Source: Bacilli bacterium (GTDB lineage Bacteria > Bacillota_I > Bacilli_A > RF39 > UBA660). From it: a DNA stretch of 38,836 bases. Positions 1-38,836 of this stretch are shown here, piece by piece. The notes beneath the pieces were generated by a model. That model was not told the DNA's origin and did no database searches. It was given only the letters and a program-made list of their open reading frames with translations. The translations under genes and the position numbers were made by a program. Every line of letters begins with the position of its first letter. Positions within the stretch are counted from its first letter, which is position 1. The stretch is from contig JBJFGY010000077.1 in NCBI GenBank assembly GCA_051893155.1, positions 1 to 38,836 on the forward strand. Reading direction: 5' to 3'.

Positions 1-42
1 AGATTAATAAAATAATAATTTTTAATTTTTTCATTATTATTA

Positions 43-72
43 GTATTCAAAATAAATTATAATTCATACAAT
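43..72 (+). promoter_or_regulatory. Putative sigma-E (mother-cell) promoter
   Basis: gtATT (43-47), 17 nt spacer, CATACAAT (65-72). Matches the sigma-E consensus ATa-N16-18-cATAcanT. Confidence 0.5.
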
Positions 73-88
73 ATATTAGGGTGAAAAT

Positions 89-349
89 ATGTATAATATG
101 ATTGATAAATATATGCAAAATATTACTAAAGATGATGTAGATAAATTTGCTAAAAGTAAAAATGTATTTTTAAATGAAAGTGAACTTAATTTTACCTATA
201 CTTTTATTAAAAAAAATTATAAAGATATGTTGAAAAATCCTAATTTATTTAAAATAGATAGATATAAAAATCATTATCAAGGTAATAATTTTGAAAAAAT
301 AAAAAAAGTATATATTGAATACTTTTCTAAATATCATAACTTTTTATAG
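89..349 (+). CDS. Small DUF2624/YqfT-like sporulation-associated protein
   Basis: 86-aa ORF convergent with nfo. Size and position resemble the nfo-neighbouring yqfT of Bacillus. Preceded by a GGGTG RBS and a CATACAAT element. Confidence 0.6.
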   Translation: MYNMIDKYMQNITKDDVDKFAKSKNVFLNESELNFTYTFIKKNYKDMLKNPNLFKIDRYKNHYQGNNFEKIKKVYIEYFSKYHNFL

Positions 350-1218
350 TAAGTGATAACATCTTCTTTTAAAGATGGATTAAATTTTTTATTTACTATT
401 TGCTCAATTTCAAATTTATAAGGTGGATATTCATCTATATAAGGTGTTTCTAATATTTTAGGAACATTTTTTAATTTATCATGATATATTACATTTATTA
501 TATTATCAAAACCTATTGTACCAAAGCCAATATTTTCATGACGATCTTTTTTACTTCCTAAAGCATTTTTACTATCATTTATATGCACACATTTAATTTT
601 ATTAATTCCAATTAATTTATCAAAATCATTTATATAATCATCAAAATATTTTAAATCTATACCTGAATCATTTAAATGACATGTATCAATACATACTCCT
701 ATTTTATCTTTAAAAATTACATTATCAAGTATTGTTTTAATTTCTAAAGTATTTATTCCACACTCAGTACCTTTACCAGCCATAGTTTCAATTAAAATAG
801 TTACTTTAGTATCATAATTAATAATATAATTTAATGCATCACTTATATTTTTTAAACATTCATTACGATCGCACTTTAAACAACTTCCTGGGTGAACAAC
901 CATATATTTTATGCCTAATTGTTCACATCTATTGATTTCATTTTTTAAAAAATTAATACTAAATTCCCACTTACTAATTATTTCTTTATTGGCAAGATTA
1001 ACTATATAGGGTGCATGACATATAACATTATTTATATCAATATTTTCTTTTTGCATAAGCTCTAAAGCAAGGGATGCATTATTTAAATCCAACTCTTTTC
1101 TAATAGTATTTTGTGGTGCTCCAGTATAAAACATAAATGTATTAGCACCATAACTTATTGCTTGCTTTGTGCATCCTAAAAGTCCATTATTAAAATTTAC
1201 ATGTGATCCTATTATCAT
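334..1218 (-). CDS. nfo: Endonuclease IV (AP endonuclease)
   Basis: IGSHV, HAPYIVNLAN, VVHPGS, ETMAGKG, CIDTCH, HINDSK, DRHENIG and ILETP motifs. Confidence 0.97.
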   Translation of the reverse strand: MIIGSHVNFNNGLLGCTKQAISYGANTFMFYTGAPQNTIRKELDLNNASLALELMQKENIDINNVICHAPYIVNLANKEIISKWEFSINFLKNEINRCEQLGIKYMVVHPGSCLKCDRNECLKNISDALNYIINYDTKVTILIETMAGKGTECGINTLEIKTILDNVIFKDKIGVCIDTCHLNDSGIDLKYFDDYINDFDKLIGINKIKCVHINDSKNALGSKKDRHENIGFGTIGFDNIINVIYHDKLKNVPKILETPYIDEYPPYKFEIEQIVNKKFNPSLKEDVITYYKKL

Positions 1219-1236
1219 TACTACCTCACTAAATAA

Positions 1237-1290
1237 AGTATATCAAAATAATAAAAAAAACTCAAATTATTTAACTTGAGTTTTTTATTT
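1237..1290 (-). terminator. Intrinsic terminator after the pilin gene, overlapping the nfo sigma-A promoter
   Basis: Inverted repeat AAAACTCAA...TTGAGTTTT with A/T tails. On the minus strand TTGAGT(1265-1260)-17-TATACT(1242-1237) with an extended TG. Confidence 0.7.
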
Positions 1291-1301
1291 AAACAAGAAT
1301 A

Positions 1302-1802
1302 TTATGGTTGAACTGTACAAGTTGTTCCAGTACATAAGATATTACCTGTTGCAAGCGTTCCACCACAGTTATTTGAAGCACTAGTAGCATCTGTAACATC
1401 AGTATCTAAATTAATTGCATTTGGGGCTTTTCCTGAAATAGCATATGTCTTATTAGAAATCCAAATTGAATATGTGTAATCTCCACCTGCATATGTTACT
1501 AATACTGAACCAGTATAATCTTGAGCAGAACCTTTTTCATAATATTTTTGACTATATAAATACTCTAAATCAAAACATACTGTGCTTGTTGCTTTAATAA
1601 CTGAAGTTGCATTTAATTGTTCTGCTTGAAAAGCAGTTTTTGCAGCATTTGAAAGTGCAATACCTTCGTTTTCTAAAGCTCCTTTCCTAGATTTTGCCAT
1701 TAATGGTCCAACAGCACTTACAGCAATAAGCATAACTACTGCTAAAATAACGATAACCGCTAAAAGTTCGATAAGTGTAAAACCTTTTTTATTGTTTCTC
1801 AT
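1302..1802 (-). CDS. Type IV pilin-like protein (class III signal peptide)
   Basis: KKG|FTLIELLAVIVILAVV prepilin cleavage/methylation motif with Glu5, and C-terminal cysteines. Upstream TTGCAA-17-TATTCT promoter (1854-1826). Confidence 0.9.
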   Translation of the reverse strand: MRNNKKGFTLIELLAVIVILAVVMLIAVSAVGPLMAKSRKGALENEGIALSNAAKTAFQAEQLNATSVIKATSTVCFDLEYLYSQKYYEKGSAQDYTGSVLVTYAGGDYTYSIWISNKTYAISGKAPNAINLDTDVTDATSASNNCGGTLATGNILCTGTTCTVQP

Positions 1803-1872
1803 ATTTCTCTATCCTTTCTAATTAAAGAATATCACAAAGATACTATTTTTGCAATAGAAATAATATTATATT

Positions 1873-2094
1873 TTACTTTATTGTGTCAATTATTGACGAT
1901 ATCATTTCAACGCCATCAATTGCACTACTTATTTTATCAGTTGTCCTTTCTTTATATATTTCTTTCATCTTTCGAGAAAATTCATTAAAATAATCAGGTG
2001 ACCGATTTAAATATTTTATATAATATGAATGATCTTTAAAATGATCAAATAATTTCTCATTTTCTTTAAATTTAATTAATATTTCTTTGTTCAT
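1873..2094 (-). CDS. ylbE: YlbE-like protein
   Basis: 73 aa with YLNRSP and Y..RTTDKI...IDGVEM motifs. Translationally coupled to the ylbD-like gene. Confidence 0.75.
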   Translation of the reverse strand: MNKEILIKFKENEKLFDHFKDHSYYIKYLNRSPDYFNEFSRKMKEIYKERTTDKISSAIDGVEMISSIIDTIK

Positions 2095-2444
2095 TAATCC
2101 TCAAAAAATTTATTAAGTGGCCTAGGGCTAACCCCCTTTTTAGGAGTACCTGGACTTGTTTTACTTGTAAGTTCTTGCACAAAATCTAAAGCTTTTTGAG
2201 CAGTTGAAATATGTTCTTTAATTGTATCCATATTAACATTTTTAATTAAATCATTTATTTTTCCAATACTACTACTGGTAGATTCAGAATTACTTTTAGT
2301 ATACTTATCCCATACTTTTTCATCACGATCATATATATCATAAAGTTCATAAAATTTTTGCCATGTCATTTGACCATTTTCAACAAATGATGCAAGATTG
2401 GGATTACTTTTAGCAAATTCTTTAAACTCATCTTTTTTACTCAT
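2094..2444 (-). CDS. ylbD: YlbD-like putative spore coat protein
   Basis: FKEFAKSNP.L...V..GQMTWQKFYE.Y.IY...VW..Y pattern and a C-terminal F.ED. Upstream CATATTAT (2467-2460) resembles a mother-cell -10. Confidence 0.8.
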   Translation of the reverse strand: MSKKDEFKEFAKSNPNLASFVENGQMTWQKFYELYDIYDRDEKVWDKYTKSNSESTSSSIGKINDLIKNVNMDTIKEHISTAQKALDFVQELTSKTSPGTPKKGVSPRPLNKFFED

Positions 2445-2493
2445 ATTTTCACCTATTAAATAATATGAAAAAAAAGTCCATAAATGAACTTTT

Positions 2494-4989
2494 TTAAATT
2501 TTAAAACTATCTACAAAACTATCAAAAGAAATTTGTTCTTGTTTTTCTTCATTTTTTTCTAGTTTTATTTCATTTTCCGCTAATTTTTCTTCTTTACCTT
2601 TAATAATTTCATATTTTTCTGTTACATTTAATACCTTTAAATTAGTATAATTACTACCAAAACTATTAGTATCCATAAGTTTTATATCACTATTTTTTAT
2701 TTCAATTACATCTGAATCAGTTTTAACAACATTTATTGATTTTGAATCAGTAATAAATGCCGAAATAGTTTTATAATCTTTAGTTTTATTTTTCTTAATT
2801 ATTTGACTACCTTTTTTATTTCTAGTAAATTTATTTAATTCATTAATTTTAACTCTTTTAGCGGTATTAAAATTAGTAAATATATTTAAATATTCTTTTG
2901 TTTCATCAACTTGATTTGAAGACACTACATAATCATTTGTTAAATTAATAGCTTTTACTCCTGATGCTTTTGCACCAACAACTGGAATTTCATCTGAAGA
3001 AAACATTAAATAATAATTATTATTTGTTACTATTAAAGTATCATTCTTATCTAATTTTACACTAACTAGTTCATCATTATTTTTAAGTTTAATTGCTGTC
3101 ATTGGTTTACTACATCTTGATACTTCATAATCCGACATAATTACTTTTTTTATCATACCATGTTTTGTTGTTAAAATTAAATAATTATCTTTATCATATA
3201 TATATGAATCAATTATTTTCTCTCCTTCTTCAAGCATTACAATATTATTTATATGTTTACCTAAGTCTTTCCATTTACATTCATTAATTTGATAAACCGG
3301 TATAAATAAATAATTTCCTAGTGTTGTAAATAATAATAAATGATTTCTTGTATTAACCTCAAAAATATTTTTAACATAATCTCCAGGTTTTAAAGTTGTT
3401 TCATCAGTTGCAGCTTTATATGATTTAATTGGAACTTTTTTTACATATCCATCATTTGTAATTACAATTACAACATTTTCTGATGGTATCATTTCTTTTA
3501 AATCAAATTTAATTTCAGTTATTTCATCTTTAATAACTGTTTTTCTAGGAATGCTATATTCTTTTTTAACATTTCTAAGTTCCGATTTCATAACATTTTT
3601 TAATTTATTTTCATCATTTAATATTTCATTACAATTATTAATTAATTCTTTTAATTCTTCTACTCTTTCTTTTAAGACAACAATATCAGTATTAGTTAAT
3701 CTATAAAGTTGTAAAGTTACAATTGCTTCAGCTTGTTCAATATTAAAATCAAAAGCACTAACTAAATTTTCTTTAGCATCAGATTTATTTTTACTTTGTC
3801 TTATAACCTTAATTACATCATCTAAAATAGATATTGCTTTCATAAGACCTGATACTATATTAAATTCTTTTTTATAAGTATTAAGTTCAAATGTAGTTCT
3901 TTTAGTTATAACTTCTTTATAAAATTCAACATATGCATCAAGTATTTCAAGTATTCCTAATGTTTTAGGAGTTCTATTTACTATTGCTACCATATTATAA
4001 TTATATGATATTTGAAGATCTGTATTTTTGAATAAATAATTTAAAATAAGTTCTTTATTAGCCCCATTTTTTAAATCAATTACGATTCTTTGACCATCAC
4101 GGTCTGTTTCATCTCTTACTTCACTAATACCTTCGATTTTTTTATCAATTCTTAAACTATCAATTTTAGCAACTAGCATAGCTTTATTTACTTCAAAAGG
4201 TATTTCATCAATAATAATTTGTTCTTTACCTTTTTCTTTATTAAATCTTGTTTTAGAACGAACAATTACTTTGCCTTTTCCAGTTTTAAAAGCACTTATT
4301 ATTCCATCTTTACCTTCCACTATACCACCAGTTGGAAAATCAGGACCTTTAACAATTTCTAATATTGATTCTAGTTTGCAGTTAGGACTTTCAATTCTTT
4401 TAATTGTCGCATCAATTATTTCTCCTAGATTATGGGGAGGAATATTGGTAGCATATCCTGCTGAAATACCATTTGCTCCATTTACTAAAAGATTAGGAAA
4501 TTTTGCTGGAAGTACTGTTGGTTCTAAAAAACGATCATCAAAATTAAGTGCCCATGACACAGTTTCTTTATCTAAATCTTTTAATAATTCACTACTTATT
4601 TTAGCAAGTTTTGCTTCAGTATAACGATATGCAGCAGCTGGATCACCATCAATTGAACCATTATTTCCGTGAATATCAATTAATACATGATTTTGTTTCC
4701 ACCATTGACTCATTCTAACCATAGCATCATAAACAGATGAGTCTCCATGTGGATGGAATTTTCCTAATACATCTCCAACTGTTGCAGCACATTTTATATA
4801 ACCTTTATCCCAAGTATTACCGGCTTTATACATTGCATAAAGTATTCTTCTTTGAACAGGTTTTAAACCATCTCTTACATCAGGTATTGCTCTATCTAAA
4901 ATAATTTCTTTAGCATATTTACCAAAACGATCACCCATTATTTCTTCAAGTGCATAATCTTGTATTCTTTTTAAAATCTCATTTTCCAT
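2494..4989 (-). CDS. parC: DNA topoisomerase IV subunit A
   Basis: LEEIMGDRFGKY N-terminus typical of Firmicute ParC, DGLKPVQRR, HPHGDSSVYDAMVRMSQ and catalytic AAYRYTE. No GyrA box seen. Confidence 0.93.
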   Translation of the reverse strand: MENEILKRIQDYALEEIMGDRFGKYAKEIILDRAIPDVRDGLKPVQRRILYAMYKAGNTWDKGYIKCAATVGDVLGKFHPHGDSSVYDAMVRMSQWWKQNHVLIDIHGNNGSIDGDPAAAYRYTEAKLAKISSELLKDLDKETVSWALNFDDRFLEPTVLPAKFPNLLVNGANGISAGYATNIPPHNLGEIIDATIKRIESPNCKLESILEIVKGPDFPTGGIVEGKDGIISAFKTGKGKVIVRSKTRFNKEKGKEQIIIDEIPFEVNKAMLVAKIDSLRIDKKIEGISEVRDETDRDGQRIVIDLKNGANKELILNYLFKNTDLQISYNYNMVAIVNRTPKTLGILEILDAYVEFYKEVITKRTTFELNTYKKEFNIVSGLMKAISILDDVIKVIRQSKNKSDAKENLVSAFDFNIEQAEAIVTLQLYRLTNTDIVVLKERVEELKELINNCNEILNDENKLKNVMKSELRNVKKEYSIPRKTVIKDEITEIKFDLKEMIPSENVVIVITNDGYVKKVPIKSYKAATDETTLKPGDYVKNIFEVNTRNHLLLFTTLGNYLFIPVYQINECKWKDLGKHINNIVMLEEGEKIIDSYIYDKDNYLILTTKHGMIKKVIMSDYEVSRCSKPMTAIKLKNNDELVSVKLDKNDTLIVTNNNYYLMFSSDEIPVVGAKASGVKAINLTNDYVVSSNQVDETKEYLNIFTNFNTAKRVKINELNKFTRNKKGSQIIKKNKTKDYKTISAFITDSKSINVVKTDSDVIEIKNSDIKLMDTNSFGSNYTNLKVLNVTEKYEIIKGKEEKLAENEIKLEKNEEKQEQISFDSFVDSFKI

Positions 4990-4992
4990 AAA

Positions 4993-6897
4993 TTATCCCC
5001 TATAATCATCTTCCATAGTAAATACTACATTTTCATTAATCCATTCTTTTCTAGGTTCAACTTTATCCCCCATTAAAACACTTACTCTTTTTTCCGCTAA
5101 AGCAGCATCATTAATATTTACTCTTATAAGCATTCTTGTATCAGGATTCATTGTAGTTTCCCAAAGTTGTTCTGGATTCATTTCACCAAGTCCTTTATAT
5201 CTTTGAATGGAATATTTTCCACTATTATTTCTTTTTATTTCATTAAGTTCATCATCAGTGTAAGCATAAAATCTTTTTTTACCATAATCAAGTTTATATA
5301 ATGGAGGCATGGCGATATAAAGATGACCCGTTTCAATAAGCGGTCTCATATAACGATAGAAAAATGTTAAAAGAAGTATTTGAATATGTGCTCCATCAAC
5401 ATCGGCATCAGTCATGATTATAACTTTATCATAATTTGATTCACTTACATCAAAACTTTGACCGACACCAGCTCCTATTGTATAAATTAATGTATTAATC
5501 TCTTCATTTTTAAATAGTTCTTCACTTGCTGCTTTATCGGCATTAATAACTTTTCCTCTTAATGGTAAAATAGCTTGAAATTTACGATCTCTTCCACCTT
5601 TAGCACTACCACCTGCTGAATTACCCTCAACTAAGAAAAGTTCATTAATCTTAGAATTTTTACTTTGTGCGGGAGCAAGTTTACCTGATAAGTTCTTTTC
5701 TATTTTACTTTTATTTTTACCATTTCTTGCTTCTTCTCTTGCTTTTCGAGCAGCTTCTCTTGCTGTTTTACTTTTCATTGCTTTATCAACTATATTTAAT
5801 GCAACTTCTTTATTTTCTTCTAAATAAAACTTAAGAGAGTCATATGTAATACTTTCTGTAATACTTCTTGCTTCAGGTGTACCAAGTTTACCTTTAGTTT
5901 GTCCTTCAAACTGAAGATGTTCTTCAGGTATTTTAAGACTAATTACCGCAGTAAGTCCTTCTCTTACATCAGCTCCATCTAAGGAATAATCTTTACCTTT
6001 AAAAAGATTATTATTTTTAGCATAATCATTAAATGCTTTAGTAATTCCAGTTTTAAAACCAACTTCATGAGAACCACCATCAATTGTTTTTACGTTATTT
6101 ACAAATGACAAAATATTTTCTTGATAAGTATCTGTATATTGAAGTGCAACACTAACTTCAATATCATTTTTAGTTCCACTATAACTTATAACTTTATGAA
6201 GTGGAGTTTTATCTTCATTAATATATTCAACAAAACTAGTTAAACCATTATCATAATGATATTTAACTTCTTTTTTATCTGCTTCATCAATTACTTCAAT
6301 AGTAAGACCAGGAAGTAAAAATGCACTTTCTTGCATTCTTTCACAAATTGTTGTATAGGAAAAATTTAAATTTTTAAATATTTCATCATCTGGTTTAAAT
6401 TTAACTATTGTTCCTGTTTTTTTACTTTCGCCAATAGTTCTTAAAGGATTTTTTACTTTACCACCATTTTCAAAATCTATTTCACTTATTTTGCCATCAC
6501 GATAAATTACAACTGTCATTTCTTTGCTTAATGCATTAACAACAGAAGCTCCTACACCATGAAGACCACCAGAAACTTTATAACCATCTTCAGTAAATTT
6601 ACCACCAGCATGAAGTATTGTATAAATTACTTCAGGTGTGCTTTTTCCTGAAGCATGCATTCCTATAGGTACACCTCGCCCATTATCTGCAACTGTAATT
6701 GAATTATCTTTATTAATAATAATTTTGATATAATTACCAAAACCATTTATAACTTCATCCATTGAATTATCAACAATTTCCCATACTAAATGATGAAGAC
6801 CTCTTTTATCAGTTGAACCGATATACATTCCCGGTCTTTTTCTTACTGCTTCTAAGCCTTCAAGTATTTTAATTGATGATTCATCATATTTTGCCAT
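4993..6897 (-). CDS. parE: DNA topoisomerase IV subunit B
   Basis: LEAVRKRPGMYIG, GGLHGVG, LVEGNSAGGSAK, MTDADVDG, QRYKGLGEM and the ParE-type ending LMGDKVEPRKEWI. TTGCCA-17-TATAAT promoter (6942-6914). Confidence 0.93.
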   Translation of the reverse strand: MAKYDESSIKILEGLEAVRKRPGMYIGSTDKRGLHHLVWEIVDNSMDEVINGFGNYIKIIINKDNSITVADNGRGVPIGMHASGKSTPEVIYTILHAGGKFTEDGYKVSGGLHGVGASVVNALSKEMTVVIYRDGKISEIDFENGGKVKNPLRTIGESKKTGTIVKFKPDDEIFKNLNFSYTTICERMQESAFLLPGLTIEVIDEADKKEVKYHYDNGLTSFVEYINEDKTPLHKVISYSGTKNDIEVSVALQYTDTYQENILSFVNNVKTIDGGSHEVGFKTGITKAFNDYAKNNNLFKGKDYSLDGADVREGLTAVISLKIPEEHLQFEGQTKGKLGTPEARSITESITYDSLKFYLEENKEVALNIVDKAMKSKTAREAARKAREEARNGKNKSKIEKNLSGKLAPAQSKNSKINELFLVEGNSAGGSAKGGRDRKFQAILPLRGKVINADKAASEELFKNEEINTLIYTIGAGVGQSFDVSESNYDKVIIMTDADVDGAHIQILLLTFFYRYMRPLIETGHLYIAMPPLYKLDYGKKRFYAYTDDELNEIKRNNSGKYSIQRYKGLGEMNPEQLWETTMNPDTRMLIRVNINDAALAEKRVSVLMGDKVEPRKEWINENVVFTMEDDYRG

Positions 6898-6996
6898 ACT
6901 ACCACCTTAAATTATTATAATGAAAAAAAGTATTTTTGGCAATGACACTTTACAAAAAATATCTTTTTTAAATGTAAAATAAAAAAGATGAATTTT

Positions 6997-8229
6997 TTAA
7001 ATAAATTTAAAATCATCTTTTTCTTCATCTTTTAAAATTGGTTCTTCTTTTAATTTAGGAAGTTCAATGCTCATAGTTTCATCATAATCTATATTTTTTT
7101 CTGCAACTTTATTTTCTACAACATTTTTATTTGGTACATATACTGAACTATAAATATTACTTACTACAGTAGTATTACTTTCCTTTTTTTCTTCTTTAAC
7201 TTTAGGTTCTTCTAAAATAGAATTTGGAATATTTATTTTATTATTATTTAAATTATTATTCTCAATATTAGTATTAATTTGACTAAATGTTTTTTGCTGT
7301 TTTTCAAGTTCAGTTAATTCTTTATCAATTGAAGAAGCAATATTTTGAAAACGATTTATAGCATCTTGACTAGAATTTCCTGCTTTACTACTTGCAGCTT
7401 TATATGAATCATCATCAATATTATTTTTTTGAATTATTTTCTGAGGATTAATACTATTAATTTCAACAACTTCTTTTTTTATTTCATTATTAGAATTTAT
7501 TGGCGTTTTTTCTACTACAGGCATTACGATATCTTTTGGCTTAACTGGCTTTATTTCACTTATATTAGATGTTAAATTATTACTCATAGTATTATTATTA
7601 GCATTTTGACTTATATTTACTTGTTTATTTTGAACTTGTGATGTTGGCATAATAATTTCATTTGGATTTTGAATAGTAGGTTTAACTTCATTAATACTTG
7701 TTACACTAGCTTTATTAATATTATTTTGAACAGGCGTACTAACTTTTGGTTGAGTTTCATTTTGTGCTATATTATTTGTAACTGGTTTTACCTCATTTAC
7801 AATAGGTGTTTGATTATTTTTCATTTCTTTTTCAGAATTTTGAATTGGATTTGTAGGCAAAACAGTATTATTTACACTATGCATTACATTATCTGGATTT
7901 AATTTTACTTCACTTGCTGCATTCATTACTGGAGATTGAGTAATAACACCAGCTTTTGAATTATTATTTGTTTCAACTACTGTATTTTGTTCTAAAGTAT
8001 TACTATTATCATTTTTAATAACTTCTGTTTGGTTATTTTCAATAGTATTTAATTTATTACCTTTTTGTAAATCTTCTTTATTAAGTCTTTGAGTCTCTTC
8101 AATCTTTTTTTGATCTTTCTTTCCTAAAAAGAATACAATAAAAAATGCAATAAGTAATACTATAATTATAATACCTAAATAAATAGGAAAATACTTATTT
8201 GCATATAAATTTACAATAAATTCTTTCAT
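6997..8229 (-). CDS. Single-pass membrane protein with a long low-complexity (N/Q/T/P/V/K) tail
   Basis: Likely start is ATG 8229 after a GAGGTG RBS. One hydrophobic helix followed by KK, then ~350 aa that look disordered. Confidence 0.75.
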   Translation of the reverse strand: MKEFIVNLYANKYFPIYLGIIIIVLLIAFFIVFFLGKKDQKKIEETQRLNKEDLQKGNKLNTIENNQTEVIKNDNSNTLEQNTVVETNNNSKAGVITQSPVMNAASEVKLNPDNVMHSVNNTVLPTNPIQNSEKEMKNNQTPIVNEVKPVTNNIAQNETQPKVSTPVQNNINKASVTSINEVKPTIQNPNEIIMPTSQVQNKQVNISQNANNNTMSNNLTSNISEIKPVKPKDIVMPVVEKTPINSNNEIKKEVVEINSINPQKIIQKNNIDDDSYKAASSKAGNSSQDAINRFQNIASSIDKELTELEKQQKTFSQINTNIENNNLNNNKINIPNSILEEPKVKEEKKESNTTVVSNIYSSVYVPNKNVVENKVAEKNIDYDETMSIELPKLKEEPILKDEEKDDFKFI

Positions 8230-8288
8230 AGTAAACACCTCTTTATTCTCTTTAATTTTAGCATGTAAATATTTAAAAAGCAAGTAAT

Positions 8289-9128
8289 CTAAACTAACAT
8301 TACACTTGGTATATACATATCTTTACTTTTTTTATAAATAGCAATTTCTTTATCATTATATGTTAAAATTAAATTTTCTTCATTACTATTTATAAATATA
8401 TGATTACCATTTTTTACTTTTTTATATTCTAAATCATTAAGATTATATATTTTATAGTCTAAAATATCTTTAGCTTTTAATAATTTAAATTTACCATTTT
8501 TAACTTCTTCAATTGTATATGAATTAGTTATATCAAACTTACCTTGTTTAGTTCTTATAAGACTTGACATAGTTCCAATTACATTTAAACTATCACAAAT
8601 ACTTTGGATTAAACTACGAATATAAGTTCCTTTTGAAACATTACATTTTATAGTTATTTCATCATTTTCAAAAGATATTAATTTTAAATCATATATCTCT
8701 ACTTCATTTGTAGGTAATTTTACACTTTCATTATTTCTTGCATATTCATAAAGTTTTTTACCATTAATTTTTTTGGCGGAATAAAGAGGAATAGTTTGTT
8801 TATATATACCAATAAATTCTTTTAATACTTCTTCAATTTTTTCTTTAGTGGTGCTACATTTTCTTTCTTCAATAACATTACCTGTAATATCTAAAGTATC
8901 AGTTTTTATACCTAATTTTATTTTAGCAATATACTCTTTTTCTAAACTAGTTAATATATTAACAAGTTTTGTATATTTATTAAGGCAAACCACTAAAACA
9001 CCAGTAGCAATTGGATCTAAAGTACCAGTATGGCCGATTTTTTTTGTATTAAATATATGACATAAACTATTTATCTCATCTCTACTAGTTTTACCAATTT
9101 CTTTATTAATTAGTATTATTCCATCCAT
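8289..9128 (-). CDS. truB: tRNA pseudouridine(55) synthase
   Basis: KIGHTGTLDPIATGVL and SKGTYIRSL motifs. Follows rbfA. Confidence 0.97.
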   Translation of the reverse strand: MDGIILINKEIGKTSRDEINSLCHIFNTKKIGHTGTLDPIATGVLVVCLNKYTKLVNILTSLEKEYIAKIKLGIKTDTLDITGNVIEERKCSTTKEKIEEVLKEFIGIYKQTIPLYSAKKINGKKLYEYARNNESVKLPTNEVEIYDLKLISFENDEITIKCNVSKGTYIRSLIQSICDSLNVIGTMSSLIRTKQGKFDITNSYTIEEVKNGKFKLLKAKDILDYKIYNLNDLEYKKVKNGNHIFINSNEENLILTYNDKEIAIYKKSKDMYIPSVMLV

Positions 9129-9168
9129 AAACTACCATCCTTAAAATTTATTCAAGTAAAAAAATAAT

Positions 9169-9531
9169 TTAATCTAAACTATCTTTATTATCATTTTCAT
9201 GTATTTTTTTTATAATATTCTCTATTTTATTACCATATTCAATACTTTCATCATATGTAAACTCTAAAAAAGGGATATTTCTTGCCTCAATAAGATTAGC
9301 AAGTTTACCTCTTATAAATGAACTAGCTTCATTTACCTCTTTTTCGATTTCTTTTTTACTTAATGGTGAAAGTGAAGTAAAATAAACTTTACAATAACTA
9401 AAATCTTTAGAAAGTTTACAACTTGTTATAGTAATAGTTTTAATTAATTCATCATGACATTCCCTTTGAATAATAAGTGGAATATATTTTTCAATATCGC
9501 TTTCTATTCTTTTTACATTTAAACTAGGCAC
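9169..9531 (-). CDS. rbfA: Ribosome-binding factor A
   Basis: ITIT...LSKD...CKVYFT and P.L.F.YDESIEYGNKIE motifs. Lies between infB and truB. Confidence 0.93.
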   Translation of the reverse strand: MPSLNVKRIESDIEKYIPLIIQRECHDELIKTITITSCKLSKDFSYCKVYFTSLSPLSKKEIEKEVNEASSFIRGKLANLIEARNIPFLEFTYDESIEYGNKIENIIKKIHENDNKDSLD

Positions 9532-11629
9532 GTTTAATTTCCTCCATTACATATACTTCAAAGATATCATTTGGTTTAAAGTCATCATATTTTTCAAGAG
9601 TAATACCACATTCAAAGCCTTTTTTAACTTCTTTTACTTGATCTTTACCTCTTTGAATTGAAGAAATTTTAGTATCCGCTAAAACAGTTGAATCACGAAT
9701 AACACGCACATTACTATTACTTTTTACTAATCCTTCAGTAACATATACTCCCGCAATATTACCAACTTTAGAAAATTTAAATATTTGTCTTACTTCACAA
9801 GCACCAATTTTCTTTTCTTCAAATTTTGGATCAAGCATTCCTGTTAAAGCAGCTTCAATGTCTTCGACTAATTTATAGATAATTGTATAAAGTCTTATAT
9901 CAATTCCATATTCTTTCGCCATATCTTTTGCATCAGATGATGGTACTACATTAAATCCAATAACAATTGCTTTAGATGCACTAGCCAAAACTATATCGCT
10001 TTCAGAAATAGGTCCAATACCACTTCTTATGACTTTAACTTTAACATCTTCGACTTTGATTTTTTCTAAAGAACTTTTTACAGCTTCTTCGCTACCTCTA
10101 ACATCTGCTTTTAAAACTACTGCTATTTCTTTTTGACCTTTATTTATGCTATCAAATAATTCATCAAGTGAAAGTGATTTTTTTTCACCTTTTTTAGCAT
10201 CTTCAGCATTTTTTCTTTTAATAGAAATATTTTTTGCTTCTTCAATTGTTTCAAATGCCATGAATTTATCACCAGCTCGAGGAGTATCATTAAGTCCTGT
10301 TATTTCCACTGGAGTAGATGGACCAGCTTCAACAATATTTTCTCCCCTATCGTTTTTCATTGTTCTTACCTTTCCATAAGTTGTACCAACAACAACAGGG
10401 TCTCCTAAACGAAGGGTTCCATTAAGAATTAAAAATGATGCAATTCCACCAATATTCTTATCTAGTTTTTCTTCAATAACAGCACCCAAGGCATATCTTG
10501 ATGGATTTGCTTTAAGTTCTTTTACTTCCGCAATAGCAAGTATTGTATCTAGAAGTTTATCAACTCCTTCGCCAGTTTTCGCAGAAATATTTATAAATGG
10601 ATAATCTCCACCCCAACTTTCTGGAGTAATACCTTCCTCAGCCATTTGTGTATAAACTCTTTCAATATTTGAATCTGGTTTATCTATTTTATTAACCGCA
10701 ACAACGATTGGAACTCCAGCACTTTTAGCATGATCAATTGCTTCTTTTGTTTGAGGCATAACACCATCATCAGCTGCAACAATAATTATTACAATATCAG
10801 TTACACTTGCTCCTCTTGCACGCATTTGAGTAAAAGCAGCATGACCTGGAGTATCTATAAATGTAATTTTATTATTATCTTTAGTAATTTGATAAGCACC
10901 TATTGCTTGCGTAATTCCTCCAGCTTCACTTGAAGCAATATTTGAAGATCTTATATAATCAAGAAGTGTTGTTTTACCATGGTCAACATGTCCCATTATT
11001 GTAACAATGGCAGGTCTTGGGGCTAAATCTTCTTCATTATCAATTACTTCATAATTATCAAAATCTGAGATATCTTGGCTTTCTTTTCTTTTTAATGTTT
11101 TATTATAATCAAGAGCAACAATTTCAGCATTTTCAAAATCAATTTGTGCATTAATAGATAGCATTAATCCTAAACTAATTAATTTTTTAATTATATCATT
11201 TGAAGATACTCCTAAAACATTGGCAAAATCAGCAACTGTCATATTATTTTCATATAAAACAACATTATCTTCTTTACTATTACTCATTAATTTTGTTTTA
11301 TTTTTATACATTTGTTTTTTTAAATTTTTAAATTCACTATTATTACTATCTTTCTTCTTTAATTTTTGTTTAGAAGTAGCAACAAGAGAATCAGTTTTAT
11401 CGATATTTTCACTTTGCAAAACTTTTTCAATAACATCATCAATTTGATCTTCTTCTTCATAAGTAGTTTCTTTATTTGTACTAATCAAATTAATAGTATT
11501 ATCAAGCATAATAATATCATCATCAGACAAAATAGCATTTGCATCTGCTTTTATACCAAGTTCACTACATTTTCTAAGTACTTCCGCTACTGATAAATTT
11601 ACATCCTTTGCATAATCTTTAATATTCAT
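9524..11629 (-). CDS. infB: Translation initiation factor IF-2
   Basis: GHVDHGKTTLLD, DTPGHAAF, NKID and KEVKKGFECG motifs. Confidence 0.98.
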   Translation of the reverse strand: MNIKDYAKDVNLSVAEVLRKCSELGIKADANAILSDDDIIMLDNTINLISTNKETTYEEEDQIDDVIEKVLQSENIDKTDSLVATSKQKLKKKDSNNSEFKNLKKQMYKNKTKLMSNSKEDNVVLYENNMTVADFANVLGVSSNDIIKKLISLGLMLSINAQIDFENAEIVALDYNKTLKRKESQDISDFDNYEVIDNEEDLAPRPAIVTIMGHVDHGKTTLLDYIRSSNIASSEAGGITQAIGAYQITKDNNKITFIDTPGHAAFTQMRARGASVTDIVIIIVAADDGVMPQTKEAIDHAKSAGVPIVVAVNKIDKPDSNIERVYTQMAEEGITPESWGGDYPFINISAKTGEGVDKLLDTILAIAEVKELKANPSRYALGAVIEEKLDKNIGGIASFLILNGTLRLGDPVVVGTTYGKVRTMKNDRGENIVEAGPSTPVEITGLNDTPRAGDKFMAFETIEEAKNISIKRKNAEDAKKGEKKSLSLDELFDSINKGQKEIAVVLKADVRGSEEAVKSSLEKIKVEDVKVKVIRSGIGPISESDIVLASASKAIVIGFNVVPSSDAKDMAKEYGIDIRLYTIIYKLVEDIEAALTGMLDPKFEEKKIGACEVRQIFKFSKVGNIAGVYVTEGLVKSNSNVRVIRDSTVLADTKISSIQRGKDQVKEVKKGFECGITLEKYDDFKPNDIFEVYVMEEIKRA

Positions 11630-11648
11630 AGATATCCCATCCTTTCTT

Positions 11649-12173
11649 TTATCTAGATTTTGTTTGTTCTTCTATATTTATATATCCCATTTCAATTAAT
11701 ATTTCTTCTAAAGTTCTTCCTTCATACTTAACAACTTCAATATTTGTGTTATTTACTATTTCTTTGGATAAAGTTGCATCATAATTTGCATCATATATAA
11801 TTTTCTTAATACCACTATTAATTATAGAATTCATGCAATCTTTACAAGGAAAAGTATTTACATAAATAGTTGCTCCAATAGTTGATATACCATGTCTTGC
11901 GGCAAAAGCAATAGCATTTTGCTCAGCATGAGAAGCAGGACATAATTCCAAATATTTTCCTGATGCATAATCTGGCATTTTTCTTCTTCGACATCCTCCT
12001 AAATCTTCACAATGCGTAACTCCTCTAGCAGGGCCATTAAAGCCAAATGATATAGGATTATCATCTTTAACAATAATAGCGCCAACTTTTCGAGATAAAC
12101 ATGTACTTCGAAGTGATGCTAAATGAGCAATTGCCATATAATATTCTTCTTTATTAGGCCTATTATTATTCAT
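11649..12173 (-). CDS. dCMP deaminase family (ComEB-like) zinc deaminase
   Basis: RSTC..RKVGA, GFNG, HAEQNAI and PCKDC zinc motifs. Confidence 0.9.
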   Translation of the reverse strand: MNNNRPNKEEYYMAIAHLASLRSTCLSRKVGAIIVKDDNPISFGFNGPARGVTHCEDLGGCRRRKMPDYASGKYLELCPASHAEQNAIAFAARHGISTIGATIYVNTFPCKDCMNSIINSGIKKIIYDANYDATLSKEIVNNTNIEVVKYEGRTLEEILIEMGYINIEEQTKSR

Positions 12174-12426
12174 TATTTACCTTTCTAATTAAAGTTTCAT
12201 AAATTTCATCAGGAACGCAAACTTCTAAAACTCTATCTAATATTTTAGTCTTTTTTGCTTTATTTATCACATCAATATCTTTTTTTAAATAAGCCCCTTT
12301 TCCATTTGCTTTACCACTTTCATCATATATAACTTCTTTTTCAGGGGTTCTAACAACCCTTAATAAATCACGTTTTTCACATTTTTCTTTCGTTACAACG
12401 CATGTTCTTAAAGGTATTTTTTTCAT
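12166..12426 (-). CDS. ylxR: YlxR/RnpM family RNA-binding protein
   Basis: KIPLRTCVV...KRDLLRVVR...GKANGKGAY. Directly downstream of nusA. Confidence 0.93.
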   Translation of the reverse strand: MKKIPLRTCVVTKEKCEKRDLLRVVRTPEKEVIYDESGKANGKGAYLKKDIDVINKAKKTKILDRVLEVCVPDEIYETLIRKVNNE

Positions 12427-13538
12427 TATTTATTTCCTTCCTCATTAACCTGGCTTAATGTTTTAATTTCAAGATAATAATGGGTAAGACGTGATGCAAG
12501 TTTAATATTACTTCCCTTTTTACCAATAGCTAAAGATAAATTATCATCACTTACAATTACTAAAGCTTTCTTTTCTTTTTCATCAATTATATTAACTATT
12601 GCATCTTTCGCAGGAACCATAGCATTTTTAATAAATTCCGCTGGATCATCATTATATAAAACTAAATCAATTCTTTCATCACCAAGTTCTTTTAAAACAC
12701 CAGCAATTCTACAACCTTTTTCGCCAATACATGAACCAATTGCATCTATTTTAGGATTATTTGAATAAACTGCAACTTTACATCTAATACCAGGTTCACG
12801 AACAACAGCATATATTTCAATTGTTCCATTAATAATTTCCGGAATTTCTTGTTCAAATAATCTTTTAACAAAACCAAAATGTTTTCTAGATAGCATAATA
12901 ACTGGGCCTTTAGCTCCTAAAGTTACTTTAGTTAAATATACTTTAATATTAGAACCCATCGTAATTTTTTCACCTGGAATAATTTCACTTTTAGGAAGCA
13001 TTCCTCTAGTTCTACCTAAATCAATATAATAGTTTTTTTGGTCTTCAAGAGCAACCATTCCAACCATTACTTCGCCTTCTTTATCATTAAATTCATTAAT
13101 AATACTTTCTTTTTCAGCTTCTCTTATTTTTTGCGTTAATACTTGTTTAGCAGTACCCGCAGCTACTCTTCCAAAATCTTTAGGTGTTACTTCTACTTCA
13201 ATTGTTTCTCCAACTTTTGCATTTGGATCAATTTTAACGGCATCTTCTAAAAGAATTTGAGCATCAATATTAATTTCAGGTGGAACAGTTACAGTGTTTC
13301 CTTCTTCATCAACAGTTTCACTACCTTCATCAATTTCAGAAACAACTACTAAATAAGAATAAACTTTAATATCTCCAGTCTCACGATTAATTCTAACAAT
13401 TACATTAGTTTTAGAATCAAAATTTTTCTTATATGCAGTAGTAAGTGCTAAAGTAAGTCCATCATAAATTACATCTTCACTTATATTTTTTTCTTTTGTA
13501 ACAAGCTTAACCGCTTTAATTAATTCATTACTATTCAT
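12426..13538 (-). CDS. nusA: Transcription termination/antitermination factor NusA
   Basis: FGRVAAGTAKQV, S1 domain, REPG.R.KVAV and LSLAIGKKG.N.KLA KH motifs. Confidence 0.97.
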   Translation of the reverse strand: MNSNELIKAVKLVTKEKNISEDVIYDGLTLALTTAYKKNFDSKTNVIVRINRETGDIKVYSYLVVVSEIDEGSETVDEEGNTVTVPPEINIDAQILLEDAVKIDPNAKVGETIEVEVTPKDFGRVAAGTAKQVLTQKIREAEKESIINEFNDKEGEVMVGMVALEDQKNYYIDLGRTRGMLPKSEIIPGEKITMGSNIKVYLTKVTLGAKGPVIMLSRKHFGFVKRLFEQEIPEIINGTIEIYAVVREPGIRCKVAVYSNNPKIDAIGSCIGEKGCRIAGVLKELGDERIDLVLYNDDPAEFIKNAMVPAKDAIVNIIDEKEKKALVIVSDDNLSLAIGKKGSNIKLASRLTHYYLEIKTLSQVNEEGNK

Positions 13539-13541
13539 TTT

Positions 13542-13796
13542 CTATCCTCTTTCCTTACTTGATATATCAAGAATATAACTATCTTCAATATCACAATATT
13601 TATCCACAATTGGATTAATTATTTTTGTAGCATCAACTATTTCATCTAAATCAATACCACCAACTTTATCTAAAGTTACCTCCAAAAAATTATATTTACC
13701 TTTCTTTTTATATGATATATTATCTACAAATATATCCATTTTTTTTATTGCAATATTAATTTTTTCAGTTAATTTTTCAAATTTCAAATATATCAC
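13542..13796 (-). CDS. rimP: Ribosome maturation factor RimP, N-terminal domain only
   Basis: L.V.LDK.GGIDLD and Y.LDISS motifs. First gene of the nusA operon. Only 84 aa. Confidence 0.8.
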   Translation of the reverse strand: MIYLKFEKLTEKINIAIKKMDIFVDNISYKKKGKYNFLEVTLDKVGGIDLDEIVDATKIINPIVDKYCDIEDSYILDISSKERG

Positions 13797-13811
13797 TTCC
13801 TATTTAATAAT

Positions 13812-13835
13812 AAAAGTGGGATTGCAAGCCCACTT
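13812..13835 (-). promoter_or_regulatory. rimP leader attenuator hairpin
   Basis: AAGTGGG-N8-CCCACTT followed by a T-run on the minus strand, between the promoter and the rimP RBS. This is the hairpin usually found before Firmicute rimP-nusA. Confidence 0.75.
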
Positions 13836-13849
13836 AAAATGTCATACTT

Positions 13850-13888
13850 ATTTTAACACTAAAAAAAAGATATGTCTATCTTTTTTTT
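13850..13888 (-). promoter_or_regulatory. Sigma-A promoter of the rimP-nusA-infB operon, embedded in an upstream terminator
   Basis: TAGACA(13878-13873)-17-TAAAAT(13855-13850) with an extended TG. Overlaps the hairpin A8GATA-tgtc-TATCT8 (13861-13888). Confidence 0.7.
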
Positions 13889-13904
13889 ACGTTATTTTTT
13901 TCTT

Positions 13905-14085
13905 CGGCGCCTCGCGAAAGGGTTTTCGCTGGGGTTATTGACAACTATAACCTACTATGGTTAAATAATGTTACATTTATTGGAATTCTATATTTTATTT
14001 ATATAGAGTTTTATAGTAACTTTTTGTTGAAAGACACAGTTAAGTTAACGAGGCCGGTTTACTCTAGTGTAAAGTGTTGGCACCT
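13905..14085 (+). ncRNA. Candidate structured non-coding element of unknown family
   Basis: Four hairpins plus a long-range GCCTCG/CGAGGC pairing. The wobble pairs read as G-U only on the plus strand. Confidence 0.4.
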
Positions 14086-14104
14086 ACTTATTATTATTAC
14101 TGCG

Positions 14105-16330
14105 TTATTCTATCAAAAATGGCGAAATATATGACCCATCTCCTGAGGTATACCCGGTGCCAGGTTTTAAAGAAACGGACAGCCGGGCCCCGTAAGATTT
14201 GCCCACGCCGCCGTTACTCAAGATACTATAACTATTGACAAAACGCCCGTAAGCACTGCTGTAGTATAAGCGGCAAGGGGAACCCAGCCAAAAATTCTGG
14301 CCTGTATTTAAATAATAGGTACTATCACTTGCATCTTTATAAGCAAGCCATACTTCTGGGGCGGTAAGTAATCCCACTGGATATTTAAGCGGTGCTTTTG
14401 CATTTCCTACTCTAAATTGATCTAACTCATTTGAACATACTAAACTATAATTTGTACTATAATTTTTAAATTGTAAATACTCTGTTGTACTTCCACCATT
14501 TGGATTCCAACCATTTAAATTTAATATACTTCGGTCATTACAAAATGTTGTGTCCTCTAGATAAGAGGTATATGATGTCATATTATTTTCATACCAAGTT
14601 TCTATATATATTTTCATTGTTGAATCAGTTTTATTTACATCATCTGCATATAACATTTCATTTAAAGCATCACTTACTGATTTACCATTTGTTAGCGTTA
14701 TATAATCTGCAGTTGAAGAACTAGTATGATGTACATAATATAAAGAAGTGCAAGTAGTACCTGTTGTGAAACACGTATAATGATTATTACTTATTGTATT
14801 ATAGCCACTTGACCAAGAAGAAACTGTCATTGTATCAGTAAGTGTATAAGAGCCATCAGCATATGTAAATGAATTACCAAATACAATATTAGATAATGCT
14901 GAACTAGATTTAGATGAAGAAGTATATACTGTATTATACATATAACCAACATATGCAGGTGAGTCCCAACTACTATTAAATGCACTTGTTCCTATTTGAG
15001 AATCTTCTCCAGTATTATTGCAAGTTAAATACGAATTACCTGAAGGTTTACCTACATAAAAAACTACATTATCACTACCACTTGCTCCTGATGAATCTTT
15101 TGTATATTCTACTTTTATTACATTTGAGGTAGTAAGGCCTTCAAGATTAATTGTTCCACTTATAGAACCACTATAAGTACCAAGCACTGTATCATCTTTA
15201 TAAAATATTGCTTCATCATAGCCTCCCTCTGAAGAAACTGTACATGATAATACATAATCACCTGCTTCAGCAACCGTAAATGTTATTGTTCCCGTAGCAC
15301 TATTTGTTTGATTTGTACTTGTCCATGTTTTATTTGTACTATCAAATGTATATGGGTAGTTTGCATCATTAGATACATTTAAATATTGTGATTCTTCAAT
15401 TGGAGTTGGCTTCATTATTGTTTTTGGAGTACCATTATAAATTAGTTTAACTCCCCCAGTATCGGTGGTTCTAACCATTTTCCAACATAGGTCCGCAAAA
15501 TAAACATTATTATCTTCGACTGCACCATTATAATAATATACTGGATTAGCATATGAATCTGATCCATCACCATCATATAATTTTACAAATGTATTTCCTT
15601 CATTATATTTATCTTGAATCATTGCATATAAAGTGCCACCATTATTAACACTTTGTGAAGTTTCACAATGAGTATTATCTACATAAAATCTACCTTTAAA
15701 AGTTTTATTAGCAAGAGAAGTTTGATCTAAATCTAAGTTATAAAATTTATTAGTAAAAGTCCAAGTTTGTACTGTTGGATTATTTGAACTTGAATTTATA
15801 ATTTCTACTCCACTTACAATAGTTCTTTTATATGGATTTGATCCCCAATACTCATCATAAGCAAAATTTGTTTCTTCTTTAAACATATTAGAAAAAGTTG
15901 TTGGTCCACTTGCTTGTAAAGTAAATTCTTTTGTAGCTCCTTCACTTACTGGAGTTGGTTCTTTTCCATAAATACTTGAATCATTATCATATTCAAATAT
16001 TATATCATAAGTACATTTTACTGCATAACTAGTCGTACCTGCATCTAAAGAAACAGTTAAACTAGACTCATTAGTCATAACATAATTACCAGCATTATCT
16101 TCAGTCATATTTTCAGGATCAATATCAATAGAAAATGATGTATTCGTCGCATTTAAATAAGCATTTGAAAGATTACCCGCAGATAAATTAACATTTAGCA
16201 TATTACCAAGATTAACAAAAAAATTACCAAAATAGGCAAAAGTTATAGCCATTATAATAACTAAAAAAATTGCTACTATTATAATAATTGAAATACTTTT
16301 TTTATCTAATTTATTTTTTTTATTTTCCAT
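14105..16330 (-). CDS. Large exported/surface protein with a C-terminal C-type-lectin-like (DUF6273-like) domain; putative DGR target
   Basis: N-terminal hydrophobic stretch ending TFAYF (SipW-type signal-like) and a S/T/N/Y-rich beta-type body. C-terminal YPVGLLT...FWLGSP...V.......GAR.SVSLK motif. Own promoter TTGGAA-17-TATTAT (16386-16358). Confidence 0.75.
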   Translation of the reverse strand: MENKKNKLDKKSISIIIIVAIFLVIIMAITFAYFGNFFVNLGNMLNVNLSAGNLSNAYLNATNTSFSIDIDPENMTEDNAGNYVMTNESSLTVSLDAGTTSYAVKCTYDIIFEYDNDSSIYGKEPTPVSEGATKEFTLQASGPTTFSNMFKEETNFAYDEYWGSNPYKRTIVSGVEIINSSSNNPTVQTWTFTNKFYNLDLDQTSLANKTFKGRFYVDNTHCETSQSVNNGGTLYAMIQDKYNEGNTFVKLYDGDGSDSYANPVYYYNGAVEDNNVYFADLCWKMVRTTDTGGVKLIYNGTPKTIMKPTPIEESQYLNVSNDANYPYTFDSTNKTWTSTNQTNSATGTITFTVAEAGDYVLSCTVSSEGGYDEAIFYKDDTVLGTYSGSISGTINLEGLTTSNVIKVEYTKDSSGASGSDNVVFYVGKPSGNSYLTCNNTGEDSQIGTSAFNSSWDSPAYVGYMYNTVYTSSSKSSSALSNIVFGNSFTYADGSYTLTDTMTVSSWSSGYNTISNNHYTCFTTGTTCTSLYYVHHTSSSTADYITLTNGKSVSDALNEMLYADDVNKTDSTMKIYIETWYENNMTSYTSYLEDTTFCNDRSILNLNGWNPNGGSTTEYLQFKNYSTNYSLVCSNELDQFRVGNAKAPLKYPVGLLTAPEVWLAYKDASDSTYYLNTGQNFWLGSPCRLYYSSAYGRFVNSYSILSNGGVGKSYGARLSVSLKPGTGYTSGDGSYISPFLIE
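14171..14290 (-). other. Putative DGR variable region (VR)
   Basis: About 50% GC by hand count. Scaffold codons lack adenine. 19 of 21 putative variable codons end in C/T, and only 2 of 40 codons end in A. Confidence 0.65.
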
Positions 16331-16388
16331 AACTTACATTCCTATCATACTAAAAATATAATAGCATAATTTTTTTTATTTTCCAATA

Positions 16389-16907
16389 TTATTTGTTAAT
16401 TTTTAATACACCATTTTCAATTTGTTTTGTCTCACTAATTGAAATAAATGCATCTTTATCAATAGATTTTACAATTTTTACTAGTTTTTTTAAATATCTT
16501 TTATCTACTTCAATAATAAGCATTTGTTTTTTTATATTATCAAAATCATTTTTTAAATCAATAATAGATATACCAAAACCATTATTTCTTAAAGTATTAA
16601 TTAAAATATCATTTTTCTTTTTAGTAATAATAGTTACATTTTCAATACCTTTAATAAAATTATTGGATATAAAAGAACCAATTAATATACCTGTAGCATA
16701 ACCAAGGGAATAACTTATTGGTATCCATAATGAATCTAAATCAACATTTAAAGCTTGCCTTGCCACTAAAAACCAAACTAATACTTCAAAAAAAGATAAT
16801 ATTGAAGAAAAAATAGTTTTTCCTTTTAATGTATAAAATGTTCTAATCGTACTTAATGTTACATCAAGTATTCTTGCAAAATATATTTGTAAACATAATG
16901 CTATCAT
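16389..16907 (-). CDS. UPF0316/DUF2179 (YebE-like) membrane protein
   Basis: ARILDVTLSTIRT, FFEV.VW, YSLGYATG..IG and ID..AFI motifs. Confidence 0.85.
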   Translation of the reverse strand: MIALCLQIYFARILDVTLSTIRTFYTLKGKTIFSSILSFFEVLVWFLVARQALNVDLDSLWIPISYSLGYATGILIGSFISNNFIKGIENVTIITKKKNDILINTLRNNGFGISIIDLKNDFDNIKKQMLIIEVDKRYLKKLVKIVKSIDKDAFISISETKQIENGVLKINK

Positions 16908-17680
16908 TTAATAAGTTTCCTTACTTTAATTAGAGCATTTTTTTCAATTCGAGATACTTGCGCTTGTGATATATTTAATTCACTAGCAATTTCTGTTTGA
17001 GTTTTTCCCACAACATATCTTTCCATTAAAATAGATTTTTCTCTTTCTTTTATTTTTTTTAAAGCTTTATATAAAGAAATCATCATATCTTTATCATAAC
17101 TTTTTTCTTTGTTATCTGCTATTTGATCTTCTAAATAAATTGTATCTCCTCCATCAGAATATATTGGAGCAAATATACTCATAGGTTCTTTTAAGGCATT
17201 TAAAGCAAAACCAATATCTATTTCACTTATATTTAAAGCCTTTGATATTTCACTATTTAATGGTTCTTTTCCATATTTATTTATATATTCTTCTTTAAAC
17301 CTAAGTATTTTATAAGCATCATCTTTTATACTTCTTGCTATTCTCATTTGGGTATTATCTCTTAAATATTTTTTTATTTCTCCCACTATTAAAGGTACAG
17401 CATAAGTAGACAATTTTAAATTATAAGATAAATCAAAATTATCAATGGCTTTTATTAAACCAATAACTCCTACTTGAAATAAATCATCTTGATTAATACC
17501 TTTTTTATTAAAACCTTTTAATACAGATAAAACTAATTTTAAATTACCATTTACTAAATCATCTTTTGCTTTTAAATTACCACTTTGATATAGTTTAAAT
17601 AATTTAATATTTTCTTCATGAGTTAAACATTTTAAAGTACTAGTATTTATTCCCGTTATATCAACTTTATAATTACTCAT
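16904..17680 (-). CDS. sigG: Forespore sporulation sigma factor SigG
   Basis: SigG-type N-terminus KVDITGINTSTL, LVNGNLKLVLSV, DDLFQVG.IGL.KAIDNFD and TQ.EIA..L.ISQAQVSR.EK. Likely start is ATG 17680 after GAAAGGA. Confidence 0.9.
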   Translation of the reverse strand: MSNYKVDITGINTSTLKCLTHEENIKLFKLYQSGNLKAKDDLVNGNLKLVLSVLKGFNKKGINQDDLFQVGVIGLIKAIDNFDLSYNLKLSTYAVPLIVGEIKKYLRDNTQMRIARSIKDDAYKILRFKEEYINKYGKEPLNSEISKALNISEIDIGFALNALKEPMSIFAPIYSDGGDTIYLEDQIADNKEKSYDKDMMISLYKALKKIKEREKSILMERYVVGKTQTEIASELNISQAQVSRIEKNALIKVRKLIK

Positions 17681-17698
17681 ATCATTTCCTTTCAAAAT

Positions 17699-17728
17699 TA
17701 TATTGATAAAAAAGGAAATATTTTATAC
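17699..17728 (-). promoter_or_regulatory. Putative sigma-F/sigma-G promoter of sigG
   Basis: GTATA(17728-17724)-18-CAATATA resembles the forespore consensus GHATR-N18-CATnnTA. Confidence 0.4.
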
Positions 17729-18226
17729 ATTTTTTAATCTTGCTTTAATTACTATTTGTTTATTTAAATTATTTATATCACATGTTACTAAATATAAATT
17801 ATTTTGTTCATATGTAATTAAATAACTACTTTTTTTAGTTATATAATCAATATCAAATATAATATATTTATAAGTAACACCAAAATATTTAATAATTATT
17901 TCATCATTAATAGATAAATTAATCAAATCATTAAAAAAAGCATTTTTAGCATATCCTGAATGACCTAATATAATAATTGTACTTTTATTACTTTTTACTT
18001 TAGAATAAGGTGATAACATAATATTATCCTTTAAAGTAGATTTATCATTAAATTTTTTTTCAAAATTAATCTTAGGTATTTTTAAATAAATATCAAAAGT
18101 AGTATTATAATTATCAAATATAAAAATATTAGTATTATTTTTTAAATACTTTGTTTTATTAAAACTTAAAAATATAATTATTATTAATATAATTAAATAC
18201 CCTATTTTATTTTTTCTTTTTAACAA
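17723..18226 (-). CDS. Sortase
   Basis: N-terminal TM, LKIPKIN, IILGHSG (catalytic His), F..L..L...D.I and LYLVTC (catalytic Cys). Likely TTG start at 18226 after GGAG. Confidence 0.85.
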   Translation of the reverse strand: MLKRKNKIGYLIILIIIIFLSFNKTKYLKNNTNIFIFDNYNTTFDIYLKIPKINFEKKFNDKSTLKDNIMLSPYSKVKSNKSTIIILGHSGYAKNAFFNDLINLSINDEIIIKYFGVTYKYIIFDIDYITKKSSYLITYEQNNLYLVTCDINNLNKQIVIKARLKNV

Positions 18227-19379
18227 GAATAACTCCAATAGATATTAAAATTAAAAATATTATAATATAAATTATATTATTAATAGATAATGTATTTTCA
18301 AATATAATATTATGTGTATATTCTTTATTAATTTCATTATCTAACTTTAGATTATCTTCTTTAAGATTATCATTTTCTTTTATAATATTTTTTCTTTCTA
18401 AATTTAATTTAATTAAATCATCTTTATCAAGATTTATGGAAATACTTTTTTCTTTATATAGATCATCTTCATTATAAGTAATAGTATATTTTCCCTTTAA
18501 AAGACTTATATTAATTAAATTATTTTCATTTGCACAAAATATATTACTTTCATTATCGCTTGTTAAAGTAATACATTTATTTAAAGTTACTTCATTATCA
18601 GTAACCATAATAGTTAAATTATTGCTTTCAATTATAATATTCATTTCATAAGTTACATCGTTATAATTATTTGCACTGAATACATAATTTTCATTATCTG
18701 TAACTAAATAATCAAATAGAATATCATTATAAACTACTTTATTTTTCTTAAATAATATTTTATAACTTCCTTTTTCTCCTTTTATATAAAGTTTATTATT
18801 TATTAGTTTTACATCAAGTCCATCATTATCAAAAATATAATAATTATCTAAATATTTAAATTCATAAATATATTCTTTATTAGGTAATTGATAATTTGTT
18901 TTTTTAAAAAATTCTGGTCCTTTAATAACATTTTCTATTTTTTCTTTAACTTCATTATATTCATTTTCATAAAAATCATAATTTTTTTTATTATCATCAC
19001 AAAATCTAAAATTTTTATTAGGATATAAATAATTCCAAATAAGTCTTTGCGTTAAAGCATGATAAACATAAAAATTCAAATTATATTTATTTTTAAATTC
19101 AATAAATGATAAATAATAATCTTTTAAATCTAAAGGAAAATTAGTTTTTTCAAGTGAAGAATATTCATAAGTTTTTAAATCTAAATTATAATTTTCTAAA
19201 GGAAGTAAAAAATAACTTTCTCTTTCTTGTAAATTAATAAATTTAATTTCATAAATTTTCCCATCATTTGAACATAGTTTTCTAAATAATGATCCATTTA
19301 TATTTGTAAGTGTTATTGCTTTTACTTTCATAAAACTAAATAGTATTATTAATATTATTATTATTTTAATTTTTTTCAA
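18207..19379 (-). CDS. Secreted protein with a C-terminal sorting-signal-like tail; probable sortase substrate
   Basis: Signal peptide ending VKA. C-terminal FENTL, hydrophobic helix and KKKK. Overlaps the sortase gene. Confidence 0.65.
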   Translation of the reverse strand: MKKIKIIIILIILFSFMKVKAITLTNINGSLFRKLCSNDGKIYEIKFINLQERESYFLLPLENYNLDLKTYEYSSLEKTNFPLDLKDYYLSFIEFKNKYNLNFYVYHALTQRLIWNYLYPNKNFRFCDDNKKNYDFYENEYNEVKEKIENVIKGPEFFKKTNYQLPNKEYIYEFKYLDNYYIFDNDGLDVKLINNKLYIKGEKGSYKILFKKNKVVYNDILFDYLVTDNENYVFSANNYNDVTYEMNIIIESNNLTIMVTDNEVTLNKCITLTSDNESNIFCANENNLINISLLKGKYTITYNEDDLYKEKSISINLDKDDLIKLNLERKNIIKENDNLKEDNLKLDNEINKEYTHNIIFENTLSINNIIYIIIFLILISIGVILVKKKK

Positions 19380-19530
19380 TTTTTCCTTTCTAATGTGATT
19401 TTCCCATTAAAAAAACTCATAAAAAATATATTCTTTTTTACGAGCAAATTAAATATATCAAAGATATTATTAAATGTAAATAACTATTTAAAATATTTTT
19501 TATATTTGATAAAATAAATATGGTGATGAT

Positions 19531-20886
19531 ATGAAAAGTTTTATTTTTAGAGAATATGATATTAGAGCAGTTTATCCAGATGATTTAAATGATAAAGATG
19601 CTTATATAATAGGAAAAAGTTTTGCAAGTTATATAGATGATAAAAAAGTAATTATTGGGCATGATAATAGACTTTCCTCACCTATTGTACACAAAAACCT
19701 AATTGACGGTCTTCTTAGTGCGGGTGCAAATATTATAGATTTAGGATTATGTACAACACCAATATATTATTATTATAAAAAATTATTAAATATTAAAAAT
19801 GGTATTATGATAACTGCTTCGCATAATCCAAAAGAATATAATGGTTTTAAAATATCTTTTAGTATTAAAGGTAATGCTTGTGGTAAAGAAATATTTGACT
19901 TTAGAGATTTTACTTTAAAAGGTGATTTTAATGAAGAAAAAGGAACTTATCAAATTTATGATGATAATTTTAATAGTTATATAAATAAAATTAAAGAAAG
20001 TATTGATTTAGGTAATAAAAAAATTAAAGCTGTTTTTGATCCAGGTAATGGAACAGGAGCCATTATTTTAGATAAAATTTTACAAGAGTTTGATATTGAT
20101 TATAAATTAATTAATGGTGAAAGTGATGGTAATTTTCCAAATCATCATCCAGACCCTTCAGTTGAAGAAAATATGGAAATGTTAAAAAAAGAAGTATTAA
20201 ATGGTGGCTATGACATAGGAATTGGTATTGATGGAGATGCAGATCGTGTCGGAGTAATTGATAATAAAGGTAATTTTATTCCAATTGATAACGTAATGAT
20301 TACTATTTATAAATATTTAAATCCAAATTTAAAAAATAGACATGCTATTATGGATGTAAAATGTTCTAAAGCAGTTATTGATGAAATGCAAAAATTAAAT
20401 ATACCTTGTGAAGTTTATCGAACTGGAAATTCTTATATGAATCTTAAAATTAATGAAGAAAAACTCGACTTTGGAGGAGAATTTTCAGGTCATCTATGGT
20501 TTTTAGATAAATGGATTGGGACAGATGATGGAATATATAATGGACTTAGAATAATTGAAATGCTTTCCAAAAGTAATGAAAATTTTTCACAAATGGTAGA
20601 AAAAATTCCAAAATATTATCATACACCAGAAATTAAAATAGAAGTAAAAGAAGAAAATAAAAGTTTAATAATTGATAAATTAAAAGAATATCTTGATAAT
20701 AAAAATATTAAATATAATGCCATAGATGGAATAAGAATTGATTATGAAGATGGTTTTACTTTAATTAGACAAAGTAATACTGGACCAGTTTTAACAGTTA
20801 GATTTGAAAGAAAAAATATTAGTGATTTAGAAAAAGAAAAAGAAAAATATTTAGAATTAATAAAAAAAATATCATTAGAACTATAG
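19531..20886 (+). CDS. Phosphomannomutase/phosphoglucomutase
   Basis: IFREYDIR, MITASHNP, FPNHHPDP, DGDADR, GEFSGH and IRQSNT motifs. Confidence 0.95.
   Translation: MKSFIFREYDIRAVYPDDLNDKDAYIIGKSFASYIDDKKVIIGHDNRLSSPIVHKNLIDGLLSAGANIIDLGLCTTPIYYYYKKLLNIKNGIMITASHNPKEYNGFKISFSIKGNACGKEIFDFRDFTLKGDFNEEKGTYQIYDDNFNSYINKIKESIDLGNKKIKAVFDPGNGTGAIILDKILQEFDIDYKLINGESDGNFPNHHPDPSVEENMEMLKKEVLNGGYDIGIGIDGDADRVGVIDNKGNFIPIDNVMITIYKYLNPNLKNRHAIMDVKCSKAVIDEMQKLNIPCEVYRTGNSYMNLKINEEKLDFGGEFSGHLWFLDKWIGTDDGIYNGLRIIEMLSKSNENFSQMVEKIPKYYHTPEIKIEVKEENKSLIIDKLKEYLDNKNIKYNAIDGIRIDYEDGFTLIRQSNTGPVLTVRFERKNISDLEKEKEKYLELIKKISLEL
20864..20882 (+). repeat. 19-bp direct repeat, left copy
   Basis: AAAAAATATCATTAGAACT in the last codons of the phosphomutase gene, identical to 21590-21608. 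Confidence 0.85.
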
Positions 20887-20918
20887 TCTTATTTAAATAT
20901 AAAGAAAGGAAAATATTT

Positions 20919-21587
20919 ATGGAAAACAAATTTAATTTAACAAAAAAGCAAAATGTATTTATCGCTAAAAGAAATATAGTTGATTATATATGGAAAAGTG
21001 CTAATTTGGAGGGCATTGAAGTTACATATCCTGAAACTCAAGTAATCTATGATGGTGGTATTGTTAATGGATTAACTGTTGACAAAATCATAGCTATTAA
21101 CAATTTAAAATATGCTTAGGAGTTTATATTAGAAAATAATGATGTTGATTATGATTATAATACTTTATGTCATATTCATAAATTAGTTGCGGATAAATTA
21201 GTATTAGACCAAGAATTAGGAAAAATAAGAACAACTCCAGTTAATATTGGTGGAACAAGTTGGAAACCTCAATTTCCTATTGAAAGTCAAATAAAAGAAG
21301 AATTAGAAACTTTATTAAATCAAGAAAATAAAACTAAAACTGAAATTGCAATAGAAATAATGCTATCATTAATGAGAAGACAAATATTTATTGATGGAAA
21401 CAAAAGAGTTGCAATGTTATTTGCTAATAAAATTATGATAGATAATGGATGTGGAATTATAACAATAGCACAAGAAAATCAAGAAGCATTTTATGAAAAA
21501 CTTATTAGATATTATGAAAGTGGTAATATGCAAGAATTAAAACAATGGATTTATGATACTTGCATAGATGGTATCAAATTAAATTAA
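20919..21587 (+). pseudogene. Fic/Doc-family gene interrupted by one in-frame TAG
   Basis: ORFs 20919-21119 and 21360-21587 are in the same frame, and the intervening sequence is open (EFILENN...GKIRTTPVNIGGT...). Fic-like motif QIFIDGNKRVA. TAG at 21117-21119. Confidence 0.85.
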
Positions 21588-21589
21588 TT

Positions 21590-21608
21590 AAAAAATATCA
21601 TTAGAACT
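21590..21608 (+). repeat. 19-bp direct repeat, right copy
   Basis: Identical to 20864-20882. Forms the left arm of the terminator. Confidence 0.85.
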
Positions 21609-21625
21609 TAACTAATGATATTTTT
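21591..21625. terminator. Bidirectional intrinsic terminator
   Basis: Perfect 14-bp stem AAAAATATCATTAG / CTAATGATATTTTT between convergent genes. Confidence 0.85.
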
Positions 21626-21926
21626 ATGTAACTTTTTTCCATTTAGCTTTTAATGTAATATCTTCGAATATTAAGGTATCTACATCAAAATAACTATCAT
21701 TTAAATACCAACCTTCGAAAATATAACCCTCTTTTACTGGATCAGGTGGTAATTCAACTTTTTTCGCAGGTCTTACTAATACACTTTCATAATTTTGTGC
21801 ACCATCTGTATCAAAACTTACTTTATATGTTTTTGTAAACCATATTACTAAAATAGCAAGTAATATTACAACCATACAAAGTAAAAATATATATGTAAAT
21901 TTATATGCTTTATTCACACTATTCAC
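21624..21926 (-). CDS. Small membrane-anchored protein with one InlB B-repeat (Listeria-Bacteroides repeat)
   Basis: TM helix followed by YKVSFDTDG...P.DPVKEGYIFEGWY...DITLKAKW. Confidence 0.88.
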   Translation of the reverse strand: MNSVNKAYKFTYIFLLCMVVILLAILVIWFTKTYKVSFDTDGAQNYESVLVRPAKKVELPPDPVKEGYIFEGWYLNDSYFDVDTLIFEDITLKAKWKKVT

Positions 21927-22026
21927 CCTATAAAAATAATATAATAAAAATTAGTAAGTGTCAATTAAATTACTTTTTATTTTTTTATCTATGTAACAAA
22001 AATTTTACATGGTTTATGACAAAGTA

Positions 22027-22055
22027 TTGAATTTTTTCATAAAATATAGTACATT
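22027..22055 (+). promoter_or_regulatory. Putative sigma-A promoter for the pseudoknot repeat RNA
   Basis: TTGAAT(22027-22032)-17-TACATT(22050-22055). No plus-strand CDS follows. Confidence 0.5.
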
Positions 22056-22088
22056 ATTATTGCATTTAAAAAAGTGCTTTAATAAGAA

Positions 22089-22187
22089 AATGTTTCTCGC
22101 TCCCGGATGGTGCGAGTAATAAATTATTCCGGTCGACAATGTTTCTCGCTCTCGGGTGGTGCGAGTTAATAAATTATCCCGAACGAA
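22089..22187 (+). ncRNA. Tandem pseudoknot repeat RNA resembling a type III (CptI-like) antitoxin
   Basis: Two adjacent 49/50-nt repeats. Each has stem CTCGC/GCGAG and a second stem CCGGA/TCCGG (copy 1) or TCGGG/CCCGA (copy 2), giving two compensatory base-pair changes. Confidence 0.7.
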
Positions 22188-22226
22188 AATATTTTGAAGA
22201 ATTAAAATAATACTTATAAAAAACAA

Positions 22227-22266
22227 AAAACTACCAATAAATGATATAAATTATCTTGGTAGTTTT
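22227..22266. terminator. Bidirectional terminator between the repeat RNA and the mscS-like gene
   Basis: AAAACTACCAA / TTGGTAGTTTT stem with an inner GATA/TATC pairing and T-rich tails on both strands. Confidence 0.75.
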
Positions 22267-22323
22267 AATTTTTCTTTCATTTTATTATGAGGTATTAAAC
22301 ACTTTTACTTTTTTTTTGCTAAA

Positions 22324-23133
22324 TTACTTTTTATTTTTATTATCTTCCATAATAACATTAAGATGATTATAAGGAATTTCAATATTATTTTTATCAAACT
22401 CTTTTTTTAGATTATAATTTAATTTATATAAATTATCATAACTTTGGGAAGTATCTTTACCCCATACCCATGCTCTTAATATTATCGCAGAGCTATCCCA
22501 TTTATATACTCTTACTTTAGGATATTCAATATTTTTTATATTAGGTTTTTCAAACTTATTAAGTTCTTTTTTAATAATATCAATTGCTTTATCAATATCA
22601 CTTTCATAAGAAATACCGTAATCCGCGAAAAGACAATAATCTGATTCAGTATAATCATTATTTTCAATTGAAAGTGTGTTTAAAATACTATTTGGAATTA
22701 TATATCTTTGATTATTATAGCCAAGTATTACAGTATGCCTCATTGATACCTCTAAAACAGTACCAGATATATCTTTTTCAATTATTTTAACTCTATCGCC
22801 AACTTCAAAAGGATGGGAAAATAAAATGCTTATACTTCCAAATAAATTACCTAAACTTTCTTTTGCTGCTAGACCTAAAATAGTAGTTAAAATACCTACT
22901 GCACTTAATAATGTAACTGATAGTGATTTAAACATATCAAATTTTGATAAACAAAGAGTTATTCCTATAGAGAAAATAATTACTGATTTTATTTTTTTTA
23001 AGAAAATTAAAATTGTTTTTAAGTTTTTATTATTTTTTTTATCAATTAATTTATTAATAAATTTTTCTAATATTAAATTTAATATATATGCTAATAAAAG
23101 TATAATAATAATGCTAATAATTTTTTCTATCAT
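22324..23133 (-). CDS. mscS: Small-conductance mechanosensitive channel family protein
   Basis: Three TM helices, GLAAKESLGNLFG, PFEVGDRV, IIPNS, GISYESDI and IEIPY motifs. Confidence 0.9.
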   Translation of the reverse strand: MIEKIISIIIILLLAYILNLILEKFINKLIDKKNNKNLKTILIFLKKIKSVIIFSIGITLCLSKFDMFKSLSVTLLSAVGILTTILGLAAKESLGNLFGSISILFSHPFEVGDRVKIIEKDISGTVLEVSMRHTVILGYNNQRYIIPNSILNTLSIENNDYTESDYCLFADYGISYESDIDKAIDIIKKELNKFEKPNIKNIEYPKVRVYKWDSSAIILRAWVWGKDTSQSYDNLYKLNYNLKKEFDKNNIEIPYNHLNVIMEDNKNKK

Positions 23134-23144
23134 AATGCACCTTT

Positions 23145-24146
23145 CTAAAACAATGCTTTGTTATGGCTTATTTTTAAATGTTCATAACTTTTATCGGTTG
23201 CAACTCTTCCACTTTTAGTTCTTTTAATAAATCCTTCTTGAAGTAAAAATGGTTCAACTACATCTTCAATAGTACTTACTTCTTCGCCAATAGATGTTGC
23301 TATTGTTTCAACTCCTACTGGTCCACCATTAAATTTTTCAATTAAACTTTTTAAATATTCAATATCAATACTATCTAAGCCATATTCATCAACTTTTAAT
23401 CTTTTTAAAGCATCTTTTGTTATATCCAAAGTAATTTTACCATTGCCAAGTACAAGTGCAAAATCACTTACTCTTTTAAATAAACGATTAGCAATTCTTG
23501 GTGTTTTTCTGCTTCTTTTAGCAAGTTCATAAGCTGCATCATCAGAAATTTCCATATTAAGGACTTTTGAAGTTCTTTTTATAATGCCAGCAAGTTCTTC
23601 ATATGAATAATATTCAAGCTTATTAACAATTCCAAATCTATCTCTTAAAGGAGAAGTTAAATCCCCTGCTCTTGTGGTTGCACCTACTAAAGTAAAAGGT
23701 GGTAAATCAATTTTTATACTTTTACTTTTTCCTTCATTTCCAATTACTAAATCAAGTTCAAAATCTTCCATTGCAGGATATAAAATTTCTTCAATAAAAG
23801 CTGGTAAGCGATGTATCTCATCAATAAAAAGTACATCTCCAGGTTCAAGTGATGATAAAACTGCCGCAAGATCACCTGGTTTTTCCATTGAAGGACCAGA
23901 GGTAGTTCTAATATTAGTTCCCATTTCATTAGCTATAATATGAGCAAGTGTAGTTTTTCCAAGTCCTGGAGGACCATATAATAATGTATGATCTAACACT
24001 TCACCACGCATTTTCGCAGCAGTAATAAATACCCGCATATTTTCTTTAATTTCAGTTTGACCTACATATTCATCAAGTTTCTGTGGTCTTATATTTTGTT
24101 CAAATACTTCTTCATTTTGATCATTTGCATCAACTATTCTTGGCAT
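23145..24146 (-). CDS. ruvB: Holliday junction branch migration helicase RuvB
   Basis: [37 protein letters not shown] and TPRIANRL motifs. Confidence 0.98.
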
Positions 24147-24646
24147 AAAACCTCCTTTCTAATATATTCTTGTACTTCTTGCCAATTTTTTACATCCTCA
24201 CCATATAATAGCCCTTTTATTCCATATTCTTTAACATCATCTATAACTTCTTTTGTATCATCAATTACTAAATCTATATTATTTTCTTTTGCTTCTTTAC
24301 CTTTAGGATAAGCTCCAAAAATCATTTCATCAAATAATAAATCATTTTTTATTAAAAATTTTTTTGTAATTTCAATAATTTCTGGATAGCTTTCCCCTCG
24401 AGCGGTAATTAAAACAATTTTAATATTATTTTCTTTTAAAAAATTAAATGTTTCTTTTACATTATCAAATATTTTTAAATTATTAGTGATATCTTCATAA
24501 TACTTTTCAAAAAAAGAAAATTCCTCTTCTTTACTAAGTTCATGATAATTTTTTAAATTATTTCCAGGTTTATAATTATCAAGAAATATTTTTGATGTTT
24601 CTGAAGTATTTACAATTGTATTATCAAAATCAATTCCTATTTTCAT
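24134..24646 (-). CDS. HAD-family 5'(3')-nucleotidase-like hydrolase
   Basis: IGIDFDNTI (motif I), LITAR (motif II), K...IDLVIDD (motifs III/IV). Confidence 0.8.
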
Positions 24647-24648
24647 TT

Positions 24649-25203
24649 TTACCTCAATAAAAGTTTTAAAGCTTCTTTAACTTGCATCTCAACACTTTGA
24701 TCCTGATTAATATTCTTAATAACTTTATTAATTTCAGAAGTTTTATAGCCAAGACTTTCTAATACTTCGTAAAGCTCTTCAGATTTATTAATTTCTTCAT
24801 CACTAATTTGAGTATTTACTTTACCTTTTAAATCTAATATTATTTGTTTAGCAATTTTCTCGCCAATTTTAGGAAATTTAGTTAAATATAAAATATTTTC
24901 CCGATTAATTGCATCAATTATGCCATTAACACTTCCTGTTGCAAAAAAACCATTAGCCATTTTTGGACCTAAACCTTTAACATTAATTAACTTTAAAAAT
25001 AATTCTAATTCTTCTTTATTTTTAAAACCATATAAAGAATTTTCATCCTCCCTAATTTGATTGTATAAATAAATTTTATATTCTTTATTAATTTCATATA
25101 AGTATGGATTAGCTACATATATTAAATAACCAATATTATTACATTCTACTACAATATAATTAGCTTCTTGTTCTTTTACCATACCAATTATATAACGATA
25201 CAT
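24649..25203 (-). CDS. ruvA: Holliday junction binding protein RuvA
   Basis: IRED...LYGF, LINVKGLGPKMA, PKIG.K.A..IILDL and L..LGY motifs. Confidence 0.97.
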   Translation of the reverse strand: MYRYIIGMVKEQEANYIVVECNNIGYLIYVANPYLYEINKEYKIYLYNQIREDENSLYGFKNKEELELFLKLINVKGLGPKMANGFFATGSVNGIIDAINRENILYLTKFPKIGEKIAKQIILDLKGKVNTQISDEEINKSEELYEVLESLGYKTSEINKVIKNINQDQSVEMQVKEALKLLLR

Positions 25204-25311
25204 TATTTTACCTCCATAAAATAATTATATAACATTTTATTTTATTAATCTATAAACAACATAATAATTTATATAATAAGTTTAAAAAGATAAATTTAGC
25301 GAACTGTTTAA

Positions 25312-25340
25312 TTGACTTTTACCCATATTTATGGTAAAGT
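25312..25340 (+). promoter_or_regulatory. Sigma-A promoter of rpmB
   Basis: TTGACT-17-TAAAGT with an extended TG. Confidence 0.65.
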
Positions 25341-25369
25341 TTAAAAGTAATGAAAAAAGGAGGCAAATT

Positions 25370-25537
25370 ATGGCTACTAAAATAACTAATAAAAAACCTT
25401 TATCAGGAAATAATAGATCTCATGCATTAAATGCCACTAAAAGAGTTCAAAAACCTAATCTTCAAAAGAAAACAATTAATGGCGAAAAAGTTATTATTTC
25501 TGCAAGAGAAGCAAGAACAATTAACAAACAAAAATAA
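25370..25537 (+). CDS. rpmB: 50S ribosomal protein L28
   Basis: [19 protein letters not shown] motif. ATG 25370 follows AGGAGG, so the ORF-track start at 25331 is too far upstream. Confidence 0.93.
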
Positions 25538-25559
25538 AAGCAAAAGTCGCTTTTATTTT
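25531..25559. terminator. Bidirectional terminator between rpmB and tadC
   Basis: AAAATAAAAGC / GCTTTTATTTT inverted repeat. Confidence 0.75.
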
Positions 25560-25561
25560 TT

Positions 25562-26263
25562 TTAGCCTAAAATATAATTAATAATAATTGGACCAATAAT
25601 TAATATTAACATAAGTGGTAAAAATAATAGAACTGATATAATGGATATTTTCATTGGCATTTTATTAATATTTGATTTAATATCTAAAATTCTTTTATCA
25701 GTTAAATAATTTACTTGATTAATTAGTGCCCCTTCAATACTATTTCCAAATTCATTTGCTTCAATAATATTTAAAATAACATTACATACACTTTTCGAAG
25801 GAATTCTTTGCATTAAATCAACTAATCCTTCAGTAAGTGTTTTTCCAAGTTTTACTTCTTTTAAACATATTTTAAATTCATCACTAATTGAACTATCTAT
25901 GGCATTACAAGTCGTTTCAATACATAGTTTTAAATTTCTTTCACTTTGAATAGTAAGACTTAAAACTTCAAAGAAAAATATTGAATCACTTTCTATTATT
26001 TTAGCTCTTTTCTTTATTTTTGAATCTAAAAATACATATTCAAATAATATATAAAATGTAATAGTAAGTATTGGGGCAATAAAATAACCATTTTTAAATA
26101 TAAATAAACTTAATATAAATACTAAAATACTTAAAAAAAGTCTTAAAGCTAAAAATAAATTAATATTATTTTTTTTATCATAAGATAAATATAAAAATTT
26201 ATTTTCAAGATTTTTTATTGTTACATTTGGATAAATACTTTTAAAAAATTTATTAACTTTCAT
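25562..26263 (-). CDS. tadC: Tad pilus membrane platform protein TadC (T2SSF domain)
   Basis: Two TM helices, EF...L.E..LG and a C-terminal K.P.K....LFLP....IIGP. Confidence 0.85.
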   Translation of the reverse strand: MKVNKFFKSIYPNVTIKNLENKFLYLSYDKKNNINLFLALRLFLSILVFILSLFIFKNGYFIAPILTITFYILFEYVFLDSKIKKRAKIIESDSIFFFEVLSLTIQSERNLKLCIETTCNAIDSSISDEFKICLKEVKLGKTLTEGLVDLMQRIPSKSVCNVILNIIEANEFGNSIEGALINQVNYLTDKRILDIKSNINKMPMKISIISVLLFLPLMLILIIGPIIINYILG

Positions 26264-27270
26264 ATCTTCTCCACCTTTAATACCTTTTTAATGATAATAA
26301 TATATAGCACGTACATTAAAAGCATTATTATATCTAAAACTAATCCAATTTTAGTCGTAATTAATGGATTAAAATATGTAGGATTTAAAGTTACAATAAC
26401 TATTACAAAAACAAAAGGAATAAAAGTTAATATTCTATATAACATTTTACTAGAACTTGTTAAAGAAGCAAGTTCATTTTTTATTTTTAATTTATCATAA
26501 AAATGTTTTTCAATCATATTAAAAACAGAAACTATATTACCTCCAGTTTTATTTAATAAAGAAAGTGAAGATGTAATATATTTAATTTCATCGACTTTTA
26601 CCCTATCATAAAATCTTGAAAAAACAGTAGTTAAATCAAGACCATAATTTAAATCTTTAGCAATTATATCAAATTCTTCTTTAATAGGACTAGGTAAAGA
26701 AGTTCTAACAATATTTATTGCTTGATAAATATTTTTACCGCTTTTAAAAGCACTATTCATAATTACTACAGCTTGTAAAAGTCCTGATTCAATAGTATTA
26801 CGTTTATTTTTATAATTAATAATTATAATTACATCGATAATAAAAAATGATAAAATACAAATAAGTAATGAAACAAAAAAATTAATATTAATATTTCTAA
26901 TTATACATGTAATAAAATATAAAATAAGAACAAATAACATATACACAATTTTTAATGAAATATAATCATTAGATGTAATATTTTTATTTTTATTATAAAT
27001 TAAATATTTATCAAGTTTTTTAGCATAATTAGTTAAAAAATATGATTTTTGAGTATATTTAGATATTCTTTTTAACAATTTTACAAAAAATATATAAAGT
27101 TTATCATAAATACTATTTTCATTAATATTATTTTTAGAAATAGAAAAATCCTCAATTCTTTTAACATTTTTTACTTGAAAAAATATACGCACAAAAAGAA
27201 AAGCACAAATAACAAATATTATGCAAATAATAATTTCAATAATTAGTTTTGATATTACTGCACTATTCAT
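26260..27270 (-). CDS. tadB: Tad pilus membrane platform protein TadB (T2SSF domain)
   Basis: AFKSG..I.QA, PIKEEF, TGGN and NPTYF.PL...G motifs. Likely start is ATG 27270. Confidence 0.88.
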   Translation of the reverse strand: MNSAVISKLIIEIIICIIFVICAFLFVRIFFQVKNVKRIEDFSISKNNINENSIYDKLYIFFVKLLKRISKYTQKSYFLTNYAKKLDKYLIYNKNKNITSNDYISLKIVYMLFVLILYFITCIIRNININFFVSLLICILSFFIIDVIIIINYKNKRNTIESGLLQAVVIMNSAFKSGKNIYQAINIVRTSLPSPIKEEFDIIAKDLNYGLDLTTVFSRFYDRVKVDEIKYITSSLSLLNKTGGNIVSVFNMIEKHFYDKLKIKNELASLTSSSKMLYRILTFIPFVFVIVIVTLNPTYFNPLITTKIGLVLDIIMLLMYVLYIIIIKKVLKVEKI

Positions 27271-27280
27271 ATTCACCTTT

Positions 27281-28600
27281 CTATTTAAATATTTTTTCTA
27301 TATCTTTAAATCCATAACTTTCTAGTCTTTTTATACATTTTGGCATTTTTTTAGTTTCTATAAACTCTCCGTCAACTTCTTTGGAAGAAGTTATACCGAT
27401 TTGTTTAAATTTAAATATATCATTAAGAACTATTTCATCATCTTTAAAGTCTATTACTTCAGAAATTGCACTTACTTTTCTTTTACCATCAGATAAACGT
27501 TCGATATTAATTACAAGATCAATTGCATTAAATATATATTCTCTTACTGCTCTTACTGGAATATCAATATTTGCCATTAAAACCATAGTTTCAAGGCGAT
27601 GTAAAGCATCAATATTACTATTAGCATGAAGTGTTGTAAGACTGCCTTCATGACCAGTATTCATTGCTTGAAGCATATCAAAAGCTTCCCCACCTCTTAC
27701 TTCTCCGACAATTATTCTATCTGGTCTCATACGAAGTGAATTTCTTACTAAATCACGAATAGTTACTTCACCAGTACTTTCATAATTTGTTGTTCTTGTT
27801 TCAAGTGATATTACATGTGGCTGAGAAAGTTTAAGTTCTGCAGCATCTTCAATCGTAATTATTCTTTCTTCTTCAGGAATAAAACTACTTAAAATATTTA
27901 AAAGTGTTGTTTTACCAGAACCAGTTCCACCACATACTAAAATATTCATTTTTGATTTTACAGTGGCCTCAAGAAAAGATGCCATATTTGGAGTAAGTGA
28001 GCCTAAACGAATAAGTTCATCTATATTAGAAATTGATGTTTTAAATTTTCTTATTGTAATTACCGGCCCTTTAGTAGATAAGGGTGGAATAACTGCATTT
28101 ATTCTTGAACCATCTTTAAGTCTTGAATCAACCATTGGACTTGAGGAATCAATAGTTCTACCTAATGGTTCAATTAACTTTTGAATAGTTCTTATAATAT
28201 GCTCATCATTAATAAATGAAATACTTTCATCTTTAATTAAATTACCATCTATTTCAATATATATTTCGCTTGGAGAATTAACCATTATTTCTGTAATATT
28301 TTCATCTTTTAATAGTTCAGTTAAAGGACCATAACCATTTATTTCATTTTCAATTAAATTATATAAATGACTTCTTTCTAAATTTGTTAAATCATATCCT
28401 TCAATAGTTTTATTAATTTCATTATTTAAAAAATCATCTAAATTATCATCATTTGTAATATTTTTATCAATAATATTTTCAACTATTTTAGTTCGTAAAT
28501 TATCAAGTAAATCCTTATCCTTAAAAATATCATAATCATTTATAATATTATTATCTTTAGGAGGATTTTTGTATTCAAATAGTTCTTTTAAATTACTCAT
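27281..28600 (-). CDS. cpaF: Tad pilus ATPase CpaF/TadA
   Basis: GYGPL..LL.D..ITEIMVN, GGTGSGKTT, IEDAAEL, LRMRPDRIIVGEVRG and MNTGHEG motifs. Confidence 0.96.
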   Translation of the reverse strand: MSNLKELFEYKNPPKDNNIINDYDIFKDKDLLDNLRTKIVENIIDKNITNDDNLDDFLNNEINKTIEGYDLTNLERSHLYNLIENEINGYGPLTELLKDENITEIMVNSPSEIYIEIDGNLIKDESISFINDEHIIRTIQKLIEPLGRTIDSSSPMVDSRLKDGSRINAVIPPLSTKGPVITIRKFKTSISNIDELIRLGSLTPNMASFLEATVKSKMNILVCGGTGSGKTTLLNILSSFIPEEERIITIEDAAELKLSQPHVISLETRTTNYESTGEVTIRDLVRNSLRMRPDRIIVGEVRGGEAFDMLQAMNTGHEGSLTTLHANSNIDALHRLETMVLMANIDIPVRAVREYIFNAIDLVINIERLSDGKRKVSAISEVIDFKDDEIVLNDIFKFKQIGITSSKEVDGEFIETKKMPKCIKRLESYGFKDIEKIFK

Positions 28601-29354
28601 TTTCTTCCTCCATATCTTTTAATATTAAATTAAATACTTTATTTATTTTAGGATAAGTTTTAATAAATCTTTTATCTAAAGTTAAAATACTTCCATCATA
28701 AATATAATTATCAATATTTTTAATAAAGAAACTATTATCAATATAATAATCAATGTTTGCTTCAATCATTTTCTTAATATCATACAAACTAAAATATTTT
28801 TTATATAAACTTATTGATTCATTCAAAAGTATCTTATAATTTCTAATATTTGCATCATCAAATATTTTAAGAAGACTTCGCATATTTTTAATATTTGCAA
28901 GATCATTACCCATTATAAGAAGAATTCTATCAACATAATCAAGTAAAAAGACATTTTTTTCAGATAAATCATGATTAGTATCAATAATAACATAATCATA
29001 TTCAAAAATAGCTTTTTCTATTATTAATTCAATATAATTAACACATATTTTAGCACTTTGTCTAGGATCTTTTGTACTTGGTAAAAAATAAATATTATCA
29101 TTATATTTGGTTACATAATCAGATAAACTTTTAAAACGATTATTTGCATAGTCATCTACAAAATTATATATTGTTTTATTAAAAGATTTATTAAGCATTA
29201 AAGCAATAGAACCAAAAGATAAATCATAATCAATTAATAATACTTTTTTATTTGCAAGTGAAAAAATTCCTGCTAGATTAAGTGCAGTTATACTACAACC
29301 AGTTCCACCTTTAGTAGAAAATATACATATACTTTTACCTTTTTTTCTTCCCAT
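28593..29354 (-). CDS. CpaE/TadZ-like ParA/MinD-family ATPase
   Basis: FSTKGGTGCS deviant Walker A, VLLID.DL.FG and YDYVIIDT motifs. Directly upstream of cpaF. Confidence 0.85.
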   Translation of the reverse strand: MGRKKGKSICIFSTKGGTGCSITALNLAGIFSLANKKVLLIDYDLSFGSIALMLNKSFNKTIYNFVDDYANNRFKSLSDYVTKYNDNIYFLPSTKDPRQSAKICVNYIELIIEKAIFEYDYVIIDTNHDLSEKNVFLLDYVDRILLIMGNDLANIKNMRSLLKIFDDANIRNYKILLNESISLYKKYFSLYDIKKMIEANIDYYIDNSFFIKNIDNYIYDGSILTLDKRFIKTYPKINKVFNLILKDMEEENE

Positions 29355-29355
29355 A

Positions 29356-29709
29356 CTAGCCTCTTTGATAAATTATTTTATCTTCTTTTTTTACCCCTTT
29401 AATATTAACTTCTATTATATAATCTTCTTTTTTTATTAAACTTGGGACTTTTTCACTGGCAATTATTTTTAAACCATTACTTCCATCAATTTCAATATTT
29501 TCAAGAACAATATCATTATCTTTATATAAATTAATTATATCATTTTTATCATTTCTTTCAATAGAAAATGCAATAATAGTTTTAGTAACAGAATATAGTT
29601 TTTGTTTTTGATATGTTAAATATACTCTTTCTATTAGTAATCCAAACAAAAGTAAAATAATTGGAAGTATTATAATAAACATAACTAATGATTGGCCTTT
29701 TTTATTCAT
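29356..29709 (-). CDS. TadE/TadG-like pseudopilin
   Basis: KKG|QSLVMFIIILP prepilin-like N-terminus. Confidence 0.75.
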   Translation of the reverse strand: MNKKGQSLVMFIIILPIILLLFGLLIERVYLTYQKQKLYSVTKTIIAFSIERNDKNDIINLYKDNDIVLENIEIDGSNGLKIIASEKVPSLIKKEDYIIEVNIKGVKKEDKIIYQRG

Positions 29710-30004
29710 AAATAACCCTACTTACCGAAACAACATATTTATTTCCAATAATAACACTTATTACTGGACTAAATATATCAATACTTTTATTTAATGTATA
29801 TTTAGTTTTATCTTCATCTGTTTCTTTTAAAAGAGTTATATTATTATCATTTAATTCATTAGATAACACTACATCTTCAATAATACTTTCTAAATTACTT
29901 TTTTCACTATATATTCTTACATAATCAAAAACAGCCAACATTAACATAATAAATATTGGAAGTATTATAATAAACTCAATTAATGCTTGCCCTTTTCTAT
30001 TCAT
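29702..30004 (-). CDS. TadE-like pseudopilin
   Basis: RKG|QALIEFIIILPIF..L...VFD, the classic TadE motif. Confidence 0.85.
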   Translation of the reverse strand: MNRKGQALIEFIIILPIFIMLMLAVFDYVRIYSEKSNLESIIEDVVLSNELNDNNITLLKETDEDKTKYTLNKSIDIFSPVISVIIGNKYVVSVSRVIYE

Positions 30005-30019
30005 ATCTACCCTATAATA

Positions 30020-30078
30020 AGTATAAGATAAGTTTACTTAAAATTCAATAAAAAAAGTTATAAGGCTAGCTTATAACT
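30020..30078 (-). promoter_or_regulatory. sigE terminator followed by the sigma-A promoter of the Tad operon
   Basis: Hairpin AGTTATAAG/CTTATAACT (30056-30078) with a T-run, then TTGAAT(30048-30043)-17-TATACT(30025-30020). Confidence 0.7.
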
Positions 30079-30746
30079 GATGAAATATTATTTATTACTT
30101 TTTTTTCTATTCTTGAGATATAACTTTGCGATATACCTAGCATATTTGCAACTTCTTTTTGCGTATATTCTCTTGTATTATTAAGACCATATCTTAATAC
30201 CATAATTTCTTTATCTCTTTTAGATAAATTATTAATTTCTTTATTTAAAAATTCTTTATTAATTTTATGTTCAAATTCTTTATCTACAATATCTTCGCCA
30301 GTACCTAAAACATCTGAAAGTTTTAACTCATTCCCTTCAGCATCATAATTTAAAGTATCCTCTAAAGAAACTTCTTGTTTACTTTTTTTATTTTTTCTAA
30401 TATACATTAATATCTCATTAGATATACATCTTGAAGCATATGTAGCAAGTTTAATATTTTTATCAATCTTATAAGTATTAATACCCTTTATAAGACCAAT
30501 TGAACCAATTGAAACTAAATCTTCTATATCATAACCAGTACTTTCATATTTTTTAGCTAAAAAAACAACTAATCTTAAATTATGTTCAATTAATTTATCT
30601 TTAGCTTTTTCATCACCTTGTTTGGCTTTTATTAAATATGATAGTTCATCTTCTTTTGAAAGAGGTGGAGGAAGTTTATCAGTTGCTCCCACAAAAAAAA
30701 CTTCATCATATTTAATTCTTAATTTTTGTAATAATTTTTTAAACAT
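30066..30746 (-). CDS. sigE: Mother-cell sporulation sigma factor pro-SigE
   Basis: Basic pro-peptide, LPPPLS, LIEHNLRLVV, EDLVSIG.IGLIK, KLATYASRCI.NEILM and TQKEVA..LGISQSYISR motifs. Follows spoIIGA. Confidence 0.92.
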   Translation of the reverse strand: MFKKLLQKLRIKYDEVFFVGATDKLPPPLSKEDELSYLIKAKQGDEKAKDKLIEHNLRLVVFLAKKYESTGYDIEDLVSIGSIGLIKGINTYKIDKNIKLATYASRCISNEILMYIRKNKKSKQEVSLEDTLNYDAEGNELKLSDVLGTGEDIVDKEFEHKINKEFLNKEINNLSKRDKEIMVLRYGLNNTREYTQKEVANMLGISQSYISRIEKKVINNISSVIS

Positions 30747-31530
30747 AATTATCCTCCTTTAATTTTTTATTTAAAATACAATCTATTCCATCTTTTAATT
30801 TAATTTTAGACTCACCTATTAAATAATTGTATATTTTATTATTATTAATAATAATATAACTAGGTTTAAAACATTTTAATAAAGAAGTTCCATCAATTGT
30901 TTTAAATGGTACATATACTGGATCTCTTATGTTATATATTTTTTTAAGTAAATTACTGTTTATTATAATAACGCCTTTTTTAGTTATTGGATCAACTAAA
31001 TTATTACCATTATCATAAAAACTTATACAACTTATTTCAATATTATCAAATACTATTTTAATTTTATAATAATCACTATATGTATTTTTTAATTTTTTAT
31101 TACTTTTATAATAGAAAAATAAGATAATAGGACTAATTATTAAAAGAAGTATATAGTTTATAGATATTTTTTTATTTACAAAAACTATTCCCACATGGTA
31201 ATAAGATAATTCATTATTAAGTAAATATAAAAAACCCGCTAAAATAATAGAGGACATATATAAATAACATATATTATATAAAGTATATTTAATACTTATA
31301 AATTTATATGATATTAAACACATAATAATGCTAACTAATATTTTTAAAATAAAGGCAATTATTTCATTAATGTTTAAAAATAGTAAAAATATACTAAATG
31401 CTCCAATTAAAGATGCAATAATAATTCTTATAAATTTAACCTTTCTTTTTAAAGTCATAGCCACAGTTAAAAGTAATAAAAAATCATATGCAAAATTAAT
31501 AAAAAAAATTAGGTCTAAATATATTACCAT
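30739..31530 (-). CDS. spoIIGA: Pro-sigma-E processing peptidase SpoIIGA
   Basis: IYLD..F.INF..D, five TM segments and the aspartic protease motif DNGN.L.DP. Lies between ftsZ and sigE. Confidence 0.9.
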   Translation of the reverse strand: MVIYLDLIFFINFAYDFLLLLTVAMTLKRKVKFIRIIIASLIGAFSIFLLFLNINEIIAFILKILVSIIMCLISYKFISIKYTLYNICYLYMSSIILAGFLYLLNNELSYYHVGIVFVNKKISINYILLLIISPIILFFYYKSNKKLKNTYSDYYKIKIVFDNIEISCISFYDNGNNLVDPITKKGVIIINSNLLKKIYNIRDPVYVPFKTIDGTSLLKCFKPSYIIINNNKIYNYLIGESKIKLKDGIDCILNKKLKEDNYV

Positions 31531-31545
31531 ATTATCACCTAATTT

Positions 31546-31579
31546 ATTTTAAAATAATTAATTTAAAAAATTTGTCAAA
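31546..31579 (-). promoter_or_regulatory. Putative Spo0A-activated spoIIG promoter
   Basis: TTGACA(31578-31573)-21-TAAAAT(31551-31546). The -35-like hexamer is also a 0A-box-like TGTCAAA on the plus strand. Confidence 0.55.
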
Positions 31580-31580
31580 T

Positions 31581-32141
31581 TTATGCTTTTAAATATGTTT
31601 CATATTTTTCTTTTAAAAAGTTAGAAAAATTATCATCAAAAACATTTATATACTCAATAATATTTCCTTCTTTAATAAAGAGTATCATTGGTTCACTTAT
31701 TTGATTATCTAATAAATAATCATCAAGTTTATCAGTAAGTTTTTGATAATTCAAATTACTTTCATTTTTATCATTTAATAAATCATAATAATAAGCATTT
31801 TCATTTACTTTAGTAGTAAAATCAATAAATTTCGGAATAATTTTTCTACATTCATTTAAATATGGACTTGTAAAAATTAAAATACCAGTTCCATAATCAA
31901 GTAAATTTATAACTTCATCATAAGAAAGTTCGACCATCTTATTATTTTTATCAATTTCAATTTTTTCATAAATATATTTTTTATCAATTTTAGAACTTTG
32001 ATTATTTAAATCTTCATATTTTTCTTTAAAAGAAATATTTTCATTTTTAGATTGCTCTTTAAAATATTTGCTTTTTACTGCACAACTTCCCAAAAAAATT
32101 ATACTGCAAAGCAAAATTGCAATATAAAATTTCTTTTTCAT
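31581..32141 (-). CDS. Lipoprotein with a degenerate thioredoxin-like fold
   Basis: Lipobox FLGSC, GILIFTSPYLNECR and P.ILFIKEG.I motifs. Confidence 0.6.
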   Translation of the reverse strand: MKKKFYIAILLCSIIFLGSCAVKSKYFKEQSKNENISFKEKYEDLNNQSSKIDKKYIYEKIEIDKNNKMVELSYDEVINLLDYGTGILIFTSPYLNECRKIIPKFIDFTTKVNENAYYYDLLNDKNESNLNYQKLTDKLDDYLLDNQISEPMILFIKEGNIIEYINVFDDNFSNFLKEKYETYLKA

Positions 32142-32142
32142 T

Positions 32143-33198
32143 CTAATCCTGATTTCTTAAAAATGGAGGAATTTCATAATCATTATCTAATAATTCTGGA
32201 GTTTTTCTTTTAGGTAATTCAGCTCCATCAAATAATGTTTCATTACTTATTTCTTCATCAAAACCTGTTGCAATTACTGTTACTATTACTTCATCTTGAA
32301 GATTTTCATTTTTAATAGCACCAAAGATAATATTTACATCATTATTAGCGGCTTCTCTAACAGTTTCAACTGCATCTTCAATTTCAAATAATGTTAAATT
32401 ATTACCACCAGTTACGTTAACAATAGCATTTTTAGCTCCATCAATGGTTTCTTCAAGAAGTGAATTTGATACAGCTTGTTTAGCGGCTTCAATAGCTCTA
32501 TTTTCTCCTGCAGCACAACCAATACCAATAATTGCAGTACCACTTTTTTCCATTACTGTTTTAACATCGGCAAAGTCTAGGTTTATTACCCCTGTTACAG
32601 CAATTAAGTCAGATATTGATTGTACACCACGATGAAGTACATTATCAACTTCTTTAAATGCCATATCAAAAGATGTTGTTTTATCAATAATATCTCTTAA
32701 ACGATCATTTGGAATAACAATTAATGTATCAACATGCTTTTTTAAATCTTCTAGGCCTATTAAAGCATTTTCCATTCTTCTTTTGCCCTCGAATTTAAAT
32801 GGTTTTGTAACAATACCTACAGTTAAAGCGCCAAGTTCTTGAGCAATTTCAGCGATAATTGGAGCTGCGCCAGTACCAGTTCCGCCACCCATACCACAAG
32901 CAACGAAAACCATATCAGCACCAGTTAAAGCTTCCTCTAGTTCACTTTTGCTTTCAAGAGCAGCTGCACGACCTACTTCAGGGTTTGCTCCAGCGCCTCT
33001 TCCACCAGTAATATTTTTACCTATTTGAATTTTATTCGTACAAAGTGAAGCATTTAATACTTGTAAATCTGTATTTACTACATAAAATTCAACACTTTGG
33101 ACTCCTTCTTCTATCATTCGGTTAACAGCATTGCATCCGCCACCACCGACACCAACCACTTTTATCTTTGCAACTTGATCCATTACTAAATTTGACAT
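32143..33198 (-). CDS. ftsZ: Cell division protein FtsZ
   Basis: [31 protein letters not shown] and C-terminal EIPPFLR. Confidence 0.99.
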
Positions 33199-33209
33199 CT
33201 ACATCCTCC

Positions 33210-34454
33210 TTAATTATCAAAAAAATATCCATATATTTTACCAAGAAGTGAATTATCGGATATATTAACTTTTTTACCTATACCCCCGAGTTCTTCTTGT
33301 TCATCTAAATTAAAAATAGAATATTCTGCATTTCTAAGTTTTAATCTACTATTATAATATTTAATCATTCCAACACATGTTGAATATTTATTATGCCTTG
33401 CCCCTATTTCTTTTACTTCATAAAATTCTGCTAAATCTTTAAAATTATCATCAAAAAAATGATCAAAATAAGGTAGCATTGTTATTCCCCCTGTAATTAT
33501 TATATAACTAATTTCTTTTTTTGTTAAGAGGTTAATTTGCTTTTTTATAAGCCCAGAAAGTTCTTTTAATCTTGATATAGTAACCGCGCTAACATCATAC
33601 TCACTAATTGTACGATCATCACCATTAATATCTTTAATTGTAATATTTTCATTAGGCCTTGCCATATGAATATCCGCAACAGCTAAATTTTCTTTTAAAT
33701 ATAATGCATCTGTTTTACTTGCTTTAAAAATATATTGAATATCTTTTTCAATTGAAGACGATGCAATATCAATTATTTCTGATGATGTTAAAATGCCTTT
33801 ATTTATAATAGAAACTGTAGTATTACTATAACCAATATTTACAACAGCTCCAACTTTTTTTAACATATCAGGGGTTTTAAATTCATAAAAGTCAGCAAGT
33901 GGAGATACACAAATATCAAAAACTGATACATTTATTTTTTCTAAACATTTAACAATATTTTCAAAATTATTTTTTGGAATAATTACAGCAACAACACTCA
34001 CAGTTAATTTATTAGCAATTGCTTTAATTGGATTTGTTATTGTTTCCTCATCATTTAAAATAAATTTTGTTGGTAAAATTGATACTAATTCCTTATTATC
34101 ACTTACTTTTTTATAAACACTTTTTTGCATTGCTTTAATAACATCTTCATGGGTAATAATTTTATCTTCATTTGTTATAGTTACACTTCCATTTGAAACA
34201 AAGCATTCTAAATTATCACTTGGTACATTTAGTAATACTTTTTTTATTGGTAAACCAACAATTTTCTCAGCTTGTTCAAAAACCTCTTTTAAACAAAATA
34301 ATGCACTTTCTTGATTAACGATATAACCTTTTTTTATTCCTTGAGATGGGCTTTGCACACACGCTAAAATATTAACTTTGTTTTTTTGTATTTCTCCAAC
34401 AACAAGTTTTACTAAACTAGAACCAATATCCAAACTAGCAATTATCTTTCTCAT
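33210..34454 (-). CDS. ftsA: Cell division protein FtsA
   Basis: SLDIGS..VK, GIKKGYIV, ITGG and amphipathic C-terminus KIYGYFFD. Upstream of ftsZ. Confidence 0.93.
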   Translation of the reverse strand: MRKIIASLDIGSSLVKLVVGEIQKNKVNILACVQSPSQGIKKGYIVNQESALFCLKEVFEQAEKIVGLPIKKVLLNVPSDNLECFVSNGSVTITNEDKIITHEDVIKAMQKSVYKKVSDNKELVSILPTKFILNDEETITNPIKAIANKLTVSVVAVIIPKNNFENIVKCLEKINVSVFDICVSPLADFYEFKTPDMLKKVGAVVNIGYSNTTVSIINKGILTSSEIIDIASSSIEKDIQYIFKASKTDALYLKENLAVADIHMARPNENITIKDINGDDRTISEYDVSAVTISRLKELSGLIKKQINLLTKKEISYIIITGGITMLPYFDHFFDDNFKDLAEFYEVKEIGARHNKYSTCVGMIKYYNSRLKLRNAEYSIFNLDEQEELGGIGKKVNISDNSLLGKIYGYFFDN

Positions 34455-34480
34455 TTATCCCACCTATTTTTACTAGTCTT

Positions 34481-34543
34481 ATTATACCTAAGTTTTTGAT
34501 TCTTTACAAGTATAATTGACTTAAGCAAAAAATATATTATAAT
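34481..34543. promoter_or_regulatory. Back-to-back sigma-A promoters
   Basis: Minus strand TTGTAA(34509-34504)-17-TATAAT for ftsA. Plus strand TTGACT(34516-34521)-16-TATAAT for the hydrolase. Confidence 0.65.
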
Positions 34544-34559
34544 ATTAAGAAAGGTTTTT

Positions 34560-35927
34560 ATGAATAATCTAGATAGCAAAGTTACAAATTTTATTGAGTT
34601 TTTATATAATAATCAAAATAATACAGATATTTCTGCATTTAAAAATTTTTATTCAAAAAATGATTATTATAAATTTTTATATGATGTTATTTTTTTATTA
34701 CAAAAATATCCAAATGAAGACATTACTTTTTATAAAGAAAAATTATTTAATGATAGCAAAATTATAAATTATTTAAATGAATTTATTAATGAAGCTCAAA
34801 TGGCTCCATCAATGATTTTAAAATATGGTACTGATTATATAAATGATACTATAATTATTAATGCAAATAATGAAGATACTCTTTTTGATTTAGCATCTAC
34901 TTCCAAAACGTTTACTGCTGTTGCAATACTTAAATTATGTGAAAATAATTTAATTAATCTTGATGATAAGATTACTAAATATGAACCAAGATTTAAAAAT
35001 TTAAATGATTTTACAATACTTGATTTGTTATCTTTTAGAAAACCATTAAAAACAAAAGAAAGGCTTGATAAAGCCAAAAATATAGAAGAAGCTCAAAATA
35101 TTTTATTTAATATTGAGTATAATGAAAATGCAGACCAAACATTTTTATATACTGATATGGGTTGTTTAGTACTTAAATATATTGTTGAAAATGTAACAAA
35201 TATGAAATTTAGTGATTTTTTAAATGAAGAAATTTTTCAAAAAAATAAAATGTTTAATACAGTTTTAAATCCAAAAAATTTAAATAATGTAGCAAACGAA
35301 AATAATTCAATGATAGTATTAAATGATGGAAAAATAATCCAAAATAGTACTCCACTTGGAACTGTACATGATCCAAAAGCAAATATTTTAGGTCAAAAAA
35401 ATGGTGTTTTTCCAGGACATGCCGGATATTTTTCTAATGTAAATGATATGTTTATTTTTGCTAGCAATCTTGCTAATAATAAAATTTTAAGAACTGATAG
35501 TATTTCTTTATTAACAACCCCTTTAGTAGGAAATGAATATTCCTATTATTTTGGATTATTAAATTATTCAAAACAATTAAATCCAAGTTTTATAAAAGTT
35601 CAACCATATTTATCTGGTAAAACTTTTCTTTCACCAGGATTTGCTGGAACTTCTTTATGTGTAGATAATTTAAATAAAGTATATGCATTTATGGCTTCAA
35701 ATAGATTAAATAATCGAATTTATCAAATACCTAATCATTTTAAAAAAGATATTTATACTATAAATAAAGCAAGATATTATCAAGGAAATATAGTTAATTT
35801 TGATTATACTCCTAAATCTCAAGATATAATGAATGTGATAATGACACTTGCTATTAAATATAAATTTTTAGAATATTTTTTTGATTTAAAAAAAGAAATA
35901 ATTTATAAAAAAGCCATAAAAAAATAG
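34560..35927 (+). CDS. Serine hydrolase, beta-lactamase/esterase (AmpC-like) family
   Basis: FDLASTSK (SxxK), FLYTD, GTVHDPKA, GHAG.FS and GFAGTS motifs. No signal peptide. Confidence 0.88.
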   Translation: MNNLDSKVTNFIEFLYNNQNNTDISAFKNFYSKNDYYKFLYDVIFLLQKYPNEDITFYKEKLFNDSKIINYLNEFINEAQMAPSMILKYGTDYINDTIIINANNEDTLFDLASTSKTFTAVAILKLCENNLINLDDKITKYEPRFKNLNDFTILDLLSFRKPLKTKERLDKAKNIEEAQNILFNIEYNENADQTFLYTDMGCLVLKYIVENVTNMKFSDFLNEEIFQKNKMFNTVLNPKNLNNVANENNSMIVLNDGKIIQNSTPLGTVHDPKANILGQKNGVFPGHAGYFSNVNDMFIFASNLANNKILRTDSISLLTTPLVGNEYSYYFGLLNYSKQLNPSFIKVQPYLSGKTFLSPGFAGTSLCVDNLNKVYAFMASNRLNNRIYQIPNHFKKDIYTINKARYYQGNIVNFDYTPKSQDIMNVIMTLAIKYKFLEYFFDLKKEIIYKKAIKK

Positions 35928-35946
35928 TTCATTTTTGAACTATTTT
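35921..35946. terminator. Bidirectional terminator
   Basis: AAAATAGTTCA-tttt-TGAACTATTTT between convergent genes. Confidence 0.8.
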
Positions 35947-36461
35947 AATTTTTCAATTAATTCATTTTTCTTTAAAGTACTATAACCTTTAATTCCTTTA
36001 TCTTTAGCCATATCTTTTAATTCAGCTAATGAAAGAGAATCTAAATTAACATCTGCTTTTGCTTCTTTTTTTGTTTCAACAGTTTTTTCAACTTTTATTG
36101 TTTTTCCATCTAAAGCTTTTTTAGCAGTATTAACAAGTTCAGTAAAACTTTTTGGATCATTAATTGCTAGTTCTGAAAGCATCTTACGATTAATTTCAAT
36201 ACCAGTTTTTGATAAACCATTAATAAATTTTGAATAACTTATATCATTTTCTCTACAAGCAGCATTAATTCTAGTAATCCAAAGTTTTCTAAAGTTTCTT
36301 TTATTTTGTTTACGATCTCTATAAGCATATGCACCACTATGGAATAATTGTTCTTGTGCTGTCTTATATAATCTATGCTTACTTCCAAAATAACCTTTAG
36401 CTTGTTTTAATACTTTTCTTCTTCTATTTTTAGAAACATTTCCGCCTTTAACTCTTGCCAT
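35940..36461 (-). CDS. rplT: 50S ribosomal protein L20 with a C-terminal Rho-N-like extension
   Basis: MARVKGG...AKGYFG...[20 protein letters not shown] core, then an extra [33 protein letters not shown]. Confidence 0.96.
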
Positions 36462-36475
36462 TTTTTACACCACCC

Positions 36476-36670
36476 TTATATAACTTTTGAAAGGTTCTTT
36501 TCAATACCTTTAGCTAAAACGCCTTTAGTTCTTCTTTGACGAACTGATTTAGCACTATCCTTTCCAGTTTTGTGATTTGAATTACCTTTCTTATAAGTAA
36601 TTGTTCCATTTTTCTTTTTATTTAGTACTTTACTACTTGCCTTATGTGTTTTTTGTTTACATTTTCCCAT
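36476..36670 (-). CDS. rpmI: 50S ribosomal protein L35
   Basis: 64 basic aa with K.KTHKASSK and NH..GK. Lies between infC and rplT. Confidence 0.88.
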   Translation of the reverse strand: MGKCKQKTHKASSKVLNKKKNGTITYKKGNSNHKTGKDSAKSVRQRRTKGVLAKGIEKNLSKVI

Positions 36671-36686
36671 AACAATACTTCCTTTC

Positions 36687-37208
36687 TTATTTTTTTGGAG
36701 CTAACATCATATAAGCTTGTCGACCATCCAATTGAGGTTTTGTTTCAACAGTAGATACATCTGAAAGAGCCTCAGCAAATTTATTTAAAACATCAATACC
36801 AAGTTCTGGATGTGCCATTTGTCTTCCTTTAAAACGAATAAATGCTTTTATTTTATGACCTTTTTTTAAATAATTTTCCGCATTTCTTCTTCTTGTTTCA
36901 AAGTCTCCTACATCGATTGTAACTGATAAACGATATTCTTTAACTTCTTTACTTGTTTCTCTTTGTTTTTTTTGAGCATCTTTTAGTTTCTTTTGCTTTT
37001 CATAACGGAATTTATTATAATCCATTATTTTAGTAACCGCTACACCATTACCTTGATTCATTAATACTAAATCTAATCCTGCATAATTTGCAAGTGTTAG
37101 AGCATCCTCTAATTTTTTAATGCCCAATTTTTCCCCATTTGGACCTATTACCATAACTTGTTCAGCCTTAATCTGATTATTTATAGGTAAATCTTCAACC
37201 TTTGCTAT
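36687..37208 (-). CDS. infC: Translation initiation factor IF-3 (non-canonical ATA start)
   Basis: The frame extends 18 codons upstream of the ORF-track ATG (IAKVEDLPINNQIKAEQV) to ATA 37208, 9 nt after AGGAGG. KIMDY.KF.YE and FKGRQMAH motifs. Confidence 0.93.
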   Translation of the reverse strand: MAKVEDLPINNQIKAEQVMVIGPNGEKLGIKKLEDALTLANYAGLDLVLMNQGNGVAVTKIMDYNKFRYEKQKKLKDAQKKQRETSKEVKEYRLSVTIDVGDFETRRRNAENYLKKGHKIKAFIRFKGRQMAHPELGIDVLNKFAEALSDVSTVETKPQLDGRQAYMMLAPKK

Positions 37209-37230
37209 ATAACTTCGCCTCCTAATAATT

Positions 37231-37330
37231 AAAAAGGTGGATATATTCTATCCACCTTAAAAGCACTAAAATAATTCTTGGCCTTTTTACCTATCAACTT
37301 TAGTCGATCAGGTGGATATTAATCTCTTTC
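37231..37330 (-). promoter_or_regulatory. L20 leader attenuator
   Basis: ACCTGATCGAC-taaa-GTTGATAGGT hairpin and terminator AAGGTGGATA/TATCCACCTT+T. An upstream ATATCCACCT copy could act as antiterminator. Promoter TTGACA(37376-37371)-17-TAAACT. Confidence 0.85.
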
Positions 37331-37384
37331 CTTCTTTAACTAACAATAGTTTACTATTAATTTATATGCTTGTCAAGAAAAAAT

Positions 37385-38422
37385 TTATTCAACATTTTTT
37401 TCTTTTTTTACCTTATCTACTTTAAAACCAAAATGCTCTCTTATTTTATTTTCAAGTTCATTAGTTAGACTAGGATTATTTTTTAAATATGTTTTAACAT
37501 TTTCTTTTCCTTGACCAATTTTTTCGCCATTATATGAATACCAAGCACCACTTTTTTCAATTATATTAATGTCACTTGCTAAATCAATTATTTCTCCTTC
37601 TCTGGAAATTCCTTCTCCATACATTATATCAACACTAGCAGTTCTAAATGGTGGAGAAACTTTATTTTTAACTACTTTTATATTAACCTTATTCCCAATA
37701 ACAGTATCTCCTGATTTAATTTGTTCGCCTTTTCTAATATCTAGTCTAACGCTTGAATAAAACTTAAGTGCTCTACCACCAGGTGTAGTTTCAGGATTAC
37801 CAAATAAAATTCCAACTTTTTCTCTTAATTGGTTAATAAAAATGCATGTTGTTTTAGATTTATTCATATTACCAGATAGTTTTCTTAATGCTTGACTCAT
37901 TAGTCTTGCTTGAAGTCCAACATGTGAATCACCCATTTCACCATCAATTTCTGCTTGAGGTACAAGTGCTGCAACTGAATCTATTACAATTAAATCTACT
38001 GCTTCACTTTTTACTAAGGCATCACAAATTTCCAATGCTTGTTCTCCCGTATCAGGTTGACTTAATAATAAATTATTAATATTAACACCTAAATTTTTGG
38101 CATAAACTGGGTCTAATGCATGTTCTGCATCAATAAATGCCGCTCTACCACCCTTTTTTTGTACTTCCGCAATAGCCTGAAGAGCAATAGTAGTTTTACC
38201 ACTACTTTCTGGTCCAAATATTTCAATTATTCTTCCAACTGGAAAACCACCAACACCTAAAGCAATATCAAGGGAAAGTGAACCAGATGATGTAGTATCA
38301 ATTTCAATATGTTCCTCATCACCTAAACACATTATAGCGCCTTTACCAAACTGTTTTTCAATATCTGCTAATACCTGTTCTAGTACCTTATCTTTATTCT
38401 TTTCATCTTTTGTAATTTTCAT
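37385..38422 (-). CDS. recA: Recombinase RecA
   Basis: [36 protein letters not shown] and GGRALKFY motifs. Confidence 0.99.
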
Positions 38423-38505
38423 TTATTCTCCTTACTAAAACTCTGACACTATAATTTTATCTTATTAAAACTTAATTGTAAATATTATTTTGTCATCGCA
38501 ATTTT

Positions 38506-38547
38506 ATTATAAAACATTATTTTTATATTGTCAAGAACATTTGTTTG
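38506..38547 (-). promoter_or_regulatory. recA promoter with an abutting LexA (Cheo) box
   Basis: Perfect TTGACA(38534-38529)-17-TATAAT(38511-38506). AGAAC-ATTT-GTTTG (38534-38547) resembles GAAC-N4-GTTC. Confidence 0.8.
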
Positions 38548-38621
38548 CTTTCAGTAAAATAGAATAAATTTTTTCGCAATCAGATTTGTTATAATAAATA
38601 TAATAAAGGTGGTTGTAGTAA

Positions 38622-38836
38622 ATGAGAATAACAAGAAAAATGAGAAGAGAAAGAAAAAACTCAGTAAACCCATTGGAAGAATTATTAATAATAATGAAAC
38701 AATATTTTCCAAAACTAACCAATTGGATTGAAAATTTAACTGATACAAGACATCAATCTTATATAACTTATGATTTTAAAATATGTTTATTAACTCAAAT
38801 TCTAGCTTTTTGTTCTAGTTATCAATCGATGAATAA
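38622..38836 (+). mobile_element. 5' part of an IS transposase (DDE_Tnp_1-associated/ISAs1-like N-terminus), running off the window
   Basis: Open frame after an AAGGTGG RBS: MRITRKMRRERKNSVNPLEELLIIMKQYFPKLTNWIENLTDTRHQSYITYDFKICLLTQILAFC. The L.D.R....Y motif is typical of this domain. Absent from the ORF track because it has no stop in the window. Confidence 0.7.

What the first reader, a model, noticed from the sequence alone, without database searches (positions are those of the whole stretch)
14171..14290. DGR variable-region signature in a large surface protein, with no local template or RT (remote target)
Seen: the minus-strand codons are tgg ctg ggt tcc cct tgc cgc tta tac tac agc agt gct tac ggg cgt ttt gtc aat agt tat agt atc ttg agt aac ggc ggc gtg ggc aaa tct tac ggg gcc cgg ctg tcc gtt tct. 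GC is about 50% by hand count (14161-14300) in an otherwise very AT-rich window. Scaffold residues (WLGSP, A, GR, V, L, V, S, GAR.SVS) use adenine-free codons. Of the 21 intervening codons, 19 end in C/T and many are NNC, which is rare elsewhere here. Known: DGR mutagenic retrohoming randomises adenines of AAC/AAT template codons, which leaves exactly this pattern in C-terminal C-type-lectin folds ending G.R plus a GC-rich IMH. No template repeat, avd or RT is visible in these 38.8 kb. Inference: a chromosomal, non-prophage adhesin-like protein, placed among core genes, is diversified in trans by a DGR elsewhere in the genome, possibly as one of many dispersed targets.
Basis: partly seen in the sequence, partly recalled or inferred. 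Interest (0 to 1): 0.78.

Follow-up and report, generated by a model that had tools for sequence, protein, structure and literature searches.

The report
Orphan DGR variable region, engine missing
The GC-rich patch is a genuine hypermutation cassette (a DGR variable region) at the tip of a surface protein, one of five such genes in this tiny gut bacterium, but the enzyme and template that write it were found only in a sister species, so here it looks frozen.

Summary
Window 14180-14291 (-) is the most GC-rich 140-nt stretch of the window and ends a 741-aa surface-protein gene (14105-16330, -) lying between sigG and rimP-nusA-infB.

It is a DGR variable region. A same-genus genome, G020, carries a template repeat, an Avd-like gene and a DGR-class RT. 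Against that template the window differs at 20 of 35 adenines but only 10 of 77 other bases (p=3.9e-6).

The genome holds five such paralogous targets. No template or RT is in the 1.15-Mb assembly, which is 93.6% complete. The two loci where G020 has a cassette or a cassette remnant are empty here.

The window copy has 5 private non-adenine changes. A 134-nt insertion breaks its conserved 3' hairpin.

Verdict: a real DGR target, probably an orphan that is no longer rewritten (about 0.6). A cassette in unassembled DNA remains possible (about 0.3). It is a new member of a known kind; remote DGR targets are already described.

The parts
14105..16330 (-). Target gene: 741-aa protein with an N-terminal hydrophobic helix and a C-terminal ~300-aa domain that carries the VR. 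It is one of five paralogues in the genome.
   Evidence: ORF. No Pfam, NCBIfam or PHROG hit. Paralogues. The last 300 aa have 2734 relatives at E<=1e-3 in the representative library. The G020 orthologue (contig C33) is 88.2% identical over 1900 nt.
14180..14291 (-). Variable region (VR): 112 nt homologous to the G020 template repeat core.
   Evidence: Alignment to the G020 TR gives 20/35 mismatches at TR adenines and 10/77 at other bases, Fisher p=3.9e-6. All 35 TR adenines sit at codon positions 1 or 2. GC is 0.54.
14171..14191 (-). GC-rich 3' end of the VR (GGGGCCCGGCTG plus 9 nt). It sits where an IMH would be: TR and VR stop matching just after it.
   Evidence: In the G020 cis pair the TR and VR are identical through GGGGCCCGGCTG and then diverge. 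The same 12-mer is intact in the window. Function as an IMH is inferred, not tested.
14064..14093 (-). First half of a conserved post-stop 3' element (core motif gtaggtgccaacactttacactag), shared with the DGR-linked copies.
   Evidence: Window 14063-14093 is 96.9% identical to G020 cassette positions 6-37. The exact 24-mer occurs only at C77:14064 and C122:4205 in the genome. Related forms lie 3' of all five G020 copies.
13930..14063 (-). 134-nt AT-rich insertion or replacement that splits the 3' element and removes most of the left arm of its hairpin.
   Evidence: Absent from G020 and from G000 C122. Logan contigs in 3 of 4 runs laid (X2, X3, X4) skip 13929->14063/14064. A 121-nt stretch is 100% identical 3' of the C8 paralogue. 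Not found in 21 other genus genomes.
13881..13929 (-). Second half of the 3' element: remnant of the hairpin (only a 6-bp stem is left of the 10-bp cctcgcgaaa/accc/tttcgcgagg hairpin) and its conserved tail.
   Evidence: 92% identical to G020 cassette positions 46-96. Folding gives a 10-bp stem in the G020 cis copy and in G000 C122, and 6 bp in the window.
9524..13796 (-). Context, not part of the element: rimP (only 84 aa), nusA, rnpM/ylxR, a ComEB-like deaminase and infB, immediately downstream.
   Evidence: NCBIfam hits.

Best explanation
Window 14180-14291 (-) is a true variable region of a diversity-generating retroelement (DGR).

How such a region is written: an error-prone RT copies a template-repeat RNA and misreads its adenines, and the resulting cDNA replaces the VR. 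Here that randomised about 17 AAY-type codons on the ligand-facing end of a C-type-lectin-like domain of a membrane-anchored surface protein.

The gene is one of five paralogous targets, each beside different core genes. The matching engine (TR, Avd-like gene, RT with IGxxxSQ and YMDD motifs and a MutS_I-like tail) exists in a sister species next to the orthologue of another paralogue.

In this genome the engine is absent from the assembly, and from the two loci where the sister species has it or its remnant. The window VR is therefore most likely an orphan. It was written after the two species split, has since been frozen, and is drifting: it has private non-adenine substitutions and a broken 3' hairpin.

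Shown: the VR identity, the five targets, the cassette in G020, and its absence from this assembly. Inferred: loss rather than non-assembly, a role for the 3' hairpin, and adhesin or ligand binding as the protein's job.
For: 1. A-specific pattern.
- Window VR against the G020 TR: 20/35 mismatches at adenines, 10/77 elsewhere (p=3.9e-6).
- G020 cis VR: 17/35 and 1/77.
- All 35 TR adenines are at codon positions 1-2.

2. Canonical cassette in G020 (L038).
- Order: target 4813-6999, TR about 7163-7283, 118-aa ORF, 495-aa RT.
- The 118-aa ORF matches the PHROG 'Avd protein of DGR' (E 0.0025).
- The RT matches RVT_1 (2.8e-13) and MutS_I (1e-4) and phrog_1423 (3.9e-65).
- Its best solved relative is 8ub7_A, a 328-aa reverse transcriptase (1.2e-19), with IGAMSSQ aligned to IGSLTSQ.

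3. Five targets in G000, four of them with clear one-to-one G020 orthologues.

4. Rewriting after the species split. The orthologue pair C77/G020_C33 differs at 20/35 A columns, 13/77 non-A columns and 22/182 flank columns.

5. No engine in G000.
- PF00078: 0 hits at E<=1.
- RT protein: 0 hits at E<=1e-10.
- tblastn with RT and Avd: best E 0.46.
- No TR by nhmmer --max.
- C122:4203-4315 is 95.7% identical to cassette positions 10-124, then runs into xerC with no TR, avd or RT.
- The C19 locus lacks the RT remnant that its G020 orthologue locus (C37) keeps.

6. Drift.
- 5 of the window's 10 non-A differences are private (positions 25, 63, 64, 65, 94).
- 4 others (positions 7, 34, 52, 76) are shared with at least two other VRs, and position 10 with one, which points to an older TR version.
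- The 3' hairpin is cut from 10 bp to 6 bp by a 134-nt insertion.

7. Same pattern in relatives. G005 and G006 (each about 91% complete) have related GC-rich modules but no RT.
Against: - The assembly is a 127-contig draft, 93.55% complete. A 2.3-kb cassette with a repeat shared by five loci could stay unassembled or unbinned. Absence is therefore 'not found', not proven.
- Population-level variability could not be tested. The only runs found held at most 0.14 of the sampled words and are kept as contigs of relatives.
- The window VR (10/77 non-A) is no more decayed than G020's remote VR C39 (11/77), in a genome that has a working-looking cassette. Decay alone does not show loss of function.
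- G020's own remote VRs carry older-TR states. So 'remote equals frozen' may hold even where the RT is present, or a second TR may exist.
- The hairpin is non-canonical: about 115 nt from the VR with an ACCC loop, against 4-34 bp and a GRNA loop in the MyDGR rule. Its disruption may be irrelevant.
Confidence: 0.6

Rival explanations
1. Active remote target. The window VR is still rewritten in trans by a DGR cassette of this organism that lies in the unassembled or unbinned ~6% of the genome, or is present in only part of the population.
For: - The assembly is incomplete: 127 contigs, 93.55% complete.
- 12 of 21 other genus genomes have an RT homologue of the G020 DGR RT at E<=1e-10, so such elements are common in the lineage.
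- The GC-rich VR end GGGGCCCGGCTG is intact in the window.
- The window VR's non-A divergence (10/77) is in the range of G020's remote VRs (5-11/77 for three of four).
- In contigs of related strains, depth collapses over the VR bin (3.4-11.5) against the flanking bins (24-53). That fits hypervariability among relatives.
Against: - Not even a fragment of RT, Avd or TR is on any of the 127 contigs.
- The contig is continuous across the syntenic cassette site, and that site is empty.
- There are five private non-adenine changes, and the 3' element is disrupted.
- G005 and G006 show the same RT-less state.
Confidence: 0.3
2. Cis, not trans, history. Each paralogue was duplicated together with its own TR-avd-RT cassette and diversified in cis. 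The cassettes were later deleted one by one, so the window gene was never a 'remote' target. This rival concerns the history only and is compatible with the orphan reading.
For: - G020_C37 keeps a VR, the hairpin and a C-terminal RT remnant (RT residues 436-490 at 93%; residues 413-491; locus map). So a second cassette once existed.
- The window's post-stop sequence (taacgcagtaata...) matches the flanks of the two cassette-linked G020 copies, C31a and C37.
- Its G020 orthologue C33 keeps the leader (taacgctaagataaataagaggga) that runs towards the TR in the cis locus.
Against: - No RT or TR remnant lies downstream of the window gene or of its G020 orthologue.
- Remote targets served by one cassette are the documented norm for multi-target DGRs (passages).
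- Four non-adenine states (TR positions 34, 76, 94, 111) recur across G000 VRs and G020 remote VRs. That fits one common template.
Confidence: 0.25
3. Not a DGR product. The patch is a hypervariable loop shaped by ordinary point mutation with diversifying selection, or by gene conversion among paralogues.
For: - The paralogues share 83-87% nucleotide identity over their C-terminal halves, so recombination between them is possible.
- Two of the five G000 copies (C64, C19) show weak or no adenine bias (p=0.13 and 0.006).
Against: - An AAC-rich non-coding template with DGR RT and Avd-like genes exists in the sister genome and accounts for the variable positions base by base.
- Variation is confined to codon positions 1-2 of template-AAY codons.
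- A tandem paralogue of the same fold has no GC or NNC signature.
Confidence: 0.02

Closest known systems
Treponema denticola DGR (TvpA and seven further targets scattered over the chromosome)
   Same: One RT/TR cassette beside one target, with paralogous targets dispersed elsewhere (passage in PMC6602519). The VR lies at the C-terminus of a surface protein. The window's domain model aligns to TvpA 2y3c at Z 4.4, rmsd 4.7, 105 residues.
   Different: In this genome no cassette was found at all. The target domain gives no FGE-sulfatase or other Pfam hit. The accessory gene in the sister species is Avd-like, whereas the T. denticola accessory gene contains an HRDC domain.
Remote variable proteins of cyanobacterial DGRs
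   Same: Paralogous CLec-type targets at non-DGR loci, recognised by TR homology at the 3' end of the gene. Conserved cis features such as cruciforms are proposed to activate remote targets (passages in PMC7517822).
   Different: Those remote targets sit in genomes that hold the RT. Here the five targets sit in an assembly without RT or TR. The organism is a ~1.15-Mb, 24% GC genome with sporulation genes, and most runs holding related sequence are labelled pig gut or feces.
Bordetella phage BPP-1 DGR (Mtd / TR / Avd / bRT)
   Same: Adenine-specific TR-to-VR differences, AAY codons, a GC-rich VR 3' end followed by TR/VR divergence, and Avd plus RT. The G020 RT's best solved relative is the 328-aa RT of 8ub7, which I recall to be bRT. 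That name comes from memory; the entry's molecule name is only 'Reverse transcriptase'.
   Different: Chromosomal rather than phage. Multiple targets. The RT has a C-terminal MutS_I-like extension, reported for three DGR RTs in PMC5758913. The hairpin is about 115 nt after the VR with an ACCC loop, not 4-34 bp with GRNA.
DUF6273 (PF19789) domain proteins of Bacillota
   Same: The motif pattern YWLxSP ... GVRPxISL at the end of the domain. 7 of 24 members of alignment A2 hit DUF6273 (best E 1.7e-4). The nearest Atlas cluster carries it in 13% of members.
   Different: The window protein itself gives no Pfam hit at E<=1 or E<=0.1.

Membership tests
DGR variable region / target gene | A non-coding template repeat (TR) in the same genome that matches the VR except at TR adenines | tested here: not met
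   No TR-like copy in G000 (nhmmer --max; blastn with the G020 cassette). The feature is met only against the TR of sister genome G020: 20/35 mismatches at adenines against 10/77 elsewhere.
DGR variable region / target gene | A DGR-class reverse transcriptase in the same genome | tested here: not met
   G000: PF00078 gives 0 hits at E<=1, the RT protein gives 0 at E<=1e-10, and tblastn gives best E 0.46. The assembly is 93.55% complete, so this is 'not found'. G020: a 495-aa RT with IGAMSSQ and YMDD, best PDB relative 8ub7_A at 1.2e-19.
DGR variable region / target gene | VR at the 3' end of an ORF, with template adenines at codon positions 1-2 (AAY codons) | tested here: met
   The VR ends 24 codons before the stop. 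TR adenines: 19 at codon position 1, 16 at position 2 and 0 at position 3.
DGR variable region / target gene | At least 80% of TR/VR mismatches at adenines (criterion quoted in PMC7517822) | tested here: not met
   Window VR against the G020 TR: 20 of 30 mismatches (67%) are at adenines. G020 cis VR: 17 of 18 (94%). The TR is from another species, and 5 of the 10 non-A differences are shared with other VRs, so the shortfall is partly a template difference.
DGR variable region / target gene | GC-rich IMH at the VR 3' end, with TR/VR divergence just beyond it | tested here: met
   GGGGCCCGGCTG is shared by the G020 TR, its cis VR and the window VR, and the sequences diverge after it. Function is not tested.
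DGR variable region / target gene | Hairpin/cruciform with a 7-10 bp GC-rich stem and a 4-nt GRNA loop, 4-34 bp after the VR (MyDGR rule) | tested here: not met
   The only conserved hairpin (10-bp stem, ACCC loop) lies about 115 nt after the VR, beyond the stop codon. In the window it is reduced to 6 bp by a 134-nt insertion.
DGR variable region / target gene | Within-population hypervariability at the adenine-templated positions | not testable with these tools
C-type lectin (CLec) fold DGR variable proteins | The VR-bearing domain adopts a C-type-lectin-like fold with the VR on one face | tested here: inconclusive
   AF2 model of the last 300 aa: pLDDT 85.9, pTM 0.82. Foldseek gives nothing at E<=1e-3. 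In the VIA wide search the top hit is the T. ramosa IgA peptidase 9qa6_A (Z 9.4, rmsd 3.6, 162 aligned). Most of the other 50 rows are C-type lectin-like domains at Z 3.6-5.1, including Lcl C-terminal domain 8q4e (Z 5.1) and TvpA 2y3c (Z 4.4). These Z values are in the range the tool calls common.
DUF6273 (PF19789) | Significant match to the Pfam model | tested here: inconclusive
   The window protein has no hit at E<=1. 7 of 24 A2 members hit, best E 1.7e-4.

The most novel reading that the evidence does not exclude
The five chromosomal VRs of an RT-less genome are still rewritten, by a DGR engine supplied from outside the chromosome: a phage, a plasmid or a co-resident strain's element carrying the matching TR. 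That would be hypermutation of core-genome surface genes by a non-resident retroelement. A milder version, which the data favour, is that the lineage repeatedly discards the DGR engine after it has randomised a gene family, keeping a frozen, pre-diversified set of five lectin-like surface proteins.
Probability: 0.07. Interest if true: 0.8.

Novelty: new member of a known kind. Interest (0 to 1): 0.45.

Why it matters
- A DGR target can be recognised from raw sequence alone, and its template predicted almost base for base.
- A ~1.15-Mb gut bacterium devotes five genes to DGR-type variable surface proteins.
- The RT-less state, an empty syntenic site and a decayed second cassette in the sister species together give a concrete case of DGR loss with retention of the diversified targets.
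- RT-anchored surveys state that they would not detect DGRs whose VR is not next to the RT (Roux et al. 2021, passage). An RT-less genome, having no RT to anchor on, would presumably be missed as well.
- The conserved post-stop hairpin element shared by cis and remote targets is a testable candidate for the signal that lets one cassette serve several genes.

Tried and rejected
Searches for the engine outside G000 and G020:
- The search for related loci with the G020 RT in metagenome contigs and viral contigs found no relatives.
- An exact 23-nt TR word in metagenome contigs and viral contigs gave 0 matches.
- The genome-contig scan returned only G020 itself and its RT remnant.
- So no TR of the older version implied was recovered.

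Population variability:
- The look-up of sequencing runs gave only small shares, at most 0.14.
- Read laying on four runs used contigs of relatives at 85% likeness or more.
- The depth dip over the VR and the contigs that skip the 134-nt insertion say nothing about variation within this strain.

Negative family and RNA searches:
- Pfam, NCBIfam and PHROGs give nothing for the 741-aa protein.
- A PDB profile search with alignment A2 gave 0 hits at E<=1.
- The window has no Rfam family and no tRNA, so the 3' element is not a described RNA.
- Foldseek against PDB gave no match at E<=1e-3.

Rejected readings:
- The second GC-rich spot (32860-32999) as a second VR. It is ftsZ.
- The 370-aa ORF downstream of the target as an RT. 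It is NusA.

Literature:
- A full-text search for 'diversity-generating retroelement' with 'orphan' and 'variable region' found 5 papers, of which 4 were listed. None is about RT-less VR families, judged by title and abstract start only.
- Supplements were not opened.
Full report
**1. Observation.**
- GC is 0.50 for 14161-14300 and 0.533 for 14171-14290. The window mean is 0.247.
- 14153-14292 is the most GC-rich 140-nt stretch of the whole 38,836-base window (0.529; sd of such windows 0.065). The runner-up lies in ftsZ.
- 30 of the 40 codons end in C/T and 16 end in C. Only 21 of the first 631 codons of the same gene end in C.
- The patch sits 24 codons before the stop of a 741-aa ORF (14105-16330, -) that has an N-terminal hydrophobic helix and no Pfam, NCBIfam or PHROG match.
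- Its neighbours are core genes: sigG and a PRK04164-type gene upstream; rimP, nusA, rnpM, a ComEB-like deaminase and infB downstream.

**2. It is one of five.**
- The window is contig C77 of a 1,152,387-base, 127-contig assembly that is 93.55% complete and 24% GC.
- The 300-nt C-terminal module recurs on C122, C8, C64 and C19 at 74-80% identity.
- Each copy ends a 600-740-aa paralogue with the same kind of N-terminus, and each sits in a different core-gene neighbourhood.
- In the alignment the flanks are almost invariant. The central ~85 nt vary mainly at codon positions 1-2, with C/T kept at position 3.
- A tandem paralogue without a VR (C122:305-2011) has GC 0.27-0.32 in the equivalent segment. 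It serves as an internal control.

**3. The template and the engine exist in a sister species.**
- A DNA search of 40 relatives found the module in genus members only.
- In G020 it found, besides five gene copies, a 121-nt match covering only the VR part. It lies 160 nt after one copy, at G020:C31:40162-40282.
- That stretch is non-coding and AAC-rich. It is followed by a 118-aa ORF that matches the PHROG 'Avd protein of DGR' (E 0.0025).
- Next comes a 495-aa RT. It matches RVT_1 (2.8e-13), a C-terminal MutS_I-like stretch (1e-4) and phrog_1423 (3.9e-65). Its best solved relative is 8ub7_A (1.2e-19), with IGAMSSQ aligned to IGSLTSQ, followed by YMDD.
- Against the 112-nt TR core (35 adenines), the G020 cis VR differs at 17/35 adenines and 1/77 other bases.
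- The window VR differs at 20/35 adenines and 10/77 other bases (p=3.9e-6).
- All 35 adenines are at codon positions 1 or 2.
The DGR origin of the patch is therefore established as far as sequence can establish it.

**4. The engine was not found in this genome.**
- RVT_1 gives no hit at E<=1 (the control search rang in 4 of 14 control genomes).
- The G020 RT protein gives no hit at E<=1e-10. tblastn with RT and Avd gives best E 0.46.
- An nhmmer --max profile of the module finds only the five gene copies plus the pre-VR part of the VR-less paralogue.
- G000 C122 is syntenic with the G020 cassette locus. The gene order there is: VR-less paralogue, target, [TR-avd-RT in G020 only], xerC-type recombinase, [an extra 433-aa ORF in G000 only], then a conserved 424-aa ORF that I read as trigger factor (not checked with a tool).
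- C122:4203-4315 is 95.7% identical to the first 115 nt after the G020 target. The sequence then runs through about 50 nt into xerC, without TR, avd or RT.
- G020 also has a decayed second cassette. Downstream of its C37 copy lies an RT C-terminal remnant (residues 436-490 at 93%). The orthologous G000 locus (C19) has neither remnant nor hairpin.
- 12 of 21 other genus genomes have an RT homologue.
- G005 and G006 (each about 91% complete) have GC-rich VR-like modules of a related template lineage but no RT. RT-less genomes with such modules therefore recur in the genus.

**5. History.**
- Four G000 paralogues have clear one-to-one G020 orthologues: C77-C33, C122-C31a, C8-C39 and C19-C37. C64 matches best to C37 over its upstream part.
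- The window gene and its orthologue differ at 20/35 template-adenine columns, 13/77 other VR columns and 22/182 flank columns (p=3.4e-5). This is as different as unrelated paralogue pairs (19-27/35).
- At least one of the two was therefore rewritten after the species split.
- At four TR positions (34, 76, 94, 111) most G000 VRs and most G020 remote VRs share a base that differs from the present G020 TR. The G020 cis VR follows the present TR.
- So the remote copies were written by an older version of the template (or by another template) and have not been rewritten since.
- Of the window's ten non-adenine differences, five are private (positions 25, 63, 64, 65, 94). That is 6.5%, about half the orthologue flank divergence of 12%. 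I read this, as an inference, as a long period without rewriting.

**6. A conserved 3' element, broken in the window.**
- The G020 cis copy, the four other G020 copies and G000 C122 share a roughly 75-110-nt element after the stop codon. It has the form gtaggtgcc...cactag..cctcgcgaaa-accc-tttcgcgagg-cgccgaag....
- The element contains a perfect 10-bp hairpin and no T-run.
- In the window a 134-nt AT-rich stretch (13930-14063) splits the element and leaves a 6-bp stem.
- Contigs of related strains in 3 of the 4 runs laid lack the insertion.
- The same 121 nt, 100% identical, lie 3' of the C8 copy, and nowhere else in 22 genus genomes.
- C64 and C19, the most decayed VRs (21/77 and 22/77), lack the element. 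However, G020_C37 (28/77) has it, so the correlation is imperfect.
- The hairpin does not fit the published rule of 4-34 bp from the VR with a GRNA loop. Its role in target recognition is a hypothesis.

**7. The protein.**
- The last 300 aa belong to a large family: 2734 representative clusters at E<=1e-3 and 695 at E<=1e-30. Many proteins carry several copies of the domain.
- The family is distantly tied to DUF6273. 7 of 24 alignment members hit it, but the window protein does not.
- The AF2 model has pLDDT 85.9 and pTM 0.82. Foldseek finds no match at E<=1e-3.
- In the wide VIA search it matches the N-terminal part of the T. ramosa IgA peptidase best (Z 9.4, rmsd 3.6, 162 aligned). After that come mostly C-type-lectin-like domains at Z 3.6-5.1, including the Legionella Lcl C-terminal domain and the DGR target TvpA (Z 4.4).
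- This fits a CLec-type variable protein, but at Z values that the tool itself calls common.

**8. Comparison with what is known, and verdict.**
- Remote or multiple DGR targets are well documented: eight targets in T. denticola (passages in PMC6602519) and 76 remote targets in cyanobacteria (passages in PMC7517822).
- MutS_I-like RT tails have been reported for three DGR RTs (passage in PMC5758913).
- RT-anchored metagenome surveys state that they would miss DGRs acting on remote targets, where the VR is not next to the RT (passage in PMC8144416).
- The finding is therefore a new member of a known kind.
- The claim of an engine elsewhere in this genome is not supported by the assembly.
- Most likely (about 0.6) the window VR is an orphan left by loss of the cassette. 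An unassembled or population-variable cassette (about 0.3) needs reads or a closed genome to exclude.

Noticed in passing
window 13930-14063 (-); G000 C8:5184-5304 (L044): A 121-134-nt AT-rich element, 100% identical in two places. Both copies lie immediately 3' of DGR-target paralogues whose genes are only ~85% identical. It was found in no other of 22 genus genomes. It could be a small mobile element or a recent conversion tract; no terminal repeats or duplication were looked for.
   Followed up: partly
L038 7777-9264 (G020 RT): The DGR RT carries a ~130-aa C-terminal extension with a MutS domain I match (E 1e-4, 22.9 bits against a cut-off of 20.6). Wu et al. report this for only three DGR RTs (passage). 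A 63%-identical 494-aa RT is in G009.
   Followed up: partly
L040 4295-4671 (G020:C37): A decayed second DGR cassette lies between mnmA-side and HTH genes. It consists of the target with the most eroded VR (28/77 non-A differences), an intact hairpin, and then only the last ~55-80 codons of an RT.
   Followed up: yes
window 13542-13796 (-): The rimP ORF is only 84 aa. It matches positions ~7-82 of 151-179-position RimP models, well below their cut-offs. It looks like a half-length RimP in this reduced genome.
   Followed up: no
L022, L024, L030, L032, L036 and others (G005, G006, G012, G016, G017): Other genus members carry paralogue families with GC-rich (0.57-0.65) NNC-type VR-like modules on a different scaffold (TGGCTTGCTTCCCC...GGCGTGCGTCC). 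This implies a second template lineage. G005 and G006 have no RT hit.
   Followed up: partly
window 16904-17695 (-), 30066-31530 (-); G000 C64:558-2036: Sporulation genes are present in a ~1.15-Mb, 24% GC genome. SigG is confirmed. The SigE/SpoIIGA-like pair and a SpoIVA-like ORF are named by my own reading, not by a family search.
   Followed up: no
model of window 14108-15007 (-): The best structural match of the VR-bearing domain is the N-terminal region (residues 69-303) of the Thomasclavelia ramosa IgA peptidase, 9qa6_A (Z 9.4, 162 aligned, 20% identity). This suggests that the peptidase carries the same kind of binding module.
   Followed up: no

Follow-up and report, generated by a model that had tools for sequence, protein, structure and literature searches.

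Organization of the locus

The window analyzed here is a stretch of 38,836 nt, taken at its full length, from a 1.15-Mb genome (G000) with 24% GC that is assembled in 127 contigs and is 93.55% complete. Within it, an intergenic region is flanked by two minus-strand genes, one encoding a 100-aa Flg_new (Listeria-Bacteroides repeat) domain protein (21624..21926; Pfam PF09479, E = 1.6e-13) and the other an MscS-family mechanosensitive channel (22324..23133; Pfam PF00924 and PF21082). This region contains an unannotated GC-rich island, with 45% GC in 22089-22187 compared with 16% in the rest of the intergenic region and 24% genome-wide. The island is made up of two tandem repeats. A repeat search placed the copies at 22086-22130 and 22135-22179, with an offset of 49 nt and an ungapped identity of 80%, and also returned a second register with 50-nt spacing, the source of which is one extra T in the second copy. 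Read on the plus strand, the array is divergent from the Flg_new gene and convergent with mscS.

Upstream of the repeats, TTGAAT (22027-22032) and TACATT (22050-22055) are separated by a 17-nt spacer on the plus strand, and the preliminary description of this region took them for a promoter. When aligned to TTGACA-17-TATATT, the family promoter of the homologous arrays that precede a toxin gene (see below), the pair is found at the homologous position, but it is a weakened, degenerate form that matches only 8 of the 12 consensus positions and stays under the threshold of the promoter scan. TTGAAT was seen in none of 76 toxin-linked arrays, and TACATT in one. Next come a predicted 5' leader hairpin (22062..22077, plus strand), which is kept in relatives and in a paralogue on contig C116 of the same genome, and the two repeat units, at 22089..22137 and 22138..22190. 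Beyond the units, a hairpin at 22227-22266 followed by a T run (fold z = -5.3) agrees with the terminator proposed earlier. With T runs on each strand, the whole element (22227..22273) is a bidirectional terminator, conserved at the syntenic locus of a sister species (G020); it would have served the array, formerly a toxin gene (cptN), and the convergent mscS gene. A simple terminator scan gave no match here, the loop of this hairpin being longer than the limit of the scan. As had been noted, no toxin ORF follows the repeats and the next gene is mscS: between the array and mscS, the sole ORF of at least 30 aa is one of 36 aa that runs into mscS. A 70-aa ORF across the repeats on the minus strand (22014-22226) was treated as spurious.

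Structure of the repeat units

Each repeat had been proposed to fold as an H-type pseudoknot with two stems, S1 and S2. In unit 1, S1 pairs CUCGC with GCGAG (22096-22100/22112-22116) and S2 pairs CCGGA with UCCGG (22103-22107/22128-22132). In unit 2, S1 again pairs CUCGC with GCGAG (22145-22149/22161-22165), and S2 pairs UCGGG with CCCGA (22152-22156/22178-22182). The proposal held up when these helices were followed through 60 homologous units, 50 of them distinct: 90.4% of the pairing cells were paired, compared to 81.1% after shuffling, and none of 500 shuffles reached 90.4%. Sliding the partner strand by 1-3 columns reduced pairing in the 60 units to 28-53%. The stem-2 covariation looked for across homologues is present as double-sided changes at all five S2 pairs, and S1 pair 11-31 is never mismatched, being UA in 37 units and CG in 13. 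In 29 of the 50 units the outermost S1 positions do not pair, so that the conserved core consists of 4 plus 4 to 5 pairs. The covariation supports both stems, and each unit would be able to form an H-type pseudoknot with a short loop 1 and a long A-rich loop. The plus-strand orientation given at the outset is borne out by the G-U pairs in the homologous units and by the promoter; the minus-strand reading, in which the repeats form a leader of the Flg_new gene, was rejected. MFE folding of single units was not significant (z = -1.1 and -0.5; neither strand significant), and it is uninformative because nested folding cannot model a pseudoknot.

To describe how intact a unit is, near-invariant columns (>=97%) were defined on the 154 units of 78 intact-toxin arrays themselves, and a unit was called canonical if it had all 24 of these columns and 8/8 core pairs. 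Unit 1 of the window violates none of the 24 columns, has 8/8 core pairs, and scores 62.1 bits with nhmmer and 78.5 bits with the covariance model. Unit 2 retains every pair and near-invariant column despite its extra T at 22166/22167. This T is placed at the start of an A-rich loop that is otherwise invariant in length; no insertion is found at this point in any of the 154 toxin-linked units, and it is absent from L109 and L123, the toxin-linked arrays nearest to that of the window. Within the loop, columns 33, 35, 36 and 40 have an A in 154/154 toxin-linked units.

Different, individually matched S2 helices in the two units are seen in 69 of 73 toxin-linked two-unit arrays. In toxin-linked arrays, the mean number of S2 pairs is 4.55-4.74 of 5 within a unit, compared with 3.3-3.7 across units. 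This arrangement hints at selection against misfolding between neighboring units in the precursor RNA. Matched, differing S2 helices are an inherited trait of the family, and the compensatory pairs in the window are therefore not evidence of present selection. The exact S2 combination of the window is also found in 2 toxin-linked arrays.

Identification as a CptI antitoxin

Rfam contained nothing that matched the window at the gathering threshold, and a search of 21900-22330 at E up to 10 gave three chance-level matches (E at least 5.8). The identity of the repeats was instead apparent from a DNA search of their own genome, in which C116:9563-9671 shares the promoter region, the leader hairpin and two units. 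On the 3' side of the C116 array are, in order, a hairpin terminator, an RBS and an ORF (9743-10210) that matches NCBIfam NF047359, "type III toxin-antitoxin system CptIN family toxin", with 151.5 bits (cut-off 90), and the CptN of PDB 4RMO with E = 8e-19. This cptN (C116:9743-10210, equal to L009:1486-1953) carries an in-frame TAA at codon 64, where 8/8 aligned homologues have Lys, and the -35 element of the C116 array is AAGACT in place of TTGACT. Directly upstream of the C116 cptIN locus, at C116:8756-9359 (L009:499-1099, minus strand), genes for a RelB antitoxin (PF04221, E = 6.4e-10) and a YafQ toxin (PF15738, E = 8.4e-30) make this region a small toxin-antitoxin cluster.

The window sequence was matched in 31 of 61 related genomes. 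In addition, a toxin-anchored scan of named genome records was done, from which the best 80 of 386 toxin relatives were kept; all 80 were from uncultured gut Bacilli, MAGs of the "Tenericutes" or "Clostridium sp. CAG" type. An array was present in 78/78 of the kept loci (best 80 of 386) that retain upstream sequence, with ~55-135 nt between its end and the start of the toxin. Two arrays from intact loci, those of L109 and L123, share 93% and 92% identity, respectively, with the window array, and the sole recurrent gene on the 3' side of homologous arrays is CptN. By this homology to arrays that directly precede CptN genes, both in the same genome and in relatives, the window repeats are a genuine CptI antitoxin RNA of a type III toxin-antitoxin locus, and the CptI-like character ascribed to them in the preliminary description is confirmed at the level of sequence. 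Distant CptN relatives with 31-41% identity were also encountered on 17 plasmid records (H1-H17) from Clostridium perfringens, Megamonas, Fusobacterium and others; in the 2012 survey, cptIN was confined to chromosomes (PMC3401426).

Searching the genome with CptN and ToxN profiles, as had been suggested, turned up the broken CptN at C116 and two ToxN-family toxins, but no intact CptN. Combined tblastn and HMM searches of the assembly gave C116 as the only CptN match, and since that gene contains a nonsense codon, the assembly has two CptI arrays and zero intact CptN. A tblastn hit on contig C44 (E = 0.11) was discarded as a CptN candidate; by eye, it is an ordinary Fic-like protein with an HPFxxGNGR motif. 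The two ToxN toxins are intact (PF13958, 171.5 and 148.8 bits; C63:7594-8070 and C7:16689-17171, both minus strand; L125 and L126), and upstream of them are arrays of 34 nt x 3.2 copies on C63 and 37 nt x 3.0 copies on C7. Each thus has its own repeat array and no need for CptI.

Deletion of the toxin gene

Where a toxin is linked, GTTTTGAAAAC... comes after the last unit and forms the left arm of an internal terminator. A Rho-independent terminator between repeats and toxin was present in all 11 of the toxin-linked or broken-toxin loci compared, and in 4 more. For example, L123 reads ...GAAAAT GTTTTGAAAAC..., followed by the terminator, an RBS and a cptN gene ending in ...GGAAGAATTAAAATAA; the toxin ORF of C116 ends in ...CTTGAAGAATTAAAATAA. 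The window reads ...GAAAAT ATTTTGAA GAATTAAAATAA, with the remnant at 22191-22210. By comparison with the spacers of L123, L109 and L018, the segment at 22191..22198 (plus strand) consists of the first spacer bases and left arm of the internal terminator, and these first bases are all that the window keeps of it. The segment at 22196..22210 (plus strand) retains, from the deleted cptN, the stop and the four codons before it (E E L K). The 17 nt at 22194-22210 are identical to the 3' ends of the C116 and L123 toxin ORFs, and BLAST aligned window 22182-22230 with C116:10181-10230 at E = 1.6e-6. The deletion junction falls within TTGAA (22194-22198), where a TTGAA/GGAA microhomology joins the first spacer bases to the end of the toxin ORF, and the size of the deletion is ~530 nt. 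No CptN gene lies directly downstream of the window repeats, where neither tblastn nor HMM searches gave a toxin match and only the four codons and the stop are left.

A check of whether related strains carry a toxin between the terminator and mscS had been suggested. The sister species G020 has the same neighborhood (Flg_new, array, mscS, ruvB), and its syntenic locus is likewise toxin-less. In G020 the array is reduced to one hybrid unit, in which S2 is mismatched; beyond it, the internal terminator is represented by its left arm and loop, and the toxin by its last 11 nt. The two states are not derivable from each other, and the toxin was therefore lost twice at the same site. At another location, site B, three genomes have orphan arrays (L023, L032 and L035) with 21 nt surviving from the 3' end of the toxin ORF, and G007 has an intact toxin locus (L018) at that site.

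G000 and G020 are the only genomes in which Flg_new and mscS are neighbors. Seven other genomes of the genus (G005, G006, G008, G012, G014, G015 and G016) have a Flg_new homologue with no array match on its contig. In G017, a toxin-less array with a different unit subtype (G017:C2:106243-106825, L022) is located beside a Flg_new homologue at a window-like distance and in the opposite orientation, which could reflect a second independent insertion or an inversion. Elsewhere, two arrays, or array-toxin-array, are found in tandem (L030, L038/L061, L056, L087, L088, L117, L101 and L077-L083), and L019, L056, L087 and L101 have 4 fused units. Some toxins may have been lost by recombination between arrays.

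The following course of events can be proposed. An ancestral cptIN locus would once have been located between the Flg_new gene and mscS, and a ~530-nt deletion at the TTGAA/GGAA microhomologies would have taken the internal terminator, the RBS and all but the last four codons of cptN. This would have left the promoter, the leader hairpin, the two pseudoknot units and the old shared terminator. If still firing, the weakened promoter would produce an unprocessed RNA of ~200 nt, spanning roughly 22061-22266. As the assembly lacks an intact CptN, there would be nothing to process this RNA and nothing for it to neutralise. In our judgment the window array is quite probably the leftover of a cptIN locus with its toxin deleted, a young and functionless relic in early decay. 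This reading is grounded in the homology, the covariation, the deletion junction, the lack of an intact CptN in the assembly and the decay of toxin-less arrays as a class (see below); that the array lacks a function, and that the events took the order given here, is the most likely interpretation. Two further plus-strand ORFs of the window that adjoin the array, 20919-21119 and 21360-21587 (66 and 75 aa), may be the remains of a split Fic/Doc gene, making a second relic beside the CptI relic; the 75-aa ORF has a sub-threshold Fic/DOC match (19.6 bits, cut-off 24).

Decay of toxin-less arrays

For a comparison of classes, 121 non-redundant arrays were sorted by whether the toxin is intact, broken or missing. 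Canonical units made up 141/154 with an intact toxin, 22/26 with a broken toxin and 20/41 with no toxin. A strong promoter, TTGACN-16..18-TANANT within 130 nt upstream, was present in 72/76, 9/12 and 2/23 arrays, respectively. Between the intact-toxin and no-toxin classes, the Fisher test gave p = 6.6e-9 for units and p = 1.8e-15 for promoters, values that overstate the significance because related genomes are not independent (3 genomes share site B and 6 share site C) and because the columns were derived from the toxin-linked set. As a class, toxin-less arrays are decaying, having lost canonical units and the strong promoter. The decay can also be seen among the orthologous orphans of site B, each of which has private disruptive changes: S1 C->A in L023, S2 G->A in L032, and S1 G->A together with a loop change in L035. 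The counts suggest an order of decay in which the toxin goes first, then the strong promoter, and then the RNA units. The -35 "C" is lost in 21 of the 23 toxin-less arrays, and there is a small chance that this is active selection to turn down a costly RNA, not drift.

The window array most likely stands at an early point in this course, with a canonical unit 1 and intact helices in both units, together with a loop insertion in unit 2 and -35 and -10 elements that are off the family consensus. The preliminary description took the two differing S2 helices as a sign that the RNA is still under structural selection. That inference is not supported by the comparison, since such variants are an inherited family trait and the toxin-less class is losing its canonical units and promoter. 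An observation that goes against a relic is that the single unit of G020 has 0 differences in 54 nt from the matching halves of the window units, while the promoter and leader have 5 in ~68 nt (by eye). The identity of the units could be due to constraint, or equally to time during which both lineages still carried the toxin.

Frequency of toxin-less arrays in the family

To place the window in the context of its family, we used a sample of one genome per genus, amounting to 150 genomes and the window's own. The unit covariance model identified arrays in 30 of the 150 genomes, and NF047359 gave toxin matches in 22. With coordinates paired by hand, 45 arrays were obtained, of which 17 precede an intact toxin, 7 precede a broken or fragmentary toxin and 21 have no adjacent toxin; the 21 include 2 arrays that immediately precede another array and 1 case that is ambiguous (G152), and were counted regardless of how close the contig end was. 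Fifteen of the 30 array-bearing genomes had no intact CptN match. Arrays without a working toxin, which is the state of the window genome, are therefore common in the family. The opposite situation, a toxin without a detected array, was found in 4 places (G077, intact; G152, G155 and G172, fragments). The imbalance of 21 arrays without a toxin to 4 toxins or fragments without an array fits selective retention of the array as well as it fits a rule that the toxin must go first.

Alternative explanations

Other than an inert relic, the array could be kept by selection as a stand-alone antitoxin, acting against CptN brought in by mobile elements or phages or against a CptN encoded elsewhere. The canonical unit 1 and the two intact pseudoknots are compatible with this, as is the frequency of toxin-less arrays (21/45 in the one-genome-per-genus sample) and the fact that some orphans are common to several species (3 genomes at site B, 6 at site C). 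A single CptI repeat suffices for antitoxicity in E. rectale (PMC4627078), and the pseudo-ToxI of a phage shows that a lone type III antitoxin can work (PMC5086642). However, the assembly has no intact CptN, the class comparison shows a near-complete loss of the strong promoter (2/23, against 72/76 with a toxin) and fewer canonical units (20/41, against 141/154), and the orthologous orphans L023, L032 and L035 have private pair-breaking changes. In addition, the G020 orthologue has collapsed to a single hybrid unit with a mismatched S2, and CptI antitoxins are reported in a review to be highly toxin-specific (PMC5086642). A collection of 50,697 phage records contained no similar array or toxin at the DNA or protein level, and on that basis a phage origin, or a phage mimic, was also rejected. 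We thus regard selection for a stand-alone antitoxin as unlikely. A related and somewhat more doubtful proposal is that toxin-less CptI arrays, at low expression, provide a heritable immunity in which RNA decoys disarm incoming CptN; if true, this would explain the 21 toxin-less arrays against 4 array-less toxins or fragments, as well as the perfect unit 1 of the window. For the window array itself, there is a small chance of a retained immunity or anti-addiction role, and nothing that we found supports such a role.

The toxin might also not be truly missing, having been lost from view through an assembly or binning artefact or being a partner that our searches could not recognize. With 127 contigs and 93.55% completeness, the assembly leaves some room for this, and an intact CptN, which would count against the relic reading, could be located in the unassembled sequence. 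Against this, the junction is found inside a contiguous 38.8-kb contig with the last codons of the toxin in place, the sister genome is independently toxin-less at the same site, and only the 36-aa ORF running into mscS reaches 30 aa between the array and mscS. Such an artefact, or an unrecognized partner, is highly improbable. The remaining explanation, a cis-regulatory RNA such as a tandem riboswitch, or else an unrelated small RNA, transcribed from one strand or the other, draws on the resemblance of tandem structured domains with a promoter and a terminator to tandem riboswitches, and on the position of the repeats upstream of the Flg_new gene when read on the minus strand. Rfam gave nothing above chance level when matches up to E = 10 were admitted, homologous arrays have CptN in every case as their conserved partner downstream, and the G-U pairs and the promoter fit the plus strand. 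Moreover, the Flg_new homologue has no array on its contig in the 7 genus genomes mentioned above, and the array is in the opposite orientation in G017. There is next to no chance of a regulatory RNA or an unrelated small RNA here, and the riboswitch idea raised in the preliminary description can be set aside, along with that of a new class of pseudoknot sRNA, the repeats belonging to CptI.

The unannotated GC-rich island is thus a CptI antitoxin RNA, without an Rfam model, that was left behind by a toxin deletion; most likely it is a relic of the usual sort, from a system already known, rather than an RNA of a new kind. For the lineage, the most likely picture is one of frequent toxin loss, with the short RNA arrays outlasting the toxins and degenerating gradually. 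In the family to which these uncultured gut Bacilli belong, roughly half of the CptI arrays are toxin-less (21/45, with 7 more beside broken toxins), and surveys of type III systems that start from the toxin are blind to such loci. The dataset assembled here could be used to gauge how long an RNA antitoxin outlives its toxin, and whether orphan antitoxins protect.

Comparison with known type III systems

The two ToxIN loci on C63 and C7 of the same genome share the type III layout of repeats followed by a toxin. However, they have a different toxin family and unrelated repeats, and are therefore implausible partners for a CptI array. A parallel to an array without an adjacent toxin is the pseudo-ToxI of Pectobacterium phage TE, a stand-alone type III antitoxin-like array whose function has been demonstrated and which underwent expansion under selection for overcoming ToxN (PMC5086642). 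Pseudo-ToxI is phage-borne, whereas the window array is chromosomal, derived by deletion and shows signs of decay, with no phage relatives found. In a narrow search of the literature, which included the texts of PMC3401426, PMC5086642 and PMC12283969, we came across no printed description of toxin-less type III arrays.

The CptIN family was defined by Blower et al. 2012 (PMC3401426), and its structure was determined by Rao et al. 2015 (PMC4627078; PDB 4RMO). The latter describes the 45-nt E. rectale CptI as an H-type pseudoknot in which loop 1 has a single base and loop 2 is A-rich and 9 nt long, and a single repeat is enough for antitoxicity. Loop length matters: loss of 1 nt (U30) from the loop equivalent to that of the insertion in window unit 2, or a change of A29 to U, abolished antitoxicity (PMC4627078). 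The preliminary description had likened the window repeats to this RNA, and the likeness is upheld by eye. As in Eubacterium rectale CptIN, there are about two tandem H-type pseudoknot repeats with two short stems, a very short loop 1 and single-stranded tails; a promoter is located upstream; and, in the homologous loci, the repeats are succeeded first by a terminator and next by a CptN-family toxin. The long A-rich loop also has AUAAAU in common with E. rectale CptI, as judged by eye from a primer given in PMC4627078. In contrast, the window has no toxin and no internal terminator, and its sequence identity to the E. rectale repeat is limited to short motifs. The A-rich loop is 11 nt (12 in window unit 2) compared with 9 nt in E. 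rectale, and the unit length is 49-50 nt compared with 45 nt in E. rectale and 40-48 nt in the 2012 survey. In Table 2 of that survey, the repeats number 1.9-3.4 copies of 40-48 nt (PMC3401426). The window, with 2.0 copies, is within the range for number and 1-2 nt above it for length, and 49-50 nt is the usual unit spacing of the toxin-linked arrays in its lineage.

A precedent for the state of the window is found among the cptIN loci with truncated toxins, such as that of Bryantella formatexigens, which have full repeat sets and a partial toxin (PMC3401426). The direction of decay is the same in these loci and in the window. They differ in how far the loss has gone: 45-101 aa of toxin are left in the loci of Blower et al. 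(PMC3401426), whereas the window has only 4 codons, so that a locus like this one would be missed by any search that begins with the toxin.
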